Position numbers and translations under genes: made by a program. A stretch of 64,000 bases of DNA from a virus. A model generated the notes under the pieces. The model saw nothing but the letters and a program-made list of their open reading frames with translations, was not told where the DNA came from and did no database searches. Positions 1-64,000 of the stretch are shown here, one piece after another. How positions within the stretch are numbered: the stretch's first letter is position 1; every line of letters begins with the position of its first letter. The DNA is taken from positions 64,001 through 128,000 of IMG/VR virus record IMGVR_UViG_3300028800_000061. The stretch is one strand, 5' to 3'.

Positions 1-9
1 ACGAGAGGT

Positions 10-459
10 TTGCGAGCCATGAGAATGCCCATGTGTGCCAGCTTGGCTGTGGCCGCCCTAGCGACCGCAGGCGCCACCGTCCCCCTGGTGTCCGCCTCGG
101 CCGCGGCTAAGCTGCCATGCCACGCTTCGATGTCCGTCACCCACCCGTCGCACAACACCACCACGGATGCCAAGGTCACGACCGCGGGCGGGGCCTGGGT
201 GGCGACGTTCGCCCACTACAAGACGGTCCGGCGGGAGAAGACCACCCACGCGAACGCGGCCGGGCACGCCACCCTCGCCTACGACATCAGCAGGGCGACA
301 TACGGGTACAAGGTGGTGGTCACCGTCTACGTGGACAAGGGCACGCGGAAGGGCAGCTGCAAGACGTCGTTCACGCCCATGGCGGCGTCGGCTTCCACTC
401 CGGCCCCGAATCCCACACCGTCCGGACCGGCTCCCACACCCACCAGCACCCCCGGCTGA
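10..459 (+). CDS. secreted protein with Pro/Thr-rich tail
   Basis: Signal-peptide-like N-terminus (SLAVAALATAGATVPLVSASAAA), beta-rich body with a Cys pair, PT-rich C-terminus; start may be ATG 19. Confidence 0.6.
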   Translation: MRAMRMPMCASLAVAALATAGATVPLVSASAAAKLPCHASMSVTHPSHNTTTDAKVTTAGGAWVATFAHYKTVRREKTTHANAAGHATLAYDISRATYGYKVVVTVYVDKGTRKGSCKTSFTPMAASASTPAPNPTPSGPAPTPTSTPG

Positions 460-516
460 ACCCCTGCGCCGTGCCCCAGCCATCCAATGTCCGGCGGGCT
501 ATGTAGACTCCGGAGC

Positions 517-825
517 ATGGCAGCACGAAGTGTTCAGGTCACCCTGCATGTGGCGCTTGTCCTGCGGGAGTTCCTCGCGGACCCGGAGCGGCCCCGGTAC
601 GGCCTTGACCTGATGGGGGTCACCGGGATGCAGGCCGGGACCATGTACGTCATCCTCGCCCGGCTCACAGCCGCCGGGTGGCTGGACCGCGCCTGGGAAG
701 ACGTTGACCAGTCCGCAGCCGGGCGGCCCCGCCGCCGCTTCTACCGGCTCACCGGGGACGGCGAGCAGCTGGCCGCCGCCGCGCTGGCCGCGCTCAACGC
801 ACGGCTGCAGCCGCCAGCACCCTAG
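517..825 (+). CDS. PadR-family winged-helix transcriptional regulator
   Basis: RYGLDLM..GTMYVILARL..GWL..GRPRRRFYRLTGDG matches the PadR pattern. Confidence 0.85.
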   Translation: MAARSVQVTLHVALVLREFLADPERPRYGLDLMGVTGMQAGTMYVILARLTAAGWLDRAWEDVDQSAAGRPRRRFYRLTGDGEQLAAAALAALNARLQPPAP

Positions 826-1070
826 CCGCGGCGGGTGAGCACGGCCCAGATGTCGCGGCACCCAACATCCGGGTCGGCCCGCACCTCGCGGGCGAACGAG
901 CGCGCGAAACTGGCGGCGAAGACGGCGGCCAGGGCCCCGCACAGCGCGAGCGCGGCGGCAGCCCAGCCCTCGGTGCGGGCCAGCTCGCCGACGAGCAGGC
1001 CCCCGGTGAGCGGCCAGGCCGCACCGGGAACTGAGCGCAGGAGCCTGCGGGCACGTCTCATCCCGGGCAT
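822..1070 (-). CDS. small membrane protein
   Basis: Two hydrophobic stretches; converges on the PadR stop. Confidence 0.4.
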   Translation of the reverse strand: MPGMRRARRLLRSVPGAAWPLTGGLLVGELARTEGWAAAALALCGALAAVFAASFARSFAREVRADPDVGCRDIWAVLTRRG

Positions 1071-1098
1071 AGCATCCCACTGGGGATGACGTCGCACC

Positions 1099-1557
1099 AT
1101 GCCCGTTTGTCCGGCCGGTGGCAGAATGCCCCGCATGGCACACCGGGGGGCGCCAGCAGGCAGGTCGCGGGCACGCAGGGCGGACATTGTGGTCGGCGCC
1201 GTCGCCGCGGTCACCGTCATCGTGGTCGCCGCGGCGGGCGGCGGGGTCAGGGACGCTGCCGTGAGCGCCAGGTCCGGGCCCCGGACCGTCACCTATTTAG
1301 TGACCGGCTCCCCCGCTGCCGTGACGTACGGTCCCACGGGGATGGTGTTCATGTCGGGGGTGCCGCTGGACCGGACGGAACGGCTGCGGGCACCCCTGTA
1401 CTACGACATCCGGGCCCGGCTCCGCGGCGGCGGCCTGGTGCGGTGCGCCATCAAGGTTGGGCGGCGGGTGGTGGTGCGGGCCACGGCGGAGGGCAGGCAC
1501 GGCGTGGCCGTGTGCGAGGTGTCGCAGGACCCGGCCGGGCGGTGGCACGGTGACTGA
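1099..1557 (+). CDS. membrane-anchored protein, MmpS-like
   Basis: One TM segment, then RTVTYLVTG..VTYG and two C-terminal Cys as in MmpS-like proteins; start may be 1135. Confidence 0.5.
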   Translation: MPVCPAGGRMPRMAHRGAPAGRSRARRADIVVGAVAAVTVIVVAAAGGGVRDAAVSARSGPRTVTYLVTGSPAAVTYGPTGMVFMSGVPLDRTERLRAPLYYDIRARLRGGGLVRCAIKVGRRVVVRATAEGRHGVAVCEVSQDPAGRWHGD

Positions 1558-1891
1558 CGGGGCGGCACCCGGCTCTCCCCGGCCATCGCTGGAGCGCGCC
1601 ATGCCAGCTGACGCGGTGCCCGGCTCCACCGTCCCGGAAGACACCGAGGCCGAGGTCCTGATGAGTGATGGAACGTGGGATGTCGTGCGGGTGATGGGCC
1701 AGCGGCGCGACCGGCACGGCCGGTGGTGCATCGGGCTCCGGTGGTTCGCCGGCCCGGCGGCAGGCGGCAGGGAGGGATGGTTCCTGCTCGACCGGGGGCG
1801 CATCAGGCGCCCCCGGTCGAGCAGGCTAAGCGGCCCGGCCCGGGAAGCCCCTTTGCGCCATGGCAGGGCGGGTTCGCCGTTCACGTGGTAG
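1550..1891 (+). CDS. hypothetical protein
   Basis: GTG overlaps the end of the upstream gene; globular-looking core. Confidence 0.4.
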   Translation: MTDGAAPGSPRPSLERAMPADAVPGSTVPEDTEAEVLMSDGTWDVVRVMGQRRDRHGRWCIGLRWFAGPAAGGREGWFLLDRGRIRRPRSSRLSGPAREAPLRHGRAGSPFTW

Positions 1892-1948
1892 GCCCGTAGC
1901 GCGCTTGCACGGGACAACTCCGGGACTGACGCCTCCCGGGCCGGACGT

Positions 1949-2245
1949 TCAGTACCTGTGCCAGTTCTCCGGGTCGTCAGGGTCGTAGGTGAAAACGAGC
2001 ACGGCGGTGCCCGGGTCGCCTTGCTGCTCGCCGAGCCAGACCGAGATCCGCAGGGGCAATGAGAGCCACTGGTTCGCGGCGGCCTCGTCAAGCCGGCTGC
2101 TCAGGACGTCCTCAACATAGGCGCGAGGTTCGTCGCTGGTGGTTTCGGTGCCGGCCTGGCCAGGTTCAGCCATCCAGATCTTCGACGGCTCAGCGATCGG
2201 CAGGCCGTCATCGCTGGCCTCAATGAGGTAGGTGTAGGTAGGCAT
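1949..2245 (-). CDS. hypothetical protein
   Basis: MPTYTYLIEASDDG..., translationally coupled to the upstream gene. Confidence 0.55.
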   Translation of the reverse strand: MPTYTYLIEASDDGLPIAEPSKIWMAEPGQAGTETTSDEPRAYVEDVLSSRLDEAAANQWLSLPLRISVWLGEQQGDPGTAVLVFTYDPDDPENWHRY

Positions 2246-2580
2246 CAGGCACTCTCTCTGTGCGGGCCCGCCTCGGCGCGTTTGTGCGCTTCCGCGGCCC
2301 TGTCCGCGCGGGCATCGTAGCCAGTGTCGCGTTCCATGTCCCCTGCGTACTGGTGACGCGGCGAGCCGTCCGGCCAGTAGTCGACGAGCAGCTCGGCGTC
2401 GTGCTCGTCGCAGTTCCCGAACGATGCGCCAGGCTTCGATAGGGTGCCGCAGATTTTCGGCGCACCCCAGTTGCCGTACTCGACCAGCCACCCGCAGATC
2501 CCAGCCCGGAACGCGGCGGTCTCCTCTTCGGTGAACCGGTCGGGGTCGGTGTCCGGTGTGATGATCCGGTTGCGGTCCAT
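2245..2580 (-). CDS. hypothetical protein
   Basis: MDRNRIITPD..., purine-rich RBS, several Cys/His residues. Confidence 0.55.
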   Translation of the reverse strand: MDRNRIITPDTDPDRFTEEETAAFRAGICGWLVEYGNWGAPKICGTLSKPGASFGNCDEHDAELLVDYWPDGSPRHQYAGDMERDTGYDARADRAAEAHKRAEAGPHRESA

Positions 2581-2594
2581 GCTGATTTCCCCTA

Positions 2595-3149
2595 TCAAGT
2601 TGCGTCGATCACACCTACGGTCGGCTGCCGTTTCTGGCGTCGCTGCTCGACCAGTGCGGGATCTGGCCGGGGTCTTTCGAGTAGCCAGGCGTCGGTGCAT
2701 TTGGCGTGCACCCACGCACCTCGAGGCGGGTTGAACTCCGGGTGCCGCACGGGGACCTCGTAGGTGTAGTAGCCGGTCTCGGGCAGCTCGTCCGGGTCGT
2801 TGACCGCGCACAGGTCGGTGCCGCAGTACCGGCACCCGCCCGGCACCCGCACCGGCGGTGTGTTCACGCAGCACGGCCCGAACGTCTGCGGGATGGTCAC
2901 CAGGATCGTCCCGCAGTAGCACGGGCGCAACGGCATCCCCATGTACCCGAGATCCTGCGGGGTGCGCGGGCAACCGTACGGGTGGCCATCCAGTGAGCAA
3001 TCGACGATGCAGCGGCGGCATTGCGGGCCGTGGCCGGCTGGCCACTCCCCCGCGCGCTGCGCGCCGCACAACTGCCCTGGCACGGCGGCCCGGCCGACCG
3101 GCCGGTTGTGCCACGCTTCCCACTCCGACCAGTCGTGGCCTGCGGTCAC
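2595..3149 (-). CDS. Cys-rich putative zinc-binding protein
   Basis: Several CxxC pairs and a WVHAKC motif; overlaps its neighbour in operon fashion. Confidence 0.55.
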   Translation of the reverse strand: MTAGHDWSEWEAWHNRPVGRAAVPGQLCGAQRAGEWPAGHGPQCRRCIVDCSLDGHPYGCPRTPQDLGYMGMPLRPCYCGTILVTIPQTFGPCCVNTPPVRVPGGCRYCGTDLCAVNDPDELPETGYYTYEVPVRHPEFNPPRGAWVHAKCTDAWLLERPRPDPALVEQRRQKRQPTVGVIDAT

Positions 3150-3553
3150 TGGCTCGCCCTGTCCGCAGGTAGAAGGTCACCTGATCGCCACGGCTCGTCT
3201 TCGTAACGCCAGGACCAGCGCAGTTGGCACCCGGTCAGTTGTGCACCGAGAGCGCGCATCAGCTGCAGGTGGCGGCGCCGGTCAGCATCGGGCTCCCCCG
3301 AGCCTGTGGTGAATGAAACCAGGACGTAACCTGCTGGCCAGGTTTCGTCTTCCTTGTTGTTTTCCTTGTAGAGTCCGCCAGCGGCCGGGAAATGCACGCT
3401 TACCCGGGCAGGCCCCGGTCTTTGGAGCATGTGGTGAATGCCATCGAGATTGGTCAGGTGCCAGGCCCGGTCTGATGCTGGCAGGCCCGGGCCGAGACAC
3501 ACCGCGTGAGGATCAACTGGGTCTTGGATGATAACGGCTGAGTCGGCGCTCAT
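3146..3553 (-). CDS. hypothetical protein
   Basis: 4-nt start/stop overlaps with both neighbours. Confidence 0.5.
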   Translation of the reverse strand: MSADSAVIIQDPVDPHAVCLGPGLPASDRAWHLTNLDGIHHMLQRPGPARVSVHFPAAGGLYKENNKEDETWPAGYVLVSFTTGSGEPDADRRRHLQLMRALGAQLTGCQLRWSWRYEDEPWRSGDLLPADRASQ

Positions 3554-3795
3554 CGCTTGTCCTGCCGTATCGTCATGCGCTCAGCCATCTCCCGGGGCGT
3601 GATGAGCGCCGCGGCGACCTCGGCCTCATCCAGCCAGTACAGGGCATCACCATGGTCCTGAAAACCGAACTGGCGGCGGGCCTCAGCGACCGCCTCAGTG
3701 GCACCCCGCCGCCCGCCAGCGTGCGCCAGGACGTTCGCCGCCCGGCGTTCCAGTTCTCCCGCTGTCAGATCGGCGTTCCTGGTGATCAGCTTCAT
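3550..3795 (-). CDS. hypothetical protein
   Basis: RBS GAAAGGA before ATG 3795. Confidence 0.55.
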   Translation of the reverse strand: MKLITRNADLTAGELERRAANVLAHAGGRRGATEAVAEARRQFGFQDHGDALYWLDEAEVAAALITPREMAERMTIRQDKR

Positions 3796-3836
3796 GGCCG
3801 TTCCTTTCCGGGGGTCAGAGCTGGTCCGGGTGCACT

Positions 3837-4301
3837 TCAAGCAGCAAGATCCGTGCAGGTATGCCGCTTGCCATCAGGGACAAGGACGCTGCACTTGCGG
3901 CACTGGCGGAACACTTTCGCATCAGCCGGGAATCCTCGCTCGGTGCCATCCCAGTCCGATGGGGATCGGGTGCCGCAGTGGAGGTCGATGGCATGTCTCC
4001 ACGCTTCCTCGGCGCCGCCAGCGGCGGTGAGCGCGTGCCTCTCAGGCCGCACAATGCTGTAGGTGCATCCCCGGACTATCTCGTTCTCCTGCGCGGAGTC
4101 CGCAAAGATGATGTGGTCCACAGCGGCCCGCGTCTGGAACTTGCGCCATCCGCTCCGAGCGCCGAACACCTCCACAAGGAGCAGTACGTTTGGGTTCCCC
4201 TCGTGGAGGAACCTCAGCCCGTACTCTTTCCCGACTACGTGGTTTGGCACGGAAGGCTCATTGACGATCATTTTCCCGTCCGCACGCCATTGCTGCTTCA
4301 T
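3837..4301 (-). CDS. hypothetical protein with C-terminal zinc ribbon
   Basis: RBS AAAGGAG; C-terminal CRKC..HTC. Confidence 0.55.
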   Translation of the reverse strand: MKQQWRADGKMIVNEPSVPNHVVGKEYGLRFLHEGNPNVLLLVEVFGARSGWRKFQTRAAVDHIIFADSAQENEIVRGCTYSIVRPERHALTAAGGAEEAWRHAIDLHCGTRSPSDWDGTERGFPADAKVFRQCRKCSVLVPDGKRHTCTDLAA

Positions 4302-4305
4302 CCCG

Positions 4306-4662
4306 TCACTCCTTTCGCGATCGGCCCTTGGGGGTGATGTAGTAGATGGGCTCCCAGCTCCACCGCGGTAGCCGGCCGGGCCGCCTGATCTGCCGCTCCC
4401 ACGGTGTGAGTGTCACCGGGTAGCCGAGTTCGGCCGTGACCGCGGCTTCCAGGGTCGCTTGTTCGGTGTCGCGGGAGTCGGTGAACAGTTGTGGTGCCCA
4501 GTGGCCGCCGTGGCAGGCGTCGTAGTCCGGGCGCAGTAGCAGTTCCCAGCCGCCATCTTCCTCGGTGGCCGTGTCGCCGAGCATGAACGCGGGCCACCAG
4601 GCGAGCACGTGGGTGGCGGCCGCGGGCGCCACCGGGTCGGCTGCGGCTGTCTGGAGGCTCAT
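4306..4662 (-). CDS. hypothetical protein
   Basis: ATGA overlap with the upstream gene. Confidence 0.5.
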   Translation of the reverse strand: MSLQTAAADPVAPAAATHVLAWWPAFMLGDTATEEDGGWELLLRPDYDACHGGHWAPQLFTDSRDTEQATLEAAVTAELGYPVTLTPWERQIRRPGRLPRWSWEPIYYITPKGRSRKE

Positions 4663-4871
4663 TGCTCGATCTCGATGGCCCGAATGGCGCCGGCGCGGAC
4701 GAGGCGCTCGCGATCCGGGCCGCCAAGCGTGAGCCGGCATGTGATCCGGGCCACGACTTCGGGCTTCCCTTCCATGAGCTTCCGGAATTCGTCCACGTGC
4801 AGTTCGTCTGCACCTGTTTTGATCAGGGTTTGCGGGCCGTTTCCAAAATCACAGATGATGAGCAAGTTCAC
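4659..4871 (-). CDS. hypothetical protein, first gene of leftward operon
   Basis: GGAGGA RBS, then GTG AAC TTG CTC ATC. Confidence 0.55.
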   Translation of the reverse strand: MNLLIICDFGNGPQTLIKTGADELHVDEFRKLMEGKPEVVARITCRLTLGGPDRERLVRAGAIRAIEIEQ

Positions 4872-4890
4872 AAGGTTCCTCCGGGGATGT

Positions 4891-4965
4891 TTGTACGTAC
4901 CATCGCACCGTACGTCAATAATGCGTGATCTTGTACGTACAACACGCCCGGGTTTTGCGTACGTG
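4891..4965. promoter_or_regulatory. GTACGT palindrome cluster, putative operator of the leftward operon
   Basis: TTGTACGTAC at 4891 and 4931 (full palindrome TTGTACGTACAA 4931-4942), CGTACGT near 4909 and 4958, minus-strand TTGACG at 4918-4913. Confidence 0.55.
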
Positions 4966-5172
4966 GCATGCTCCGGCCGGAACCGCCCGCGACTGCGATC
5001 GCGGACGGCACCAGGCCGGGGGCAGGATGGGTCCATGCGGTAACGCTGGGCCGCTTCTCGGGCTGTGAGCGCTCTCGGGGAACCAGAACGTCCTGCCCCC
5101 AATCGGCCCTATACGCCTACACCGGGCGCGTTCCCTCACCAGGGCTGACATGGTGGAAGTAAGTTCGCGCGC

Positions 5173-5409
5173 GTGACTCCACGCAAGCCACCCCGCCCTG
5201 GGGCTGTGCCCCGGCCAAGAACTGGCTCGCCCGCGTTCCTCACCAACGAGGACCTGGCCGCCCGGTACGGGGTGGCCGTGGACACCATACGCACCTGGCG
5301 GAAACAAGGCCAAGGTCCGGTGGCGACGAAACTGGTCAGCTTGGTGCGGTACGCGATCGCGGATGTCACATCCTGGGAGAACGCCGGCCGGGAAGACGGC
5401 CCGCGGTGA
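5173..5409 (+). CDS. Xis/AlpA-like helix-turn-helix DNA-binding protein
   Basis: FLTNEDLAARYGVAVDTIRTWRKQGQGP..VRYAIADV is an HTH_17/excisionase-like pattern. Confidence 0.8.
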   Translation: MTPRKPPRPGAVPRPRTGSPAFLTNEDLAARYGVAVDTIRTWRKQGQGPVATKLVSLVRYAIADVTSWENAGREDGPR

Positions 5410-5894
5410 GGGCCAGCGGGCTGGCCGGCGGTGCGTGTTTCGCAGCCGGGCTGGCAGTAGGCAGCTTCCTCAGCTGGGCCCGTTACCGGGCGCTGATCCG
5501 GCACCGGGACGCGGCCCGCCGCGACGACCTTTTCGCCGAGTTCGCGCAAGGGTGCGCTCACCTGTCGACAGCCGCGAGGATGTACCCGGGATCGCTGATC
5601 CCCGGCGCGCAGGAGCGGGCGTTGCGCCAGGGCCTGATGCCCGCGGTAGAGAAGGTCACCGCGGCCGCCACTTCACTGTCCATGCTGAGCGGTGCGTTCA
5701 GTGAGGCCGTCAGCGAGCTCCCCCGCGCCGTGGACGCCCTGATCAAGAGTGTCGGCCAGCCGGATGACATCCGCACCGCAGCCGATAGCGAACTGCAGGC
5801 GGTGCTCACCCTGGTCCGCCGGGCCCGCGACGAGTCCGCCCGCGGCGCCCTGCGGCGCAGGCTGAATCCGGCCGGTGTCGTGTGGAGAAACTGA
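5406..5894 (+). CDS. membrane-anchored helical protein
   Basis: N-terminal TM segment; GTGA overlap. Confidence 0.5.
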   Translation: MRASGLAGGACFAAGLAVGSFLSWARYRALIRHRDAARRDDLFAEFAQGCAHLSTAARMYPGSLIPGAQERALRQGLMPAVEKVTAAATSLSMLSGAFSEAVSELPRAVDALIKSVGQPDDIRTAADSELQAVLTLVRRARDESARGALRRRLNPAGVVWRN

Positions 5895-6363
5895 TCCGCC
5901 GGTGGGTGCTCACGGCCGTGGCCGCGGCCCAGTCGGAGTGGGAGCGCCCATCCCGTATCACGGTGATCCTGATGGTCGCTTTCACGTGGGGCCTGGCCGT
6001 CGCCGCCTGCGTGTTCTCTGTGTGGCATCCGTGGAGCCGGTTACCGGTGAGCAGTGGTCGCGGCTGCCTGCGGCACTGCAAACTGTCACCCCGATCTTGT
6101 GCTGCCAGGGTTGCCGCCGCACCAAAAACCGCCTGACCGAAGATCCGACAGATCTTTTCCCCGCCGACAGGTGCGGCGAGTGCCAGCCGCGGGAGTGCAC
6201 CGTGTGCGGGCGCATGGACTCAGCGGATGATCATTGCCCGTGCTGGATCAGCCTCGATGGCATGCCACTAGCGGACATCAAAAGCTTGTTCGCAGCCGAC
6301 GGCACATTCCACGTCGGCGGGCTCGCCAGCGAGGGCGGGGAAGGGCATGAGGCCGGTGCTTAA
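5875..6363 (+). CDS. Cys-rich hypothetical protein (start uncertain)
   Basis: CQGC, CGEC, CTVC and CPC in the 3' half; 5' half overlaps the alternative membrane ORF 5882-6136. Confidence 0.4.
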   Translation: MSCGETDPPVGAHGRGRGPVGVGAPIPYHGDPDGRFHVGPGRRRLRVLCVASVEPVTGEQWSRLPAALQTVTPILCCQGCRRTKNRLTEDPTDLFPADRCGECQPRECTVCGRMDSADDHCPCWISLDGMPLADIKSLFAADGTFHVGGLASEGGEGHEAGA

Positions 6364-6595
6364 ACTGCGTTGCCAATCCGCCGATGGGCACCCTGTGCTG
6401 CTGCTCGGGCTGACCCCAGCGAACATCGAGCGACTGACCGGCGGCTCCCCCATTGTCCTCGATCCGGCCGATCTGGGGGACCTGGCGCTGCCACCGATGA
6501 TGGTTATCGTCCACTACGGCCAGACGGATGCTGCCATTCTCGCCGAGGTGGACACGCGCGGTGTGGTCATCATCGCGGCGCCGCCACAGGATTGA
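6347..6595 (+). CDS. hypothetical phage protein
   Basis: VLLLGLTPANIERL..G.PIV..YGQTDAAI; upstream GGGAAGGG RBS. Confidence 0.6.
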   Translation: MRPVLKLRCQSADGHPVLLLGLTPANIERLTGGSPIVLDPADLGDLALPPMMVIVHYGQTDAAILAEVDTRGVVIIAAPPQD

Positions 6596-6620
6596 CAGAG
6601 CCGGATGTTACCGTTCCGGA

Positions 6621-7097
6621 ATGCTTGAGTTGCGTGCTGCCTGCGGCCTGCCTGGCTCGGGGAAGACAACCGAGGGCCGGCGTTGGGTGAGCGCCGATCC
6701 TGACCACCGGGCGTACGTCGACCGGGATAGCCTGCGGGCCATGCTGCATGACGGCAGGTTTGTCGCGGATATCACCGAGCCGGTCATTGTCGCCGCCGAG
6801 ACAGCGCTGATCCGGGCACTGCTCGCCCGCGGGATCTCCGTGTTCTGCGGTGACACGAACTTCCCTGAGCCGGTGATGGCCATGTGGGTGGAGCTGGCCG
6901 CCGAGGCGGGCGCGGTGTTCACAGTGGCCGATCTGCGGGATGTGCCCCTGCTGGTGTGCATCGGCCGGGACGCGAAGCGGCCGTGCCCGGGCGGCGGCCT
7001 GCGGTCGGCCGGTGAGGGATCGCAGGTCGGTGAAGCGGTTATCCGCCGGTACCACACGCAGTACATCGAGGGCAGGTCCCCGGTCATGGCGAGCTGA
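6621..7097 (+). CDS. AAA_33 / polynucleotide-kinase-like P-loop kinase
   Basis: GLPGSGKTT Walker A, VDRDSLRAML, DTN and VPLLVCIGRDAKR resemble the kinase domain of T4 PNK. Confidence 0.8.
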   Translation: MLELRAACGLPGSGKTTEGRRWVSADPDHRAYVDRDSLRAMLHDGRFVADITEPVIVAAETALIRALLARGISVFCGDTNFPEPVMAMWVELAAEAGAVFTVADLRDVPLLVCIGRDAKRPCPGGGLRSAGEGSQVGEAVIRRYHTQYIEGRSPVMAS

Positions 7098-7331
7098 GCG
7101 CCCGGTCCTCTCCCCCGCGCCCGGGTGCGTGCAAGCTGGGGCCCAGTTGGGGGTTGAGTAACCGGGGGTTCCCAGCCCGCACACACCCTGTGACGGGCAA
7201 GGGTGATTTTAACGCATTGTGACCGGGTCTGGACAGGTTTGCGGTTGTCCTGTTAGGTAGATCATTGGGGTGGCAACAGTAAACCAGCAGTAACCCGGGG
7301 GACGGGGCGGGCAATGGTAACTGCGTGTTGT

Positions 7332-7361
7332 TTGACAATACTAGGTTTAACTTGGTATTAT
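7332..7361 (+). promoter_or_regulatory. sigma70/HrdB-type promoter
   Basis: TTGACA-N18-TATTAT in an AT-rich intergenic region upstream of 7409. Confidence 0.55.
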
Positions 7362-7408
7362 CCGGCTATGCAAAGTTACAGTGCGCGTGGGAGCGGGGGC
7401 TCAGCGTA

Positions 7409-7684
7409 ATGCGCAAACGATTCACCCCCGCCGAACGTAAGCAGTTCACCCCCGGAACATCCGTCGAGTGGCGGAACGGCGGCCACTGGCACCCCGGCAC
7501 GATCTCCGGCCCCATCGAAACCAACAATGGCTGGCACTCGATTCCCCTGACGAACCACGCCGACACGCGCACCGTCGTGTCCGGCCAGCGCATCAGCGGC
7601 AGCCCCGCTTTCATCCGGCTCCCCGCTCCCCCAGCCGCCGAAGCCGCCACAGTGACACAACCCGCCCCGGAGTCGCTGGTCTAA
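7409..7684 (+). CDS. small SH3-like hypothetical protein
   Basis: FTPGTSVEWRNGGHWHPGTI beta-barrel-like pattern. Confidence 0.5.
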   Translation: MRKRFTPAERKQFTPGTSVEWRNGGHWHPGTISGPIETNNGWHSIPLTNHADTRTVVSGQRISGSPAFIRLPAPPAAEAATVTQPAPESLV

Positions 7685-7728
7685 GAGCGCCCCCGGCCAA
7701 CACCCCCGCGCAGACGGAAGGAAACCAC

Positions 7729-8004
7729 ATGGCACGTATCCCACTCCCCCGCACGCTGATGCTGCGCCTCGCGCTACCCGCCGGCGTAGCCCGCCACTTC
7801 ACCGGCGATGAGATCGAAACCCTGGTACGCACCGCCGGCGAGGTCACCGGCGGCGGCTTGACCGAGGATGATCTCAGCACGCACCAATGCGACCTGGCCG
7901 TTCAGGTCTGGAATGCCCAGAACGACCTCGATGCGATGCTCCTGGAGCGCGCCCCTGGCGGCCGTGCGATCGCCCGCAATTCCCGCTCTCGCCCTCGCAG
8001 ATGA
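7729..8004 (+). CDS. hypothetical protein
   Basis: GAAGGA RBS; ATGA overlap with NADAR. Confidence 0.55.
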   Translation: MARIPLPRTLMLRLALPAGVARHFTGDEIETLVRTAGEVTGGGLTEDDLSTHQCDLAVQVWNAQNDLDAMLLERAPGGRAIARNSRSRPRR

Positions 8005-8711
8005 TGCCCGAACCCGACCCGGTCGCACACCGGGATCTAGCTGCCGTGATCGCCCAGCAAGCCACGGCGATCGCCGATGGCCGCGCGAGCAGTGCCTCGG
8101 CACAGGATCTGCTCAGCAAAGCGCCGATGCTGGCATCGTGGACAAGCCCGGGCCCGCTCACAGTCGCCGGGCTTGCTGACCTGATGGCAGGCGGCTACCA
8201 GCCACAGTTTCTCTACTTCTGGCAACCACCTGACTCCTCGTGCCTGGGCCTGGATGCGTCATGCCTATCCCAGTGGTACCGGGCATCGTTCACGGTCAAC
8301 AGCGAGTGGTATCCGACCGCTGAGCACTACATGATGACAATGAAAGCAGGGACCTTCGGCGATCTGGGCACTGCCCGGCGGATACGGAACGCACCTCATC
8401 CCCGCGATGCCCGCTCGCTCGGCCGCAAGATCACGCCGTTCGATGAGGCCATATGGGCGAGGAACCCGGTCCAGGTCGTCACCAGGGGAAACCTGGCAAA
8501 GTTCTCCCAGAATCTGTCGCTGCGAGAGTACCTGCTGTCCACAGGCGACAAAGTCCTCGTCGAGGCCAGCCCGCACGATCCGGTATGGGGCATTGGCCTG
8601 GCCGCCGGTCACCCGCAAGCCGCCGACCCGCGGCGCTGGCGCGGGCTCAACCTGCTCGGCTTCATCCTCATGGACGTCCGAACTCAACTGCAGACGTCCA
8701 GCCGGCTCTGA
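8001..8711 (+). CDS. NADAR (YbiA-like) family protein
   Basis: CLSQWY, PTAEHYMM..KA..FGD, LVEASPHDPVWGIGL and WRGLNLLGFILMDVR are NADAR signature motifs. Confidence 0.9.
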   Translation: MMPEPDPVAHRDLAAVIAQQATAIADGRASSASAQDLLSKAPMLASWTSPGPLTVAGLADLMAGGYQPQFLYFWQPPDSSCLGLDASCLSQWYRASFTVNSEWYPTAEHYMMTMKAGTFGDLGTARRIRNAPHPRDARSLGRKITPFDEAIWARNPVQVVTRGNLAKFSQNLSLREYLLSTGDKVLVEASPHDPVWGIGLAAGHPQAADPRRWRGLNLLGFILMDVRTQLQTSSRL

Positions 8712-8782
8712 GTTTCCCCCTGGGGATGCACCCCCAGATCTGGTGCCTCACTACTTCTCCCATCTGCCGGAGGCAAGGACCC

Positions 8783-9319
8783 ATGACGGTCATACCAGTC
8801 GATCATGCGATGTGCAGGGATGTCTTGCGTGCGCTAGCAGGCGCCGGCGGCGCCCAGCGGGTGATGCACAGCCTGGGGGCGATGTCCTGGCTGACCCGCG
8901 CCGGCACCCGGCATCCGGCCATGGCTGTGAGAGTCCCTCCCGGGCAGAAGGAGCGGCTGCAGGCACGCGCTGACGCGGCCGGGGTGACACTCAGCCAGCT
9001 CGCCCGGGCACGATTCGCCGAACCGGAGGACTGGATGCACGGGCACTGGGAGGCGATCTGCGAGTGGGCCGTGGTGCACCGGCTGCCCGTTCAGATGGTC
9101 CGGGACATCCTGGCGATCGGCGCGACCCACGAGTACGAGCCGGAGGACAACCGGCGCCCAGAGATGCGCGTATTCGATACGGCCATGCAGCTCGCTGCCC
9201 GGATGCCAGGCATGAGTCATGATGCTGCGTACCACGCGGCCCGTGCGTGGCTGCTGGCGATGGATTTCCCTCCTGAGAGTGTGTTAGCCGGTCGCACGAT
9301 CGCACTGTGTGACGCATAG
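8783..9319 (+). CDS. ribbon-helix-helix domain protein
   Basis: HPAMAVRVPPGQKERLQARADAAGVTLSQLARARF resembles CopG/Arc RHH. Confidence 0.55.
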   Translation: MTVIPVDHAMCRDVLRALAGAGGAQRVMHSLGAMSWLTRAGTRHPAMAVRVPPGQKERLQARADAAGVTLSQLARARFAEPEDWMHGHWEAICEWAVVHRLPVQMVRDILAIGATHEYEPEDNRRPEMRVFDTAMQLAARMPGMSHDAAYHAARAWLLAMDFPPESVLAGRTIALCDA

Positions 9320-9525
9320 TCGCACTGTCGCATTGCCGGTGTCCCATGCGACAGATTCCTGTGTCCTGCCTGGTGGTTGCGGCCCTGGTCTTGCGCGCCC
9401 CAGCCGGTACTACCTGCTGAGACTCTGCTTTCTCGTTCGCGGTCGCCGTGATCCGGCCAGGTCAAAGGCGGGCGGCGCACTGTCTGTCGTACTGTCGCAC
9501 GCTCGCACTGTCGCACGCCGTGGCC
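9290..9525. repeat. two arrays of TGTCGCAC-like 8-bp direct repeats (putative parS centromere)
   Basis: GGTCGCAC GATCGCAC..AGTCGCAC TGTCGCAT (about 9290-9335) and TGTCGCAC GCTCGCAC TGTCGCAC (about 9475-9520), upstream of parA. Confidence 0.6.
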
Positions 9526-9818
9526 CCTTGTCCGCCGCCATCCCGGCGTGGCCCCCGGCCGCACCACCTTTCCGTTCCCTCCCCATGCTGCGCGGCGCTC
9601 GCCCTGGGGTGCCGCCAGGCGTGCGCCCGTCGTTGCGCGTCCTGGCACGCGCCGCGCGTCCCGCGACTCCCATCGCCCTGTCCCGGCCTTGCAAGTGGCC
9701 GTGTGCTGTGCTAACCGCCACGGCATGCGCTATCCGTTACTGGCGTACCACGGGCCATCAGGGGAATGTGGCGGATGTACTTCACAACGCCCGCGCGAAC
9801 GGTCTACGATCCGTGCAC

Positions 9819-10580
9819 ATGACCTCCAGGACGGCTGCTGCTACCACCAGCAACACGCCCGCTGCGCATCCACTGTTCAATGTCACCTACGTGCCCGGCC
9901 GGCCGGTCACGGTCATCGCTGTCGCCTCCCAGAAGGGAGGGGTCGGTAAGACGACTGTTGCCATGACCTTCGCAGCGGCGTTCGCGCACATCGGCTATAA
10001 GGTCCTGCTTGTTGACATCGATCCGCAAGCGAGCGCGTACGACATGTCGCAGCTGATGGGGGACGCGTGCCCTTACCAGGTCGTGCACGAGGTCAACCCA
10101 GCCGAGCTCGCCACGTTGCGGGATATCGGCGGGGTAGAACTCATCTTCGTCGACTGCCCGGGGCATCTTGAGAACGCCCCCGTTCTCGGCACAGTCGTCA
10201 AGTCGGCAGACAGCGTGATCATCCCGTATCCGCATCAGATCGCGGCCATGCAGATGACGGTGAACACGGTCGATTTCGTCAACCGTGCCGCGGCTGAGGC
10301 TGGCCGGGAGGTCCCGTGCTGGGTCCTGCTGAACAACATCGACGCCCACTGGGGTTACGCCCGCATTGAGGACGCCTGGCGCACTCTCGACCAGGAAGGC
10401 ATCCGGTCTTTCCGGTCGTACCTCCGCGCATATCAGGCGTACCCGGACGCACAGGCCCTGGGCATACCACTGATCGAGATGCGCGGCGGATCTATGACCC
10501 GGGTCCGTGACAACCTGGCCCGGGTCATAGAAGACTTTGATGAGATTGTGCTCGGCAATCCGCGTTGGCGGCGCGGGTGA
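9819..10580 (+). CDS. parA: ParA family partition ATPase (short, type Ib-like)
   Basis: SQKGGVGKTT deviant Walker A, VLLVDIDPQAS, IFVDCPG; true start probably ATG 9819. Confidence 0.92.
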   Translation: MTSRTAAATTSNTPAAHPLFNVTYVPGRPVTVIAVASQKGGVGKTTVAMTFAAAFAHIGYKVLLVDIDPQASAYDMSQLMGDACPYQVVHEVNPAELATLRDIGGVELIFVDCPGHLENAPVLGTVVKSADSVIIPYPHQIAAMQMTVNTVDFVNRAAAEAGREVPCWVLLNNIDAHWGYARIEDAWRTLDQEGIRSFRSYLRAYQAYPDAQALGIPLIEMRGGSMTRVRDNLARVIEDFDEIVLGNPRWRRG

Positions 10581-11260
10581 GTCCGCAGCCGCGCGTGTCG
10601 CTCGCCGCAGTGCGAGCCCAGCAGATAGCTGATGCGGCGGCCAGCGCGCCGCCTGGCGAAGACGACCAGGGGCCCGCGCTTGAGTCCGTGCCGCCCACCG
10701 CGGGCGCACCAGCCCAGGCGGCAGCGCCGGCCCTCAACCCGATGCCGGCCAGCGCGCAAATCGCTGTCATGCCCGCGGTGGCAACACCCGCCACGGAGGC
10801 AGTACCCGCATCCGGGCTGCTGCCACGGATCTCTTTCACCTCGATCCTGGCCGCGTGCGATGACGCCAAGATGTCCCGCAGGTGGGTGATGTACTCAGTC
10901 AAGATGCCCGATCCATTGCGGGCCCGGCTGACAGGGCTGATGCTCGAGCATCGTGAAGCAACCGGCGATTACAGGCTGGCCCTCAACCACTACCAGAATG
11001 TTGCGTTCGCTCAGATCCCCGCCGATGTGCGGGAGGCAGCCGCATGGGGTGTGATGTGGCGCGACCAGCAGGAACTCCGCCTGACCGATGCGCCGGGATC
11101 GGGAACGAAACTGCACGGCGATGTTGTCGAATCAATGCGGCAGCTCGGCGGCCGCTTGCGGACTTTGGAAAGCCGGGTGTGGCTGTGGGAGATTCAGGCC
11201 GCAGCTATCGAGCGGCTTCTCAGCCAGCTGGATCCTCCGGGCCGGCAGCCGGTTCAATAG
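10577..11260 (+). CDS. putative ParA partner (centromere-binding protein)
   Basis: GTGA overlap with the parA stop; disordered N-terminus plus helical C-terminus. Confidence 0.55.
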   Translation: MSPQPRVSLAAVRAQQIADAAASAPPGEDDQGPALESVPPTAGAPAQAAAPALNPMPASAQIAVMPAVATPATEAVPASGLLPRISFTSILAACDDAKMSRRWVMYSVKMPDPLRARLTGLMLEHREATGDYRLALNHYQNVAFAQIPADVREAAAWGVMWRDQQELRLTDAPGSGTKLHGDVVESMRQLGGRLRTLESRVWLWEIQAAAIERLLSQLDPPGRQPVQ

Positions 11261-11516
11261 GCTGGTATCCCAGTGGTTCCGCCGCCCACTCGTGCAGCTT
11301 CGCCGCCGCCAGGCGCAGCGCCGGGTCATGGTCGTAATCGTCGGGTGCAGCCAAGATGTAACTGATCGTGCCGCGCACTTTCGCCGCGCGCCTGCCCCAC
11401 GCCCTGATCCAGGCCTGGTCATCCCTCGAGTTCGCGGGAAGCGGTACATCGAGAGCTACGAAGATGGCGGATAGGAGATCACGCATCGGGCTCATGCCGT
11501 CTGGTTGCACGCTCAC
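11220..11516 (-). CDS. hypothetical protein
   Basis: GTGA overlap with the rep stop. Confidence 0.5.
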   Translation of the reverse strand: MSVQPDGMSPMRDLLSAIFVALDVPLPANSRDDQAWIRAWGRRAAKVRGTISYILAAPDDYDHDPALRLAAAKLHEWAAEPLGYQPIEPAAGPEDPAG

Positions 11517-12541
11517 TGTTCACCTGGTCCTGATCTGCGTGGTTGTGCTGGTTTAGCGTACATCTGGGTGCGCTGGATGACCCGGGCGGCTTCTGGGCTT
11601 GCCGCGGCCAGCAAAGTGCGGGCGTGACGGGCGTGCCGGGCCCGGGCGACCTGGTCGAGGGGCACTCGGCTCGCCGCTTGCCGCCGGCCGGCGGCAAGCT
11701 CAGCGCGGTGCGCGGCCGCGCGGTCCCGCAGGACCTCGCTATGCGGACGGGCCGGAGTGCCGCGAGCATCCTGCCAGGCTGCGAGCCGGGCCCGCGCCCA
11801 CCCAAACGGATGCCTGACCTGATGATCGTGTGTGCGCACCAGGCCGTCAGGGGTGCAGGAGATCGCGTACACCAGATCGGCGGCGGTCCACCCGGCGGCG
11901 AGAAACGGGTACGCCAGGCGGCTCAGCGCCTGCGGGCGGATGTTCCGCAGGTCCCTGAATGTGATCTGCAGCGTTGTTACTACCGGGTCCGCCCCTGTCA
12001 GTGCTGCTTTTGGGCCCTTTTCGGGGCGGTCGCTCTCGCGCGCGGGAGGGGTTGTCGACAACGGTGGTGATGGGGTGACACAACTTCGCACAGGGACATT
12101 GACTGGGACCATCAAACGGAACTCCTTCGCCAGTGGGCCGTCCGGGTTGCGCGCAATGATCCCGGGCCGGTGACGGGGCAAAGTCCCTGGTTCGGTGACG
12201 GTAAGCAGCCGGCGGTCTTCGAGCCACTTCCACCACCGGGTGACTGTGCGCTCACTGCACCCGCACGCTGCGGCAACGCCGGCCCGGGTCGGTCTTGTGA
12301 GCTGTGTTCGCCAATCAGCGCGCCACGCGAGGACCCGGACCACGGAAAGCAACGTGTCGTAGCCGCGCGCATTCAGCATGATCACTTCGGGGCATGTTGT
12401 GGCTGCGCGCATCCACTCCCGGTAGGAGCGGGCTCGCCTGTATTTCACTGGGTGCACGACTGGCAGCTGCAGGCGCCCACGGATGGACACGCCCGGAAAA
12501 GGGAATAGCTGGCCAGCCGAGGTGGTAGCTGGTATTGTCAA
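11513..12541 (-). CDS. plasmid-type replication initiator (mycobacterial pLR7/pCLP-like Rep)
   Basis: LAWRADW..TRPTRAGVAAACGCSERTVTRW..WLE HTH and C-terminal PFLAAGWTAADL..PDG..RHPFGW.R.RLAAW, recalled as typical of actinobacterial plasmid Rep. Confidence 0.75.
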   Translation of the reverse strand: MTIPATTSAGQLFPFPGVSIRGRLQLPVVHPVKYRRARSYREWMRAATTCPEVIMLNARGYDTLLSVVRVLAWRADWRTQLTRPTRAGVAAACGCSERTVTRWWKWLEDRRLLTVTEPGTLPRHRPGIIARNPDGPLAKEFRLMVPVNVPVRSCVTPSPPLSTTPPARESDRPEKGPKAALTGADPVVTTLQITFRDLRNIRPQALSRLAYPFLAAGWTAADLVYAISCTPDGLVRTHDHQVRHPFGWARARLAAWQDARGTPARPHSEVLRDRAAAHRAELAAGRRQAASRVPLDQVARARHARHARTLLAAASPEAARVIQRTQMYAKPAQPRRSGPGEQ

Positions 12542-12554
12542 CCTCGGTTGAGAC

Positions 12555-12695
12555 GGGCGAAGCCCAGCCCTCCCGCTAAGGGGGCTTTGGTTCGCTCAGG
12601 TGGTTGGGTGCCGCGGGTTTGGTTGCGAGCCTGTGGCCGCGGGCCCAGATGAAGTTGTGATGCGCTCCCCGCCTGGGGGGCGCTTTCGTCGTCTA
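12555..12695. promoter_or_regulatory. structured rep leader, possible antisense copy-control RNA
   Basis: Hairpins GCGAAGCCCAGCCCTC..GGGGGCTTTGGTTCGC and GCGCTCCCC-GCCT-GGGGGGCGC-TTTCGT (plus-strand terminator-like, antisense to rep). Confidence 0.4.
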
Positions 12696-13102
12696 ACGGC
12701 GGCTCCTCGCGCATGCGGATCGAAGATCGGGTACAGGTGCATGATGGCCGGCCTGGTGGGCGCGTGTCTTTAGCGTCGCAAGTTTCGGCGTGTCGCAGTC
12801 AAAGTCTCCGCTTGTCACAGTCGGCGGTGGTCCCGGCGTGGGGTGTCGAACCGGGCGGGTATGCCCCAAAATGGCTACGTAGTGTTATACCGCCGGGCAA
12901 TTCCAACCGGACATCACGGGCGTTCTGCACCTCTAGAACCATTGCTAACAGTTAGATGATCGTTACTCACCTCTGTCAACCAAACGCCTACCTGCGGTTA
13001 TAACCCAAGGACTTGTCCACAATGTCTGTTGAGCCCCGCAACGATCTGTTATGGTCAGCCACGGTTACTGCAAGTGACTGGAACTAGGGGGGATACACCA
13101 TC

Positions 13103-13333
13103 ATGACGGGCGGTAGGCGTCTCAACGCGGCACCAGGTGATGAGCAGCTGCTCACAGCGGGAGAGGTCGCAGCAAAGTTCCATGTCTCTCCCAAGACAGT
13201 CGGCGCCTGGGCGGCGCAGAGCAAAATCCACTCAATCCGGACCCCTGGCGGCCACCGCAGGTTCCGTGAGCAAGACGTGCGCGCGTTCCTCAACGGAGAA
13301 GGCGGCGGCACCCGGCTGCAGGCCGCAGGGTAA
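13103..13333 (+). CDS. bldC: BldC-family (MerR-like) DNA-binding protein
   Basis: LLTAGEVAAKFHVSPKTVGAWA..KIHSIRTPGGHRRFREQDVRA closely resembles Streptomyces BldC. Confidence 0.8.
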   Translation: MTGGRRLNAAPGDEQLLTAGEVAAKFHVSPKTVGAWAAQSKIHSIRTPGGHRRFREQDVRAFLNGEGGGTRLQAAG

Positions 13334-13371
13334 CCCCTCGATCACAGCCAGCCACCCAGGGGGAACCGACC

Positions 13372-13908
13372 GTGCACCCATTGCCATGGGTCGACGACAC
13401 AGGCGAAACGCCTGACAACGCCGACCTCGATCCGCTGCCTGTTGTCATGGACCGCCGTCCGGGCATGCACCGGAGCCATACCACCAGGCACCAACCGCAA
13501 ATCGTCATAGCAAGCGTGGTGATCGCCGCCATCGTGGCGATCACGCTCGCCACGATGCTCGCCGTAAGCCTCATCGGCAACGGCACCACCAAAACTGCCG
13601 GATCGCAGTCCAGCGCAACCTCCCGGATTCTTGGATCGTTCAAAGGCACTGGTAGCGGCCGGACTCCCGCATTCACGGCAGGCGGCGAGGGCACATGGGA
13701 GCTGATCTGGTCTTACGACTGCGCAAACGCCAGCCACCCAGGCACCTTCGCGGTCACAGAGGCACCACCCAACCCGCGAGCGGTCACCGTTAACGCAACT
13801 GGTGACAGCGGCCACGGCAGCACCTACGCTTACGCCGACACCGGCATCCATTACCTGCGCGTTACTTCAACATGCGCATGGAAAACCCGCGTGAAAGGAC
13901 AACCCTGA
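13372..13908 (+). CDS. membrane-anchored extracytoplasmic beta-sandwich protein
   Basis: One TM segment, then SFKGTGSGRTPAF..W.L.WSYDC..YLRVTSTCAW. Confidence 0.6.
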   Translation: MHPLPWVDDTGETPDNADLDPLPVVMDRRPGMHRSHTTRHQPQIVIASVVIAAIVAITLATMLAVSLIGNGTTKTAGSQSSATSRILGSFKGTGSGRTPAFTAGGEGTWELIWSYDCANASHPGTFAVTEAPPNPRAVTVNATGDSGHGSTYAYADTGIHYLRVTSTCAWKTRVKGQP

Positions 13909-13959
13909 CCCTCCCCAGCCCATCCAAGGCCCGCTCAGACCAAGGAGAACGCAACAACG

Positions 13960-14928
13960 ATGGCAGCACGAGCAGCAATAGCGAAAGAAATCGCGACACC
14001 CTTCAGAGCACCGGCAGGCGACAGTGAGCCGCCTGCCGGCGTGAGGAAACCCGCCTCAGTCAAACTCGCCGCCGCAGCCACAATCGCCGCCAACCCCGAG
14101 CTCCCCGGGCTGGAAGCCGAGTGGATGCTGGTCACACCGGAGCAAGCTGCGGAGTGGCTGGCCGAGTGGAACGAAAGCAACAGATCACGTCGCGACGACC
14201 ACTCCGAAGCGCAGCACCGGGACATGCTCAACGGCGACTGGATGATCAACGGCGCCACCCTCGTGTTCGATCCGGACGGCAACATGCTCGACGGCCAGCA
14301 CCGTTGCGAAGCCATCGTCAAAGCCGCCCAGGCCCAGTGGTCACTCATCGTCCGGGGCATCCCCAAAGAAGCTCAGACGACCATGGACAGCAACACCCCC
14401 CGCAGGCCGGGCGACCGGTTCGCGTTCGATCGCGTCCCCCACCCGACCGTCGTCGCGGCGCTGGCCCGCCGCTGGTGGGCATGGGAACGCGGTGAGCGCG
14501 CCCAGATCGGCCACGCCCGGCCTACCCACCGGGAGATCCTGCACGCGCACCGCGACCACAGCGAGCAGATCCTCGCCGCGGCCGAGTTCGCCGCGGCGGC
14601 ACGCTCAGTGAAAGAGCTGCGCAAGGCAACCACCACGGTGTGGGGCACAGCGTTCCTGATTTTCACTGAGACATCCGACCAGGCAACGGCCCGGTTCTTC
14701 CTCGAGCACGTCCTCTCCGGCGAGGACCTCGGCAAGGGCAACCCGATGCTGGCGCTGCGGAACCGGCTCATGTCCGCCGCAGTCCCCCCCGGCGAAGCGC
14801 TCGGCGAAGTCAAACTGCTGTACCTGTTCATCGCCGCATGGAACCTCTTCCGGGGCGGCCAGACCGTTGAGCGACTGCAACTCCCCAAATACGGGGTGTC
14901 CGGAAAGAACTTCCCAGAGCCATACTGA
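13960..14928 (+). CDS. ParB/Sulfiredoxin-like domain protein
   Basis: VTPEQAAEWL..NR..W..NG.TLVFD.DGNMLDGQHR..AI; RBS AAGGAG. Confidence 0.8.
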   Translation: MAARAAIAKEIATPFRAPAGDSEPPAGVRKPASVKLAAAATIAANPELPGLEAEWMLVTPEQAAEWLAEWNESNRSRRDDHSEAQHRDMLNGDWMINGATLVFDPDGNMLDGQHRCEAIVKAAQAQWSLIVRGIPKEAQTTMDSNTPRRPGDRFAFDRVPHPTVVAALARRWWAWERGERAQIGHARPTHREILHAHRDHSEQILAAAEFAAAARSVKELRKATTTVWGTAFLIFTETSDQATARFFLEHVLSGEDLGKGNPMLALRNRLMSAAVPPGEALGEVKLLYLFIAAWNLFRGGQTVERLQLPKYGVSGKNFPEPY

Positions 14929-14941
14929 TCACCATCTGATT

Positions 14942-15052
14942 CGTCGCGGGTTTAGCCCCCCGGCGCCCGCGGCGGCGCAACCCCCCATGTGGCGGGCGGG
15001 TTGCGAAGGTCCCCGGCAGGGCTACATCTCCCGTGACCCTGCCGGGGGCCGC
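14942..15052 (+). terminator. three tandem GC-rich hairpins after the ParB-like gene
   Basis: CGTCGCGGG/CCCGCGGCG, CGCAACCC/GGGTTGCG and CCCCGGCAGGG/CCCTGCCGGGG. Confidence 0.4.
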
Positions 15053-15428
15053 ACCGCATACAAGGTCATACCGCCGTAACTGAACGGTGACCGCAGGTCA
15101 GTAATCTCCTGACAGGCCGGAAACGTCCAGTTAGTAGCGGGCAGCCTCACATGCCAGCGCACCCCTGGGATGCACCCCCGGGACTGCGCTTCGAGCCGCC
15201 ACCCTGATGACACCAGGACAGGACCCTTGACCGGCCACAATAACGCCCCGACTCCAGTAGCGGAACCACCAACCCCGCAATGGTCCCAATCCGCACAGCA
15301 ACAACAAGCTGGCCTCGACGCACTGGTGGACACCGCGGTCGGTGCCGCGCTGACCCGCCCGTTCGCCTCAATCACTTTGCCGGCATCGAATCCAGGGTCA
15401 CGCCGGCGTAGAAACCAGGAGACATCTC

Positions 15429-15548
15429 GTGCGCGCGTTCCTGCCCACCCTCATGATGATCACGCTCGGGTCGGTGGCTGTGACGGCGATAGTCGTGGTG
15501 CTGGCCCGGCACACATGGCGCCGCGGCAAATCACTCCGGGAGCCCTGA
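15429..15548 (+). CDS. 39-aa single-TM peptide upstream of the glycosyltransferase
   Basis: AGGAG RBS then GTG; VRAFLPTLMMITLGSVAVTAIVVVLARHTWRRGKSLREP; too short for the ORF track. Confidence 0.45.
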   Translation: MRAFLPTLMMITLGSVAVTAIVVVLARHTWRRGKSLREP

Positions 15549-16948
15549 ACGCCCACTACAACATCCCGGTCTGCTCCCTGCGTCGACGGGAGGCCCGCGG
15601 CATCATCCTGACGTCGATCCTTCTCGCAGGCATGGGAGTTCGCTTCGGGTTCCTGGTCGCCTCGTACCCTGCGTTCTGGCCGCTAGAGGCTGTCTGGCTG
15701 GTGCCGCTCGCCAGCATGGCATTCCAGTGGACGGTGTCATGGCGTGACCGGCCCGTGGCTCCTGATCCCCGGGTGGAGCGCTGGCTCGCGCGTCTCAACG
15801 TCACGGTCAACATTCCTGTCTACAACGAGGACCCCGCGCTCCTTGACCGATGCTTGTTCGCGCTCATCAACCAGTCCAGGCCACCTCAGAGAATCGACGT
15901 GGTCGATGATGGCTCGAAACTCGACTACACCCTCCTGCGATCCCATTGGGAACGGCAGTGGCCAGGTGGCCCTGAAATCCGGTGGTTCCGCCAAGCAAAC
16001 GCCGGGAAGAAGCATGCGCAATCCCTGACGTTCGCCAGCGCTCCCAACGCCGACGTCTTCGTGATCATCGACTCAGATACCTGCCTTGACCACCGGGCGC
16101 TAGAGGAAGGGCTGCGGCCGTTCGCCAACCGCAGCGTCGCCTCGGTGGCAGGCATCGAGCTCGCGATGAACGCGGCCAAGAACTGGCTCACCAGGACTGT
16201 CAGCGTCCGCGCCCTGTTTTTCCAGATGCTCCCCTGCGCCGCGCAATCGGCAGTAGGTGACGTGCTCATCAACAGGGGTGCGTTCTTCCTGATCCGGGCT
16301 TCGGTTGTCCGAGAGTATCTGCGGGCATACCTGGACGAGACGTTCCTTGGCCGGCCGATAAAGCTCGGCGATGACGCTGCGCTCACCCTGTTCGCCCGGG
16401 CGAGTGGCCGGACCGTGCAGCAGTCCACCTCGTTCGGCCTCACCATGTACCCAGAGACCCTCTCGCACCACTTGCGGCAGTGGACTAGGTGGATGCGCGG
16501 CTCCACAATCCGGACCGTGTGGCGGCTCCGGTATCTCTCCCCGCTGACTTTCGGCTGGTGGTTCAGCGTGCTGGGGGTCTACTCGCTCTGCATGTCTACA
16601 GCTTTCCCGGTGATGCTCACCGTCATGTGGCCGAACTCCGAGCGGGCTATCGAGTACGTGATCGCGGTCATGATCCTCTGGGGTTACGTTTACGGCCTGC
16701 GGTCCTTGTCGATCCGCCGCAGCGACCAGACCTTGGCCTACCAGATCGGATCCTTGCTGGCTTATCCGTCAGTGCTCCTATGGGGACTCTTTGTGCTGCG
16801 CCCACTCCGGTTCTACGGCACGTGCACATTCCTCAAGCAGAACTGGGTGACGCGCGTCAACGGCGCTGAGATCGTCTTGGCTCCCCAGGCGCCAGAGCCT
16901 CACGCCGCCGGCGCACCGGAAGCGGCCACAGCCGGCGTTGCCCCATGA
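15515..16948 (+). CDS. processive GT2 glycosyltransferase (hyaluronan synthase/NodC-like)
   Basis: IPVYNEDP, VDDGS, NAGKKHA, DSD, LGDDAALT and QWTRW (D,D,D,QxxRW), flanked by TM segments; start uncertain (ORF open from 15170). Confidence 0.9.
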   Translation: MAPRQITPGALNAHYNIPVCSLRRREARGIILTSILLAGMGVRFGFLVASYPAFWPLEAVWLVPLASMAFQWTVSWRDRPVAPDPRVERWLARLNVTVNIPVYNEDPALLDRCLFALINQSRPPQRIDVVDDGSKLDYTLLRSHWERQWPGGPEIRWFRQANAGKKHAQSLTFASAPNADVFVIIDSDTCLDHRALEEGLRPFANRSVASVAGIELAMNAAKNWLTRTVSVRALFFQMLPCAAQSAVGDVLINRGAFFLIRASVVREYLRAYLDETFLGRPIKLGDDAALTLFARASGRTVQQSTSFGLTMYPETLSHHLRQWTRWMRGSTIRTVWRLRYLSPLTFGWWFSVLGVYSLCMSTAFPVMLTVMWPNSERAIEYVIAVMILWGYVYGLRSLSIRRSDQTLAYQIGSLLAYPSVLLWGLFVLRPLRFYGTCTFLKQNWVTRVNGAEIVLAPQAPEPHAAGAPEAATAGVAP

Positions 16949-17910
16949 AGCGGCGCAGCGTAGGAGCCGCCACGGTGATCGTGATCCCTGCCGCGCTGCT
17001 AGGGGTGTTCGCCGCGCTGGTAGTCGCACATCATGTGACCCAGCCGGGCATCTATACCGCACCGGCGCCTGGCACTCCCGTTCACGCCACCGCAGCCCAA
17101 GGGCGATACGTAGGCGTCTATGAGCCCGGCTCTCCAGGCTCCTACGCGCCAGTTCGGGCATTCGAGGCGACATCTGGCGTCAGGCCCAACCTTGCGCTCT
17201 ACTACAGCAGTTGGTGGGAGCCGTTCCGTTTGCAGTTCGCTAAGGCTGCCTACACGAACGGCGCCATGCCGTTCGTGCAGATGATCCCCCATGGCCGGGG
17301 CGTGTCCGTGGACAGGGTTGCCCAAGGTCAGTACGACGGATACCTGCGGACCTTCGCCGAGCAGGTCAGGCGGTACGGTCATCCGGTCGTTCTGGGCTTC
17401 GCCGCCGAAGCCAACGGGTCCTGGTACAACTGGGGCTTCAAGCATCTCTCACCGAAGGTGTGGATCGCAGCGTGGCGGCACGTAGTGACCGTCTTCCGGG
17501 AGCAGGGCGCTGACAACGTCACCTGGCTGTGGACCATAAACCGCAGCGGGAAGCGCACTGGCCCGGTCCGCGACTGGTGGCCCGGCTCCACATACGTCAA
17601 CTGGATAGGCATCGACGGCTACCTCGAGGAACCGCCGTCTACATTCAGCGGCGTGTTCGCGCCGACCATCGCCCAAGTCCGCCAGTTCAGTAACGACCCC
17701 ATACTGCTCGCCGAAACGGCAGTCGGCCCGCTCGCGGACCCAGCAGGGAAGATCCCCGGGATGTTCGACAGCATCCGGGCCGATCACCTGCTCGGGCTGG
17801 TCTGGTTCGACAAGGCCCAGCACAACGGTGTCTACCACCAGGACTGGCGACTAGAGGATGATCCGCCAGCACTCGCCGTCTTCCGGAAGGCTGCCAATAA
17901 CTTCAAATAA
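16945..17910 (+). CDS. secreted or anchored GH26 glycoside hydrolase
   Basis: GQYDGYL, AEANGSWY.WG (acid/base), WWPG..YVNWIGIDGY, PILLAET (nucleophile); ATGA overlap with GT2. Confidence 0.88.
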   Translation: MKRRSVGAATVIVIPAALLGVFAALVVAHHVTQPGIYTAPAPGTPVHATAAQGRYVGVYEPGSPGSYAPVRAFEATSGVRPNLALYYSSWWEPFRLQFAKAAYTNGAMPFVQMIPHGRGVSVDRVAQGQYDGYLRTFAEQVRRYGHPVVLGFAAEANGSWYNWGFKHLSPKVWIAAWRHVVTVFREQGADNVTWLWTINRSGKRTGPVRDWWPGSTYVNWIGIDGYLEEPPSTFSGVFAPTIAQVRQFSNDPILLAETAVGPLADPAGKIPGMFDSIRADHLLGLVWFDKAQHNGVYHQDWRLEDDPPALAVFRKAANNFK

Positions 17911-18098
17911 CCGGGACCAGGCCGCGCCCTGGCAGGAATTCAGTCATACGGCCCCTTTGGGCTTGTTAGGTCCAATGTGCCGCCGAATGACCCAGCGAAT
18001 CCCTGTAGCAGGCGGTATGGCGCTATTCTTTGACCGCCCGCAAGGTGTAACAGGTGCGATGCAGTGAATGGTCTCACGGGGCAGGGGGTGAGCATTCC

Positions 18099-19598
18099 GT
18101 GACCGTGGCAACGGTAACTCAGGCGTACAAGTACGAGCTGGACCCAACCCCCTCACAGGCGCGGATGTTCGCCTCCCATGCTGGTGGGGCCAGGTTCGCG
18201 TACAACTGGGGTATCGCCACGATCATTGCCGCACTGGATGCGCGGCAAGCTGAGAAGGACGCGGGCGCCGAGCCGACCGTTCCGGTGCCCGCCCACTTCG
18301 AGTTGTGCAAGATGTGGACGGTGTGGAAGGACACCGCCGAGTGGACCGACCGCGCTACCGGGAATGTCACTGATGGTGTGGGGTGGGTCGGGGAGAACTT
18401 CGTCGGCACGTACCAGGCGGCGTTGCGTGATGCGGCCGGCGCATGGAAAGCGTTCTTCGCGTCCCGTTCGGGGAAGCGGAAAGGCCGGCGGGTCGGCCGG
18501 CCCCGTTTCCGATCGAAAGGAAAGGCCCGGGAGTCCTTCCAGGTCCACGGCGCCGTGTTCCGGCTGGCGCCCGGGCCTTCGGCCAAGTACCCGGGCACAC
18601 GGCGGGTCCGCGCGCACACACCAGCGCCGATGGCCTCGTACATAATGCTGCCGAAGATCGGCCCGGTCCGCTCGCACGAGTCGACACGGAAACTGCGCCG
18701 CAGGATTGACAACGGCACCGCGAGGATTGTCCGCGGCACCGTAGCGAAAAACGCCGCAGGCCGGTGGCACATCGCGATCACCGCCGAGGTGCAACGGGAC
18801 GTGCGGCTGAAGCCGTCTGCCCGGCAGCTGGCGGGCGGCATCATCGGTGTCGACTTGGGTGTGCGGGACACGATCACTTTGTCCACCGGGGAGTCTGTGA
18901 AGAACCCAGCTCACCTTGAGCGCTCGCTGCGCCGGCTGGCGGCCGCGCAGCAAACTGTCGCCCGGCGTACCAGGATCGGCCGGCCGTCCTCGGCGCGGCG
19001 GTTGAAAGCTGTCGAGCGGGTCGGCCGGATCCACACCCGGGTCAGTAATCTCCGGCAGGATTACCTGCACAACCTGTCCACCCGGCTGATCCACGAGCAT
19101 GCTGGCATCGGGGTGGAAGGTTTCGACCTGCAGCAAGTTGCAGCCCGCGGCGGCAGGAGCGTGCCCCGGCGGGTGCGACAGGTGCGGAACAGGCTCCTGG
19201 CCGGATCCGCACTCGGAATGTTCCGCTGGCAACTGCAATCGAAAAGCGCCTGGTACGGGTGCCAGGTGCTGGTCACCGGCGCGCAAGCACCGTCGGGCAG
19301 GACATGCTCCCGGTGCGGGACGGCAAAAGCCACGCCGATCCCGCCCCATCTGGAGCTGTTCCGGTGCCCGCAGTGCGGCCACGTCCAGGATCGGCGGCTT
19401 AACACTGCCCTGGTTCTGGCGCAGTTCGCGCGTGAAACGAAAACGACGTCCGGGACTGGCTCGGAGTCGCTAAACGCCCGTGGAGAGGATGTAAGCCCCG
19501 GGCCCGTCCGCAAGGGCAGGACCGGGCGATCCTCGTTGAAGCGGGAAGCCCGCCCCAGGGGGCAACCCTCGGGTAAGACGGGCACCCCCAGCACGTAA
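18099..19598 (+). CDS. tnpB: solo TnpB (IS607/IS605-like) with RuvC-III Asp replaced by Arg, probably nuclease-dead
   Basis: AYKYELDPT..HAGGARFAYNW, GRPRFRSK, LPKIG.VR.HE, GVDLGV, VEG, CSRC..CPQC zinc finger, DRRLNTA in place of DRDxNAA; no tnpA nearby. Confidence 0.9.
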   Translation: MTVATVTQAYKYELDPTPSQARMFASHAGGARFAYNWGIATIIAALDARQAEKDAGAEPTVPVPAHFELCKMWTVWKDTAEWTDRATGNVTDGVGWVGENFVGTYQAALRDAAGAWKAFFASRSGKRKGRRVGRPRFRSKGKARESFQVHGAVFRLAPGPSAKYPGTRRVRAHTPAPMASYIMLPKIGPVRSHESTRKLRRRIDNGTARIVRGTVAKNAAGRWHIAITAEVQRDVRLKPSARQLAGGIIGVDLGVRDTITLSTGESVKNPAHLERSLRRLAAAQQTVARRTRIGRPSSARRLKAVERVGRIHTRVSNLRQDYLHNLSTRLIHEHAGIGVEGFDLQQVAARGGRSVPRRVRQVRNRLLAGSALGMFRWQLQSKSAWYGCQVLVTGAQAPSGRTCSRCGTAKATPIPPHLELFRCPQCGHVQDRRLNTALVLAQFARETKTTSGTGSESLNARGEDVSPGPVRKGRTGRSSLKREARPRGQPSGKTGTPST

Positions 19599-19750
19599 GG
19601 GCTGGGCGTCCCCAACCACCTGCCGAAAAGCAGGCAGCACAACTCAACAGAGGCAAGCGCAGACGTTCGACCGGTGGGCGAGGGGAGGCTCGCGAATCCC
19701 CTGCTGGCTACTGCTGATGTCCGGGACGAGGGGCCTAGCGCAGGTAACGT
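19460..19750 (+). ncRNA. putative TnpB omega-RNA scaffold and guide (3' boundary uncertain)
   Basis: AAACGCCCGTGGAG..GTAAG..TGAAGCGGGAAG..GGTAAGAC pattern overlapping the tnpB 3' end; stems GAGGAT/ATCCTC and CCTGC/GCAGG, with GCAA and GTAA loops. Confidence 0.65.
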
Positions 19751-19955
19751 CCCATGCCGGCCATGCTGGGCGAGAGGGAGATCACCAGTCACGGGGGTGA
19801 GAGGTGTAGCAGTGGTGCCCCGCGTGGCCCGGGCCGCTCACACGGAGGGGATGCGGGGAAGTGAACGACTTGCCTGGTACCGGGATGAGGGCATCGGCAC
19901 ATTGCTGGGGCTGAGAGCAGTGGCAGCAGGCCGGCGGCGAGAGCAGTAGAGACAC

Positions 19956-20005
19956 AAAAAAGGCCGCCCCTGCTACCCGGCACGAAGCCAGGTAGCAGGG
20001 GCGGC
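19956..20005 (-). terminator. intrinsic terminator of the late/lysis operon
   Basis: 15-bp inverted repeat GCCGCCCCTGCTACC/GGTAGCAGGGGCGGC followed by a T-tract on the minus strand, just after the holin. Confidence 0.85.
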
Positions 20006-20027
20006 AGAGAGTAAGCGGTGCCTGTGG

Positions 20028-20411
20028 TCAGCTGGTAGCCGACTCCGGTGGTGGGATGACGCTAGGCGGGTTCAGCTTGGCCACAGGCGTGATGGCTTGA
20101 CGGAGCACCAAGGACAGCACCAAGGACAACGCCGGCACCGCGGTGCCGATCTGATCCGCTGTCAGGTGCAAACCAAACGCCGCCGCTGCTGTGGCGATCG
20201 TGGCCACCGCACCGGTCACCACGGGAACGCTCGCCGGCCTGGCCGCGGCCGCCGCGATGAGAGCAAGAACGGCCGTGGCCGCAGTGGTCACCGCACCGGT
20301 TTGGGTGGCCGTCAGGTGCAGGCCAAACGCGACAGCGGCAGCGATCACACTGTTGACACCGCCGACGATAACCGCCGGCTCGTTTCGGATCTCGGTGAGT
20401 AGTTTGTTCAC
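20028..20411 (-). CDS. putative holin
   Basis: Four TM segments with an internal duplication (AFGLHLTA.Q.G twice), EPAVI N-terminus, end of the lysis cassette. Confidence 0.7.
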   Translation of the reverse strand: MNKLLTEIRNEPAVIVGGVNSVIAAAVAFGLHLTATQTGAVTTAATAVLALIAAAAARPASVPVVTGAVATIATAAAAFGLHLTADQIGTAVPALSLVLSLVLRQAITPVAKLNPPSVIPPPESATS

Positions 20412-20424
20412 ATGCCTCCGGGGA

Positions 20425-21228
20425 TCAGATGTGGAGTTGCCGGAAATCGCACCAGTGACCTAGCGCGGCGAACGTGGACAAGTGCGCCCGGCCATCACCA
20501 TCCGCTCCCCACGACGTCGACCAGGAGTTGCGGAACCGGATGGTGGTGCGTTGCAGATCGAGGCGGCCGAGCAGATCAAACTGGACGTTCTCGATCGTGT
20601 GCCAGTACGTTTCGTGGCCACCGACGACACCGCCGGCGATATCCCCGGCCAGATGGGTCAGTGATCCGTCGCCGTCGATGAACCCGTCATCGTCTGGGGT
20701 CATCCACGCTGCCAGCCACGGCTGGCCGACGATCAGCCCGCCGTCCTGCATCAGGGACACGATGTTCTCGGCGCCGTGCGCGATTTTGTGGCCGGCGATC
20801 ATCGCTGTGGTTTCGAGCATCTGGCAGACAGCGACACCGCTGGATCCGCAGTCCTCCGGCGGCCACTCTGATGCCGGGTTGCCGGTTTCCATCGTGAGCG
20901 CGTGGTACAGCTTGATGGCAAACTTCTCATCTGCTGCCGGGTCCTGGGTGATGCCGTATTCGGTCAGTTTCGCTTCCGGCAGAATCCCGGCCAGCGCCGC
21001 GGTGGTCGCGTTAGCGACACACGATCCGAGAGAGTCTGCTTTCGGCGCACCGGGCACCAGCTCAGATGTGTCGATGCCCTGGGCGATCAGGTCCTCTTGA
21101 TCCAGGACTGGGATGCGTGGCGGGTGCGCGACCGGTTTGAGTTCGCTTTCACCGCGGTGGAAATGCAGCCTGGCGAGCGACGATGGCGGCTCGGCGACAT
21201 GCAAACGGCCGAACTTGGTTGCGGACAG
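20425..21228 (-). CDS. papain-like (C1) cysteine peptidase
   Basis: VLDQ..LGSCVANA, GGHE, FRNSWSTSWG.DG; best RBS (AGGAAGGGG) points to CTG 21228. Confidence 0.8.
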   Translation of the reverse strand: MSATKFGRLHVAEPPSSLARLHFHRGESELKPVAHPPRIPVLDQEDLIAQGIDTSELVPGAPKADSLGSCVANATTAALAGILPEAKLTEYGITQDPAADEKFAIKLYHALTMETGNPASEWPPEDCGSSGVAVCQMLETTAMIAGHKIAHGAENIVSLMQDGGLIVGQPWLAAWMTPDDDGFIDGDGSLTHLAGDIAGGVVGGHETYWHTIENVQFDLLGRLDLQRTTIRFRNSWSTSWGADGDGRAHLSTFAALGHWCDFRQLHI

Positions 21229-21422
21229 CGTTAACAGCCCCTTCCTGGGGATGAGGGCAGGTTCGGGTGGCGCGGGGAATGAGGGGAAGGCGGACAGCAC
21301 CCTGGCCCCCGGGCGCGCTAAAGGGGGTGGGGGGTAGATGTCGCGGTGCGGGCCGCCGGGGATGAGAGGACCAACGAGACTGCGAGCGGGCAATCGGGGA
21401 CGAGAGGCCGCAGGGAGGTGGG

Positions 21423-21644
21423 TCAGGCGCTGATCGTGTACGACGTTCCAGCGCCGCCGGCTGCACCGATGCTGTAGTTGCTGCTGTACCAGGTGACAGC
21501 CGGGTAGGTGTGCGGCCACGGGTGCACGCAGGTGTGGTGATGGCAGCCGTGGCATGCCGGCTGGCCGGCCAGTGCAGTACGCAAGTTCGCGATCTCCTCG
21601 CGCAGGGCTGCGACTTCGGCGGTCAGGTCCTGCTTTCCGCTCAT
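21423..21644 (-). CDS. small hypothetical protein
   Basis: Short coiled coil plus CHGCHHHTC; purine-rich RBS. Confidence 0.5.
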   Translation of the reverse strand: MSGKQDLTAEVAALREEIANLRTALAGQPACHGCHHHTCVHPWPHTYPAVTWYSSNYSIGAAGGAGTSYTISA

Positions 21645-21664
21645 GATGTTTCCGTTTTCCTTTC

Positions 21665-22597
21665 TCAGATCAGCGCAACAGCACCGGCGACATCGGAATC
21701 GCTGGTGACAGCGAGGGTGATGAACGCGCTTGTCTTCCCCGCTGGAATGGCCACGTCCTGATTGCCGCGGCTGGCGAACACAAGCTCGTAGCCGGGTTTG
21801 CCATCGACGAAATCCACATCTGCCTTGCCGGGGGCGTTCAGGCAGACCCGGACACCTTTGGCGGCTGGGATGATCGGCACCGGGGTCGGTGTTCCGTGCG
21901 GCAAAAGAGGGAGCATGGGGTCCTCCATGGTCGTGATGAGCGATGGCCCGGCTGGTTTCGGGACGGGCACTGGTTTCGGGTGCGGCTTAGGTGCAGGTTT
22001 GCCGATCACGGCCCGCATGCCGGTGAGCGTGGTGAAGTTCGCTACATCCCGGTCGATAGGCCCGGTGATCGTGTGCTGGTGGATGGTCCACGCTTTCCAC
22101 GGCACTGGCACCCGCGGGAACCCGGGCGCGCTCGACGGGTCGGAAACCCACAGCGGGAACCGGCTCAGGTGCCGGCCGTAGGCCGCGGCGTAGCTGAGGT
22201 TGACGTACAGCACCGGTGCCCGGCCGGTGCGCTCTTGCAGCAACGCGAGCACTTCCGCTGCCCACCCGGCCACCTGGGCGCCTGTGCGGCCATCGGTGGT
22301 TTCCAGGTCGAGGCACACACCGTCGTGGTCCGTGAAACCGATACGGGTGAGCTCGGCGAGGAACAAGCCGGCAGATGCGGCCGCGCCGACTGCCGGGTGC
22401 CCGAACATGTACCCGATCCGGCCTTTGCTGTTGGCTCCGAGCCACGCCCAGTCGGCGCCCGCGTCAGGGTTGGTGTACGGGCCGGCCACTGATAGCTCGG
22501 TGATTTTCACGCCAGCCCAGGAGATCGCGCCGGCCTCAGCGCGCCACGCTCCTGGCGGCCCTTGGTAGCTTGATACGTCGACGCCGGGTAGGGTCAC
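21665..22597 (-). CDS. endolysin, GH25 muramidase
   Basis: GVDVSSYQ, VKITE, CLDLE, LW, IHQH, IDRD; Pro/Lys linker and C-terminal domain; GGAGG RBS. Confidence 0.88.
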   Translation of the reverse strand: MTLPGVDVSSYQGPPGAWRAEAGAISWAGVKITELSVAGPYTNPDAGADWAWLGANSKGRIGYMFGHPAVGAAASAGLFLAELTRIGFTDHDGVCLDLETTDGRTGAQVAGWAAEVLALLQERTGRAPVLYVNLSYAAAYGRHLSRFPLWVSDPSSAPGFPRVPVPWKAWTIHQHTITGPIDRDVANFTTLTGMRAVIGKPAPKPHPKPVPVPKPAGPSLITTMEDPMLPLLPHGTPTPVPIIPAAKGVRVCLNAPGKADVDFVDGKPGYELVFASRGNQDVAIPAGKTSAFITLAVTSDSDVAGAVALI

Positions 22598-23049
22598 ACG
22601 CCTCCGTTGAGGGTGTTGAGGCTGGACACATGGATTTCGCCGGGTAGCGGGCCCGCCTCGGCGGCCAGTCGTGTCCCGGCGGGTGTGAGTTGCCACAAGC
22701 AGATACGGCGCCCGCGGGCGGCGGGCGCGGCCGACCGGATTGTGCCGGTGGCGGCGGCCAGGCCGGCCCGGGCGAGCGCTTGCAGCGCGTTGGAGATCAG
22801 CGGCCGGGCGCGGGCGGGAAGGACTGGGCGCAATGTGTCAGCGGAGAATTGCTGCCCGTGCCGGGCCCGGACGATGATGTGCCGGGCGGTCCGGGGTATA
22901 TCCCACGACCAGGTGACATCCTGCAAGCCGAGCGCGTCGAGCAAAAGCTGGGCGTCCTCGAGGTCGGCGGCTTCACGCAGGATCGTCCAGGCGGCCTCGG
23001 TGGCGGCGGCGTTGTCGTCTGCGTCCAGTATCTGCGCGGCTAGGGTCAC
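22594..23049 (-). CDS. hypothetical protein, possible winged helix
   Basis: Operonic overlaps; FSADTLR..LARAG..W.LT. Confidence 0.5.
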   Translation of the reverse strand: MTLAAQILDADDNAAATEAAWTILREAADLEDAQLLLDALGLQDVTWSWDIPRTARHIIVRARHGQQFSADTLRPVLPARARPLISNALQALARAGLAAATGTIRSAAPAARGRRICLWQLTPAGTRLAAEAGPLPGEIHVSSLNTLNGGV

Positions 23050-23444
23050 TCTTCTCCTTCGGCTGGCAGGCCCACCGGGGGCCGGGCAGCGAGCATGGTT
23101 TTGATCTCATCGACAGTGGTTGCGATGTGGGTGAGGGCCTGGTGCTGCGCGTCGGATTGCGCATCGGATGAACGCTGCGTCTTGTTGCCCACGTACACGA
23201 GCAGTGGCAGCGCGAACAGCTGGATCCACCCGGAGGAGTAGAAGAAGAACCGGGATTGCACGCTGGCGGGGAACAACTGGACGAGCAGAGGTGCGGCGAT
23301 GAACGCCCACACGGTCCAGATCAACCCGAACAAGATGGCCAGATGGGTGGCGGCCCAGTCGTTGAACCGGCCGACCGCGTTTCTTTCCTTGGCCAGCAGC
23401 TCGGCCGGGTGGATTACCTGGTCATGGGTGCGGCGTTGGGTCAC
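23046..23444 (-). CDS. membrane protein (DUF1003-like)
   Basis: RFNDW.A..LA..FG..W, SSGWIQLFALPLL.VG; two TM segments. Confidence 0.6.
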   Translation of the reverse strand: MTQRRTHDQVIHPAELLAKERNAVGRFNDWAATHLAILFGLIWTVWAFIAAPLLVQLFPASVQSRFFFYSSGWIQLFALPLLVYVGNKTQRSSDAQSDAQHQALTHIATTVDEIKTMLAARPPVGLPAEGEE

Positions 23445-23459
23445 ATGCCTCCGGGTGGG

Positions 23460-23705
23460 TCACAGGATGTCGCCGATGGTTATGTGCACCCAGTCCGGGC
23501 CGGCTTCCTCGGCGGTAAACGGCAGCCCGCGTGCCTCAGCGACCCGCATCACCATCTCGGCGTTATCCGAGTGCAAAGTCGCGATCACGAACGGCTCGTA
23601 TTGCAACCGGGTCCACAGCATGCCGATCTCCACACCACGCCGGAACTCGGTGCTGTCCGTGTCGAACGGCAGCAGCAGCCCGAACTCGTGCTCGCTGCCG
23701 CTCAT
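23460..23705 (-). CDS. hypothetical phage protein
   Basis: LPFDTDS.EF.RGVEIG.LW; ATGA overlap. Confidence 0.6.
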   Translation of the reverse strand: MSGSEHEFGLLLPFDTDSTEFRRGVEIGMLWTRLQYEPFVIATLHSDNAEMVMRVAEARGLPFTAEEAGPDWVHITIGDIL

Positions 23706-24331
23706 GCGGCCGCGAGGATCTGGTAGGCGACAATGCTCGCATCCGCGCTCGATGTGGACTCGATGGTGAACGACACCCCGGGTGCGCGTGCTGCGACATA
23801 CAGCGCACCGGGTGTGCCGGAGGGTGTTTGAGCAGTCAGGAAGATCGGTGTACCGGTAGCTACCGCGGCGGTAGCCACCGTGGCGGTCCCGCCTGTGAGA
23901 GTCACGAACCCTTGCTCGGACGGCAACGACACCGCACCGGAAACACCGTTGACGGAGATCACGTACAGGCCGGGCTGGGCCGGGATGAGCGGCACCGGCC
24001 CCAGCCGGCTGATATCGACCGTGGAGCCCCAGGATGACGGCAGGTATGCGTCGAACGCGATCGCGGCACCGGGGACATTCACTTGCACGCTGTACGCCCA
24101 CCCGGCAGGCAGCAGATCGGCGTTATCGGTGCACGGGAGAACCACCGAGAACTGGCCGGTGGAATGTGACACCGCGGCGACAATCGGGTTGGCGGACAGG
24201 ACTGCCTGACCGGTCATATCGGTGAGCGGCACCGAGGGCGCGAACAGCACGGTCCCGCCGAGCGGCGTCCCTGCTGCGGTCAGGTAGGTGCCGGTGACCG
24301 TGATCGTGGTCAGGCCGACTGGAAGGCTCAC
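23702..24331 (-). CDS. minor tail protein
   Basis: TVTGTYL...G.PL.G.V.F.PS..L.CTDN.DL.P.GW.Y actinophage minor-tail pattern. Confidence 0.7.
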   Translation of the reverse strand: MSLPVGLTTITVTGTYLTAAGTPLGGTVLFAPSVPLTDMTGQAVLSANPIVAAVSHSTGQFSVVLPCTDNADLLPAGWAYSVQVNVPGAAIAFDAYLPSSWGSTVDISRLGPVPLIPAQPGLYVISVNGVSGAVSLPSEQGFVTLTGGTATVATAAVATGTPIFLTAQTPSGTPGALYVAARAPGVSFTIESTSSADASIVAYQILAAA

Positions 24332-24807
24332 TCGTGGCCTGCTTTGCTGATCAGCCCGTGCACATACTGGCTGGCCTCGTAGTCGGAATGGCTCGCTGTG
24401 TGCGCGCCGGCGGCGCCGCGATGGTGCCAGGCGCACAGCCACCGCAGGTTCTCGGCCGACTCCACCCACGCCCCCACCTGCGACGGGTCGCTGATACCCG
24501 GGTAGTCCTTCTCGAGGGCGGTCAGGTCAACGCCCTGCTGCAAGGAGAACTCAACGTGTGCGTGGTGCAACTCCAGGCCGGGCTGCTCGCCGGCATCGTC
24601 CGCCGGGGGGCACGGGTGCATTTGCGCGTCCATGCAGTCGCCGAACCCGATCCGCTCCCCGATGTGGCAGCGGGCTGTGGCGCGGGTGGCCTGGTGGTAG
24701 TGGTGGAAGTCCCTGTAGTGCGGGTCGTCCTCGCGGGCCGGGTGCGGCGGGAAGTGCATGACGTACCGGTGGGTTTCAGCCTGCGCGTGTGCGGCGACTT
24801 CGGTCAC
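24328..24807 (-). CDS. HNH-like His-rich protein
   Basis: LELHH..ENLRWLC..HH His-Me finger-like pattern. Confidence 0.55.
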   Translation of the reverse strand: MTEVAAHAQAETHRYVMHFPPHPAREDDPHYRDFHHYHQATRATARCHIGERIGFGDCMDAQMHPCPPADDAGEQPGLELHHAHVEFSLQQGVDLTALEKDYPGISDPSQVGAWVESAENLRWLCAWHHRGAAGAHTASHSDYEASQYVHGLISKAGHE

Positions 24808-24835
24808 ATGCCTCCTGGGTGCAGCAAAAAGGGCG

Positions 24836-25156
24836 TCAGCGGCGGACGGCCGGGGCGTTGCATCCCAGGTCGGTCCCTAGCTGGTCGAGCGTGGCGTGGA
24901 GCCGCTGGTCGTACGCCCGGGACGGGTTAGTGACCGGGTTGCCGGCCGGAGGCTTCAGTGCGGCCAGCTCGCGCATCGTCGTGCAGATCTTGCGTTCCAC
25001 GGCGATCCCCTGATGTTGCTGCACTGCTTGCTCCCGGCGTTGCGCGGCTTGCGCGGCGCGCACCTCGGCCCGGGTGGCCAGCAGGTTCCCGGCGCCGACG
25101 ATCAGCACCAGTGCCAGGAGTGCCGCCATCGCGCGCTGACCAGTGATCCATCTCAT
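24836..25156 (-). CDS. membrane protein of the lysis region
   Basis: N-terminal TM, coiled coil and two Cys. Confidence 0.55.
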   Translation of the reverse strand: MRWITGQRAMAALLALVLIVGAGNLLATRAEVRAAQAAQRREQAVQQHQGIAVERKICTTMRELAALKPPAGNPVTNPSRAYDQRLHATLDQLGTDLGCNAPAVRR

Positions 25157-25527
25157 GAGGAGATGTCCATCTCCTTCCCGTCGCTGCGCTGAGGATGATG
25201 GGACTCCATGCGGTCACGCATCGCTGCCTGCTCCGCTTTGATTTCAGCGACGTCCTCTGCGGTGCGATGCACGATGTCACGCAGGGATTTGCCGTGGTTA
25301 GGGCTTGTCTCAGCGACGACGTGGGCGATGGACGCCTCAACGGCCTGGAGCCGGGCCATCACCCCGGGCCGGGACGGCACTCCAGGCCGGCCCGGCTCAC
25401 CGAAGTAGTCGTCCAGGAACTGAGTGGTGCGCACGAGAATCCGCCACGCCTGCCGGGCACACCAGGCGAGGCATCCAATGACGGCGGTTGCCAGGGCTAC
25501 GGCTGCAACTATCCATGCCGGGTCCAT
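25153..25527 (-). CDS. membrane protein (holin/antiholin-like)
   Basis: N-terminal TM; FLDDYFGEP.RPGV..RPGVM.RL..PNHG.SLRD typical of actinophage lysis regions. Confidence 0.65.
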   Translation of the reverse strand: MDPAWIVAAVALATAVIGCLAWCARQAWRILVRTTQFLDDYFGEPGRPGVPSRPGVMARLQAVEASIAHVVAETSPNHGKSLRDIVHRTAEDVAEIKAEQAAMRDRMESHHPQRSDGKEMDISS

Positions 25528-25538
25528 TCACCCCCCAG

Positions 25539-26681
25539 TCACAGCGATATCCAGGTGATTTCGATCGTGCATCGCTGCCCGGCGGTAATCACCGGTGTGC
25601 CGTTCCCCCCGCTGGAGGCGTAGAACGCCCACCCGGAGATTGTGTCCGATCCGCCGTACAACTGGAATGCCGCCGAGCCGGAGACGATCCCAGCGGATGT
25701 TTGCGGCACCCATCCCCGGTCACACGTGTAGGTGATGGCGCCGTTAAGGCCCGCGGCCGCCTCCACTTTGGTGACCGCGTCAGCGGCTGCGGCGGTGGAG
25801 ACGGTGACCGACACCTCATAGGTGCCGGAGTATCCGGCCGGGCATTCCCATGCACTGCTACCGGAGTTCCACCCGGAAAACGGGTCCTCGATGATGCTGT
25901 TGAACGGGATGACAACATCCACGTTGTTCGTCCACGTCGCGGAGTTGGTCAACTCGGCCCGGAAAACCACTCTGCTGGTGAGAAACGCGAACGGTGCTTG
26001 CACCCAGCCATCAAAATCGGCTGCCAGCGGGGCGTACCCGGCGATGAACACAGGCACCGCGGGCTGCAAGGACACCGTGAACGTGAGAGTGATCTGCCCT
26101 GTGTGGCCGGCGCCGCCAAGCTTGCCCTTACCGGCCCCGCCACCGCCACCGCCGGGGCCACTGCCCGGTGCAGCCCCGGCCACCCCGTTGTTCCCGCCGG
26201 CCCCACCGGGGCCGCCGCCGGTGACCGCGCTCGCACCGGAGGCACCGGTGCTGGTGGTCGAGTTTGAGCCATTGTTCCCCGCCGCTGCGCTGCCACCGGA
26301 TCCGCCGCCGCCACCGCCACCGGTGCTGGTCGCTGTGCCGCCCTGGCCGCCGTCATGCGTGACGCTGTTAGTTGAGCTGGTGCCACCGAACTGGAGCACA
26401 GCTCCGTTCGCGATGACCGCGCCGGCGAACACTGTGGCCTGGCCGCTGCTGCCGTGGGCGCCGCCTGCGCCGACCGTGAAGCTGTACACCGTCCCTGGGA
26501 CCACGGTGAACGCGGGCTCGGCGGCGTACTCGCCTCCGCCTCCGCCGAGGCCTCCGGTGGTGCCGGAGGTTTCGTCTTCCCCGCCGGATCCGCTGCCCCA
26601 GCACTCAACCTGGATCTGGGTGACCCCGTTCGGGCACAGCCATGTGCCGGAACCGGCTGCAGCGAATGTCTGGGTGGCCAC
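25539..26681 (-). CDS. glycine-rich minor tail protein
   Basis: CPNGVT.I.VECWG.G.GG and long GGxG tracts. Confidence 0.75.
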   Translation of the reverse strand: MATQTFAAAGSGTWLCPNGVTQIQVECWGSGSGGEDETSGTTGGLGGGGGEYAAEPAFTVVPGTVYSFTVGAGGAHGSSGQATVFAGAVIANGAVLQFGGTSSTNSVTHDGGQGGTATSTGGGGGGGSGGSAAAGNNGSNSTTSTGASGASAVTGGGPGGAGGNNGVAGAAPGSGPGGGGGGAGKGKLGGAGHTGQITLTFTVSLQPAVPVFIAGYAPLAADFDGWVQAPFAFLTSRVVFRAELTNSATWTNNVDVVIPFNSIIEDPFSGWNSGSSAWECPAGYSGTYEVSVTVSTAAAADAVTKVEAAAGLNGAITYTCDRGWVPQTSAGIVSGSAAFQLYGGSDTISGWAFYASSGGNGTPVITAGQRCTIEITWISL

Positions 26682-27799
26682 TAGGAGGATTCCCAGCAGA
26701 TGACCAGGTGCGTGTCGCCGTTGAGTGCGAGAGCCCCGCCAGTGTTCTGGCTTCCTTGCAGGGAGATGGTCTGCCCGGCGGTGACCCGGACCCGCCGGCA
26801 GATGGCCACGTCGACGACGTGGCCGGTGTCCGCGTTGGCGTTGACCCGCTGACCCCAGGTGGTGGTGCCGCCGTTGACGGAGATCCCGGCGGCGTACGCC
26901 CCGCTGCTACCGGAGCCGGCCAAGCCGACCTGCCCGTACACGTAGTAGACGCCGGCGACCGGGCACACGTACTGGTTGTTGGTGCCATCCCAGGCGGTGT
27001 AGTTGTCCACCGTCGCCGTGCCCATGGCGATCTTCGACCCGGCCGGGAACGTCTGGCTGCCCAGGGTCGCGCTACCGGGGGTGTAGGTGTAGCGGAGGAT
27101 CGGCGGGTTCGCCAGGAAAGCGATCGTGTCCCGGATGTTGGTGTTAAGGAACGTGGAGGTCACGATGCTCGGCGGGGTCACCCATGACGCGTTCGCCGGG
27201 ATGGCCAGCGAGGTGGCTGCGCCGGTTGCCACCCACCGGAGGGTGAGCCGCGGCTGGTTCGGCGAGGCTGACTGCACGCTGACCGAGCCGGCACTGGACT
27301 GTTTCGCGATGAGGGTGACGTAATCGACGGCCGCGCCGCCGATCGCCCCGGCGCGGGACAGCTGGATGAGGTCCGCCCCGAACACGCCGGGGTTGCGCTG
27401 GGAGTCAACCGGGTGATCTTGTCCCGGGTAGACGGCTGATCCGGCGGCGGTGACCGCCCCGATCGACACCTGGAAGTTGACTTGCGTGGCCGTGGTGTAC
27501 GCCCACGGCATGTACCCCTCGCACAGGTACCAGCCGGGAGCCTGGCACCAGTAGCGGTCCGGGTTAGCCGACAGAGGGTCATGCCCGGCCCAGGTGTCGT
27601 ACACCTCCGTGTCGAGGGCGAGCGTTGTGTTGGTGGCCGACGGGATGGCCGGGCCGCCAGTGCACAGGCCGGTGAACGCTGGCCTTTGCGAAAGGAACAG
27701 CACACCGTTGGTCACATTCGAGCGGAGAGACGAGGTGAGGACCGGCCCGGACGACCAGGTAGACGGACTGGGCACAGGAGGATAAGGGGGAAACGGCAT
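26681..27799 (-). CDS. minor tail protein (C1q-like repeats)
   Basis: Two repeats of N.RD.I.FL..P and Y.C...G.Y; position in the tail cluster. Confidence 0.7.
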   Translation of the reverse strand: MPFPPYPPVPSPSTWSSGPVLTSSLRSNVTNGVLFLSQRPAFTGLCTGGPAIPSATNTTLALDTEVYDTWAGHDPLSANPDRYWCQAPGWYLCEGYMPWAYTTATQVNFQVSIGAVTAAGSAVYPGQDHPVDSQRNPGVFGADLIQLSRAGAIGGAAVDYVTLIAKQSSAGSVSVQSASPNQPRLTLRWVATGAATSLAIPANASWVTPPSIVTSTFLNTNIRDTIAFLANPPILRYTYTPGSATLGSQTFPAGSKIAMGTATVDNYTAWDGTNNQYVCPVAGVYYVYGQVGLAGSGSSGAYAAGISVNGGTTTWGQRVNANADTGHVVDVAICRRVRVTAGQTISLQGSQNTGGALALNGDTHLVICWESS

Positions 27800-27827
27800 G
27801 CGCTCACCGCCCCGCCACGCATGTCAC

Positions 27828-30800
27828 TTACCAGGGAAGCGAATTGCTTCCGTTCAGTTGCCCGAAAACTGGATCGTCCGCTATCAGAACTGCACCTTCA
27901 GGGAACGAGTCTGTTTCGATAGCCACCTCGGCTGTGCCCGCTACCCTGTCGATTTTCTTTGTGACTTGCGTAATGATCGCCTGGATTTGCGTTGTGGCTG
28001 ACGCGCTCAGCGGGCGCCTTGTCACCTGAACGATCTGGGCGGGTTCCACACCCAGAACGAACGGCCAGTTGACCGGGTTAGCGTCAGCCGTGACACGCAC
28101 ATTTTCGGCACGGTTGAACACGGTCCCCCGCGTATTCGCGATCCAGTTAGCCTCATCGACCACGGTGTCCGGGTCCTGCTGGTAAACCGTCGCCGAGTAG
28201 GTGTACTGGCCGTGTTGCGCCGCCGATGGCGCGTTGAAAGCCACAACAGCGGTACCACTACCTGTTGACTGGGTGAGCTCAACGTCGTTGTACAGCAGGC
28301 TCTTGTCGTACCCGAAAACGATGTCGGTTTCGTATGGGGTTTCGCCGGAGAGAACATCCTCCCCGAGGAACCATATCGGGGTGTTTCCGTACAGGTCGCT
28401 TCGTGACAGGTAGCACAGGACCCCGTTGCCATCGACACCCATGAACCCGTTATCGCTGACAACAATGTTGGTTATCGCCTCGGCGGCGGTTTGCCCTTGT
28501 GAGGCCGAAACCACGCCATTGGCTGAGATGCTCCCCTCGGAGCCTTGAATATCGGAGATCCCGGCCATGCCGGTTGTGGATTTGTGGCTGATCGACCGGG
28601 CCCCGGTCCACCCGCCGTAGCCGGCGAGCCGCTCGATGCGCAGGTCGGGGTGCTCGGAGCCGAACTGGCCGTTGTTAGCGACGGGGAACCCGGCGCCGAC
28701 GATCGCCGCCAGCCGGTCCTCGGTGAGGAGACGGGGGAAGATGGCAAGGTGGCAGCACGCCCCGTTGATCATGGACCCGGTGAAGTACCGGTCCGCGTTG
28801 CCCATGAAGTCGATCCAGGTCATCGAGGACGGCATGTTGCATGATCCGGAAGCTCCGGTGAACGCGCCGCCGTCCACAACGACTTGCCATGTGCTCTGGG
28901 TGAGCAGCAGCGCGAAGTGGCTGAGGCCACCTGACAGCCAGTTCTGGCTGTTTACCACAGTGTCTGTCCGGGCCCGTGTGGATTGGTCGTACACGGCGAT
29001 CTGCAGGCCGCCTGGGCTGCCTGAGGTGGGACTGTTGAGGTACATCTGGAACATGGGCCCGACACCCGCGTTGGTGCCCCGCATCAGGATCAGCTGATGC
29101 GGGATTTGCACGGTCGGTGAGTCTGGGGCGAACCAGCCCATGATGGTGATGCCGTTGGCGATCGACGGGTAGGACTGGTCGATGCATTGCAGGCAGTAGC
29201 CGTATCCGGTGGCGTCCCCGGCGGTCAGGCCGGTCTGCGTGTAAACGGTTCCGCCAGGATCACCCGGGTCAAGACCGGAGTTATCGCCGAAAGTGAATGT
29301 GGCGGTCAGCGCACCGGATTTGGACTCGACAACTTGCAGCGAGTTACTGTTACCTGGCGCTGAGTTTTGCGCTGCCGTGCTCCCTGCAGCATCACCGCAT
29401 GTCCAGTATGCGTAAGGCTGGTCGAGAAGTATCTCTTCCTGCTGGACTGCGGCCAGTTCCGCTGTTTGCAGTGACCATACATCGACAACGGTGATCTGCG
29501 TAATCCCGTACCACACCGAGTCCCAGGCCTGCGGCCACCGTTCCACGTAGCCGCTGAAGACACTGTATGTGCGGCCATCCCAGGTCATCAGCAGCCGTAC
29601 AGGAACATCCGCGAGGACGAAAGGCGCAAAAGGCGATGCGTCGTTCTCGGGCGTCAGCGCGGCATCGTTATTATCCAGGGTCAGGGTTATTTCCCCAGCC
29701 TGCAACTGATCCAGTTCGTACTGCTTCCCGCGTTTCGCGCTTGTCTCAGTCGAGCCAAGCCACCTGTTAGTGATATCCGTCCAGGTGATCTGCGATGGCG
29801 GGGTCAGCGCACCAGAACCGAATCCCATTTGCAGTTGCGTCGCCGGCCAGGACGCATCCGGCTGCGCGGGCCCGGCGTTGACCACAAGGATCGCCGCGGT
29901 GCACGCCGACAGGTCCCCCGTAGTCCCGGTTGTCCATGATGCGGTTTCCGATGTGGATGCCACCTGCCACGCTGGTGAGGTGTGCAGGATCGCAGGCGCT
30001 GTCCCCGACACGCTCACCGCGGTAAGAGCGGTCCAGCTGCCCCCGGGCCCGGTGCTGAAAGTTGATGCATCACTGGCCGCCACTGTGGCCAGGAACGCTG
30101 CAGCTCCCAGGCCGGGGGCGTTTGCTGCGATCGCGGTGGCCGCGTTGGCGTAGTTGTTCACCACGACAGGCGTACCGGCGTAATCGCTCATGCCGGTGAT
30201 CTCGATCACGGTCACGCCGATAACTGCCGGATAGGTGGGATTCGGGAGGCCGCACGGGGACACGTAAACATGCCCGGCGCCGGGGACGGACGCGCCGGCG
30301 GGCCGGGCCCAGATCGAGCACCTGGTGAACCCGGACGCACTGGAATCCCCGCTGGGTGCGCCGAGCGGGATCCAGTAGCCGTGCACATCATCGGACACGG
30401 CCATGGTGCCGCCGAGGTACCCGGCAGGCAGGGTCCACGAGCAGAACGCGATCAGCCAGTTCCCGGTTGTGCTCGCCACCGGGCAGTCGAGGGATCCGGA
30501 TGGGGGGGCGTTCAGAGAGAAGCCGCTGACAATGGCCCGGTTCGCCGTCCATGTGTTGATCACCGTGATGGAGGACGGCTTGATGGCGGCCGCGGTGATG
30601 CTTGCGCTGGCCGACCTGGTAGCCGACGCGACGTGCACCTGCGTCATGGCCGCGGTGACCGTCGCGGTCACTGCCCGGGCGGCCGACGCGACGTGCACCT
30701 GCGTCATCGACGCGGTGATGGTGACGGTGGCCGACCGGGTGGCCGCCCCGTTGCGCACCCTGGTCGCCGCCGCGGTGATCGCGGCGGTGGCGGTCTGGGT

Positions 30801-31586
30801 GGCGTCGATGGTGACGGCACCGGTGATGACAGTCGCTGCCGCGGTGACTGTTGCGGTGAAGCTCGGGCTTGCCGCACCGTTGCGGACCCGGGTCGCTGCC
30901 GCGGTGGCAGTCGCGGTGAACGTCGGGGTGGTGGCTGCGGTCTGGGTGGCCGGGAACTGCGCGACCCAGACGCCGCCGTACCCGGCGGTGCCGATCTGCT
31001 CCAGCGCCGTCCAGGTCAGGCCGCTGGTGTCAGACACGGCCATGCTGACCGTGCCGGACCCGCTGTAGTTCGCGGAGATGACAGCGACCAGCAGCGCGGC
31101 GGATGGCGGGGTGAAACTCGCCGTCGTGATGGTCTTCGCGGCGTTCGTGTTCGCGCTGGCGGGCGACGACGCGTCCTCGGCCAGGGTGCCCGAGTTCTTG
31201 ATCTCAGCGAGCGCGATCGCGGCATCGCCTGATGTGGTCGTCGGCAGTGTCGCCCCGACAGTGACCGGCGTGCCGCCTGTTGTCGTGGAGGTGGTGCGGA
31301 ACGTGCCGCGTTTCTGGGCGTTGGTCGCGTCAGTGTTGTTCGCGCTGAACGTGGTTGCGGCGTTCGCGGTGAACGTGCCAGCAAGATTCTCGCTGAGCGC
31401 GCCGTAAACCCAGTTGCTGGACCCCGCCGGGGTGATGGCGAGCTGCGGGGTCGTGATCGTCGCCGAGTCGTTGACGGTGCCGGGCTGCGACCCGGCCGCG
31501 GCAGCACTCGTCACGACCTTGACGGTCAGGGTGATGCCGTTCTTCGATCCGGTTCCGCTGGCGGTCGCCGTTACCGTGATCGCCAT
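27828..31586 (-). CDS. large tail tip/hub protein with LamG-like domain and Ala/Thr repeats
   Basis: WTDIT..RGKQYELDQLQAGE..LTLDN, FSGYVERWP, PYAYW, HFALLL; 20-aa A/T repeats near the N-terminus. Confidence 0.8.
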   Translation of the reverse strand: MAITVTATASGTGSKNGITLTVKVVTSAAAAGSQPGTVNDSATITTPQLAITPAGSSNWVYGALSENLAGTFTANAATTFSANNTDATNAQKRGTFRTTSTTTGGTPVTVGATLPTTTSGDAAIALAEIKNSGTLAEDASSPASANTNAAKTITTASFTPPSAALLVAVISANYSGSGTVSMAVSDTSGLTWTALEQIGTAGYGGVWVAQFPATQTAATTPTFTATATAAATRVRNGAASPSFTATVTAAATVITGAVTIDATQTATAAITAAATRVRNGAATRSATVTITASMTQVHVASAARAVTATVTAAMTQVHVASATRSASASITAAAIKPSSITVINTWTANRAIVSGFSLNAPPSGSLDCPVASTTGNWLIAFCSWTLPAGYLGGTMAVSDDVHGYWIPLGAPSGDSSASGFTRCSIWARPAGASVPGAGHVYVSPCGLPNPTYPAVIGVTVIEITGMSDYAGTPVVVNNYANAATAIAANAPGLGAAAFLATVAASDASTFSTGPGGSWTALTAVSVSGTAPAILHTSPAWQVASTSETASWTTGTTGDLSACTAAILVVNAGPAQPDASWPATQLQMGFGSGALTPPSQITWTDITNRWLGSTETSAKRGKQYELDQLQAGEITLTLDNNDAALTPENDASPFAPFVLADVPVRLLMTWDGRTYSVFSGYVERWPQAWDSVWYGITQITVVDVWSLQTAELAAVQQEEILLDQPYAYWTCGDAAGSTAAQNSAPGNSNSLQVVESKSGALTATFTFGDNSGLDPGDPGGTVYTQTGLTAGDATGYGYCLQCIDQSYPSIANGITIMGWFAPDSPTVQIPHQLILMRGTNAGVGPMFQMYLNSPTSGSPGGLQIAVYDQSTRARTDTVVNSQNWLSGGLSHFALLLTQSTWQVVVDGGAFTGASGSCNMPSSMTWIDFMGNADRYFTGSMINGACCHLAIFPRLLTEDRLAAIVGAGFPVANNGQFGSEHPDLRIERLAGYGGWTGARSISHKSTTGMAGISDIQGSEGSISANGVVSASQGQTAAEAITNIVVSDNGFMGVDGNGVLCYLSRSDLYGNTPIWFLGEDVLSGETPYETDIVFGYDKSLLYNDVELTQSTGSGTAVVAFNAPSAAQHGQYTYSATVYQQDPDTVVDEANWIANTRGTVFNRAENVRVTADANPVNWPFVLGVEPAQIVQVTRRPLSASATTQIQAIITQVTKKIDRVAGTAEVAIETDSFPEGAVLIADDPVFGQLNGSNSLPW

Positions 31587-31622
31587 AGCTCACCGCCCCC
31601 CGTGGTGCAGTAAACGAGCGGG

Positions 31623-32015
31623 TCAGGCGGCGAGCGGGGTGAGGGCGACAGTCAGAGTGGTCAACTCCAGCGTGTCCCCTGTGTTCACGGTTTTACTTGA
31701 GGAAAGAGCGGCGGAAAAGTAGAAGGTGCCGCTAGAACTCGCGGACCACACGGAGATATCGGTGACCACTTCACCGTTGGTGCCGGCCCAGCTGGACCAG
31801 GTCGGCGTGTTCGACTCGGAGATAGATCCGCTGCTCGCCGCGTTCCAAGTCACCGAAGGCCGGGTTGTCACACTCGAAACGTTGGCGGTGCCGTTCGCTC
31901 CCGGGGAACCTGTGTGAAGCTGCACGAATGTGGTCGCGATGCCGGTGAAGGTGGTGTTGTTGAGCACATTCAGCCAGGCGTTCGCCAAGTTGGTGGTCTG
32001 CAGGCCGTCAGCCAT
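31623..32015 (-). CDS. virion structural (tail) protein
   Basis: VQLHTGSPGANGTAN..R....W..AS.G..K.VN.GDT pattern common in phage tail regions. Confidence 0.7.
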   Translation of the reverse strand: MADGLQTTNLANAWLNVLNNTTFTGIATTFVQLHTGSPGANGTANVSSVTTRPSVTWNAASSGSISESNTPTWSSWAGTNGEVVTDISVWSASSSGTFYFSAALSSSKTVNTGDTLELTTLTVALTPLAA

Positions 32016-32151
32016 CTATCTCATCCTTCTTCTCATCAGCCACGTCAGATGCTTTGATCACCCGCGCGTCTGCTTCGATTTCGATGCGCATATCGACGGT
32101 CGGCGGGGTGCCGTGCTCGTTATCTGGCATGCATCACCTGCTCCAGGGCGC

Positions 32152-32187
32152 GCGAAAGCCCCAGCCCGGAAAGGCCAGGGCTTTCGC
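32152..32187. terminator. hairpin after the tape measure gene
   Basis: GCGAAAGCCC/GGGCTTTCGC. Confidence 0.45.
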
Positions 32188-32199
32188 TGTTCGTGGCGG

Positions 32200-35100
32200 C
32201 TATTTGGTTGCGAGCGTGAGACCGTTAGTACCGTTCCTGCGGTTGTAACGCAGGGTGTACTTCTGGTCAGTAGCCTGAAGATTGCTGCCGGTCGGCCATT
32301 GCATCTTCAACGTCAAATTCAGTGTCTGCTGGGAAGATGTGACACCGAACCCGCCCGCTCCTTGCGATGCGGCCAGGGCCACGCCTGTGGCCGGGTGCAC
32401 AGTCCCAGGTGCAGTTGCGCTGCTGAGCGCCCTCATGGCAGCAGTCACATGCGGCAGCCCGGCGATGATTCCTTGCGCGAGTCCTTGTGACACCATCATC
32501 CCGTGCTGGTACATCACCGTCGATGGCGACTTGATCCCCAGATCTTTCTTGATCTGGCTGACCATGCCTTTAGCGATCTTCGTCATTTCCTTCGTGATCG
32601 CTTTTTCTTGCGCTTCCAGCCCGGATAGGAAACCCTTCCCGGCCTGGGCGCCCGAGTCATACATGGCGTTAGCGGCGGTTTGCCCAAGCGACTTAGACGC
32701 CGAAGTGATACCAGACTCGGCTTTGTTGATCGCCTTAATGTTCCCCGGGACCTGCAATAGCGCCTTCGCGATGGCCAGGCCCTGCACGGGCCCGGCCTGG
32801 ATGATCTGGTTGATGTAATCCTTGTTCAGCCCCAGTTTCGACAGTTGGCCGATCGCCGACTTGAACTGGTTTATCTGGGACAGGTCGGCCTGCAAGTTGG
32901 CCAGAATGTTCTGCGAGGTGATCGGCCCGCTACCCGCTGCCGACACGAGATCAAACGTGCCAGCGACGCTACTGGCCGTGTTCGTGGCGAACGTTTTCGC
33001 CTTGGAAATCGTTGACATGATCGCGGATCGTTTGGTGGCGAGGGCTTGCAGTTTGTTGTTGTCAGCCTCGATCCACTTGGTTACGTTGCTCTCCGTCTGA
33101 GAGGAGATATCGCCCGCGTCAAACGCTTCCTTGATGTAGGTGACCAGTTTCCCGGCTGCCGATTTGACTTTCGACGCAGTTCCCTCAAGTCCCGCGACTA
33201 TGCCGTTGCCGATTTCAACCGCAATGTTCTGCATGACCTTCGACGGTGAGCTGATCCCGAGCACGCTCTTGATTGACGATATGGCCGCGCTGCCGATACT
33301 GCCTGCCGCGTCACGTACGGCCCCGAGGGACGCGGTGATTCCGTGAACGAAACCCATGATCAGGTTCTTGGCCAGGTCGTACAGCAACGTGACCGCACCG
33401 TTGAAAATGGTCCGCATCACGTTGAGGATGCCGTGGATCTCATCCGAGGTCAGTTTTTTCAGGTCGGTCCACGCTTTCGCCCAGTGCCCGGTGATGATGT
33501 CCAGGAACAGTGCGATGGCGTCGCGGATTATGGCCAGCTCGGCGCGGATTAGCGCGGCGACAGTATCCCAGACTAGTTTAACCGTGTCGCGTATCAGGCC
33601 CCACGCGATAGTCCATGCGGCTTTAATCACTGCCAGGTCGATTTTGATCGTCGCGATTATCTCGGCGAGATACGTCTTGACGATGAAACTTACAACCGCC
33701 CAGACGACCCGTGCGACCTCTTCGATTTCCTTGTGGTTCTGCTCCCACCACACCCTGAATGCTGCAATCTGCTGCTTCACAAACACAAGCGGGCCGTGAA
33801 CGAACCAGTCGATCACGGCACCCGCGGCGCGCATCGCCACCGCCCAGGCGGATTTGAAAGCGTTCGCGACATCATGAACGATGTCACGGACCAGTTTGCT
33901 GTGCTCATACAGTTCGTACAGGCCAAGCGCGAGTGCGCCGATCGCAATGATCGCGACACCGACGGGGTTAGCTGAGAGAACTGCGCCAAGGCCCTCCACC
34001 GAGGCGGTGACCAGCTCCACCCCCACCGCGATAGCGATAACCGCCCCAGCGAACGCCGCCATCTTCTCGTGGTGGGAAATGAACTCCATGAACTTGTCAA
34101 CCGCCCGCACGACTTTGGTGAAGATGGGCAGCAGTTTCGTCCCGAAAGTGATGACCAGGTTCTCGACATCGGCGAGGAACTGAGTCCAGGCGAAGTGCGC
34201 TGTCTTCTCCGTCTCAGACCACGACTTGCCGTATCCTGATACCGCCTTGCCTATGCCTTCGTACTTGGTTCTGATGTTGTCCAGATTCGACATCAGGGAC
34301 AGCATGGCTTTGTCGGACCGGCCGCCGCCGAACAGTTTCGCCATGACCTGCGAGGCCTGGGCTGCTGACAGCCCGGACGCTTTGAAGGCTTTCTCCATGT
34401 CCGACAACGCGATGTAGATGCCGTCAGGTTTCCGCAGATCCGTGGCGATCTTGTTGACTGTCAGCCCGTAGGAATTCATCACATCGGCCAGCGACTTGTT
34501 TTTCAACGTGATATTGTCGGTCGCCAGTCCAAGTGACCGCAGGAACGTGTTCGCCTCCTTCGACCCTGATGTGACCATGGAAAGCCCCATGGTCAACCGG
34601 GTTGAAGCTGTCTCCGCAGTGTTACCCCGGTCAGTCAGGTACGCCAAGGCCGCACCCATTGACCGGATCGAAATGCCCATGGCCGCGGCGGTAGGCGCCC
34701 AGTTCTTAATTGACTGGTTAAAGTTCTGGAAGCGCATGTCGCCCTGGCCGACGATCGCGTTCAGCAACCCGGCGGTCTTGGCGGCGTCACTGGTGTTCAG
34801 GTTGAACGCCTTCATCACCGATGACAGGGCGTACGTTGTGTCTTCCAGATCGGCGCCGTGGATCTGCGCGAGCTTGGCCGAGTTGGCGACAGTCGCAAGC
34901 GAGTTACTCAGACTCAGGCCAGCGCTAATTGGGTGGTAGAGAGCCGTCGCGATGGCTGTGCCAGATTCCCCAGTCTGGTATCCGATCTGGAGGATCTTCT
35001 GGGACAGTGCGGCCATGCTTATACCGGTCAAGTGCGCGGCGGTGTACAACTGGGTGACGGCAGCCTGAAACTTCATCGCTTTGTCGATGGAGTAACCCAC

Positions 35101-35889
35101 GGCGACTGCGACTCCGGCGATGGCCAGCTTCGTTGCTGAGCCGAGTCCGGCCATCGCGCCGGCGTTCCGCTCGTTCGCGGCCGCTTCCTCGTTGGCCATA
35201 TCCCGTGTCAGCCGCTCGTCCGCTGCCAGGGTCTGCTGAGCTTTCGCCGAGGTCGCCGCAGCCCGGGCGGACGCTATGTGGGCATCCCGGAGTGCCGCTT
35301 GCACCTCGAGGGCGCTCTTGGCCATGTCCGCTTCGAGCGCCTCAGCTTCAGCGAGCTTGGATTCGGCGGCCGCCGCTTCAGCCGCCGACGCAGCCAGCGC
35401 TCTCTGCTCCTCCGCTGCTGCTGCGGCGGCGGCGCCGGCCCGCTCAGCTCCGGCAGCCGCCTCAGTTGTCGCCTCGCCGGCGGCCTGCGCACCGGCGGCG
35501 AGGCGCGCTTCCGCTGCGGCAGCCTCGGATGCGGCGTCGATTGCGCGGGCGAGCCCATCCACCAGCAGCCACTCGGCTGAGGTGAGATCTGTTTCGGCGG
35601 CGACGGTTTGCATGGCCGCGGTGGACAGTTCCTCTTGCGCCGCGGCCTGCTCGGTCGCGGCTGCTGTCGCAGCCTCGGATGCTGCGGTAGTGTCGGCGGC
35701 GCCGGTTGCGATCCCGCCCGCGCTGACCGCACCAGCGGTTGCCTCGGTTGATGCGCGAGCCAGATCTTGCACCTCAGCGATTGAGGCCATCAGCCGCTCG
35801 TTGCTGGCGATCATCTCGTCGATGCCCGCAACCCATTTACTGGCATCCGCGACAAACTCTTCGATCGCTGGTGGCAGCAGTTCAGACAC
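32200..35889 (-). CDS. tape measure protein (TP901-like core)
   Basis: 1229 aa, Ala-rich helical, TMP core motif, W/F-periodic repeats, LGISSPSKVM and LGIKSPSTVM. Confidence 0.92.
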   Translation of the reverse strand: MSELLPPAIEEFVADASKWVAGIDEMIASNERLMASIAEVQDLARASTEATAGAVSAGGIATGAADTTAASEAATAAATEQAAAQEELSTAAMQTVAAETDLTSAEWLLVDGLARAIDAASEAAAAEARLAAGAQAAGEATTEAAAGAERAGAAAAAAAEEQRALAASAAEAAAAESKLAEAEALEADMAKSALEVQAALRDAHIASARAAATSAKAQQTLAADERLTRDMANEEAAANERNAGAMAGLGSATKLAIAGVAVAVGYSIDKAMKFQAAVTQLYTAAHLTGISMAALSQKILQIGYQTGESGTAIATALYHPISAGLSLSNSLATVANSAKLAQIHGADLEDTTYALSSVMKAFNLNTSDAAKTAGLLNAIVGQGDMRFQNFNQSIKNWAPTAAAMGISIRSMGAALAYLTDRGNTAETASTRLTMGLSMVTSGSKEANTFLRSLGLATDNITLKNKSLADVMNSYGLTVNKIATDLRKPDGIYIALSDMEKAFKASGLSAAQASQVMAKLFGGGRSDKAMLSLMSNLDNIRTKYEGIGKAVSGYGKSWSETEKTAHFAWTQFLADVENLVITFGTKLLPIFTKVVRAVDKFMEFISHHEKMAAFAGAVIAIAVGVELVTASVEGLGAVLSANPVGVAIIAIGALALGLYELYEHSKLVRDIVHDVANAFKSAWAVAMRAAGAVIDWFVHGPLVFVKQQIAAFRVWWEQNHKEIEEVARVVWAVVSFIVKTYLAEIIATIKIDLAVIKAAWTIAWGLIRDTVKLVWDTVAALIRAELAIIRDAIALFLDIITGHWAKAWTDLKKLTSDEIHGILNVMRTIFNGAVTLLYDLAKNLIMGFVHGITASLGAVRDAAGSIGSAAISSIKSVLGISSPSKVMQNIAVEIGNGIVAGLEGTASKVKSAAGKLVTYIKEAFDAGDISSQTESNVTKWIEADNNKLQALATKRSAIMSTISKAKTFATNTASSVAGTFDLVSAAGSGPITSQNILANLQADLSQINQFKSAIGQLSKLGLNKDYINQIIQAGPVQGLAIAKALLQVPGNIKAINKAESGITSASKSLGQTAANAMYDSGAQAGKGFLSGLEAQEKAITKEMTKIAKGMVSQIKKDLGIKSPSTVMYQHGMMVSQGLAQGIIAGLPHVTAAMRALSSATAPGTVHPATGVALAASQGAGGFGVTSSQQTLNLTLKMQWPTGSNLQATDQKYTLRYNRRNGTNGLTLATK

Positions 35890-35892
35890 GGT

Positions 35893-36327
35893 TCACGGCC
35901 TGATCACGACAGATTTGAACCGGCTCCGGGCGGTTCGGCTCAGAGCGCCGGAGGCTTCGATCCGTTCCTTGGCCGGCCGGAGATATGGCCGCGCGGGCAG
36001 CGTTGAGCCGCGGCCCGCGGTCCCTCCCAGTTCCTGTATCCGCGCGTAGGGGACAGTGCCGCCGACAGCTACCGACGACCGCGCGCCACCTGCGGGGCCC
36101 TGCTTGATGGTGATCGAGGCGCGCAAGTTCCCGCTGATCCGCGCGGGCGGCTCACCAGGCGGCGACGGCGTCGGCGTGTGAGGTGCGTGCGACCGGCGGG
36201 ACAACTCGTCCCGCTGCACCTCGGAAACCATCAGGGATGCCATGGCGAGCGCGGCCGCACGCGCCCCCCAGGGTGCCCGGTCGCGTATCCTCTGCAGTTT
36301 CTCGTTGATCTCGCGGATGCTTGCCAC
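35893..36327 (-). CDS. HK97 gp10-like / virion morphogenesis protein
   Basis: SPPGEPPA.ISGNLR.SI, YARIQELGG, LPARPYLRPA. Confidence 0.8.
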   Translation of the reverse strand: MASIREINEKLQRIRDRAPWGARAAALAMASLMVSEVQRDELSRRSHAPHTPTPSPPGEPPARISGNLRASITIKQGPAGGARSSVAVGGTVPYARIQELGGTAGRGSTLPARPYLRPAKERIEASGALSRTARSRFKSVVIRP

Positions 36328-36349
36328 ACCAGGTCACCCGCTTCCTGGC

Positions 36350-36894
36350 TCATTTCGGGTTGGACATGATCTGGGTGGCGTAATCGCGGGCCTCAGCGAT
36401 TACCGGTGCGACAGTCGCCCAATCGGACGGGAGTGCGTCTACTTGCTCGGGAGTCCACCCGTATCGCTCGGCGAACCAGGACCACTCGATGTACTCGTCA
36501 GGGAGCGGGCAGGCGGCGCCGGGTCGCCTGAGGAAGTAGTCGGCAAGACGCTGCCTGAGATGGTCTGGGGTTTTGGGCCGTTCAGCACCCGGTCGTAGAC
36601 CGGACGGACCGCCTGGTACAAGGCGTCCTGATCGTCCATGGAGAGGTTGTTCAGGATCGCGTCACCGTCAACCGCTTGCCCTGGCAGCGGCTGCGCCAGC
36701 GTCCAGCCGATGATCATGCGTTTCAGCAGGGCATACATGATGCGGTCTTCGAGTTCGGCGGTGAATACCCGCGACTCGTCCCCGTTGATGGTGATGGAGA
36801 TCGCGCCGCGGGCAGCTCGCCGGTCTCCTCCGTTGGGCTCGTCACGCAGATCGGCGTGATTGCCGGCGGACAGTTGCACGCGCAAACCAGTCAC
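36350..36894 (-). CDS. tail assembly chaperones G/GT via -1 frameshift at C-CCA-AAA (36577-36571)
   Basis: 0-frame ORF 36439-36894; the -1 frame stays open to TGA 36350 and encodes WFAERYGWTPEQVDALP; downstream of the tail tube gene. Confidence 0.85.
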
Positions 36895-36948
36895 AGTCCT
36901 TTCAGGCAGGTAGCTGAATACAGCAGATGGTTTGTTGAAGGCAGCCGG

Positions 36949-38196
36949 TCAGTAGTTGACGACCGCGTTTGTGACCTGCACGACCGCCGGTGAGTACCCG
37001 CCTGATGGGCCAGCGTTAGTGGTGTTAGCCACTGCCTGGACCGTCATGTTGTACCCGAAGGTCGTTTTCGAGTCCTCGATCTGGCCTGTGTCATACGCGG
37101 CGACTTGCGCGCTGATAACCACCTGGACCAGGTTCGCGCCGACCAGGCCGTTGGTTGTCGTGATGGCCAGTGTCGGCTGAGTGTTGTTCAGGTACTCAAG
37201 GAACGGCGACTCGTCAATAGCCGGGTCGTACATGAGCGAGAATGTCGCATCAAGCTCACCGCGTGGGATGGCGAACGGTGTCTGCTGCCCGGCGTTAGTG
37301 AACTTCGGGTCAACTTTCCGGATGAACGTTGATTTCCATTCCATGATGTTGTTCACCGGGGAGCCGCCGACACTGATTGTTGTCTGCCAGTCCGCGTACG
37401 GCTTCACGGTCGAAATAGTCGCAGTCGGGGGCGCCCCGGCCACCGCTGACGAGAACGATGTGGCTTTCCCGTCCCACATCAGCAGCGCTGTTGCGGTACC
37501 TGTGAATGACACTTCCGAGAAGCACGTGTACGCGTAAGCCCGTGCGCCCACTGATGCGGTGACCCCGGTGTAATCGGTGAACGTGTGCGTCGGTGGCTGC
37601 GCCGTCGACCAGCCACCTGCACCGAGCCCGTTGTTCAGCAGGGAGAAGTTGTGCACGTAGGTGGTGACCGCGCTGTACGGGGTGACCGCCGCTCCGGACA
37701 GGTGGTTCTGGTACAGGGGGCTGCTCAGCGTCACCGTGGTGGACACCACGTTGGTGACAGTCCGCACCTCCTCTGCGGTGGTCCCGAGGGCGCCGACCGC
37801 GATAGTGGTGCCGTTACTGATGCCAGTCGCCGACGTCACGGAGATGGTGGCCGCGCCGGCTGTGTAGCCGGAGGCGAGAGTGGTAGGGGTGGCGGAGGTG
37901 CCGTTAACAGCCTGCCAGTAATCCCCGAAAATGTTGACCAGTGGGTACCCGACACCGTCACCGAAAACCGGGGCTTCCATTTCGAGATCACCGATCTCAA
38001 CGCCCTGGATCAGGTTGTACAGCCCGGCCATGGCGTTCCGCCATGCGGTGTCTTTCAGGTAGGTGATGTTGTCTTTGGGTGTGAATTTGGTCAACGGCAT
38101 GGTTGCCGTGGGATCGACTGCGGTTCCCGGGGTGACCTCTTTCGCCACGCCGATAAACCTTCTGGTAACCGGGAAGACAGCACTTGCGGTGCTCAT
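36949..38196 (-). CDS. major tail tube protein with inserted domain
   Basis: FIGVAKEVTPGTAV.PT N-terminus; position directly upstream of the chaperone. Confidence 0.8.
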   Translation of the reverse strand: MSTASAVFPVTRRFIGVAKEVTPGTAVDPTATMPLTKFTPKDNITYLKDTAWRNAMAGLYNLIQGVEIGDLEMEAPVFGDGVGYPLVNIFGDYWQAVNGTSATPTTLASGYTAGAATISVTSATGISNGTTIAVGALGTTAEEVRTVTNVVSTTVTLSSPLYQNHLSGAAVTPYSAVTTYVHNFSLLNNGLGAGGWSTAQPPTHTFTDYTGVTASVGARAYAYTCFSEVSFTGTATALLMWDGKATSFSSAVAGAPPTATISTVKPYADWQTTISVGGSPVNNIMEWKSTFIRKVDPKFTNAGQQTPFAIPRGELDATFSLMYDPAIDESPFLEYLNNTQPTLAITTTNGLVGANLVQVVISAQVAAYDTGQIEDSKTTFGYNMTVQAVANTTNAGPSGGYSPAVVQVTNAVVNY

Positions 38197-38447
38197 GCCT
38201 GCGCCCCCTTCTTAGTGCGCGCCGTGGAAACGGCTGGCTCGGGGGCATGCTCGACAGGATCAGGGTCGGTTTCTGGATCTGGTGACCACCGGCCGTCAGC
38301 TGGCGGCACCGGCAATTCCTCGTTACCGGGAGCGGGTGCTATCTCGTACGCGTGGCCAGGTGACGCTTCCAACGGCCTCCCGGCGCCGGCATCCATGTAT
38401 TGCGTGTAAAACAAGTCAGTCGTGCCGAGGTACGGGTAACGCGCCAC
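38193..38447 (-). CDS. small phage protein
   Basis: GGAGG RBS; operonic overlap with the tail tube gene. Confidence 0.6.
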   Translation of the reverse strand: MARYPYLGTTDLFYTQYMDAGAGRPLEASPGHAYEIAPAPGNEELPVPPADGRWSPDPETDPDPVEHAPEPAVSTARTKKGAQA

Positions 38448-38468
38448 ACGCCTCCGGGTGGATGAAAG

Positions 38469-38990
38469 TCAGGACTGGAAATACTCAATGACGTTGATTG
38501 TGAGCCGGGCGTCGTACCGCAAGTACGCCTGATCGGCCAGGGTGTGCAGAACAGCGAACTCGTAACTCATTTCCTCGCCGATGCCGAGCAGCAGGGAGGA
38601 AATGACTCCGGTAACCGGATCGGTGATCAGCACCTCATCCGTGGATGGGCGCAGTGCGGCCATCACCGCATCCACAACAGCGGGGAAATTTGTGTCCGCT
38701 TGCGGATCGTCAGCAGCACCAACCCAGGCCAGGTACAGGTCAACTTTGTGGGTGATCTGCTTCCACCCGGGCGCGATCACGTTCGGGCCACCTGCCCGCG
38801 GTGGGGTCAGCCGTGTTTCCTCACCAGATCCGGGCCACAGGTACGCCTTCGGTGCGTCCAGGTCACCCGGATCCGGTGGCGTGATCACGCACTCAAGTGC
38901 GCCCTGCTGGCCAGGTTCGGCTGGCAGCGGCAAGCCGTTCAGCAGGCCGGTCAAATAGGTTTGGACGGAGTTCACCGGCACAGGCACCAC
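38469..38990 (-). CDS. putative tail terminator
   Basis: Size and position; FPAVVDAVMAALR. Confidence 0.6.
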   Translation of the reverse strand: MVPVPVNSVQTYLTGLLNGLPLPAEPGQQGALECVITPPDPGDLDAPKAYLWPGSGEETRLTPPRAGGPNVIAPGWKQITHKVDLYLAWVGAADDPQADTNFPAVVDAVMAALRPSTDEVLITDPVTGVISSLLLGIGEEMSYEFAVLHTLADQAYLRYDARLTINVIEYFQS

Positions 38991-39012
38991 CCCCTGCCGG
39001 GCGACCTCGCGC

Positions 39013-39972
39013 TCAGATGACCCGCCGGTACGGCTGGACCAGCGCCTGAGCTTCTTTCATGTACCAGCCAGGCGTGTTCACCGAACTGTCCCCGTGACCC
39101 GGTACGGCCTGGATGGTGGTGGCCGTCGCCCCGCGCACCAGGGCCTGGGAGACAGCGAACAGGATGGCCGCTTGGATGACGGACTGCGGCAGGGTGGTGG
39201 CCATCACCCCCACCGGGTGCTTGTAGGCCAGCGGTGAGGACAGGGTGAGCAGGCCGGGCCCGGACAGTGCGGTCGCGTTGGTGACGGTGAACGTCTCCTG
39301 CGCGCCGGGGTCGTGCAAGGTGCCGGTGGCGCCGGAGACCATCCCCGGCGGCGGTCCCCACCCAGTGCAGTCGTCCACTTGAAGGGTGACGTCATCCTCT
39401 GCGGCTGCAGCGGCAAGTGACCCGTGCGGCCACCCGTTGATGTAGGTGGTTTCGACTTGGTAGCCGCTCCGGCCGCCCCACCACCACGACGCGTACCCGG
39501 GTGCGAGAAGGACCGCCGAGCCGCCATCACCGGAACCGCCAGGGCTGGTGGTGCCGTACACCCCGATGACCGGTTTCTCGATCTTGTAACCGGTCGCGGG
39601 GATCGGGTTCCACTCGGCCGGGAATGTGACCGTCGCGGCTACCCGGCCGGAGAGCACCGCGGTTACCGGCGAGCGGGACAGCAGCAACCGTGCGATCCCG
39701 GGCCCGAACATCTGGAATCGCAGATCTCCTGGCCCGAACAAGGTCTCGGTGTCCACCGTTGCGCGCAGCGGCTGGTTGCAGAACCCGTCGATCATCGAGG
39801 TAGCCCGGCGGCACAAGTTCAACTGCTCATCGAATTGCTGCTGCTCGGTCGGCCTCGATCCGGCCCCCACGGTGTTCCACACCACACCTGTAGGGGCGGC
39901 GATCAGCATCGCCGGCAGTACGTACGGGGTGCCCGGGCTGGCTGGGACACCGGCCGGGTTGTACTCATTCAC
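39013..39972 (-). CDS. head-tail adaptor
   Basis: CRRATSMIDGFCNQPL..YINGWP..LPQSVIQA, SPP1 gp15/HK97 gp6-like. Confidence 0.7.
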   Translation of the reverse strand: MNEYNPAGVPASPGTPYVLPAMLIAAPTGVVWNTVGAGSRPTEQQQFDEQLNLCRRATSMIDGFCNQPLRATVDTETLFGPGDLRFQMFGPGIARLLLSRSPVTAVLSGRVAATVTFPAEWNPIPATGYKIEKPVIGVYGTTSPGGSGDGGSAVLLAPGYASWWWGGRSGYQVETTYINGWPHGSLAAAAAEDDVTLQVDDCTGWGPPPGMVSGATGTLHDPGAQETFTVTNATALSGPGLLTLSSPLAYKHPVGVMATTLPQSVIQAAILFAVSQALVRGATATTIQAVPGHGDSSVNTPGWYMKEAQALVQPYRRVI

Positions 39973-40303
39973 CGCGGGCCACAGCCAGGTCCTCGGCTGG
40001 CAGCACGAGGATCTTGAATCCCAGGCCCTGATGTTCGGCAATCTCAGTGGCCCGCTGCTGGTATTCCTGCACTTGCGCCGGGGTGCAATCCGGGGAAATC
40101 CGGACGATCAGCGTTTCGCCAGGAGCGACTACGGTGACGCACTCGCGCAGCAGATCCCGCATCTCATCTGGGGTCAGGGATGACACTGGCGGGAGCACCA
40201 TGAGCCGGTGCCTGTCCTGGGAAGCCATCTGCTCCTGAAACCGGTCACGCCACTCCTCTAGCTGCGGCTGAGTGAGCCGGGCGCCGTCATCCCAACTGTC
40301 CAT
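39965..40303 (-). CDS. hypothetical protein
   Basis: ATG with upstream AAGG; sits within the operon. Confidence 0.5.
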   Translation of the reverse strand: MDSWDDGARLTQPQLEEWRDRFQEQMASQDRHRLMVLPPVSSLTPDEMRDLLRECVTVVAPGETLIVRISPDCTPAQVQEYQQRATEIAEHQGLGFKILVLPAEDLAVARGE

Positions 40304-40308
40304 CCTTG

Positions 40309-40500
40309 TCACCGCCCTTGCTTGTGCTGGTCGCGGACGCATTTCGTGCACACCCATCCACCGGTGTCCGGGTCGCTGATCGCATGCTTGAGGCACACCA
40401 GGTCGCCGCACTCGCGGCAGTTGATGGATGCGTCGGATGGGTGGCGTTTAGGGCCGCCGCAGCGGGCACAGTGCGGCCGGCCGTGGCGGCGGGCTCTCAC
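40309..40500 (-). CDS. small zinc-finger protein
   Basis: CARC, CREC, CLKH, CTKC. Confidence 0.45.
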   Translation of the reverse strand: MRARRHGRPHCARCGGPKRHPSDASINCRECGDLVCLKHAISDPDTGGWVCTKCVRDQHKQGR

Positions 40501-40504
40501 CCGG

Positions 40505-41044
40505 TCAGAGCGGGCGGGACCGCGGCCGGCCCGGCTTACGCGCTGGCGCAGCCACAGCAGGCGCTGTTCCGGCCGGCTTGTCCTCTGCCACAGGCGTCTC
40601 GGACGGCCCGGACAAGGCCTTGAGCAGTTCGGCGCGCTCGCTGGCTGGCAGTGCTGCCAGTTGCGCCGCAATAGTGGATGCGGACAGCACAGGCGCCTCC
40701 ACTTGCTTCGGGGCCTGAACCATCTCGGCGAGCTTCGTGGAGAAGGTCCGCATGGCGGCCTTCTGCATCAGCTGGCCCTCCCGCTCAGCGATCTCCACTT
40801 CGGAATGCTCATCGGGAGTGAGCGGAACACCGGCCGGGGTGGCAGCCCATCCGTACGCGCCGCCGATCAGGATCGGCACGCAGGCTGGGCACCGGACCAC
40901 AGGGTGCCCGGTGTCGTCGATGGACACGGTGTGGCTGTCACCGCACCCACCGCGGTCTGGTGGCACGTTGACGGTGCCCGGGCCGACCCGCCCGTCCGGT
41001 GTGGGCGCCAGGTCGGACATCCCGTACGCGATGGTGCTGGTCAT
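40505..41044 (-). CDS. hypothetical phage protein
   Basis: GAGGAG RBS; GGCG..H..CPAC, PLTPDE. Confidence 0.6.
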   Translation of the reverse strand: MTSTIAYGMSDLAPTPDGRVGPGTVNVPPDRGGCGDSHTVSIDDTGHPVVRCPACVPILIGGAYGWAATPAGVPLTPDEHSEVEIAEREGQLMQKAAMRTFSTKLAEMVQAPKQVEAPVLSASTIAAQLAALPASERAELLKALSGPSETPVAEDKPAGTAPAVAAPARKPGRPRSRPL

Positions 41045-41322
41045 GTGTTCTCCTCGGTTGTTTCCGCCCCGCAGCGGGGGCACAGGAATGACCAGGCGTT
41101 CCATGTGCGCTTGCAGGGGATGCAGCGGCGGCCGCGCCTGGTGCCGAAAGCGAATTGGGGCCCGCCGCGCATCACGCCGGACTGGCCGTACCAGGACCGG
41201 TTGATGTACCGGGCGTCTTTCTCAGACACCTCGACTTGGCCGCCGGACCGGTCGGCGTCGTACTTGATGCCGTTGGCCATGTCGAGGCCTTTGCATCCGG
41301 TGGGCAGTTGCACAGTGGGCAC
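41041..41322 (-). CDS. zinc-ribbon phage protein
   Basis: CIPC..CPRCG. Confidence 0.6.
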   Translation of the reverse strand: MPTVQLPTGCKGLDMANGIKYDADRSGGQVEVSEKDARYINRSWYGQSGVMRGGPQFAFGTRRGRRCIPCKRTWNAWSFLCPRCGAETTEENT

Positions 41323-41325
41323 AGG

Positions 41326-41604
41326 TCACGCACCTGTCTGCAGCACGGATACGGCTGCGGTGCTGGATGCGGCGATCGCGTAAATCTGATCGCCGGAGAA
41401 CAGGTAGCCGGAGAATGTGCCGTTTGCGGCAACGGCGGCACCGTTGGATGCGGTGACTCCGGGTCCGCCCAGGTACACGACGATCGACCCGGAGCCGTTG
41501 GCGAAGTAGAACCAGCCCACAGGCCCGGGGGTCTGTGAGACCGGCGCCGCCGCTACCAGCACCGCGGTGCTGGCTCCGGCTGTGTACTGGGCGGACCCGG
41601 CCAT
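41326..41604 (-). CDS. putative head decoration/structural protein
   Basis: Small beta-rich protein, VYLGGPGVTASNG, downstream of the capsid. Confidence 0.6.
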   Translation of the reverse strand: MAGSAQYTAGASTAVLVAAAPVSQTPGPVGWFYFANGSGSIVVYLGGPGVTASNGAAVAANGTFSGYLFSGDQIYAIAASSTAAVSVLQTGA

Positions 41605-41605
41605 G

Positions 41606-42076
41606 TCAGCCGACCAGCCGGGCGACGACCGCTGCCGCGTACACCGATGAGGCGGTGGCGTTGGCGATCGCGGTGATGTTCACCGTGTCCGTGGCGGACA
41701 GGTTGAGGATGACCGGCCCGAACTTCACATCACCGCTCGCGCCTGTTGTGGAGATCAGGCCAAACGGGATGGGGCTCAACCTGGCGGTGCTGGTCTGGTT
41801 GAGTGCCGTGTTGTGCGAGTCGGCAGCGACTGTTGTCGTGCCCGATATGGCGACGCTGCCGGTGATCTCCCACAGTCCGGCTGTGCCAGGTGTGCAGGTG
41901 GCCACGACGGTCGCCGCAGTGGGCGCCGTCTGCTTACCTGCACCCTGAACGGTGAGCTGGCCATCTTTGTAGAACGTGACACCCTGGACGACAACACCGG
42001 GTGATGGCTGGATATAAGCCCCGCCGCCGAGTGTCTGCTCGCCCGCTGGGGTTGGGTTAGCGGTGAGGTTAGTCAC
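41606..42076 (-). CDS. putative head decoration protein
   Basis: AAGGAG RBS; T/A/G-rich; directly after the capsid. Confidence 0.6.
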   Translation of the reverse strand: MTNLTANPTPAGEQTLGGGAYIQPSPGVVVQGVTFYKDGQLTVQGAGKQTAPTAATVVATCTPGTAGLWEITGSVAISGTTTVAADSHNTALNQTSTARLSPIPFGLISTTGASGDVKFGPVILNLSATDTVNITAIANATASSVYAAAVVARLVG

Positions 42077-42116
42077 ATGCTCCTTAACCGGTAACTGATT
42101 GCTTTACGAACGGCGC

Positions 42117-42157
42117 GCGTGCGCCCGGCCAGGTGGTGAATCTGGCCGGGCGCACGC
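42117..42157. terminator. 16-bp inverted repeat after the capsid stop
   Basis: GCGTGCGCCCGGCCAG/CTGGCCGGGCGCACGC. Confidence 0.6.
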
Positions 42158-42164
42158 AGCTTTG

Positions 42165-44305
42165 TCAGGACCAGGTACCGGTCGCGCCGGAACGGTCAGA
42201 CTTCTGAATTCCCTGCAGAAGACCGCAGTAGAACGGGGCGTTCACGACGAGGCTTCCGAACAGGAACATGCTGTAACGGAACGAGGCGTCGATCACCGGC
42301 CACGAAATGCTCAGGTAATCCTGCACCGCGACGAATTCGACCACGTTGGAAACGTTGCTCCACGCGAAAGGCATCGTGTAAGACATCAGCATCGCTGTGC
42401 CTTGTGTCAGCCACGGGTGGACGACGACTTTCAGCGGGTTGCGGGTGATCGGGTTCTGGAACTCCGAGACGGCAGCACCCAGCCGAACTCCCGGCACCTC
42501 AGCCTGCTCAACGAACAGGCGGTAAGCGCCGTTAGCGGAGCTTGAGTTGATGATGTCGTTCGACAACCGCATCACATCGCCACCTTCGGCGATGATCTCA
42601 GCCGGGTCGGCCCTGTAAGCCCCGTAGGTGTTGCCCGTTCCGTCCCACAACTGCTGCAGGGCGTTGTTCAGCACCGAGGTTTTCAGAGTGTCACCGATGG
42701 TGTTCGAGAAGTAGCCGGCTTGCCAGTTCGACGGGTAAATCGCACCACCAGTGGTTGCGGAGTGCCCCGACAGAACAGACAGCAGGCCCTCTTGGTCGTT
42801 GCTTGACGACGTTCCCGAGTCCACCGTCGGCGCAACCGTTCCCGACACGGGCAGAGCGCCTTGCAGGGTGTAGTACTGGCCACCGACCTGCGTGACATCC
42901 AGGTAGTACGTTCCCGCGCTGGCCCCCGTGGTGACGTACAGGTTGTACCACTGGGCGCCCGCGACAGGGCTGATCTGGACATCCACAACCTGACCGGATG
43001 ACCATGCGACTGACCCGCCCGTGCTGGCCGCGGTCTCACCGAAGTAGGTGTTAGCCGTGACCTTCACGAACACGTTTGTCGTCACACCGGTCAGCGGGCT
43101 CTCACCGGAGTTCGCGGAACGCGCGGTGAGCGTCGGAGTTCCCGGAGTGGAAACAGCGATCGAAGTAGCCCCAATATGCGCGGCCTCTTCGTTCAACATG
43201 AATTCCTGCAACAGCAGGAGGTTGGCGAGCGCGGAAATGTCTTCGAAGCCTTGACCTGAGAACTGTGCGCATTGATTGTTACTCGCCGTAAATGGCGGGA
43301 CCGGTCATTTCTGCCGGTCTCTCACGGTTTACCATCCCGTGAGATCGGACTGTCTCATAACCTGCGGCCGGTACCCCGTAATGCCCCGGGGTGTCGTCCA
43401 TTGCACAGGTTCCGCACATACAGTCTCTACACGCCGGCGGGCATCGCCAGCGCTCGGGATTCCCCGTAGGTGGTGGGGTTCCCCGAACAGTGCAGTTTGC
43501 TCCGGCACCTCACGGCGCCGGGGGCCCGCTAGTTGAGCCAGGACAGGTTCTCAGACAGACCCCAGAACCGGTAAGGGATCTTGAGGTCAACTGCGTCCTG
43601 TGTGCCAGTGCCTGGCAGGTTGAGTGGCCAGTTGACACTGCCACTGTTACCGGAAATCGACCCCGATCCCTGAACAAGCTCGGGGATGGCCAGACGGACG
43701 AACTTGCCACCAGACGGGCCGGTTTGTGAACCGGAAACACCGGTGATGACTTTCCGCTGCCTTGCAACACCCTGGCCAGGTGTCCTGGCCAGCTTGTTGC
43801 GGATCGGCGAATACACCGGGTAGATGAGAGAGCTCGGTGCAACCAAGTCGAAGGGCACGAAGCCGGACGACAACGGCGACGTGAGCGTAATGCTCTTGCC
43901 GAGCGCGTCGGAAAGCTGGGTGTTCAGCTGGCCGACGAGCTGCTGCACTGCCTGGTTTTGCGGGCTGGCGGCCATGAATGCGCCGAACTGGCCAGCAAAT
44001 TCCGGGCTGAGGCCCTTAATGACCTCGGCTGGGCTTTCGATGCCCTTTTTGATCGCTGAGCGGAACGACAGTTCCGCTTTCATGCTCCGGCGGAAGATCT
44101 GGTCGTCATCGTCCAGTGGACGGTTACCACCAGGGCGGCAATAGCCGACACCCTTGACAAGGGTCGGCATCTTGTCACTCAGCATCAGGTCCGGTGAGTG
44201 GTAATTCTTTGCGTCAGCGTCGGCGTACCACGACGGGTTCGCGTCCGCGCGCTCCAGCGCAGCCTGGCCGGCTGTGCCGTAGGGAAGAACGTCAGTGCTT
44301 GTCAC
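42165..44305 (-). CDS. major capsid protein, two exons (44305-43536 and 43269-42165), 624 aa after splicing
   Basis: Follows the protease/scaffold gene; FDL.APS.LIYPVYSPIRN motif; spliced junction reads ENLSWL-AQFSGQGFEDISALANLLLLQEFMLNEE in frame. Confidence 0.88.
43270..43535 (-). ncRNA. group I self-splicing intron, no ORF, 266 nt
   Basis: P1 GGCU/GGCC with U-G pair; P2 with GUGA loop; P3 CUGCAC/GUGCGG; P4 UUCGGG/CCCGAG; P7 GACUG/CAGUC; P8; P9 stems; terminal G. Confidence 0.92.
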
Positions 44306-44338
44306 ACGCCTCCTGTGCGTGTCGTTACTACTTTTTGC

Positions 44339-47248
44339 TCAGTTAGGAGGGACTGATGCCGCTCCCAGCTTGTCGAGGACCGAGAGGGCCCTTTCCCGGG
44401 TTCCCGGGTCAGATGATTTGGCGCGGTCCTCGATGTAGGCGCGGTAAGACAGTTCCTCGATAGATGCGCGTGTGCGGGCTTTCTCGGCGGCTTCTTCCAC
44501 CAGGTTGCGGCGTTCCACGGGAACGGCCGGCGTGGTGGCTTGCCGGGCCAGTGCGCCCCTGACGGGGGCCATCGCTGGGTCGGGCTTAGAGCCGAGCTCG
44601 TCGACCTGCTTGCGCAGTTCAGTGATCTGGGTGTCGTAACGCTCGGCGAGCGGCGCGATCTGCTCGGCGAGAAGTGATTTCAGCACGTCCGCTGTCAGCC
44701 CTGGTGCCGCAGCCGGCTGGGTGACCGTTTCGGGTGCGGTGTGCGGGTTGCGGCGCTCGTACTTGGCAATGGCCTTCTTGAACGCCTTGGCCAGCTGCTC
44801 CTCAGTCAGCCCATCTGGGGCTTTCCCGACAGTGCTGATTCCTCCCTGCGCGGGTGGAGTGTGCGGTGTCGGGACATTCCTGGCACCAAGATCTGGTGGC
44901 AGGACACTCTTCGATGTGGCCATCGGGCACAGGTCAGGGAACGTCGCCGCGATGTGGTCGTGCATGCTCTGCAGCGCCACCCTGGCCTGCTCACGGGAAC
45001 TGTTGGAGTAGTAGGTGCGCGCCGCGCTCGGGCTCCCCGGTGCGACCCGGTTGTTGTCACCAGTGTTGGCCGGGCTTTCAGCTTCGTGCCCGGCCGTGAT
45101 CAGCGGCCGGTCGAACTGCTCCGGCTCCGGAGTGTGGTGGGATGGCGGGATGTTCGGTGAGCCACGATCTGTGGCGTCCTCCGACGCAGTGGGCCCGGAC
45201 AGGTACGGCCGTTGGAACTGGCCTGGCTTCACGCCATCACCCGGCTTGATGTGCTCAGTCGGGTACATGTCCTGGAAGGCCTTGTGCAGCAGCGCGCGGC
45301 CGTCCTCGACGGCGGCCGGGTGCATGCTTTTCACCGCTTGCGCGGCACCCACCAGGGCGGTCAGGCGGCCCGCTTCGGTGGTCTTGCCCGCGGCCGCGGC
45401 CGCGGCCGCCAGCTCACCAAACCACGACTCGTCGATGCCAGCGCCGATCGCTTTCAACGACGGGTAGCTGTCCATGACGGCCTGCGTGTCGAAGGCCGCG
45501 CAGGCCATGTCGTGCATCCGGCCGACCGTGTACGGCGCATCAGTTTTGACTGAGGACGGCACCTTGTCCGGTGTCCGGTCCGGGTCGGTTGGCAGGCCAG
45601 CATCCGGCTCGAACTGCTCGACGGTGGATGTGCCATCCGGCTCGCGGTGCTCACCGACTGGCTTGGTGTCACCTGGCAACGGCCGGCGTGCGGCTTTCTC
45701 CGTGCCCGCCTGGGCGAGGATCTCGTCGGCGGCAGCCTGGGAGATCATGCCCATCTCAACGGACTTGGCCAGGGTTGCGGTGAGCGCTTCCACTGCGGCA
45801 CGCTTCGCTGCTTTGCCCATGCCGGGGAGCTTCTTGCCGCATCCGCCGCAGAACTTGGCATCGGTGTCGGCGTGGTAGTTCTTGCCGCATCCCTTGCAGG
45901 TGCGCCCGCCGGTCTTCGCTGTGTCCGCCTCGACCGGGGTGGTGCCGGTGTCCGCGGTGTCCTTCGCTGCGGCCTTGCCGGAGCCTTTGCAATCCGGGCA
46001 GTCCATCTTGCCGCCACGGATCTTCCCGTCACCCTTGCAGGTGCCGCATTTCATCCCGGAAGCATCAGGGTCACCGTCGCTAGATGGCGCCCCATTCGCT
46101 TTCACCAGGTCGAGATCGCTGTCGATCTCGCCGGCTCCGCTGGCCTTCCACGTGTCGGGGATCTTGTCTTCCATCCCGAGCGCAGATGCGCGGCGTTTGA
46201 TGTGCGAGCGGGCCGCAGCCGGGTCCTTGGCGTTGCCGGCCAGGTGAATGGCGTTATCCAGGTCCTCCCCGTTCTTGATCGGGAACGATCCGTCGGGCAT
46301 CGCTGCACCCGTGTCCGCTGCGGCGTCACGCTGCGACTGAGTGAAGTCGCGCTTCGCCAGCCACCGCTCGGCGCCGTCGCGGTCACCGCCGAGACCTTCG
46401 GCGTTGCCCTCGGCGTGCCAGCGCATCCAGTCGGCGCGCTTGGCCAGGTACTCGGTACCGCCGGCGATGCCCTTGACTGATGGCTCCCGCGAGAGCCACT
46501 GGCGGCGGGCGGCCTTATATGCGGTGCGGGTTGGCTCATCGGCTTTGGCGACGGCATCAGCGTCGTCATCGTCCGGGTCGTCAGTGCTGGCGTCCTCGCC
46601 GGCGGCGGGCAGGTTTGGTGGCGGCTCCTCTGCGTCCTCACCGCCGTCCGGGTTCTGCCCTTGATCGGCGGGAACAGGGCCGGCTTTGGTCAGCAGGTCC
46701 TCCGTGTCGGCCGACTCGTACTCACCGAACATTTCCCCGACCAGCTCCATGGATCCGCCGTCGGCCGACTTGGCCAGGACCAGCCCGCAGTTTTTGTTAG
46801 CGGGCCTGTCAACAAGTGACAGCTCAGCCAGTTCGCCGCCGTTGATGATCCCACCGCGGGCTTTCCCGCTCGGATCACGGGAAATGACCGGCCGGGCGAC
46901 ACCGATGCTGTACGCGGTGAGGACACCTTTTTCCACCAGCCGCTTTGCGACCGGCTCGACTACGAGCGATTTGACGTAATGCCCGCCGTCGCCGTCCCGG
47001 TCGATTTCGATGGACAGCGCCTTGCCGGCGGGGTCGCGGCGGGACTGGTGCTGAACCCTGACGTTGCCGCCAGTGTCCCGCCACTCCTGCAGCGCTTTCG
47101 CCGACCAGACCGGGTCGACGATCTGCTCGTCAGTGTCAACGCTGCCGTCCGTGGCCTTGCCGTACACGACAAGGTCCCCGTCAGCGTCCTTCACGAATTT
47201 GACAATTGGGAAGCTGACATAGGTCAGTTCGGAAACGGCTGTTGCCAC
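44339..47248 (-). CDS. prohead protease/scaffold multidomain protein
   Basis: N-terminal HK97-like protease (VRVQH, AYSIG, ELSLVDRPAN), AMPDGSFPI..AI domain, CxxC zinc fingers, C-terminal coiled coil. Confidence 0.85.
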   Translation of the reverse strand: MATAVSELTYVSFPIVKFVKDADGDLVVYGKATDGSVDTDEQIVDPVWSAKALQEWRDTGGNVRVQHQSRRDPAGKALSIEIDRDGDGGHYVKSLVVEPVAKRLVEKGVLTAYSIGVARPVISRDPSGKARGGIINGGELAELSLVDRPANKNCGLVLAKSADGGSMELVGEMFGEYESADTEDLLTKAGPVPADQGQNPDGGEDAEEPPPNLPAAGEDASTDDPDDDDADAVAKADEPTRTAYKAARRQWLSREPSVKGIAGGTEYLAKRADWMRWHAEGNAEGLGGDRDGAERWLAKRDFTQSQRDAAADTGAAMPDGSFPIKNGEDLDNAIHLAGNAKDPAAARSHIKRRASALGMEDKIPDTWKASGAGEIDSDLDLVKANGAPSSDGDPDASGMKCGTCKGDGKIRGGKMDCPDCKGSGKAAAKDTADTGTTPVEADTAKTGGRTCKGCGKNYHADTDAKFCGGCGKKLPGMGKAAKRAAVEALTATLAKSVEMGMISQAAADEILAQAGTEKAARRPLPGDTKPVGEHREPDGTSTVEQFEPDAGLPTDPDRTPDKVPSSVKTDAPYTVGRMHDMACAAFDTQAVMDSYPSLKAIGAGIDESWFGELAAAAAAAGKTTEAGRLTALVGAAQAVKSMHPAAVEDGRALLHKAFQDMYPTEHIKPGDGVKPGQFQRPYLSGPTASEDATDRGSPNIPPSHHTPEPEQFDRPLITAGHEAESPANTGDNNRVAPGSPSAARTYYSNSSREQARVALQSMHDHIAATFPDLCPMATSKSVLPPDLGARNVPTPHTPPAQGGISTVGKAPDGLTEEQLAKAFKKAIAKYERRNPHTAPETVTQPAAAPGLTADVLKSLLAEQIAPLAERYDTQITELRKQVDELGSKPDPAMAPVRGALARQATTPAVPVERRNLVEEAAEKARTRASIEELSYRAYIEDRAKSSDPGTRERALSVLDKLGAASVPPN

Positions 47249-47291
47249 ATGCCTCCACGGCCGGGGTGCTGGATTAGTTCTGGGGTTGATG

Positions 47292-47963
47292 TCAGGCGGG
47301 CATGCAGAAGGGCCGCCCGCGGAGGACGGCCCTTCTGTCAGTTGCTGGCGGGTGGGTTAATCTCTCACCCTCGGATTGCCGCATCCGTTTATGTATGCCG
47401 TCGCGGCTGTAGCGGGTGGTGCAGGGCGGGCATGCGGGGGCGATGTTGGTGATATCGACGTTCAGGTAGTTGCCGTCGAGTTGGACGGCGAACAGTTCAG
47501 CGGTGCCGCCGATGGTCCGGCCCCACGATGCGAGCTGCCCGCACCAGTGGCACGGGTGCGGGCCCGGGCCGATCGCGTCATACAGCACTTTGCGGTGCAT
47601 GTAGACGTCGCCGTTGGCGTCGGCCAGCGGGTGGGTGCGGGCTTTGACCCGGATCCGGCCGTTGAGCATGATGGCTCCGGCGCCGTTCGGGCGGCGCAGG
47701 ACGATCGCAGGGTCTCCGTGTTTGCGCCAGCGGCCGTAGTGGGTGCTGCACCAGCCCAGCGATCGCGCTCGCTGGGTGCATTCCGGGAACTTGCACACAG
47801 GTGCAGGGGCTTGCCTGGGCGGAGCGATTGGGTCACCTGTGCGCCGCCACTGCTGGTAGTGCCGCCAGCAGTAGCGCATGGCAACCCAGCGTTCGGGGCA
47901 TTCCGGTACGCGGCAGATCTTGTCCCCTGCTGGCAAAGTCAGAAGGCCGGGCTGGTCTGTCAC
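47292..47963 (-). CDS. free-standing HNH endonuclease-like protein with degenerate active site
   Basis: Two CxxxxC..CxxHY repeats, YMHRKV, CHWCG; AVQLDG..N..N..CPPCT where DH..N..CxxCN is expected. Confidence 0.7.
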   Translation of the reverse strand: MTDQPGLLTLPAGDKICRVPECPERWVAMRYCWRHYQQWRRTGDPIAPPRQAPAPVCKFPECTQRARSLGWCSTHYGRWRKHGDPAIVLRRPNGAGAIMLNGRIRVKARTHPLADANGDVYMHRKVLYDAIGPGPHPCHWCGQLASWGRTIGGTAELFAVQLDGNYLNVDITNIAPACPPCTTRYSRDGIHKRMRQSEGERLTHPPATDRRAVLRGRPFCMPA

Positions 47964-48340
47964 GGTCCTGTCTGATCTTCTGTAGGCACAGGTGCCTGGT
48001 CCCGGCTGGCTGCGGCGTTGAAGGTGGCGAGGGCCTGTTTGGCGGCACGGTGCTGCATGTGGTCCACTCCCCGCTCGGTGAGGCACCAGCCGGTTGTGGT
48101 TACGACATCACCGCCGGGGGTCGCTTCGGCCATGAACCAGGCCCAGGACCCAATGGCTGCTTTTCTGCGCATGGTGACGGTGGCGTTCACCCGGATCGCC
48201 TGCTCACGTGCGTGAGATTGCGCGCGGGCGCTGAAAAGGTTGCAGATGGCACGTCTGCGCCGTCTCGCGATTATCATCGCGATCATGCCAAAACCGCCCG
48301 TGAGGGCCACTATGGTAACGAATAGCCACGCAATTGTCAC
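47960..48340 (-). CDS. membrane-anchored hypothetical protein
   Basis: N-terminal TM followed by RRRRR; operonic overlaps. Confidence 0.5.
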   Translation of the reverse strand: MTIAWLFVTIVALTGGFGMIAMIIARRRRRAICNLFSARAQSHAREQAIRVNATVTMRRKAAIGSWAWFMAEATPGGDVVTTTGWCLTERGVDHMQHRAAKQALATFNAAASRDQAPVPTEDQTGP

Positions 48341-48738
48341 GCCTGGTAGTGTACCTTTTGTCCTCGGCGGTGCGGATCATGGAAACGGGGGCGAACCCCA
48401 GCGGGGAGTACCTCACCTGGGGATCTGCAAATCCAGAGCCTGAGCGGGCGGTCCGCACCGCCGGGTGCCCGGCACGGCACGTCAACCAGGGCAAGGGCAG
48501 CTTTCGTCGCACATCTCGCCGACGGCGGCCGCAAGGTACCCGGCAGCGAATCCGTGAGTAAGCCCGATTACCACCGCCGCTGCGAGCTGCACACCCATGG
48601 CGAGCAGCAACCGGACGAAGAACGCACCATGGCCCGCTTCGAGGATGGTCAGTGCGGCCATCCCGCCGGCCATCTCAAGCTCTGAAATCTCACCGCGAGT
48701 GGCTATCTCGGCCCAACGTGCCGCCTTCATGCCGTGTT

Positions 48739-48924
48739 TCATGCCGGACTGCCACCATCAGAGCGGGCGGCGCCCCACTCCAGCCGTACCAGCTCAACGT
48801 TCGGCCGGGTGATGATGTACAGCGATTCAAGCCGGCTGAACCCGGCCTCCCGTAGTGAGGTGAACCACTCATGGCAGCCGGCTGCGCTCGCCGCCATTGG
48901 GGACAGACCGGGCATGGAGTCCAT
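48739..48924 (-). CDS. small hypothetical phage protein
   Basis: AGGAGG RBS; HEWFTSLREAGFSR.E.L. Confidence 0.55.
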   Translation of the reverse strand: MDSMPGLSPMAASAAGCHEWFTSLREAGFSRLESLYIITRPNVELVRLEWGAARSDGGSPA

Positions 48925-49012
48925 TCCGTCTCGTTCCTCCTGATCGGTGCAGGTTCCCTCACGGGCCGTGAGCTAAGATGCGTGCGCCCTTGAACCTCGC
49001 AGTCAGGAACTC

Positions 49013-50206
49013 GTGCGCACTGTGGACGATGCGGAACTCAAAACCAGGTACTTGCACGGTGAGGCAGTCGGTGTCATAGCTGCTGCCGCCGGGATGAGCA
49101 GAAAGAAGCTGCGGCACAGGCTGATAAGCCTCGATGTACCTCTCCGTGCCAGGACCGAGCTGATCGTGCAGCGTGCCCGGCAACTCGACGGGACTGATAC
49201 CGACGCCCGCTATACCGCCGGAGCGGGAATCGCCGAGCTTGCTGTCGATCTCACCGCCGAGCTCGGCGTGCACATCAGCGAAGGGGTTGTCCGCACATGG
49301 CTTGAAATGCGGGATGTTCCCCTCCGGGGCCGGTCAGCAGCAGCGAAACTTGCCTCCACTGCCCGGACCCGTGAGCAGCGCATGGAAATGACCGCCGCGG
49401 CGCGTGCGAGCACCCGGGGAATCCCCGTGCCGATCGAACGGCGACTGGCGGCCGCTATCGGCAGGGAGAACCCGCGGCCGGGAAGCTTGCCTCCCGCGAA
49501 CCGGGATCTGGCGCAAATCCTGCAGCGGTCCGGCCGGAGAGTTACCACGCTCAAAGCCGCTGGGCCGTACAGCATTCCCGTTGCGACCGGCACCACGGGC
49601 ATCGACCTGACCGCCAAAAGCACCGAGTGGATGCTGCGCGTACGCGGCCCGCGCTTGAGGTACCTGCTCGAAACCGGATGGGATGTCCTGTTCCTCCGCG
49701 TCATGTCGACCAGGTTCCCGATCCCGCCCGCGATGGCAGATCTGGTTTTCGACCGGCTCGCATGGCGCGACGGGCACCCGGACTCCCCACGCCGGTTCAT
49801 GGTGATCGACCGGAACGGCCAGATCATCCGGCAAGGATTCGCAGACGACTTGCCGCCATCCAACCTGGGTGCCACATCACGGATGATGCGTAAGCAGGAC
49901 TGCGGCAGCCAGTTAGATGACATCCGCCGGCATCATCGACTGCCCGGTGTCTCCCGGGTACAAGGAGCACCGGCAGTTCGGGTGAGCCGGCGGCTGATCA
50001 TCACCGGAGGGAAACTCATCCCCTACCGGGATCAGCCCGGCCGCCTCGTTGCCATCGCACACGGCGCACACCGTTGCGTCCCCAGCGGTGGCCCATCCGA
50101 CCGCCGCGATCCTGGCCTGCTGGTAGTACGCCAGCGCCGCCAAGGACATCGACCAGGTCACCTCGGTCTGGGTCACGACCAGGGCGGCAGGCTCATTTCC
50201 GAGTAG
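49013..50206 (+). CDS. HTH-repeat plus Vsr/DUF559-like endonuclease, antisense to the late operon, degenerate
   Basis: Two RY..G....IA....G repeats; GPYSIPVA..GIDL..RLRYLLETGWDVLFL. Confidence 0.55.
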   Translation: MRTVDDAELKTRYLHGEAVGVIAAAAGMSRKKLRHRLISLDVPLRARTELIVQRARQLDGTDTDARYTAGAGIAELAVDLTAELGVHISEGVVRTWLEMRDVPLRGRSAAAKLASTARTREQRMEMTAAARASTRGIPVPIERRLAAAIGRENPRPGSLPPANRDLAQILQRSGRRVTTLKAAGPYSIPVATGTTGIDLTAKSTEWMLRVRGPRLRYLLETGWDVLFLRVMSTRFPIPPAMADLVFDRLAWRDGHPDSPRRFMVIDRNGQIIRQGFADDLPPSNLGATSRMMRKQDCGSQLDDIRRHHRLPGVSRVQGAPAVRVSRRLIITGGKLIPYRDQPGRLVAIAHGAHRCVPSGGPSDRRDPGLLVVRQRRQGHRPGHLGLGHDQGGRLISE

Positions 50207-50653
50207 CCCATCGAGTACGCCAGTGAGTTGCCCTGCGGTGAGCCCACCCGCAACCGCAGCGAGAAGGGCTTGCTCCAGCCGTGTCACCCGCGTTGCCACC
50301 AGGCCGCCCACCCGCCGGTCACCCTCGTCAAGGATCGACTGCAGTGAGCTGTCCGGCGCGTCCAGGTCGATGCTGGTGATCTGGACGGCCGAGTTCCGGC
50401 CGAGCCGCCAGCCGTCCGCCCACAACTCCCGCATGATCCTGGTGAGCGCCACAGTTAGCGCTGCGGTAACCCCGGTTCGTTGCAGGTACCGTTTCGGGCC
50501 ACGCGGCCGCGCTGCTGCACCTGCCCCGTTGCCGCTAGCCAGCCACCCGGCAGCGAAATCGGCGGGCAAAACGCCCTGCAGTTCCCTGGCGAGCCGGCCA
50601 GCGTACTGGGCTGCTAGCTGCCGGTCCCGCTCCCACCCGGGCCAGTCAGGGCT
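49913..50653 (-). CDS. MuF/SPP1 gp7-like head morphogenesis domain, probably reached by -1 frameshift from the portal
   Basis: TQTE, WATAGDATVCAVCDGN, FPSGDDQPPAHPNCRC; frame is open from the slippery site. Confidence 0.85.
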   Translation of the reverse strand, partial: SPDWPGWERDRQLAAQYAGRLARELQGVLPADFAAGWLASGNGAGAAARPRGPKRYLQRTGVTAALTVALTRIMRELWADGWRLGRNSAVQITSIDLDAPDSSLQSILDEGDRRVGGLVATRVTRLEQALLAAVAGGLTAGQLTGVLDGLLGNEPAALVVTQTEVTWSMSLAALAYYQQARIAAVGWATAGDATVCAVCDGNEAAGLIPVGDEFPSGDDQPPAHPNCRCSLYPGDTGQSMMPADVI

Positions 50654-53121
50654 TTTGGGCTGCCATCATCCCCGCCACCCTTGTTGAGCTTGGCCCGGTT
50701 CATCGCCCCGTCCCACGGCCCGGTGTCCGTGCCCACAACACCGACCCATGCGAGGGTGCTTGTTTTGCCTGCCCGTTTGAGAGCGAGAGTCCGGTGCCAG
50801 CCGTCAGCGATCTCGTACTTCGCCTGGCCGGGTACTTTCACCAGCACGACCGGCGCGAGTTGCGTCCCGGCCCGGATGGATGCGGCGATCGCTTCTACTT
50901 TCGCCGGGTTGCGTGCACCGCCCGGGCGGCGGGCCATCTCGATCCGGGACAGTGCCACGGATACCGGCCCATGCCACCGTGCATCTTTGACCCACTCCAG
51001 CACGGCGGCCGGGTAGTGCCGTGCCAGGTACGCGTACACCTCATGTGTCAGATCGGCGTGGCTGGTCTGCGCCGCGATCTCTGCTGTGCTCTTGGTGCTC
51101 AGCATCGACCGGGCTACATCGCACACCTGATCGGCGGTCAAGCCCTTGCCCAGGTCCTCCTCGATGCTGGCGAGCAGTGCAGCGGGCAGATCTTGCGGCG
51201 CCCACCCGGTGACTGTGCCGCCTTTGCGCAGGTGATTGCGCAGCAGATCCAGTTCTCGCAGTTGCCCTTTCCTCGCGGAGGTTGGAGTGGCGTTCGCGGA
51301 GCCGACCGCACCGGAGCGCGCACCGGAGTGCGCCGGGGTGCCCCGGCCGGACTGGCTGACCGCGCCGCCGATTGCCCGCGGTGCCGGCTGCTGGGCGACC
51401 GTGGCGGGCCCCGCTGGTGGCGCCTGCTGCGGGGCGGTCGACGGGCCGCTTGTTCCTGCGATCTGCGCTGGATCCAGCGGTGCAGGTGTGGGCCGGGAGC
51501 CGGTGACCTGCGGTGCGGTCGGCGCACCAGCGAACGGGACGAAACCCTCGCGGACAGTCGCCCATCCAGGGTCGGAGGTGACAGGAAGGTTCCACGGGTC
51601 GCGGCCCAGCTCGACACGGGCCTCATCGACGGAGCACAATCCTGCGCTAATCTGCTCCACAAGAAGGGTTGTCAGAGTGGCGGCGTCTTCATCTTCTTCC
51701 AATCCTTCCCATTGCCACTCAAGGTCTTCCTGCCCGCACACATCTTGCAAGATCCTGTCGAATACCGCGGCCTTCAGCCACATTAGCAAGGGGACGGTTC
51801 CCTTGCGCTCCTGAATGTCCTGCCCGGCTTTCGCCATCTGGTTCGCCGCACCGACACTCTGGGTCGCGGAGACACGCGGTGAGATGCCCAGTTCCATGGG
51901 CATGACGGAGAACGCCATGCACACCTGGGTCATGATGATCTCATCGAACTGGTCGGCCAGGCTCGCGGGCTTCTGCGGGTCCACTTTCGACCCGCCTGGG
52001 AGAACAATGATTTTGTGCTTCCATGCTTGATCACCGGCAAGGGCATTCAGCGCGTCTTGAAGCTCCCGGATCTGCTGCGGGGTCATGTTCGTGTCACCCG
52101 GCGAAACGAACAGGCCAGGAATGGATCCCTCTTGGAAAAAGTTCAGCTGATACTGCTGCCGGTTCAACCCAGCCATGACCGGGATAATCGCCCGCTCAAT
52201 GGGCGCCTGACCGTACGGTGTCCACGTGCGGGCGGTGTACGGCAGGTACATCAGCTGATCGCCCCGGTACTCCGCGATGAGCCCGTCATCTGCGGTTTCC
52301 TCAACCAGCAGCGTCATCAGGTCCACACGCGGGACACCGTATTCGTATTGCTGATAGGCTGGGTTGGGCGGTGCTGGCACTCCGCCAAGCACATCCACCA
52401 GTGGCCGGATAAGTGTCCCGTCGATAAGATCTAGCGCGGCCACGTTTGATCCGAGCAGGCCCTTGTTCCGCACTTTCGACGGGTGCACGTACAGCGCCAG
52501 GGCGTCGGTAACGAACACTTCCTCAAGCAACGCGTCGAACCATGAGGAAAAATCGCCGTAGCGCGGATCGGGCTGGCGGAAGAACTTGACAGCCTGCGCC
52601 CTGCGCTCCGCGAAGTCGGCCATGCCGCTGTGCGAGCCCCGCAACGATTTCGCGGCGTCCCTTGTCAGGGCAATGTTCCACCCGACGCCACGCAACTCCG
52701 ATTTGCGCAATTCGATGCACGCACGGGCGACACTGTACAGGTCCGCGAGAGTCCGCAGAGTCTGGAAGTCGGCGAGCTTTCCAAGGCCTTCCGTGCCGGG
52801 CATGCCCATAGGCATGTCCCAGCCGATCGGGTACTGGAAGCGCCTTATCGGCGGCCTTTCCTCACCCGGTTCCGGAGTGTCAATCGGGACTGGCTCTATG
52901 GGGGCGAGCGGCCCGAACATGCCGGACAGGAATGTTCGCCAGTCTCGTGGCAGCCCGCCGTGCTGGCCGGCTGACCGGCCGGAGGTCCACTCGTTGTAAG
53001 AGGCAACGAGCGGGGACGGGCCCGGGCTGATCGACGGCGGTGTGACCGTGGCGAATCCGCCTGACCGGCCAGCGGCTGTCGCTTTCAGGGTGCGGGTGAT
53101 GGCGCGCAGGTCCGTGGGCAC
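50614..53121 (-). CDS. portal protein with C-terminal ParB/Srx-like domain
   Basis: LRTLADLYSVARACIE, LIDGTLIRPL, PYGQAPIE, FQEGSIPG, SVDEAR.ELG; C-terminal PVVLV..YEIADGWHR. Confidence 0.9.
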   Translation of the reverse strand: MPTDLRAITRTLKATAAGRSGGFATVTPPSISPGPSPLVASYNEWTSGRSAGQHGGLPRDWRTFLSGMFGPLAPIEPVPIDTPEPGEERPPIRRFQYPIGWDMPMGMPGTEGLGKLADFQTLRTLADLYSVARACIELRKSELRGVGWNIALTRDAAKSLRGSHSGMADFAERRAQAVKFFRQPDPRYGDFSSWFDALLEEVFVTDALALYVHPSKVRNKGLLGSNVAALDLIDGTLIRPLVDVLGGVPAPPNPAYQQYEYGVPRVDLMTLLVEETADDGLIAEYRGDQLMYLPYTARTWTPYGQAPIERAIIPVMAGLNRQQYQLNFFQEGSIPGLFVSPGDTNMTPQQIRELQDALNALAGDQAWKHKIIVLPGGSKVDPQKPASLADQFDEIIMTQVCMAFSVMPMELGISPRVSATQSVGAANQMAKAGQDIQERKGTVPLLMWLKAAVFDRILQDVCGQEDLEWQWEGLEEDEDAATLTTLLVEQISAGLCSVDEARVELGRDPWNLPVTSDPGWATVREGFVPFAGAPTAPQVTGSRPTPAPLDPAQIAGTSGPSTAPQQAPPAGPATVAQQPAPRAIGGAVSQSGRGTPAHSGARSGAVGSANATPTSARKGQLRELDLLRNHLRKGGTVTGWAPQDLPAALLASIEEDLGKGLTADQVCDVARSMLSTKSTAEIAAQTSHADLTHEVYAYLARHYPAAVLEWVKDARWHGPVSVALSRIEMARRPGGARNPAKVEAIAASIRAGTQLAPVVLVKVPGQAKYEIADGWHRTLALKRAGKTSTLAWVGVVGTDTGPWDGAMNRAKLNKGGGDDGSPKALTGPGGSGTGS

Positions 53122-53224
53122 AGGTCACCCCCCGCCCCTGTGCGTGCGTTGTTGCTGGTTTCGCGGGCAGGGGAGCTGGCAGGGCCTGCCGGTCAGCGGC
53201 GGCGGGCCCTGCCAGGTCGTCAGG

Positions 53225-53653
53225 TCAGAGCGAGAGCATCCAGGAGATGCCGTACACCGTGTTGGCCTGCGAGTCGGACGGTGATGTGATCGACACCGAG
53301 AACCCGGTCGCGGAGACGACAGTCACCGCCGGGCTCTTAGCGGCGACAGCTGAGGTGGTCGACGCGATGACCACGATTGGCACTGCGGGCAGTGTGGTGC
53401 CGAACGTGACCGCGACCAGTACGCCGGTCGCTGACGATGTGCCCGTGCCAGCGGTCAGGCTGCCCCTGGTGATCGTTGAGCCTGCCGCCACGACTGGGGA
53501 TGGCGGGGCTGAGCCCGCTCCCGCGCCCGCGGCCGCGGTGACAGTGGTTGAGTCCCATGGGGAGTAGCCCCACTCGGCGGCGGTCGTACTGGTCGCAACA
53601 AGGTACTGGCCTTGTGCGGGAACTCCGTAGGGGACGGCTACTGCGGTGCCCAT
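53225..53653 (-). CDS. putative virion structural protein
   Basis: T/S/A-rich beta protein (VTFGT..PIVVI); AAGGAG RBS. Confidence 0.6.
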   Translation of the reverse strand: MGTAVAVPYGVPAQGQYLVATSTTAAEWGYSPWDSTTVTAAAGAGAGSAPPSPVVAAGSTITRGSLTAGTGTSSATGVLVAVTFGTTLPAVPIVVIASTTSAVAAKSPAVTVVSATGFSVSITSPSDSQANTVYGISWMLSL

Positions 53654-53748
53654 ATGACTCCTTCTGCCCGCGCGCTCGCGGGCGGGATGGTTGACCTGAT
53701 TTGGTGATCACAGTGGGCATGCAGGTGAGAGCGGTCGGCAGCCTGTGG

Positions 53749-53973
53749 CTACGCGGTAGCGAGGATGAGCCCGCCGAGGCACGTTTCGGCGTGGTGGCGG
53801 CGCTCGGCGAGCAGCTCGGTGAACTGGCGTTTGCTGTTGGCTGTGCGCTGCCATCCGCACCACCGCTGCCCCTCGTGGCAGAGCAGGACGAACGGCAGCC
53901 GGATCGGCGGGCCGGCGACTTGCCCGTCCGTAAGCGATGCCGGGCTGATAGTGATATCGGAAGGTGCCGTCAT
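53749..53973 (-). CDS. small hypothetical protein
   Basis: ATGA overlap; C..C..H..C. Confidence 0.4.
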   Translation of the reverse strand: MTAPSDITISPASLTDGQVAGPPIRLPFVLLCHEGQRWCGWQRTANSKRQFTELLAERRHHAETCLGGLILATA

Positions 53974-54245
53974 CGTGGCATCCCGCACCCGTCAGTGAAC
54001 TTGATTGTCGTGCCGTACTCGGGATGGCCGTGGACCGCATAGAAATCATCCCAGCAGGCCCACACCGAGTGGCTTTTGAACTGGGTGCACCACCGGAGGA
54101 CCACAGTGCCGTCCGAGAAGATGGCACCCTCGTAGTCGGGTGAGTGCCCGCTGTTGGTGATGCCCGCGGCCTCGTATTCGGGGGGCGGCTCGGGCCGGTA
54201 ACCGGCGAACGATCGCGGGTACGTGTATGTCCTGGTGTAGGTCAC
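53970..54245 (-). CDS. phage hypothetical protein
   Basis: EGAIFSDGTVVLRW....S.SVW......VHGH. Confidence 0.65.
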   Translation of the reverse strand: MTYTRTYTYPRSFAGYRPEPPPEYEAAGITNSGHSPDYEGAIFSDGTVVLRWCTQFKSHSVWACWDDFYAVHGHPEYGTTIKFTDGCGMPR

Positions 54246-54487
54246 GCTGTCTCTTCCGGTTCGGGTGGGAGGGCGTCGGGCCACATGAGGCCGTCTTGCG
54301 GCCACCGGCCGTCTGGCCAGAACTCGACGGCTGCGAGGGTGCCGTTCTGGTGGAATTCGATCCGGCGGATTCTGGGGCAGGCCCGGGCGTGCGCGGCGCC
54401 GCAGTGATCGCACCTGCTGGCCCGGTACTGGGCCCACATGGCGCGGATCTCATCGGGTGCATATGACTGCCCGGTATCAGCCGCCAC
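54242..54487 (-). CDS. small zinc-binding hypothetical protein
   Basis: CDHCG..H..ACPRI..IEFH.NG. Confidence 0.55.
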   Translation of the reverse strand: MAADTGQSYAPDEIRAMWAQYRASRCDHCGAAHARACPRIRRIEFHQNGTLAAVEFWPDGRWPQDGLMWPDALPPEPEETA

Positions 54488-54501
54488 AACTTCAAATGGT
54501 G

Positions 54502-54550
54502 TTGACAGTGTCCGCCAGTTTCGGTAGGTTTGTCCGTATGACTAGGACAA
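54502..54550 (+). promoter_or_regulatory. promoter TTGACA-N17-TAGGTT with overlapping operator TTGTCCG-N7-AGGACAA
   Basis: -35 at 54502-54507, -10 at 54525-54530, palindrome 54530-54550, ATG 54538 near the expected +1. Confidence 0.75.
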
Positions 54551-55005
54551 TGTTGGATATGAGGTCAGCGCTGGTCCCACTCACGCAACTCCGCGAGATC
54601 CAGGGCTGCGCCGGCTCTGGCGGCATGGTCCGCTCGGAGTGGCGTAACCAAAGCAGACTGCGGGCGGGGCAGCTTGTCCGCCGGGACGGCTGGTGGCAGG
54701 TCATCACCGGCATGAGCCTGGACAAGCTGGGCGGCGGCCACCGTGTCCAGTTGCTCAGCGCGGACGGCGAGCGGACCAGCGTCCGCCTGCTGCGCTGCGA
54801 CGGCCTTGAGGTCCGCACCGACACCCGCATCGACCGGGCGACCCTGCAGCTCGCTGAGCGCGGCACGGATACCCGTGGCGTCTTCCACCGCTCCCGCAGC
54901 CGGGAGCGCGCCCGGGCAGTCCGCATTGAACGGCGGCAGAAGCCCTGGCGGAACGGTCACAGGGAGCGCGATCCGGGTCCGTGGCTGTGGGATATGTCAG
55001 CCTGA
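54538..55005 (+). CDS. hypothetical protein, probably leaderless
   Basis: ATG 8 nt after the -10 box; SH3-like LRAGQLVRRDGWWQVI. Confidence 0.55.
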   Translation: MTRTMLDMRSALVPLTQLREIQGCAGSGGMVRSEWRNQSRLRAGQLVRRDGWWQVITGMSLDKLGGGHRVQLLSADGERTSVRLLRCDGLEVRTDTRIDRATLQLAERGTDTRGVFHRSRSRERARAVRIERRQKPWRNGHRERDPGPWLWDMSA

Positions 55006-55053
55006 CATCCTGGGACTATTCCCCAGCCCCCGACCGCAGAGGAAACACGCTAA

Positions 55054-55371
55054 GTGACGTTCATCGAGTGCTCGTGGGATACGACTGTCAAGTCGACACT
55101 CCGCATCGATCTGAGCGATGCCCGGGATGTCATTGAGCAGTTGCCCGGCGGGGGATCCGGCAGCGTGGAGCGCAAAGCCATGCTGCTACGGGTGATCGAC
55201 AGGATGCTCACCCCCGGCACATTCATCGCTCCCAGCGATGTCCGGTTCGTCGCCCGAGCTATTGCTGACGCAAAGGATGCGATGATCGCGCACTTGCGCG
55301 ATCCCGGCCGCTACCGCAGTGAAGTAACTTTCGGCCCTCACGCCCTGGCCGCAGAACTGATCGAAGAGTAA
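55054..55371 (+). CDS. hypothetical protein
   Basis: GAGGA RBS then GTG. Confidence 0.55.
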   Translation: MTFIECSWDTTVKSTLRIDLSDARDVIEQLPGGGSGSVERKAMLLRVIDRMLTPGTFIAPSDVRFVARAIADAKDAMIAHLRDPGRYRSEVTFGPHALAAELIEE

Positions 55372-55589
55372 CGCTCGCCGGGGAGCATGGAAGGCGCCAG
55401 CCTGAGTGGCCTGGATTTACCAGGCAGGCGGCGCCTTCCATGTTGCGGGGTCACGTGGCCGGGGACCTGGCAGAGATGGTCAAGTAAGGGGGAACCAGCC
55501 CTGCCAGTGTGCGAGCCCCCGGTTAAAACCTTGGTAGGAGATGGTGCGCCGGCTCGCACTGCCCACCCATATGTGCCGTTAATACCCGT

Positions 55590-55709
55590 TCAGTGGTGAT
55601 GTGTAAACACGGTGACCACCAGCAGGATGAACGTGATGGCCAGCCACAGCAACGCCAGCCACAGAAACCACGATCCCAGCCGGGACAAAATGCGGCCCAG
55701 ATCTCTCAC
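55590..55709 (-). CDS. 39-aa single-TM peptide
   Basis: VRDLGRILSRLGSWFLWLALLWLAITFILLVVTVFTHHH; GTGA overlap. Confidence 0.5.
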   Translation of the reverse strand: MRDLGRILSRLGSWFLWLALLWLAITFILLVVTVFTHHH

Positions 55710-55981
55710 TGCTTCTCACCTGGCACAGGCGGCGGCACCCACCCCATCGCTTTCAGCGCTTTCTCAGTTGCCTTATCCACCACGACCCGGGATTGAACGC
55801 CGATGTCGAACGCGTCGAGCGGAAGCAGCGCCACCTTCAGTACCGGCACCTCATCCGCTGCGAGCGTCAACGACGCCTTCACCACGGTGCGCAACTCGAA
55901 ACCGTCCACCCGGATCACCGGGTGCGCGGCCTGGCCGGAGATCTCCACCTTGTGCGCGGGCATCTCGTGCTGGGATATCAC
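55706..55981 (-). CDS. hypothetical phage protein
   Basis: IRVDG.EL..V....L.LAADEVP.L; operonic overlaps. Confidence 0.55.
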   Translation of the reverse strand: MISQHEMPAHKVEISGQAAHPVIRVDGFELRTVVKASLTLAADEVPVLKVALLPLDAFDIGVQSRVVVDKATEKALKAMGWVPPPVPGEKQ

Positions 55982-56277
55982 GCTGGCGCAACCCACGGCT
56001 TGTCGACCGGGATGTGCGGGCGCAGCCCGCACCACTGCCCGTACGGCGCGCTGATCTCCTGCGGATCCAGCCGGGCCAGGGACCAGCCCGCCTGAAAGTA
56101 CGCCGAGGTGTCCTTGGTGAATTGCTCAAGATGCTCCGCGCTCTCCGGCTCGAACGCCGGGATCACCTTGACCACGGATCTCGTGATCGGATTGACGATC
56201 CGTGTCACGGGGGTACCGGGGATGAAATCGAGAAGCACGCGCCAGTCCTTTCGTGGTGTAGGAAACCGGAGGGTCAC
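55978..56277 (-). CDS. hypothetical protein
   Basis: GTGA overlaps on both sides. Confidence 0.5.
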   Translation of the reverse strand: MTLRFPTPRKDWRVLLDFIPGTPVTRIVNPITRSVVKVIPAFEPESAEHLEQFTKDTSAYFQAGWSLARLDPQEISAPYGQWCGLRPHIPVDKPWVAPA

Positions 56278-56594
56278 GTGATGGTGAGGGTGCCGCCCTG
56301 CAGCACCGGTGTTTCCGGGGATGCCGAAATCTGGACCCAGATGTCGTACGTCCCTGTTGCGAGCGTCACAGTTCCGGCCGGACCGACAAGGCACTGCGCC
56401 AGGTAAATCCCAGGAGCTGTCGATGTGTCCCACACAGCGGTTTTCCAGTCGCCGCTGCCGGGCGGGGCCCACGCCGCCATGAACGCCATCTTCACCGTGT
56501 CTGATGTCGGGTCGATTGCCGCACCGGATTCGATTGCCTCAATCGGGACCTGGACGTACACAGTGGAGAGCACGGAGATAGTCACATTGGCCAC
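56274..56594 (-). CDS. Ig-like structural protein (BppU-like)
   Basis: DPTSD.V..AF..W..A.W..A.CLVGP..L..GTY..WV.I...PE.PV. Confidence 0.6.
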   Translation of the reverse strand: MANVTISVLSTVYVQVPIEAIESGAAIDPTSDTVKMAFMAAWAPPGSGDWKTAVWDTSTAPGIYLAQCLVGPAGTVTLATGTYDIWVQISASPETPVLQGGTLTIT

Positions 56595-56890
56595 GCCGCG
56601 CCCCCCTGCTGGTGCCTGGTTTAAGCGGGACGAGCGCAGGACGCGGTAGCTGATGTGCGGGACCACCGAAAGGACGCAGTCCCTCCCGTGACCTTGGCTC
56701 CCTGCTGGCCCATGCCCATGGCGCAGCTGGGTGGCTTTAACGCCCGTCCCGGGTTGTGGTGGGGGGTCTTGGCGGGGGGTCGTGTGGGCGTCGCCCGGCA
56801 CCAGATTTTGACGGCATAAGCCTGATGTGGTCGGCCCGAAGTGCAAAATTCAGGAAAGTTGCTCTAAGTAGCGAAATGGTTTGGCCGGTT

Positions 56891-56936
56891 ACGGACAGTG
56901 GCCGGACACTGTGTGTAGTGGCCGGCCACTGTCCGT
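56891..56936. terminator. 15-bp inverted repeat after the 56943 stop
   Basis: ACGGACAGTGGCCGG/CCGGCCACTGTCCGT. Confidence 0.55.
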
Positions 56937-56942
56937 GATTGG

Positions 56943-57557
56943 CTACTTGCCGTTGCGACGGTTGCGGCGTGCCGTTGCCGGCGTGGTGGCCGGAACGGTG
57001 GCCGGAACGGTCTCCGTGTCCGTGGCCGGAACGGTCTCCGTGTCCGTGGCAACGGTGGCCGGAACGGTCTCCGTGTCTCCGGCCGGAACGGTCTCCGTGT
57101 CGTTACCCTCGGACGGCCCTGTAGTGGACTCTGCGCTGTCCGGAACGGTCTCCGTGTCTCCGGCCGGAACGGTGGCCGGAACGGTCTCCGTGGCCACTAC
57201 AGTCACGGGCAGGGACTCTGCCATGCGGAGCGACTGATTGGCCGGCCGTCCGGCTGCGGCATTGGCGTGCTGGCGTTTGTCGCATGCGTTCTGCACACGG
57301 CAGTTTGGGCGGGTCTGAATGGCCTGGAACGGGAAGCCGCAATTGACACAGTGCGCGTATCCGGGCCGCAACGGCTGTCCGTTGCTGCCGGTCCGCAGGA
57401 TGGCGCTTCCGGTGAGCGCGTCCAATCCGGCCTGATTGGCGACGGGGTAGGTGAGTCCGGCTGCGGACAGTATGGCCATGGCGGCCGCTACCGCATCGGG
57501 GGTGGCATTGGCCTGTACAGCGCTGTCTGTGGCCGGGGGGCTAATGGTGTCGGTCAT
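56943..57557 (-). CDS. zinc-finger protein with TETVPA tandem repeats
   Basis: CVNC..C..C followed by repeats; own promoter TTGACA-N16-TAGGTT (57626-57599). Confidence 0.6.
   Translation of the reverse strand: MTDTISPPATDSAVQANATPDAVAAAMAILSAAGLTYPVANQAGLDALTGSAILRTGSNGQPLRPGYAHCVNCGFPFQAIQTRPNCRVQNACDKRQHANAAAGRPANQSLRMAESLPVTVVATETVPATVPAGDTETVPDSAESTTGPSEGNDTETVPAGDTETVPATVATDTETVPATDTETVPATVPATTPATARRNRRNGK
56986..57195. repeat. coding tandem repeat (CCGGAACGGT core, 8 copies)
   Basis: 12/24-bp units GGCCGGAACGGTCTCCGTGTC. Confidence 0.9.
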
Positions 57558-58536
57558 TGTCCTGGTCTCCGATCGGTTGGGATTTGCTTACATTCACCAA
57601 CCTAGTGGAGTGCGGACGCCTGTCAACACGTTTCGACCATACCGTTATGGACCTGTTATAAATGGTTGACGGTTAGCGGATCGCCGTTCGCCTGTCAACA
57701 TGTTACGGAGCCTGTTACCGTACCGTTATGCGGTTACCGTGTGTGACATACTGTTGTCAATACCGGCCCAGCCATTGTTACCGCATCGTTACTGCTATAC
57801 CTGCTATGCGGAGCACTAGCAGCAGTGTGAGCCGCCCCGCCGTGGGCTCGCGGCTCGGACGAACCTCCTGCCCGAGCCCGCCCGCACATCCGATCATGAT
57901 TAGAATTTTTTTTTCTGTTCCGAACCCGCTCGGTCTCGGCTCGGCGGCTCACCCGGGCGAGATCGGAGCGCGATCCAGCTCCGCGACCCGAGCGGGCTCT
58001 CGAGGCGGCCCGCCGCCCTGGAGCGATCCTCCGAGCAGGCCGCGATACCGGGATCGGCCCTCCGAGCGTGATCGCCCGATCGGGAACGATCCTCAGGGCA
58101 GGCTCCCCGACCGAGACCAGCTCTCCCAGGCGGGCTCGCCGATCCCGGTCCGATCACCGAGCGGGATCGCGCTCCGATCGCGGACCTATCTCACGGCCGC
58201 CCGCGAGCGCGCACCCATTCATGATTAGAATTTCTTTTTCTGTTCTAACTCGGATCTGAGATCGCGCTCGGATCGCGGCCGAGTGCGACTGGGGTGCTCC
58301 ACTCGGCGGGCTCTGCGCGGTTCGCCGCAGTGTGCGATCGTGTCCAGATCGCGGGCCCGGGCAGATCGCGCTCAGATCGTGCTCAGGTGTGGCGGGTGAG
58401 CTGCGGCCGCGAGCGGGATCGTGTCCCGATCGGGGATCGTGCTCCGATCGGGGTTGCGGTGTGTGAGCGCGACCGCACAGGTGGTTCGTGCGGTCGCGCT
58501 CACATCCCCAGGGCTCGCATACCCAGGGAGCATGGT

Positions 58537-58725
58537 CTACCCCCAGGCGTTCCACTCCCGGGGGTAGATGGTGGAGGTGAACCCGCACCCGGGGGTACGG
58601 CAGGTGCACGGGGCGAACACGATGATCGGGTCGCGGCCGATGATGGTTGCCACGTGGGTATCGGGGTTGTGCTCGGCGGTGGGCCGGGTGCCGCCGGCCA
58701 GCGGGGTCACCTGCCCGCTTGCCAT
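58537..58725 (-). CDS. small zinc-binding hypothetical protein
   Basis: PCTCRTPGCG. Confidence 0.45.
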   Translation of the reverse strand: MASGQVTPLAGGTRPTAEHNPDTHVATIIGRDPIIVFAPCTCRTPGCGFTSTIYPREWNAWG

Positions 58726-58895
58726 GACAGGCTCACCTGGTGGCCCTGGATGTACAGGTCGACGTAGGCGGTGTCGGTGCCCACCGCGATGTCGCGCCAT
58801 CCGTGAGCGTGGATCAGCTGGGTGCCCAGGAGCATAAGGGCGCCCAGGGCGAGCAGGCTTAGGGCGGCGGCGAGGGTAGCGCGGGTCTTTGGCAT
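58707..58895 (-). CDS. small membrane/secreted protein
   Basis: AGGAGG RBS; hydrophobic N-terminus. Confidence 0.55.
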   Translation of the reverse strand: MPKTRATLAAALSLLALGALMLLGTQLIHAHGWRDIAVGTDTAYVDLYIQGHQVSLSWQAGR

Positions 58896-58919
58896 GGGGT
58901 GCCTCCTGTAGCTGGTAGT

Positions 58920-58940
58920 TTGTCCTGGCGTGCAAGACAA
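58920..58940. promoter_or_regulatory. operator palindrome TTGTCCT-N7-AAGACAA
   Basis: Inside a longer inverted repeat TAGCTGGTA..TACCAGCTA; minus-strand TTGACA at 58966-58961. Confidence 0.7.
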
Positions 58941-59184
58941 ACATACCAGCTACGCGCGCGTGTCAACACGTTTTGCGGGTGTTTTCTGCGAACGTTTCCG
59001 CAGCTCAGGCGGCGTCGCCGACTGTGGTCACCAGCCGAGCGGCATGCTCACCGCGAGAGCAAACGCCACGTAGGCAAGTCCGGCCAGAACAAGAATTACG
59101 CGCATTGCGAGTTCCAATCTGTTCGTGAGCCCGTGCGGGCTAGGGGGTTCGTGTCAGCACGTTCCGCGGGGTGTTTTCTGCAGG

Positions 59185-59511
59185 TCAAACCCCCGCAATC
59201 GCCTTCTCTGCGAAATCGCGGATCGCCGCCGGCAAATCCAGGTCGTACGAGCCGCCACCACCGGTCCACCCGGCCTCGCCGTACCCCACCACATGGGTGC
59301 TGTACGTCACCTGCCCGCCGCGGTCGTGCTCGACCACGATCGCGTGCCGGCGCGGGTGCAAACTCGCATCGGGACGGAGCGCGAACGCGGCGATCACCGC
59401 ACCACCCTCAAACCGCTGCGGCGGATCCAGCTGGGGGCCCATGGCGTCGTAGGCGGCGCGCAGCCGCCCGCCGATGACCACCAGGCCGTCCGAGCTCGAC
59501 TGCCCGCTCAT
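59185..59511 (-). CDS. hypothetical protein
   Basis: ATGA overlap; YSTHVV..W..G.YDL.L..A..DF. Confidence 0.55.
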   Translation of the reverse strand: MSGQSSSDGLVVIGGRLRAAYDAMGPQLDPPQRFEGGAVIAAFALRPDASLHPRRHAIVVEHDRGGQVTYSTHVVGYGEAGWTGGGGSYDLDLPAAIRDFAEKAIAGV

Positions 59512-59816
59512 GCGAGATCGGGGCACTGCCGGCAGGGATAGTGACCCTGGTGAACTGTTATGTCCGGGTGACGGTGAGTGGGACGGACGTTCTGCACGCT
59601 GTCGGCCACGATGAAATCGCCTGACGTCATGTCGTCGTAGACCTTGGCGGCCAGGTAGGCGCTGAGCCTGTAGACCTCGCTTATGGCGGTGAGCAGCAAA
59701 CGCTGCGATGCCTTGTAAACGGGCTGGTTGCTCTGCGCGAGGCGGTGATCCTCCGCGCAGGACAAAGCGTAGTGCGTGTCCGCGACTTGCTGGCAGAGCT
59801 TCTGCTGGGGAGTCAT
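59508..59816 (-). CDS. hypothetical protein
   Basis: GGAGG RBS. Confidence 0.6.
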   Translation of the reverse strand: MTPQQKLCQQVADTHYALSCAEDHRLAQSNQPVYKASQRLLLTAISEVYRLSAYLAAKVYDDMTSGDFIVADSVQNVRPTHRHPDITVHQGHYPCRQCPDLA

Positions 59817-59841
59817 GCCTGTTGCCTCCGTGCCGTTTGGC

Positions 59842-59862
59842 TTGTCCTACCTACAAGGACAA
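59842..59862. promoter_or_regulatory. operator palindrome TTGTCCT-N7-AGGACAA
   Basis: Perfect consensus upstream of ATG 59816. Confidence 0.75.
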
Positions 59863-60236
59863 TCCAACCAGCCGCAGCAGTGCAACGGCAACCAACTCAA
59901 CAGAATTGTTAGCGAACGTTTTTGCCGTTCAGATCGTGTTCGCGGCTCTTCGAATCAGCCCCGCGATCCCGTTCCGATCGGGGATGGTGACCATCCCCGG
60001 CCCCGATCACGTTCCGATCCCGGATCGCGCTCCGATCTGCCCTCGGAACGTGATCCCCGATCCGCCGATCGCACTCAGATCGCCCGCGGCGAGCGAGCAC
60101 CACCGGTCCACGACCACCCGCGGCCCGCCCGCCCAATCATGATTAGAACTTTTTCAACCCGGATCGCGTTCAGATCTGCCCCCGAATGCCCGTGCGGCTC
60201 GCGAGCCGGCGTGACCCGCGAGCCGCACAAACCCGG

Positions 60237-60731
60237 TCAGGACCGCTTGTCCTCCATGCGGTTCAAGAGCGCCAGGCCGGCACCGACCGGGTTCTGCTCC
60301 TGAAACGCGCCGATGACCGCCGCCAGCATGTGGTTGTACTCACGATCGAACAGCTCCCGCTCCAGTGAGGTGCCGAAATCCACCGGGGAGCCGCCGGCGA
60401 GCGCTTCCTCCTGGTCCCACCGGGTGAACAGCAACTCCGCGGTGGCGGTGTTGAAGAACCACCAGTCGAGGTCCTCGTGGATAACCTGCGTGCGCTGCCG
60501 GGCCCCTTCGACCAGCGCTGCCGCCAACTCCGCGACCGGACCCTCATGCGCGCTCCGCACCTGGAAAGAGAGCCACTGCGCCCGCAGATTGTAAGCGCGA
60601 GCCAACGATTCGCTGACCCGCTCCAGGCGGATGACTCTATCGTTCACCGCATCCCGGAACCGCTTATCCGCCGCCTCCAAGATCTCCGACACCGTACGCT
60701 CCGCCTGCGTACCTGACTGCGCACCACTCAT
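60237..60731 (-). CDS. hypothetical helical protein
   Basis: GGGAGG RBS. Confidence 0.6.
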   Translation of the reverse strand: MSGAQSGTQAERTVSEILEAADKRFRDAVNDRVIRLERVSESLARAYNLRAQWLSFQVRSAHEGPVAELAAALVEGARQRTQVIHEDLDWWFFNTATAELLFTRWDQEEALAGGSPVDFGTSLERELFDREYNHMLAAVIGAFQEQNPVGAGLALLNRMEDKRS

Positions 60732-60745
60732 CGAACTACCTCCCA

Positions 60746-60778
60746 CTAGGTTTGTCCTACTTCCAAGGACAAACCTAG
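60746..60778. promoter_or_regulatory. operator palindrome CTAGGTTTGTCCT-N7-AGGACAAACCTAG with extended -10
   Basis: 13-bp perfect arms; minus-strand TGC-TAGGTT. Confidence 0.8.
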
Positions 60779-61090
60779 CAGCCACACACACCGCACAAGC
60801 AAACTCAACAGAACTGTAAACAACCAGGCACACCGCCCAGATCCGAGCGCGGTCACCCGCCCGTTCGCCACCCCATACGTTCGCCGAACAACCCCCCACG
60901 AGGACGAAAGCGAAAACCCTTCAGGGCGGGTGAGAGGCGCCGGGTACTCGGGGAACTACACCGGAACTCCTGAGGGAGCCTGCGGGAACGCTGATCGCCT
61001 GTGAGTCGCCGCAGATGGCCCTTCGCGGGGCGGGACTGCCGCACCCATTCATGATTAGAACTGCTCGGCGGGTTTTCGCACATTCTTGCG

Positions 61091-61134
61091 CATCCAGGTA
61101 CCCCCAGGGCGGGGGAATCGGGGGTACCTGGATG
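61091..61134. terminator. 15-bp inverted repeat after the 61141 stop
   Basis: CATCCAGGTACCCCC/GGGGGTACCTGGATG. Confidence 0.55.
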
Positions 61135-61140
61135 GGGGTG

Positions 61141-61626
61141 CTACCAGCCTGCTTCTGACCGGAACCGCATTCTGGTGACTTGCGTGACCGGGCCAGTAGC
61201 GCGGAGCGGCTGCGACGTAATCTCGAATGTGTCGATGTCTATGATCCGCAGTGCCGCCGGATCTCTTGCCGGGAGAACGAACAGCGAGTTGGTGCCCGCG
61301 TATACCTCCCGGTAGTAAACCGTGTTCCCGGCCATGCCCGTGACTCGCCGGATCGCCGCCGGTGGGCGGACAGGGCAATCGTGGGGCCGGATGACCTCAA
61401 GCTCGGTGCCGACAGTGATCCGGAGCTTGACGTCTCCCACGGTTACCATGCGGCCGCGGCGGGCGTCTGCTTGCCCGGTAGCGGTTATGTACACGGTGTA
61501 GGCCGCTCGGTCGGCGCAGTGGCGGCAATTATCGTCAGGGTGCTCGGCGGGATGCCACAGGCAGGTCGCGTGGTCCCTCAACCTTGCAGCGAGCGAGCCG
61601 GCGATCTCACGCCAGTTGGCGCTCAC
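61141..61626 (-). CDS. hypothetical protein
   Basis: AGGAG RBS; GTGA overlap; C..H..C..C. Confidence 0.55.
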   Translation of the reverse strand: MSANWREIAGSLAARLRDHATCLWHPAEHPDDNCRHCADRAAYTVYITATGQADARRGRMVTVGDVKLRITVGTELEVIRPHDCPVRPPAAIRRVTGMAGNTVYYREVYAGTNSLFVLPARDPAALRIIDIDTFEITSQPLRATGPVTQVTRMRFRSEAGW

Positions 61627-62060
61627 CGGGAGCGACTCCTGTTAGTGCGCCGGCGGACAAGCTCCGCAGTGCAGGCAAGGTAGGCGTTCTTTGCGTAAGG
61701 GCCGATGATGATGCCGAACTGGGAGAAGTCGGATCCGAGGATGTCCCGGACCTCGCCAAGGTCATCGTCGGTCAGTTTCGCGATCACCCCTGCGACAGGG
61801 CCTTCCATCTCGTCAGCGGATGCGAGCTCTTTGGCGACTTCCATCGCGATGAGTAGCCGCAACTTGGCGAGATCCGGGACATCGCCCGGGACGCAGGGCT
61901 GGTCCTCGTCGATCACCGCGAGGAGGGCCTGCGTGTGACGTCGCAGCTCGTAGTACCACTTCACGAGGACGCGCGCCGGGAGTAGCAGATCTTCGCGGGG
62001 CTGGATGTTGCTGGTCACGTAAGCGCGGGCTGCGATCACCCTCGGGTCGCCGGCGTTCAT
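61623..62060 (-). CDS. hypothetical protein
   Basis: ATGA overlap. Confidence 0.55.
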   Translation of the reverse strand: MNAGDPRVIAARAYVTSNIQPREDLLLPARVLVKWYYELRRHTQALLAVIDEDQPCVPGDVPDLAKLRLLIAMEVAKELASADEMEGPVAGVIAKLTDDDLGEVRDILGSDFSQFGIIIGPYAKNAYLACTAELVRRRTNRSRSR

Positions 62061-62521
62061 GACTGCGCCGGGCCAAGCTCGGCCACCATGACGTTCGCGG
62101 CGGCGACAGCTTCGGTGAGGATCAGCATGGCGAGCGGGGCGCCGGTCTGGTGCTGTGTGCGGCCGCCGATGGCCGCCCAGTCCGACCACGTGTCCTGCGC
62201 GACTATGCCTGGTGGTTCGGTGATGTCGTGGTCGTACTCGATGGCCCACCGGTACTCGCCGGGGTGACCGTAACCGCGGCCGTCTTGGACGGTGATGGTG
62301 ATGTTGGGCGGGCTGGTGAGCCAGCCACCATCGGCCACAGCTCCGATGAGAGTGTCGATGTCGTCACTGCCGATGGGGGCACCGGACGCGGGCCATGTGG
62401 CGCCGAGCATCAAGCCTGTCGTAGGGCCGTAGGTCCCCAGGGCGAAACCCTCGACCTGGGACATCGACAGGTACGTTTCGGTCTGCGGGTTCAGGATGAA
62501 CTGGCCATCTGGGGCGGTCAT
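62057..62521 (-). CDS. hypothetical protein
   Basis: ATGA overlap; C-terminus resembles the upstream gene. Confidence 0.6.
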   Translation of the reverse strand: MTAPDGQFILNPQTETYLSMSQVEGFALGTYGPTTGLMLGATWPASGAPIGSDDIDTLIGAVADGGWLTSPPNITITVQDGRGYGHPGEYRWAIEYDHDITEPPGIVAQDTWSDWAAIGGRTQHQTGAPLAMLILTEAVAAANVMVAELGPAQS

Positions 62522-63051
62522 GGCTTCACCAGCACTTCGGTGAGCGCACGCAGCAGGGCGTCGGTTTCCTCGGCCGCTTCGACCAGGATCAGCATGGCGA
62601 ACTCGGCAGTATCCGCCGGGCGTTTGCCATCACCGTCCATGCCGATTTCATCCAGGGGCCTGGGCGCGGTGGACACGATGTACGGATCCGCCATCCAGGT
62701 TGGCGGGCTGAACTGGATGAACCAGGCGTAGCGGGGATCGCCGTCCGCGAGAGTGTGCTCCTCGTTGGTGGTGATCCCGATGGTCAGATGGTCCGGAACC
62801 CGGATGATTTCCTTGGCGGCGGCCCAGTGGATCAGGTCGGAAACATCTTGGCCATCCATGTAGTCATCGGAGGCCCAGCCGCGGCCGAGGGACAGCTCCG
62901 GCGGCAAATGCTCCGCGTGGGCTTCTACGCTCGTGCTCACTGTGCCGTGCTCGTCGGTCAGTGCTGCGGTGAGCAGTTTCATGCCGGGATCGTGGTCGTA
63001 CTCGATGCGCACGGCCGGTTGCGGGACCGGCCGTAGTCGTTGGGCTGCCAT
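62518..63051 (-). CDS. hypothetical protein
   Basis: AGGAGG RBS before ATG 63051. Confidence 0.6.
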   Translation of the reverse strand: MAAQRLRPVPQPAVRIEYDHDPGMKLLTAALTDEHGTVSTSVEAHAEHLPPELSLGRGWASDDYMDGQDVSDLIHWAAAKEIIRVPDHLTIGITTNEEHTLADGDPRYAWFIQFSPPTWMADPYIVSTAPRPLDEIGMDGDGKRPADTAEFAMLILVEAAEETDALLRALTEVLVKP

Positions 63052-63071
63052 GGGACGCGCCTCCTGGTAGG

Positions 63072-63092
63072 TTGTCTCTATTACTAGGACAA
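63072..63092. promoter_or_regulatory. operator palindrome TTGTCTC-N7-AGGACAA
   Basis: Inside CTGGTAGGTTGTC..GACAACCTTACCAG; minus-strand -10 TAAGGT. Confidence 0.7.
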
Positions 63093-63149
63093 CCTTACCA
63101 GTTAGCGCGTGCGTGCGGCGTGCCTGCGTGCCAGTTCTGCGAGTGCGTT

Positions 63150-63587
63150 CTACCTGCGGGACAGCCACGCCGCGGGGATCGGCGCTCCGCTCACGAACCC
63201 GGTTTCCGCCGCGGCCTCCAGGAAGTCCTGGGCGCCCGCGGCCTCGTTGACCGCAGCGGCGCGGTCGTCGGAGTTGAGGTTGTGATCGAGCAGGACCCGC
63301 GGCAGTTCGACCAGTGCGTCGATCGCGTCGCGGTACACGGCCATCACCGCGTTCCGCACGCCGTGGCCGTTGTTGACGCGCTCGAGCACGTTGGCTGGCC
63401 AGATTGCCCGGCCGGCGGCCCGGATCGCTGACGGGCTGAGATAGCGGGATCGCTCGCGCTCACGGTCGTAGCGAGCTGTGCCGTCGAGGCATTCGTTCAT
63501 GTACTCGCCGAGAGCGCGGCCGGGAGCCGTTTTGAGCGTGGCCAGGTCGAATCTGCGATGCGCGGTGGCCTGTGTGGTGGTGGGCAT
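63150..63587 (-). CDS. hypothetical protein
   Basis: GGAGG RBS before ATG 63587. Confidence 0.6.
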   Translation of the reverse strand: MPTTTQATAHRRFDLATLKTAPGRALGEYMNECLDGTARYDRERERSRYLSPSAIRAAGRAIWPANVLERVNNGHGVRNAVMAVYRDAIDALVELPRVLLDHNLNSDDRAAAVNEAAGAQDFLEAAAETGFVSGAPIPAAWLSRR

Positions 63588-63603
63588 GGTGCCTCCGTTT
63601 ACG

Positions 63604-63624
63604 TTGTCCTTACTGTCAGGACAA
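63604..63624. promoter_or_regulatory. operator palindrome TTGTCCT-N7-AGGACAA
   Basis: Arms extend to TTACGTTGTCCT/AGGACAACGTAA; minus-strand TGT-TACGTT extended -10. Confidence 0.8.
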
Positions 63625-63924
63625 CGTAACATTGCGGGGCTGCACACGGGCATATTTCGGGGGTGTATTCGGTGTGTCGCGGGACTGTGCGCCCTTGCGG
63701 CATAACCGGAGGGCGCGAGGCGGGCCGGTTGTTGCCGGCCGGTGAGCGACCACAAGAATGATCATGGGTCGGGCTGGTCAGCGGGTAGCAGGCCTAACCG
63801 GAGGATTCGCGTGTGGTGCCCGCGAGCGCCGTGCAGTTCCACCGGCGGCAGCCCGAGTGCGCCCATTCATGATTAGAGCCCCGCCACTCGCGGCCGTGCT
63901 CTTGTGCTGGTTGTGAGCCAGGTC

Positions 63925-63974
63925 TGGACAGTGCCTTGTACGTACAATAAGGTATGTCTAGACAGTGTTGACAA
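63925..63974 (+). promoter_or_regulatory. rightward promoter TGGACA-N17-TAAGGT for a gene beyond the window
   Basis: Spacer contains TTGTACGTACAA; degenerate TGTC-N11-GACA follows; AGGAGG RBS at the window end. Confidence 0.6.
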
Positions 63975-64000
63975 CGTCCCCGGCACCCCGCAGGAGGCTC

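Follow-up and report, generated by a model that had tools for sequence, protein, structure and literature searches.

A phage gene assigned to a Cas12n-related effector clade with arginine at the third RuvC catalytic position

The locus and its neighbours

The window, which is the whole stretch of 64,000 nucleotides analysed here (positions 64,001 to 128,000 of the 159.8-kb virus record IMGVR_UViG_3300028800_000061), carries on its plus strand an open reading frame without internal stops, which translates into a full-length protein of 499 aa (Table 1); an alternative GTG start located upstream, at 18054, would extend it to 514 aa. The gene is preceded by GT2 and GH26 genes, and downstream of it, on the minus strand, lie the genes of a membrane protein and a GH25 endolysin, in agreement with the original prediction, which had placed it between a GT2/GH26 cassette and the terminator of the lysis genes.

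Table 1. Features of the effector locus (window coordinates)
Feature	Position	Strand	Basis or remark
GH26 gene directly upstream of the effector	16945..17910	+	called gene; phage G406 has a GH26 gene in the same position
Effector gene, 499 aa, TnpB fold, Cas12n/Cas12u4-like, D-E-R triad	18099..19598	+	PADLOC Cas12u4, 337 bits
RuvC-I Asp252 codon GAC, motif GVDLG	18852..18854	+	structure alignment; invariant in the D-E-R clade
RuvC-II Glu340 codon GAA, followed by clade-specific G-F-D	19116..19118	+	alignment; canonical relatives have D-L-N
CCCC zinc finger (C403, C406, C423, C426)	19305..19376	+	sequence and alignment to structures
Arg433 codon CGG, motif DRRLNTA, RuvC-III catalytic position	19395..19397	+	aligns with ISDra2 D361 and RdCas12n D484
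Conserved scaffold, tracr/omega-like	19440..19652	+	alignment with 11 relatives
Rfam RF03015 Transposase-2 RNA, across the stop codon	19538..19610	+	48.1 bits; gathering score 42.7
Anti-repeat strand CGTCCCC	19607..19613	+	pairing in relatives with the 3' part of the repeat
Hairpin CCTGC-CGAAAA-GCAGG	19619..19634	+	read from the sequence
Single degenerate repeat-like unit	19665..19692	+	aligns with the first repeat of relatives
Hypothetical guide position, homologous to the place of the first spacer in relatives	19693..19725	+	register taken from relatives
Non-coding G-rich stretch, repeat-less, 268 nt	19693..19960	+	possible array remnant or 3' UTR
Intrinsic terminator of the minus-strand lysis genes	19963..20005	-	sequence

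The absence of tnpA noted earlier was borne out for the whole phage record, in which neither a serine recombinase (Resolvase) nor a Y1 transposase (Y1_Tnp) was found, and tnpA is likewise absent from the ten loci of relatives that have called genes. The effector gene is present in a single copy in the phage, and five bacterial genomes contain one high-scoring copy each. The best NCBIfam model is IS607_TnpB (NF038280), with 283.1 bits, which is under its cut-off of 350, and the protein does not qualify as a mobile TnpB of the IS607 family. A mobile IS was ruled out by the lack of tnpA of either type, by the single copy of the gene and by the arrays linked to its relatives (see below).

Family placement and the RuvC triad

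The Pfam domains detected in the 499-aa protein (HTH_OrfB_IS605, OrfB_IS605 and Cas12f1-like_TNB) all score above their cut-offs, as does the NCBIfam model guided_TnpB (199.6, cut-off 100), and the features of the TnpB/Cas12 superfamily are present, i.e. the HTH/WED-REC N-terminus, the split RuvC domain and the zinc-finger TNB domain. The AF2 model (pLDDT 85.5) exhibits a disordered C-terminal tail (residues 453-499, pLDDT <50), and its best Foldseek matches are the ISDra2 and ISFba1 TnpB proteins, with a TM-score of 0.78-0.83, normalised by target length, for ISDra2. At the level of sequence, the best match in the PDB is RdCas12n (9J09; E 3.6e-44, 31% identity over 415 residues), and the top PADLOC model is Cas12u4 (V-U4, Cas12n), whose match spans residues 3-489 of the protein and positions 22-479 of the 488 of the profile. 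PADLOC sets no curated cut-off for this profile, with which the window protein scores well below RdCas12n (569); the D-E-D sister described below reaches 512. In the phylogeny, the protein belongs to a clade of ~134 cluster representatives (support 1.0), derived from Actinomycetes and from large phage-like contigs, and the sister of this D-E-R clade is a group of four members with the canonical D-E-D triad. Judged by these comparisons, which place it firmly, the window gene is an intact phage-borne member of a clade of TnpB-fold effectors related to Cas12n (type V-U4/V-N).

The catalytic sites were assigned by residue-by-residue alignment of the window protein to solved structures, and the codons were read directly. 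The triad is D252-E340-R433, and RuvC-III is the sole DED position that is altered; the catalytic residues of RdCas12n are D287/E386/D484 (PMC12216341). The original prediction had reported a full-length ORF with RuvC-I Asp, RuvC-II Glu and an intact zinc finger, together with a CGG codon at the catalytic position of RuvC-III, and all of this agrees with the translation and the structure alignment. Its further argument, that the arginine is not a recent point mutation, is right, and the residue is demonstrably a trait of the clade: Arg occupies RuvC-III in 135 of all 243 homologues, and within the D-E-R clade it does so in 133 of 134 tips. In the alignment of this clade D252, E340, R432, R433, N435 and A437 are invariant, and the arginine is accompanied by two correlated changes, EG[WFY][DN] and NTA. 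A lone degenerate TnpB was ruled out, because the equivalent of Arg433 is conserved throughout the clade. A GH26 gene lies directly upstream in the window phage (G000) and in G406, which otherwise have only 8 ORFs in common, and it was not seen in G405, L015, L021, L022 or P0003.

The window protein retains all 59 invariant positions of the clade and 136 of the 141 that are near-invariant (conserved in at least 90% of members). Its five deviations are all conservative, and their number is mid-range for the D-E-R clade. By this comparison the protein appears to be under constraint, with no sign of relaxation.

Guide-RNA scaffold, arrays of the relatives and the downstream stretch

The conserved scaffold overlaps the part of the ORF that encodes the disordered C-terminal tail and extends ~54 nt beyond the stop codon. 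All 14 loci of relatives that were scanned have the RF03015 motif at the equivalent place, and hairpins of differing sequence correspond to that of the window in L007, L008, L015-L018 and L021. The pairing of the anti-repeat with the repeat is well established in relatives, where 97.8% of the cells of the helix are paired, two pairs exhibit compensatory changes and none of 500 shuffles reached as high a value.

The relatives are plainly linked to CRISPR. An array follows directly after the scaffold in 13 of the 16 D-E-R loci with DNA (L006-L010, L012, L013, L015-L018, L021 and L022) and in both D-E-D sister loci (L023 and L024), with 28-nt repeats and 33-nt spacers, and the genes of Cas1 and Cas2 adjoin that of the relative P0003 (65% identity). 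Besides the window copy, the array-less D-E-R loci are L014, which is frameshifted, and L011, which has suffered a larger deletion in the RNA. The idea of a solo lineage of the TldR type has to be abandoned for this clade, which is CRISPR-associated and related to Cas12n/V-U4, and nearly all of whose members carry arrays. The spacers of the relatives gave no matches in 50,697 phage records, and no self- or cross-targeting by them was found among G000, G405 and G406.

In the window copy, ~29 nt between 19652 and 19665, which are kept by all array-bearing relatives, have been deleted. The repeat-like unit that follows has 18 of 28 identities to the repeat of L007, and its GGGGAGG (19682-19688) pairs with the anti-repeat at 6 of 7 positions, one pair being broken. 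The original claim of a retained omega-RNA therefore holds for the scaffold and the RF03015 motif, but not for the 3' part, which is partly deleted. The 11-mer AACTCAACAGA recurs. Its occurrence at 19641-19651 was rejected as a guide, since it is a conserved scaffold element, for which relatives have TAACTCAATAGCGG, and its place is ahead of the repeat.

A fuzzy search with the repeats of 8 relatives detected no array or repeat in the whole 159.8-kb phage, nor did an nhmmer profile of 36 repeat variants, and autocorrelation revealed no periodicity in 19661-19960 and no trace of a former array, so that a hidden array in the window is ruled out. Neither Cas1 nor a Cas2 of the I-E type (PF09707) was found in the virus record. 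Because the members of the D-E-R clade nearly all carry arrays, the window copy is best read, from sequence comparison, as a CRISPR-derived effector whose array has been lost.

The G-rich stretch beyond the repeat-like unit has a GC skew of +0.216, within the top 1.1% of windows across the genome, and the ORFs in 19674-19983 were ruled out as genes, for the GC3 bias typical of real genes is missing from them. Within the phage itself, the putative guide and every other part of 19599-19960 gave only chance-level matches of at most 15 nt, which rules out self-targeting by this region. The putative guide has no matches in viral contigs and two exact 20-mer matches in metagenomes, extending to 21-23 nt, which belong to unrelated coding DNA of low GC that bears no resemblance to the window and are compatible with chance given the size of the collection. 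Among 401 genomes of Actinomycetes there were two matches with 2 mismatches, approximately the estimated chance level.

Possible function of the window copy and its clade

Among known systems, Cas12n (type V-N, formerly V-U4/c2c9; RdCas12n 9J09 and AcCas12n) is similar to the D-E-R clade in being a small TnpB-like actinobacterial protein, with an RNA scaffold over the 3' end of the ORF, a disordered C-terminal tail and an array directly downstream, as in the relatives of the window copy. However, Cas12n has the canonical D-E-D triad and cuts DNA next to an A-rich PAM, whereas the window clade has Arg at the third position and changes adjacent to RuvC-II, and the window copy has no array. Cas12m (type V-M) binds and silences DNA and does not cut it, and in its clade 1 the RuvC-III residue is basic, HEK/HQK (PMC10442227); like the D-E-R proteins, the CRISPR effectors of the Cas12m type (HDD in Cas12m2) are small, and their non-canonical triads are conserved. 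They are nonetheless distant in sequence (38.8 bits for PADLOC Cas12u1; E 4.6e-4 for Cas12m4a in the PDB), their RuvC change is of independent origin, and they use crRNA alone, unlike the D-E-R family with its long scaffold. By this analogy, Cas12m is the most plausible model for how the D-E-R clade works. The TldRs (associated with fliC, oppF or csrA) resemble the window copy in the TnpB fold, the altered RuvC, the lack of a transposase, the retained guide-RNA gene that follows and, for some of them, the location in a phage or prophage. They were defined by at least two DED changes, because single changes can be misleading, and they have either such changes or a truncation, whereas the window protein is full length and altered in RuvC-III only; moreover, TldRs have a single conserved short guide that matches a promoter and a conserved partner gene, whereas the relatives of the window protein use arrays. 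Finally, TnpBs of the IS607/IS1341 type share the fold, the set of domains and the RF03015 motif at the 3' end, but read DRD at RuvC-III, where the window protein reads DRR with no tnpA and array-linked relatives.

On balance, we consider it probable that the window gene encodes an orphaned CRISPR-derived effector of the Cas12n-related D-E-R clade, which binds DNA without canonical cutting in the manner of Cas12m, and it is most likely not an IS-derived TldR. In the relatives, the scaffold RNA is encoded by the 3' end of the gene together with ~60-105 nt downstream, and its 7-nt anti-repeat pairs with every 28-nt repeat of the adjacent array, in the 3' part of the repeat. The window phage has lost the array and any adaptation genes, and part of the last segment of the scaffold is deleted, so that one degenerate repeat followed by unique sequence is left. 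By analogy with Cas12m, we infer that the complex of protein and RNA binds DNA complementary to the guide and makes no canonical two-metal RuvC cut. Since the DNA would be bound but not cut canonically, the complex could act as a roadblock or silencer in the Cas12m style. The window copy, which may still be active, could draw its guide only from the fixed sequence that begins at 19693 or, in trans, from the crRNAs of a same-family array carried by the host or by a co-infecting phage.

The conservation of the remaining carboxylates can be read in a different way. The conservation of D252 and E340 is 100% among ~134 diverged sequences, an uncommon situation for a dead site that could equally mean a working, rearranged one, with which the D-E-R clade would cleave DNA or process RNA by means of D252, E340 and another acidic residue, Arg433 being structural or substrate-binding. 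One candidate for the third acid is D343 of the E-G-[WF]-D motif, which is Asp in 104 of 116 sequences and absent from canonical relatives, where the sequence is EDLN. Altae-Tran et al. 2023 took conserved alterations of RuvC-III to imply retained activity, and Wiegand et al. cautioned about alternative catalytic positions. On the other hand, arginine cannot ligate Mg2+, the D343 position is Asn in ~10% of the D-E-R members and Ser in a few (e.g. P0121 and P0133), and the conserved non-canonical triad of Cas12m goes with binding of DNA rather than with cutting. An active nuclease appears unlikely to us.

Slightly more doubtful is a fixed-guide repressor like the TldRs, i.e. a solo protein with a guide built in after the scaffold, which would repress a promoter of the host or the phage and would possibly be tied to the GT2/GH26 surface-glycan genes. 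The solo state of the intact and apparently constrained gene, the lack of tnpA, the retention of the scaffold, of RF03015 and of 6 of the 7 anti-repeat pairs, and the precedent of TldRs in prophages would all agree with it, as would the GH26 gene upstream in two barely related phages, G000 and G406. However, the relative in G406 has retained its array beside GH26, so this link does not imply a fixed guide; arrays are in use in all of the closest relatives, the DED triad is altered at a single residue, where the TldR set needed at least two, and the searches of the phage, of viral contigs and of the 401 Actinomycetes genomes gave no target above chance. The domesticated RNA-guided regulator of the original prediction is conceivable, but another explanation is better supported, and no guide-target pair was found. 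That the copy is a decaying relic, guideless and functionless after the recent loss of the array and of part of the guide RNA and bound to erode, would suit the phage without array or repeat, the ~29-nt deletion, the degenerate repeat, a G-rich stretch that could be an eroded array and the visible decay of L014 and L011, but is very improbable in view of the intact ORF with its conserved positions, the RF03015 motif above the gathering threshold and an autocorrelation without trace of a former array.

A bolder scenario, to which we give little credence, would have the D-E-R clade as an uncharacterised, phage-enriched type V CRISPR lineage that arose from Cas12n-like nucleases and silences DNA instead of cutting it, with the window copy, as the next step, reverting to a single fixed-guide, TldR-like regulator in a large actinophage, kept beside a GH26/GT2 surface-glycan module.

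If the favoured reading is correct and the D-E-R clade binds DNA without cutting, nature would have turned a Cas12n-like nuclease independently into a compact (~500 aa) programmable DNA binder, in parallel to Cas12m and TldR, and this would bear on the question of how frequently evolution retunes RuvC instead of merely destroying it. Of all members of the clade, the window copy itself tells us least, because the source of its guide is ambiguous. The clade as a whole, on the other hand, offers a clean natural test of the role of the third RuvC carboxylate, because a canonical D-E-D sister with the same architecture of RNA and array allows comparison. Many D-E-R members lie, each together with an array of its own, on phage-like contigs that measure 115-285 kb, and the non-cutting effector, if true, would also bear on the use of CRISPR by phages against their rivals or hosts.

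The effector and the D-E-R clade

The window covers bases 64001-128000 of an IMG/VR virus record 159.8 kb long, with an estimated completeness of 98%. The effector ORF (see the table) is translated without stops into a protein that contains the three TnpB Pfam domains and a complete CCCC zinc finger, passes the NCBIfam guided_TnpB model, and finds its best NCBIfam match in IS607_TnpB (283 bits, under the model cut-off of 350). AlphaFold2 modelling with 50 relatives gave a confident structure (pLDDT 85.5, pTM 0.78), disordered only in the tail 453-499, whose best matches are TnpB structures. Alignment to solved structures places D252 and E340 at the first two RuvC catalytic residues, and R433 opposite D361 of ISDra2 TnpB and D484 of Rothia dentocariosa Cas12n (RdCas12n; catalytic residues as stated in PMC12216341). 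Translation and this alignment agree with the original prediction of an intact ORF with the RuvC-I Asp, the RuvC-II Glu and the zinc finger, and CGG indeed replaces the RuvC-III Asp codon.

Features of the window locus (window coordinates)
Feature	Position	Strand	Remark
Effector ORF	18099-19598	+	499 aa, stop-free translation
R433 codon CGG	19395-19397	+	read from sequence
Repeat-like unit	19665-19692	+	18/28 positions match the relatives' repeat

The homologues share this substitution, a point that the original prediction had proposed to check: Arg occupies the RuvC-III position in 116 of the 120 best database matches, within the motif [DP]RRxNTA, and D252 and E340 are invariant among them. 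Of the 243 homologues with a length of 380 aa or more, 135 have the triad D-E-R and 86 the canonical D-E-D; a non-acidic RuvC-III residue is accompanied by two further changes: following the RuvC-II Glu, the canonical E-D-L-N is replaced by E-G-[WFY]-[DN], and NAA by NTA. The FastTree phylogeny resolves one clade (support 1.0) in which 133 of the 134 tips are D-E-R; four canonical D-E-D proteins form its sister group. The Asp-to-Arg change is a character of the clade and not a private decay of the window copy. The window protein groups with P0002 and P0003 (66% and 65% identical, respectively), and of 141 strongly conserved positions only 5 differ from the clade consensus; as these deviations are all conservative and their number is mid-range for the clade, they give no sign of relaxed constraint. 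The annotations of all named clade members go no further than TnpB or transposase.

CRISPR arrays and the guide-RNA scaffold

The best-matching solved relative of the window effector is RdCas12n (9J09), of type V-N (formerly V-U4), and the top PADLOC profile for the window protein is Cas12u4 (337 bits), to which RdCas12n scores 569 bits and the D-E-D sister 512. Among the 16 D-E-R loci examined as DNA, window included, 13 carry a same-strand CRISPR array after the effector gene. The arrays start 60-105 nt past the stop and comprise 5 to about 20 units, with 28-nt repeats ending 3' in GGGGACGACGG or a close variant, and spacers of nearly always 33 nt. Arrays are present in L016, L017 and L018, the three nearest relatives examined as DNA, and in both D-E-D sister loci; the CRISPR link therefore predates the Asp-to-Arg change. 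According to its gene table, the P0003 locus has a 1.1-kb gene-free gap after the effector, then Cas1 and an I-E-type Cas2, followed by a GH25 lysis cassette placed much as in the window. On this phage-like contig (116 kb), where Cas1 is a weak Pfam match, the arrangement resembles an adaptation module carried by a phage next to an effector of TnpB size.

Many carriers of D-E-R genes are phage-like contigs of 115-285 kb; two of them represent nearly complete viral genomes (G405 and G406), the first of which has a structural module in common with the window's phage. Five bacterial genomes have one high-scoring effector copy each, a D-E-R gene was detected in only 2 of the 401 sampled Actinomycetes genomes, and no tnpA lies beside the effector at any copy with gene calls. 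On a 283-kb contig, a D-E-R effector with a degenerate array (at least 17 units) is accompanied by an intron of group I (Rfam RF00028, 71 bits; L015:15251-15505, minus strand). In G405, at least 17 tRNA genes follow one another (L008:14067-17485, minus strand) about 4.5 kb 3' of the effector and array.

Alignment with relatives reveals scaffold conservation from about 19440, inside the ORF, to 19652. Its start coincides with the disordered protein tail, which suggests that conservation within the 3' end of the ORF serves the RNA. The RF03015 motif of Rfam lies across the stop codon both in the window and in 14 of 14 relatives' loci scanned. Just past the stop lies CGTCCCC, whose partner in relatives is GGGGACG, the 3' part of the repeat. 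In this anti-repeat helix 97.8% of cells are paired over 13 loci, with compensatory changes in two of the seven pairs (C-G to U-A in L006 and L024, to A-U in L021); none of 500 shuffles reached the observed values, and slid controls were 50-76% paired. Three points are thus established: where the gene belongs, that its clade is linked to CRISPR, and that the RNA strands pair. The predicted retention of a guide RNA holds in part: the window has RF03015 and keeps the helix at six of seven positions via GGGGAGG (19682-19688), but has lost about 29 nt, present in every array-bearing relative, between the AACTCAA[TC]AG element and the repeat.

On its plus strand the window has three copies of the 11-mer AACTCAACAGA (19641-19651, 59894-59904, 60802-60812; shuffles expect 0). 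Both distal copies lie about 25-30 nt 3' of a TTGTCCTAC...AAGGACAA palindrome and continue as AxTG. The copy at 19641 was rejected as a guide, because all relatives conserve this element as part of the scaffold.

The array-less window locus

Neither a repeat nor a CRISPR array was found anywhere in the whole phage, and the same holds for Cas1, I-E-type Cas2 (PF09707), serine recombinase and Y1 transposase, the last two in keeping with the lack of tnpA noted originally. Codon-position GC marks the 268-nt stretch between the repeat-like unit and the minus-strand lysis terminator as non-coding. It is unusually G-rich (19693-19960; GC skew +0.216, an array-like value in the top 1.1% of phage windows), has no repeats, periodicity or credible ORF, and may represent either an array that has eroded or a long extension of the RNA at its 3' side. 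By register with relatives, the guide is predicted to start at 19693. No target of this putative guide was found in the phage, viral contigs or 401 Actinomycetes genomes, and its two exact 20-mer matches in metagenome contigs, in unrelated low-GC DNA, are compatible with chance. A search with the spacers of relatives returned nothing informative.

In the array-less locus of Jiangella anatolica (L011:7293-7449) only 4 nt separate the anti-repeat from a perfect 3' end of the repeat (GGGGATGACGG), and the connecting scaffold is almost wholly deleted; this is a separate route to a one-unit locus.

The trio of orf322, GH26 and effector is common to the window (13960-17910 region) and G406:C1:2209-7051, which belong to phages with only 8 ORFs in common, and may be a mobile or recombining cassette. 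A 495-aa ORF of unassigned function in the window's phage, beyond the window (G000:C1:16968-18455), has homologues (35-40% identity) directly upstream of a D-E-R effector (L006:6403-7761) and in G405 (G405:C1:92057-93334).

Possible activity and relation to known systems

Arginine is unable to ligate the RuvC catalytic metal. As R433 cannot hold it, canonical two-metal cleavage by D-E-R proteins is unlikely. The invariance of D252, E340 and R433 shows that selection continues to act on the site. Cas12m provides the best precedent: its conserved non-canonical triads (HDD, or HEK/HQK, where the third residue is basic) serve tight DNA binding and transcriptional silencing instead of cutting (PMC10442227). 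We therefore favour, as the probable activity of the D-E-R clade, guide-dependent DNA binding without cutting. The window copy we interpret as an effector whose array was lost; if still active, it could use as its guide either the fixed sequence 3' of the degenerate repeat or crRNAs supplied in trans.

A rearranged yet active catalytic site is a real alternative for the clade. Altae-Tran et al. (2023) argue that activity is retained with conserved RuvC-III changes, Wiegand et al. left single-residue variants out of their TldR set because of possible rearranged activity, and a candidate for the substitute residue is D343, which belongs to the EG[WF]D motif peculiar to the clade. The window copy itself might be a relic, as suggested by its RNA damage and by decay at the other two array-less loci (L011 and the frameshifted L014); however, its protein is well kept. 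The TldR-like identity originally predicted, i.e. a nuclease-dead TnpB-like repressor, is unlikely, as the element falls outside the published definition of TldRs.

The window effector is a TnpB-fold, Cas12n/V-U4-like protein, which differs from Cas12n in the absence of the D-E-D triad and, in this copy, of the adjacent array. The census of Altae-Tran et al. includes numerous V-U branches, among them ones whose catalytic sites are altered, and may already catalogue the D-E-R clade; in the papers searched, a D-E-R, Cas12n-like group was found neither described nor tested. The window copy is the least informative member of the D-E-R clade, and it is the clade that is of real interest.

Follow-up and report, generated by a model that had tools for sequence, protein, structure and literature searches.

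How does a phage assemble its shell when the gene for its major capsid protein is broken into two reading frames by 266 nt that carry a stop codon? This question is raised by a locus in a stretch of 64,000 nt (hereafter, the window), which comprises bases 64001-128000 of the IMG/VR record IMGVR_UViG_3300028800_000061. The viral record is 159,823 bp long (~160 kb), with an estimated completeness of 98% and ~65% G+C, and represents an uncultured, high-GC siphophage from rhizosphere soil. The nearest cellular homologues of its capsid protein are found in Streptomyces and Actinoallomurus contigs, and the host is likely an actinobacterium. An earlier note on the window had proposed that an ORF-less group I intron interrupts the capsid gene, making capsid production dependent on splicing, and that this step might serve as a GTP- or stress-dependent late checkpoint. 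In what follows, the window intron means positions 43270-43535 on the minus strand.

The identity of the interrupted gene was approached through the gene order around it and through structure prediction. The relevant genes are the following.

50614-53121, minus strand: portal
47292-48086, minus strand: HNH endonuclease gene
44339-47248, minus strand: 969-aa protein with a weak match to head maturation proteases
42165-44305, minus strand: the split capsid gene
39013-40041, minus strand: head-tail adaptor
32200-35889, minus strand: tape measure

Sequence comparison by itself supports a capsid identity weakly: the match to the Pfam family SU10_MCP falls below the cut-off, identity with the capsid protein of Mufasa8 amounts to 25.5%, and a profile search of PDB sequences gave nothing meaningful. 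An AlphaFold (AF2) model was made for P0003, the closest full-length homologue, from 69 sequences (pLDDT 74.3), and a Foldseek search with it returned the capsid proteins of SPO1, Pa223, SU10 and HK97 with a probability of 1.00 and E values down to 1.6e-10. The predicted fold, together with the position within a head module, identifies the split gene as that of an HK97-fold major capsid protein, and no second capsid gene was found in the genome, which is 98% complete by estimate. In the P0003 model, the site of the interruption lies right after the beta-hairpin 235-254 and ahead of the long helix 264-289, within the most conserved, almost invariant sequence block of the capsid family.

The gene is read from the minus strand as an ORF at 43529-44305 (258 aa, ending ...ENLSWLN and a stop) and an open frame at 42165-43271 (beginning CAQFSGQ...), both of which match phrog_13692 over successive profile positions. 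Its parts are as follows.

43536-44305, minus strand: capsid gene exon 1, with a GTG start, 256 codons and the CT of a Leu codon; its last base is U
43270-43535, minus strand: the window intron, an ORF-less group I intron of the "type A" family, 266 nt; its first base is C and its last is G (omega-G, 43270)
43529-43531, minus strand: in-frame TAG, two codons into the intron, in the P1 loop, which ends translation of the unspliced RNA
42165-43269, minus strand: capsid gene exon 2, starting with C (the third Leu base) and then GCA CAG TTC; the stop is included

Exon 1 reads ...S W L and continues within the insert with AAC TAG; the insert thus separates the Leu codon from the Ala codon in the conserved block ...ENLSWL/AQFSGQGFED.... 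When the second piece was used as a protein query, hundreds of relatives were retrieved, and many of these are 605-634 aa long and read ...ENLSWLAQFSGQGFED... across the join without interruption. In a tblastn search with P0003, residues 2-256 (92.5% identity) and 256-622 (87% identity) matched the two pieces, separated by the insert and with no further gaps. The same can be seen at the DNA level, where intron-less relatives read TGGCT(T/G/C)GCNCAGTTC and the window reads TGGCT, 266 nt and CGCACAGTTC. Since a C is repeated at the join, two boundaries one base apart fit the protein collinearity, and only 43535..43270 leaves both a U as the last base of exon 1 and a G as that of the insert. Searches against phage records by megablast with the capsid gene, and by tblastn with exon 1, gave no match. 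The insert is, in sum, an exact, in-frame interruption of the capsid gene: the spliced exons of 770 and 1105 nt make 625 codons including the stop, in agreement with the 624-aa product and the W-L-A-Q-F join that the earlier note had described. Its division of the gene into two frames, the coordinates of these and its intronic stop were likewise confirmed, the TAG lying at 43529-43531, and intron-less homologues proved collinear across the SWL/AQF junction in both protein and DNA.

This arrangement is not confined to one assembly. The whole stretch is present in the contigs of one rhizosphere run, possibly the one from which the record derives, and in three further rhizosphere runs contigs match parts of the window intron at 99% identity or more, with a contig bridging the 5' splice site in 2 of these three. 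No intron-less joint was seen in the contigs of the 4 DNA runs, in which the pieces in X2-X4 are short.

What kind of element, then, is the insert? Its fold can be laid out helix by helix, as follows.

43523-43539, minus strand: P1, in which exon GGCU plus an intron C pairs with the guide GGGCC, with a U.G wobble at the 5' splice site
43502-43521, minus strand: P2, a hairpin of 8 bp with a GUGA (GNRA) tetraloop; 8 of 8 pairs are compensatory
43490-43495, minus strand: 5' strand of P3, CUGCAC, which pairs with GUGCGG at 43412-43417 and is pseudoknotted with P7
43432-43487, minus strand: compact P4-P5-P6 domain with no P5abc (alignment and MFE fold)
43412-43427, minus strand: R element, with the 5' strand of P7, G[A]GACUG (bulged A), J7/3 and the 3' strand of P3, GUGCGG
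43359-43411, minus strand: P8, AACCUGUG/CGCAGGUU, and its inner stem P8a (alignment and MFE fold)
43347-43358, minus strand: S element AUGAGACAGUCC, made of J8/7 and the 3' strand of P7 (alignment)
43284-43344, minus strand: 3' peripheral domain, with P9 (loop GAUGGUAAA), P9.1 (loop CAGAAAUGA) and P9.2; a hallmark of the family
43270-43283, minus strand: conserved 3' tail AGUAACAA...G, ending in omega-G (alignment)

Within the P4-P6 domain, P4 (UUCGGG/CCCGAG) is followed by J4/5 (GAA), P5 (CCCC/GGGG), J5/4 (AAU) and P6 (CGCUGGCG/CGCCGGCG). The MFE fold of the window copy alone recovered P1, P2, P4, P5, P6, P7, P8, P9, P9.1 and P9.2, with a z score of -4.9, and none of 200 shuffled sequences folded as well.

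The helices of the earlier note were scored on an alignment (A4) of the window copy and 30 other inserts from viral metagenomes, 31 sequences in all, which was built with MAFFT with no structure as input; P1 to P9.1 were counted, and P9.2 stood outside the count. In A4, 91.0% of the cells were paired, compared with 32-43% when the partners were slid by 1-3 columns, 51 of 70 pairs showed changes on both sides, and none of 500 shuffles attained any of the five measures. Compensatory changes occur in each core helix, for instance in 5 of the 6 pairs of P3 (94.6% paired) and 4 of the 6 pairs of P7 (99.5% paired), while the paired fraction reaches 97.3% in P4, 100% in P5 and 91.9% in P8; P6 and P8a pair less across the family (72%), in part from alignment error. 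The group I core order P3-P8, with its P3/P7 pseudoknot, is present in A4. P9 and P9.1 are supported by the covariation count as well as by the shared 3' domain and the MFE fold, and P9.2 by the latter two. Particular positions are conserved to the same degree: the pair at the 5' splice site, formed in the window by exon U 43536 and G 43526, is U:G in 29 of the 31 sequences; L2 is a GNRA loop in all 31, its G and A being invariant; and the G:C pair beside the bulged A, which may bind guanosine, is found in 31 of 31, so that the putative guanosine-binding site would lie in P7, where G[A]GACUG pairs with CAGUCC.

The insert has a group I fold backed by covariation and belongs to a family of such elements, and the covariation analysis settles the group I call for that family. 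We regard it as very probable that the window insert is a genuine ORF-less group I intron within a major capsid gene, as the earlier note had concluded; it had in fact described a complete core from P1 to P9.2, every helix of which we find at the sequence given there, and its U-G pair at the 5' splice site is borne out by the family. The terminal G that it placed at 43270 is likewise fixed, in our analysis by protein and DNA collinearity and by the rule of a U before and a G at the end of the intron; it is the same in the related inserts L019, L084 and L205, and in the intron of phage BAKA as published. Its possible P10 stood in part: a GCG/CGC pairing of 3 bp exists in the window, making P10 possible, and inspection by eye shows a counterpart in L019 and none in L084, L205 or BAKA.

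A match to the Rfam model RF00028, which the earlier note had proposed as a check, was not obtained. In a 501-nt slice holding the window copy, the model gave no match at its gathering score or at E <= 10; over the whole 159.8-kb genome it gave no group I match; and the L019 and L084 introns also fell below detection. Weak Rfam matches on the window (ncS035, sR18 and others) were attributed to chance. The same model does, however, score two members of A4, L151:754-985 with 56.7 bits (the gathering score being 50) and L151:1061-1298 with 43.6 bits, and its alignment of the two places P1-P6, R, P8, S and P9 on the same segments as A4. Because the model recognises two members of the very same alignment, its silence on the window copy is a blind spot, that is, a limit of its sensitivity and not a sign that the fold is absent.

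If the intron behaves as its fold predicts, the late capsid transcript would fold into P1-P9.2, an external guanosine held at the P7 site would attack after the U of the U.G pair (UGGCU/C), and the freed exon 1 would then attack after the terminal G (43270). The CT would be joined to C-GCA, restoring ...SWL-AQF... and a capsid protein of 624 aa, while the unspliced RNA would yield only a fragment of 258 aa, ended by the TAG of the P1 loop. Given the split and this TAG, an intact capsid protein would be made only after RNA splicing, and the proposed dependence of capsid production on this reaction holds. We infer that the window copy does splice, and that it does so efficiently.

Several other readings of the insert have to be weighed against this one. 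It might stay in the RNA, so that the phage is defective or its capsid consists of two polypeptides, and the failure of RF00028 to report the window copy would agree with that, as would the fact that no RNA run was found to contain the stretch. Nevertheless, the core helices are all intact and fit the covariation of the family, both exons show 87-92% identity to an intact homologue and are free of frameshifts and stops, and at the join exon 2 lacks a start codon, the closest ORF start being a TTG ~20 codons in, at 43211. The break, moreover, lies inside an almost invariant block, the same allele is present in contigs of several metagenome runs, and one family member, the BAKA intron, does splice, all of which makes retention of the insert very improbable. 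We give next to no credence to the idea that ribosomes bypass the insert, as in T4 gene 60, or that it is a group II intron, a MITE or an insertion sequence. A stop codon does lie just past what would be the take-off region, but 266 nt far exceeds the 50-nt gap of gene 60, take-off and landing codons that match are lacking, the boundaries can be explained with no need for terminal repeats, inverted or direct, the ORFs of the insert (86 aa at most) lie across the structured core, and a group I topology backed by covariation covers the whole insert; the A4 alignment and its covariation effectively refute these readings. A more plausible variant, which we still hold to be unlikely, accepts the group I intron and adds that a host or phage protein, or the translation of exon 1, is needed for it to fold and splice efficiently. 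The pared-down P4-P6 domain and the short P1 of the window copy (4 exon pairs and 1 more) could point that way, as could the L9 and L9.1 loops, which are strongly conserved and have no identified partners, and the fact that splicing in the family is documented in vivo only (BAKA, by RT-PCR). In contrast, the stems are GC-rich and L2 is a GNRA loop in 31 of 31 sequences, which suggests that the fold is self-sufficient. Self-splicing is also known from compact group I introns of bacteria whose P4-P6 domains are of similarly small size, the tRNA-Ile intron of Azoarcus among them, and by analogy the window intron may splice by itself too. We favour splicing without protein help, which would probably apply to the window and BAKA introns alike.

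The wider distribution of the intron bears on what it may do for the phage. The window insert groups with the L019 and L084 inserts in what we call type A, whose members share a 3' domain consisting of P9 with the loop GAUGGWAAA, P9.1 with the loop CAGAAAUGA, P9.2 and the tail AGUAACAA...G. A pattern search of IMG/VR for this 3' domain, made with no regard to the host gene, returned at least 118 stretches, where the information content of the pattern would lead one to expect a handful by chance, and a sequence profile (nhmmer) gave 50 non-redundant full-length copies. The flanking exons of 20 sampled copies belong to major head genes in 14 cases (PHROGs 10, 752, 1357, 29 and 2263) and to major tail genes in 3 (phrog_4574), the other 3 being unmatched; further copies occur in phrog_13692, the capsid family of the window itself. 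Type A is widespread and mostly missed by RF00028, and it appears to be restricted almost entirely to major virion genes.

Within the capsid family, the presence of introns is sporadic. Most close capsid homologues have none at the site used in the window, while an intron of type A with ~70% identity occupies the same CT/C GC site in the diverged capsid gene of L205. The copies that are most similar by eye, those of L100 and L123, lie at residue 577 of other diverged capsid genes. Among the capsid relatives in IMG/VR, inserts are found at at least 7 sites (after P0003 residues ~156, 243, 256, 261, ~325, ~591 and ~600), with further sites after residues ~162, ~270, ~281 and 577, and three of these capsid-gene inserts reach the gathering score of RF00028. 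In L051, L176/L187 and L178, three, four or more introns interrupt this one gene, and in the genome of the window there is a single copy of type A. The large capsid-gene introns of relatives (1.0-1.4 kb) encode proteins with DUF559, which has a Vsr-like nuclease fold, and an HTH, and these are candidate homing endonucleases, as judged from their domains. The window intron has no endonuclease ORF, nor the space for one, and no DUF559 gene was found in the genome to which it belongs. Mobilisation in trans by the HNH gene at 47292-48086 is a conceivable but speculative route.

It is this sporadic, multi-site pattern within conserved sequence blocks, together with the endonuclease-bearing introns of relatives, that leads us to regard the window intron as a selfish mobile element and not as a selected regulator; the most fitting description is that of a selfish passenger that is no longer autonomous. 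The earlier note had instead suggested a checkpoint, in which the level of GTP, or stress, would tune splicing and capsid synthesis and the intron would be kept for this purpose. Such a role would be compatible with the textbook chemistry of group I introns, which requires a guanosine cofactor, with the position of the intron in the most heavily expressed late gene and with the preference of type A for major head and tail genes. However, the element has no sensor beyond the standard core, most close homologues do without an intron at this position, and relatives carry theirs at seven or more other sites of the same gene, some with DUF559 and HTH reading frames. Nothing in our data speaks for regulation, the distribution is the signature of a selfish element, and we consider a checkpoint improbable. 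A broader possibility, which we advance tentatively, is that type A is a distinct lineage of compact, ORF-less introns, largely missed by Rfam, which has specialised on highly expressed virion genes and which, itself lacking an endonuclease, moves from one unrelated site or gene to another by means such as reverse splicing or the action of nucleases in trans.

For annotation, the consequences are immediate. In this phage and in many relatives known from metagenomes, the capsid gene is wrongly called as at least two "hypothetical proteins", and the standard Rfam model fails to flag the cause of the split calls. In soil viromes, many calls of capsid and tail genes would be mended by a covariance model based on A4. 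In practical terms, the locus is of value for exposing the blind spot of RF00028 and for the repair of capsid gene calls. Through it, copies from metagenomes are also connected with an intron of demonstrated splicing, that of BAKA.

This link was made through the family. With the window intron itself as the query, blastn against phage records gave no match, and the connection with BAKA is at the profile level: the A4 profile matches the whole intron of BAKA gene 34 (E = 8.7e-58). In a separate blastn search, the family member L088 matched the intron in gene 34, a minor tail protein gene, of Baka, Optimus, Wanda and other Cluster J phages. On these sequence grounds, we assign the window intron to the family of the BAKA intron as a new member. 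Pope et al. (2013; PMC3706429) described the latter as 265 bp long and ORF-less, with an exon ending in U and an intron ending in G, showed its splicing during infection by RT-PCR and considered it most likely group I. The same study reported an intron of 820 bp in the major capsid gene of LittleE, with splicing demonstrated both by RT-PCR and by N-terminal sequencing of the protein over the join; its 5' 156 bp are 98% identical to the BAKA intron, and the authors also cited a capsid-gene intron in the lactococcal phage Tuc2009 (PMC3706429). The rarity of capsid introns that the earlier note had implied does not hold in view of the splicing shown in 2013 for the LittleE capsid and BAKA tail introns and of the Tuc2009 case. 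The window intron is a solid but ordinary new example, which opens no new mechanism and adds one more phage that relies on a ribozyme to make its shell.

Compared with known systems, the window intron follows the core order of RF00028 (P1-P2-P3-P4-P5-P6-P7-P3'-P8-P7'-P9) and has the R and S consensus elements, with P7 GACUG/CAGUC and J8/7 AUGAGA in place of the GACUA/UAGUC and GAAGAUA that are usual in the family. As in Staphylococcus phage Twort, whose orf142 is described as containing three group I introns, and in the intron-rich Jug jumbo phages (PMC12880540), a small group I intron, mostly ORF-less in those phages, interrupts an essential, conserved gene. The relatives of the window capsid gene with three to four or more introns resemble Twort orf142 further, whereas the window gene itself has one, and both the host lineage (a high-GC soil phage) and the intron family differ from those of Twort and Jug. 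With LittleE, the window shares an intron in a major capsid gene of the actinophage type; unlike it, the LittleE intron is 820 bp long and has a LAGLIDADG-like ORF on the opposite strand, and the capsid family and the site differ by description. The closest parallel is with BAKA and Optimus (Cluster J, Omegavirus). The host gene is a capsid gene in the window and a tail protein gene in BAKA, the P1 guide, P6 and P8 differ in sequence, and splicing has been seen in vivo in BAKA and is predicted for the window copy. Nevertheless, the two introns are alike in length (266 versus 265 nt), in the lack of an ORF, in the U that ends the exon and the G that ends the intron, in the P9 loop GAUGGUAAA, the P9.1 loop CAGAAAUGA and the tail AGUAACAA, and in their location, a structural gene of the virion in a large siphophage of high GC.

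Among the type-A introns (the family of the copy in the window), the splice site could be fixed from the exon reading frame in four, namely the window copy and those of the related viral loci L019, L084 and L205, and the stop-codon comparison was restricted to these. By eye, each has an in-frame stop no more than three codons from the 5′ splice site, and this stop is held in the P1 loop, where it would bar ribosomes from the ribozyme core. The 5′ intron starts are as follows:

Window, 43529-43535: CAACUAG
L019: CUGA
L084: CAAUUAG
L205: CAACUAA

The intron of L100 also begins with CAACUAA, but its frame is not readable, as the upstream exon is cut off.

In a MAFFT alignment of 31 type-A introns made without structure input, the 9-nt loops of P9 and P9.1 and the 3′ tail, AGUAACAA, are near-invariant across the family, whereas the P9 and P9.1 stems covary freely. 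In the window, these loops lie within:

43320-43344: P9, loop GAUGGWAAA
43300-43318: P9.1, loop CAGAAAUGA

The type-A family also includes a shorter subfamily of about 256-265 nt in major tail protein genes (phrog_4574), whose upstream open frame starts about 41-61 codons before the intron. It comprises about 15 similar loci in addition to the following copies:

L131:5692-5947
L188:5423-5681
L094:808-1068

As for other genes within the window, a free-standing HNH endonuclease gene (47292-48086, minus strand; PHROGs 5351, 9443 and 1271) lies between the portal and protease-like genes, 3.7 kb upstream of the intron. There is also a transposase-family ORF of 514 aa (18054-19610, plus strand; phrog_506), the 3′ end of which overlaps a match to the Transposase-2 RNA (RF03015, 48.1 bits, 19538-19610), the sole Rfam gathering-level match in the window.

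The viral contig L166 carries at least four group I introns in tandem over about 1.9 kb (5716-7600), separated by very short exons with open frames of about 43-55 codons or less:

7300-7600
6878-7160
6536-6778
5716-5978

In relatives of the capsid gene itself, 3 to 4 introns or more break each copy into 4-5 exons:

L176:899-4906 (= L187)
L051:2262-6040
L178:11258-13821

Across the whole capsid gene family, there are at least 10 distinct insertion sites, five of them inside one block of about 40 codons, PYRFWGLSENLSWLAQFSGQGFEDISALANLLLLQEFML. Some introns in the relatives' capsid genes are 1.0-1.4 kb long and encode ORFs of 268-369 aa with DUF559 (Vsr-like nuclease) and HTH domains:

L051:3495-4496
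L021:1798-2904
L176:2155-3105
L099:3247-4050

These ORFs are candidate homing endonucleases of the PD-(D/E)xK-like type.

Follow-up and report, generated by a model that had tools for sequence, protein, structure and literature searches.

The window, by which we mean the whole stretch of DNA analyzed, comprises 64,000 nucleotides with a G+C content of 66% from a soil phage (IMG/VR record IMGVR_UViG_3300028800_000061, record positions 64,001-128,000). On the minus strand, a portal gene is directly followed by a region encoding a MuF/SPP1 gp7-like module in another reading frame, and further downstream lie an HNH endonuclease and a head maturation protease. The features of the portal/MuF junction are:

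50614-53121, minus strand: frame-0 open reading frame (ORF) of 835 amino acids (aa), portal with a C-terminal Pro/Ala linker and ParB-like domain (ORF list, translation)
51604-52581, minus strand: Phage_portal domain, aa 181-506 (Pfam PF04860)
50677-51051, minus strand: ParB/sulfiredoxin-like domain, aa about 691-815 (PHROG ParB-like matches, PF02195, homologue alignment)
50665-50673, minus strand: G-rich Shine-Dalgarno-like tract GGGGAUGAU, candidate 5' stimulator, 5 nt upstream of the heptamer (16S duplex energy)
50666-50668, minus strand: TGA closing the -1 (MuF) frame, three codons upstream of the heptamer (sequence)
50653-50659, minus strand: putative slippery heptamer C CCA AAA followed by a conserved G, encoding Pro-Lys in both frames (27 distinct homologous loci share its sequence and phase)
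50619-50647, minus strand: local hairpin from the original prediction, weak evidence (-13.4 kcal/mol, z -1.3)
49913-50659, minus strand: -1 frame coding region, linker and MuF/SPP1 gp7-like module, 246 aa after Pro-Lys (translation, homologue alignment)
49961-50278, minus strand: Phage_Mu_F domain core with the CxxC...HPNCRC motif, aa 130-235 of the -1 product (Pfam PF04233, PHROG)
50567-50569, minus strand: TTG, the first possible start in the MuF frame and the rival start site (codon scan)

The portal ORF matches Pfam Phage_portal (PF04860) over aa 181-506 with 55.3 bits (cut-off 39.1) and the portal family phrog_2662 with an E-value of 2.7e-48. The -1 product matches PF04233 below the cut-off (26.9 bits against 29.6; E 8.9e-6), and its identity as a MuF protein is also backed by PHROG head-morphogenesis and minor-head families and by precomputed PF04233 matches in its close homologues. 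In phrog_2662, a single profile of 717 positions, the portal ORF corresponds to positions 34-411 and the -1 product to 562-707; the two halves of the window are thus in the right order, and would form one polypeptide only given the predicted frameshift. Between them, the ParB-like domain is indicated by PHROG matches at aa 734-786 of the portal ORF (E 2.7e-5), by a precomputed PF02195 assignment for a protein identical to the window's portal-ParB ORF, and by conservation of ADGWHRT (DGxHR motif) in the homologue alignment. Since a Pfam scan of the portal ORF listed no ParB match at E <= 0.01, we regard the domain as a weak member of PF02195. Many homologues are single ORFs with the order portal-(ParB/NUDIX)-MuF.

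Around the site the portal frame reads AGC CCA AAA GCC, which places the heptamer (50659-50653) in X XXY YYZ phase near the end of the frame, as originally described. It lies inside the overlap of the two frames, between TGA 50668-50666 and the frame-0 stop, TAG 50616-50614, which follows 12 codons past the heptamer's Lys codon. After the TGA the -1 frame reads W Q P K S P D W P G W E R D R Q L A A Q Y A G R L, and stays open through the MuF domain until TAA 49915-49913. Its first ATG, GTG or TTG is TTG 50569, 30 codons past the CCC codon, which confirms the earlier description of a frame closed just upstream, lacking a start codon over its first part and running into MuF. The predicted fusion of 823 + 246 = 1069 aa has the length that had been estimated.

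With four copies of CCCAAAA on both strands of the window and 4.1 expected, the heptamer by itself is not unusual; its placement is. We estimate from the window count, by our own arithmetic, that the chance of an in-phase copy within the frame overlap of about 52 nt is roughly 5e-4. Conservation in homologues is a stronger argument than placement. CCA accounts for 7.9% of Pro codons and AAA for 22.7% of Lys codons; with C as the last base of 44% of codons, C CCA AAA would be expected at about 0.8% per lineage. The heptamer is thus built of rare codons, yet it is conserved at the junction in 27 distinct loci (eight with the -1 layout and 19 in-frame), where it is usually the sole CCCAAAA in 4-13 kb.

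The original prediction had proposed looking in homologues for conservation of both CCCAAAA and the open -1 frame, and both were found. Seven other diverged contigs (L015-L021), whose portal domains are 69-83% identical to that of the window, have the same layout: the portal frame contains C CCA AAA and meets its stop 11-18 codons further on, and MuF occupies the -1 frame. In all eight loci this stop occupies the same homologous codon pair, and is always a TAG spanning the CTA/ATA GCN codons of a conserved Leu/Ile-Ala. In six of the eight, the -1 frame has no start codon from its upstream stop to the heptamer; the first start codon in this frame lies 22-94 codons downstream of the heptamer. 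The start-less stretch can be aligned residue by residue to the linker and the N-terminus of MuF in in-frame fusions, and the -1 product aligns to these homologues from residue 3-10 onward. In the alignment, GGDDGSPK from frame 0 of the window joined to SPDWPGWERDRQLAA from the -1 frame gives the consensus of the in-frame fusions, GGGxxPKxxxxPGWxHDxALA, in which Pro-Lys is invariant. The dN/dS of the start-less stretch is moderately below 1 (0.2-0.65, with 1.0 in one pair), which we take as weak support because the stretch is too short and is dual-coded.

CCCAAAA is also kept at the junction in 19 further relatives that are in-frame portal-MuF fusions. There it is the -1 frame that ends early, after 3-20 codons, compared with background medians of 30-141. 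Its short tail carries a W-x-x-Y-[DE]-G-L motif with variable spacing in nine loci, namely eight in-frame fusions and L085, which keeps this tail though its frame 0 does not encode MuF. On the portal tree the two layouts occur interleaved, as in dnaX (tau/gamma). The heptamer is not obligatory for the family, since CCCAAAA is absent from 14 in-frame fusions and 17 separate-gene relatives; in the fused relatives without it we found no other X XXY YYZ heptamer.

Frameshift sites may be assisted by neighboring elements, and two were evaluated here. The originally predicted hairpin does exist (CUGGCCCG..CGGGACCGG; -13.4 kcal/mol, starting 8 nt past the heptamer), but it is no better than chance, since 18 of 200 shuffled sequences reach the same stability (z -1.3), and it is not conserved. 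The stability of the wider 70 nt in the window is average for 66% G+C (z 0.04). Across homologues, folding of 70 nt in 19 loci and of 40-nt windows in 28 revealed no consistent downstream excess stability (median percentile 0.29), and a conserved 3' stimulator was rejected on the basis of these folds; the only outliers are L039 (z -4.3) and L072 (z -2.3). An Rfam search of 50450-50800 returned no match. Upstream of the heptamer, pairing of the window's G-rich tract to the 3' tail of 16S rRNA is calculated at -8.3 kcal/mol, a duplex energy that ranks among the best 8.5% of upstream windows. Anti-Shine-Dalgarno pairing falls in the top 10% in 20 of the 27 loci, a statistic that ignores shared ancestry. 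GGTG[GA]TG occurs upstream in 14 of the 27, in two codon phases (Gly-Gly or Val-Val), and the constraint therefore acts on nucleotides. The distance between the Shine-Dalgarno-like tract and the heptamer is 2-11 nt, in most cases 4, and because this is nearer than the 10-nt spacing in E. coli dnaX, its stimulatory role is uncertain and we treat it as a candidate.

Based on these observations, we propose that C CCA AAA is a programmed -1 ribosomal frameshift site linking the portal-ParB and MuF frames, with a probability of roughly 0.85. The original prediction of such a frameshift is strongly supported by the comparative evidence, that is, by conservation of the heptamer, of the layout with its frame-switch point and both stops, and of the start-less stretch as coding sequence. 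Ribosomes translating the portal-ParB ORF would reach the heptamer with tRNA-Pro in the P site and tRNA-Lys in the A site, and a fraction of them would slip one base back to CCC AAA and go on in the -1 frame. Those that do not slip would yield the 835-aa portal-ParB protein, ending after a 12-residue tail, and those that slip the 1069-aa portal-ParB-MuF fusion, both from one start codon. Because the conserved N-terminus of MuF has no start codon of its own, MuF would arise solely as a portal extension, and the site would consequently determine what share of portal subunits carries MuF. From the sequence comparison we infer the slipping itself, its efficiency and its role in portal ring stoichiometry, and the phage most likely makes its portal both with and without MuF attached. 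Transcriptional slippage was rejected, since the run here is four A's, far shorter than the runs of nine A/T known to slip (PMC5009743).

Several other explanations were weighed against ribosomal frameshifting. If there were no recoding, portal-ParB and MuF would be separate proteins, with MuF starting at TTG 50569 or downstream, perhaps by re-initiation after the TAG, and the heptamer would be incidental. Gene callers do annotate relatives as separate genes, missing the fusion and truncating MuF in every -1-layout relative examined; truly separate MuF genes with their own ATG or GTG exist in L004, L005 and L030, and no strong stimulatory RNA structure was found. Starting at the TTG, the alternative that the original prediction itself had named, would however drop 30 codons of conserved protein homologous to the in-frame fusions, and in L017 and L018 the first start codon comes only 91-94 codons into MuF. 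Stand-alone MuF genes, moreover, begin upstream of the WPGW motif and not after it. Together with the exact coincidence of the heptamer with the change of frame in homology (8/8 loci), and the retention of its rare codons, this makes independent initiation very improbable. More improbable still is that the locus is an in-frame fusion that has lost one base, by deletion or through a sequencing error in the A-run, with MuF as a decaying remnant. Such an origin would fit the fact that in-frame fusions are common, that homopolymer runs are typical error sites, and that one base beside the heptamer can be all that separates the two layouts, as in L002 and L020, where it falls between the heptamer and TAAC. 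We consider it the least probable of the alternatives, because the same layout recurs in seven other far-diverged contigs that come from separate samples and different assemblers, MuF remains an uninterrupted frame of 245-653 codons (62 in L015, to the contig end) with CxxC/HPxCRC kept, the frame-0 stop falls at the same homologous position in all, and the identical 835-aa ORF is on record from two contigs.

The conserved stretch of roughly 20 nt (GGTGGTGCNGG CCCAAAA G) may instead be a recombination linker between MuF and varied upstream modules, kept for module exchange. The motif does lie exactly at the boundary of exchangeable modules, and its nucleotides are kept even across codon phases while the upstream neighbors vary (ParB, NUDIX and others). 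As the sole explanation we nevertheless judge this very unlikely, somewhat more so than independent initiation, since it accounts neither for translation of the start-less MuF N-terminus in the eight -1-layout loci, nor for the close stop in the other frame in both layouts, nor for the peptide motif kept in the -1 tail. A linker function is compatible with frameshifting and could hold in addition.

Under the frameshift reading, the claim that the fusion is a minority product is unsupported as stated; the repeated swap of the MuF-carrying frame hints at an intermediate efficiency. We tentatively extend this, with rather more doubt than confidence, to a joint reading in which the site, together with its upstream GGTGGTG tract, is about half efficient, so that indels swap the MuF frame cheaply, and serves as a general device for a mixed portal dodecamer with and without a bulky internal MuF/cargo extension. 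Portal/MuF recoding would then have arisen repeatedly, as a widespread unannotated head-assembly rule comparable to the tail G/GT frameshift.

Portal-MuF fusions and -1 frameshifts are each known, and a literature search for a portal-MuF frameshift found no paper that describes one joining the two. In Lactobacillus phage A2, which has -1 frameshifts in its capsid and tail genes, the shift site is reportedly likewise C CCA AAA, with a 3' stem-loop. The capsid frameshift of A2 (PMC5009743) also lengthens a virion protein, but it adds an Ig-like decoration to the capsid protein, whereas here a whole assembly protein would be joined to the portal, in a high-GC host in which both heptamer codons are rare. 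The tau/gamma -1 frameshift of E. coli dnaX (reviewed in PMC5009743) similarly derives a long and a short product with a common N-terminus from one gene via an X XXY YYZ heptamer; its upstream Shine-Dalgarno-like element acts as a stimulator, a role for which the tract described here is a candidate. Some bacteria have the reverse arrangement, in which it is the long dnaX product that needs the shift, and the phage family also has both layouts. The proteins are unrelated, the dnaX heptamer is A AAA AAG, and at the predicted phage site no conserved 3' stem-loop was found and the Shine-Dalgarno-like tract is closer. The -1 frameshift of lambda gpG/gpGT-type tail assembly chaperones, reportedly described by Xu, Hendrix and Duda in 2004 (cited in PMC7302621), resembles our case in that a start-less downstream ORF of a phage structural module is expressed only as a -1 extension, in an arrangement conserved across diverged phages that fixes the ratio of two products. 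It concerns a tail pair rather than a portal/MuF head pair, and the constitutive fusions or split genes of many relatives here are not the rule for G/GT.

Portal-MuF fusion genes are present in Microbacterium phages of clusters EA3/EA5/EA8 and EB (PMC7302621). They have the same domain order, portal then MuF, in one polypeptide, and the window's halves match phrog_2662; the Microbacterium genes are described as plain single ORFs without recoding, whereas the window would need a frameshift and has a ParB-like domain between the halves. In SPP1, a few copies of gp7 are directed to the interior of the procapsid through their binding to the portal (PMC6316719). The SPP1 portal gp6 and MuF-type gp7 belong to the same two protein families, but are encoded by separate genes and interact non-covalently without a frameshift; the predicted fusion would make the association covalent. 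MuF/gp7 proteins, which enter the capsid bound to the portal, frequently bear enzymes or toxins, and these are injected together with the DNA. A frameshift between portal and MuF, if true, would fix the MuF copy number at translation, and would explain why in many phages the MuF genes seem to have no start codon or carry annotations of a truncated N-terminus. The family constitutes a natural experiment, with the same slip site serving a long product in frame 0 or -1 beside constitutive fusions and split genes, which makes the stoichiometry question directly testable.

Sequence searches revealed no isolated relative: blastn of the locus against GenBank phages gave no match, and tblastn of MuF gave one weak match, in a Brevundimonas phage. 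A search of genome contigs gave a single locus, without MuF.

We propose that a programmed −1 frameshift joins portal to MuF in the window, with a probability of roughly 0.85 that it is real. The junction comprises the following features, where frame 0 is the portal reading frame and the −1 frame is the one reached by a slip at the heptamer.

53121..50614, minus: portal-ParB ORF (product P0001), 835 aa, with portal domain, linker and ParB-like domain
aa 181-506 of P0001, minus: Phage_portal domain, 55.3 bits (cut-off 39.1)
P0001, between the portal and ParB-like domains, minus: Pro/Ala-rich linker
P0001, minus: ParB-like domain, PHROG E 2.7e-5; PF02195 precomputed for an identical protein on record
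50673-50665, minus: Shine-Dalgarno-like tract GGGGAUGAU, 16S pairing in the top 8.5%
50668-50666, minus: TGA closing the −1 frame
50659-50653, minus: heptamer C CCA AAA in X XXY YYZ phase, the frame reading AGC CCA AAA
50616-50614, minus: frame-0 stop TAG, twelve codons after AGC CCA AAA
TGA 50668-50666 to TAA 49915-49913, minus: −1 frame ORF (product P0002), open for 250 codons
50569, minus: TTG, the first ATG/GTG/TTG of the −1 frame, 30 codons past the CCC codon

The sequence elements of the original prediction (heptamer phase, a start-less −1 frame closed by TGA, and the MuF match) are all real, and recomputing the product of a slip at the heptamer returned the predicted size, 823 + 246 = 1069 aa. 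Over its C-terminal half P0002 matches Phage_Mu_F with an E-value of 8.9e-6 and 26.9 bits, slightly below the cut-off of 29.6, and also several PHROG head-morphogenesis and minor-head families. After the heptamer, frame 0 encodes the tail ALTGPGGSGTGS. In the −1 frame, SPDWPGWER and the peptides after it are encoded ahead of any start codon, and the predicted products would weigh about 115 kDa with MuF and about 89 kDa without. CCCAAAA occurs four times in the window against 4.1 expected; the heptamer by itself is unremarkable, and its in-phase placement within a 52-nt two-frame overlap is remarkable. The head module is of normal make-up and runs portal, MuF, small ORFs, HNH endonuclease (47292-48086, minus), a 969-aa protein with head-maturation-protease matches (44339-47248, minus) and the capsid gene. 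No tRNA genes were found in the 64-kb window.

We regard the comparative evidence as decisive for the predicted frameshift. A single profile of 717 positions, PHROG 2662, matches the portal ORF at positions 34-411 and the −1 frame product at 562-707, and relatives thus have the two parts on a single protein. Searching 5.8 billion proteins yielded 281 relatives, many of them single ORFs of 1050-1450 aa in the order portal-(ParB, NUDIX or other)-MuF. In an alignment with the in-frame fusions, where Pro-Lys at the junction is invariant, the window's frame-0 GGDDGSPK followed by −1 frame SPDWPGWERDRQLAAQYA matches the fusion consensus GGGxxPKxxxxPGWxHDxALA, and homology therefore switches frame exactly at the heptamer. 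As judged from this agreement, the 28 start-less codons following Pro-Lys are real coding sequence. Homologues P0004-P0122 have a variable cargo slot between portal and MuF, or behind MuF, holding, depending on the relative, ParB_N, NUDIX, 2'-5' RNA ligase (PF13563), ADP-ribosyltransferase (PF03496) or Hint/intein-type domains (PF14528, PF13403).

Several relatives terminate 11-18 residues past a Pro-Lys, as the window ORF does, and we examined the DNA of seven (L015-L021; JGI, ENA and Logan assemblies). In all seven the portal frame contains C CCA AAA, the −1 frame encodes the MuF N-terminus (PGW.HD..LA), and the frame-0 stop is a TAG across the −1 frame codons CTA GCN of a conserved Leu/Ile-Ala (ATA GCC in L020); these codons are rare, and the DNA is 64-69% G+C. 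Counting the window, six of the eight loci with this layout have no start codon in the −1 frame stretch that runs from the upstream stop to the heptamer, and the first downstream start lies 22-94 codons inside the MuF frame. Conservation of the heptamer and the open −1 frame in homologues, a check named beforehand, was thus borne out at seven further loci with an identical C CCA AAA. Alternatively, a random indel could have broken the frame and left the MuF part as a decaying remnant; however, random indels would not hit the same heptamer each time, and a remnant would not retain 245-653 open codons together with a CxxC...HPxCRC motif.

IMG/VR and JGI metagenome contigs were scanned with a portal-domain alignment, giving 160 loci.

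Layouts among loci with detectable MuF downstream of portal, duplicates removed
−1 layout, window included: 8 distinct loci
In-frame fusion, in-phase CCCAAAA immediately ahead of the MuF N-terminus: 19 distinct loci
In-frame fusion without heptamer: 14 distinct loci
Separate portal and MuF genes: 17 distinct loci

Among the separate genes, the MuF ATG overlaps the portal stop in L004, and in L005 MuF starts at a GTG 6 nt past the stop. The heptamer is retained also in loci where reaching MuF does not need it, and is mostly the sole CCCAAAA on its strand within 4-13 kb. Within the same ORFs, Pro is encoded by CCA in 7.9% of cases and Lys by AAA in 22.7%, and C is the last base of 44% of codons; at these frequencies a conserved x-Pro-Lys is expected as C CCA AAA about 0.8% of the time.

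In the in-frame fusions a slip would yield portal without MuF. Past the heptamer their −1 frame stays open for 3-20 codons, compared with background medians of 30-141 codons. In nine loci, eight in-frame fusions and L085, the short tail keeps W-x-x-Y-[DE]-G-L, with varying spacing from Pro-Lys.

First 12-20 codons past the heptamer, −1 frame: W-x-x-Y-[DE]-G-L tail in L051, L071, L072, L085, L140, L153, L156, L160 and L161

In L085 frame 0 after the heptamer is not MuF, yet the tail motif is present. Its conservation argues, from sequence, that the −1 frame is translated. The tail, often ending LARMEV, would be the C-terminus of the predicted MuF-less portal product. L085 (8790-9624) shows a fourth kind of layout: the heptamer is followed by a different 258-aa module in frame 0, and MuF starts 47 nt past that module's stop, −1 relative to portal.

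On a tree of portal domains, loci of the −1 type are interleaved with those of the in-frame-with-heptamer and separate-gene types; only a single base, located between the heptamer and a common TAAC, separates L002 (in-frame) from L020 (−1). Such interleaving is the behaviour described for dnaX by Atkins et al. (PMC5009743). It offers a hint, no more, that efficiency may be intermediate rather than low; the earlier description of the fusion as a minority product is unsupported.

We also evaluated candidate stimulatory elements. The hairpin originally noted (50647-50619) folds at −13.4 kcal/mol, a value reached by 18 of 200 shuffles, and a stimulatory role for it is not supported. Downstream windows of 28 loci are just above background in stability (median percentile 0.29), and Rfam gave no match at the junction. 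L039 (8755-8824) has a very stable hairpin directly 3' of the heptamer (−51.7 kcal/mol, z −4.3), formed by a long inverted repeat that includes GCTAGCGGGAGCC; an equally strong 3' structure occurs in no other relative. Upstream the picture is clearer: 14 of 27 loci have GGTG[GA]TG no more than 28 nt from the heptamer, in most cases with a gap of exactly 4 nt, and the motif reads Gly-Gly in ten loci and Val-Val in four. L017 and L156 have the same nucleotides but different amino acids via compensating indels, which, with the two codon phases, indicates a constraint acting on RNA or DNA. When paired with the 16S 3' tail, the 26 nt upstream of the heptamer rank in the top 10% of same-ORF windows in 20 of 27 loci, a statistic uncorrected for shared ancestry. 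The base directly 3' of the heptamer is a conserved G. A 5' Shine-Dalgarno-like element stimulates dnaX frameshifting (PMC5009743). Its spacing is longer than here; the GGTG[GA]TG tract is a candidate for such an element.

In SPP1, portal gp6 binds gp7, a MuF family member, and a few copies thereby enter the procapsid interior; toxins to be delivered are frequently part of MuF proteins (PMC6316719). Whereas gp7 is brought in by portal binding, in the window the association would become covalent, with frameshifting placing MuF on a set fraction of portal subunits, and MuF could enter the head by the fusion alone. Plain portal-MuF gene fusions are known from Microbacterium phages (PMC7302621). 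We found no description of a portal-MuF frameshift in the literature, and the portion of a large recoding review consulted (PMC5009743) does not mention portal.

A second in-phase C CCA AAA lies at 36571-36577 (minus), in a 151-aa ORF (36439..36894, minus) that has the tape measure gene (32200..35889) two genes downstream. Frame 0 continues as a low-complexity 45-residue tail, and the −1 frame is open for 75 protein-like codons including DEYIEWSWFAERYGWTPEQVDALP. This is probably the phage's tail assembly chaperone frameshift of the G/GT type, using the same slip site.
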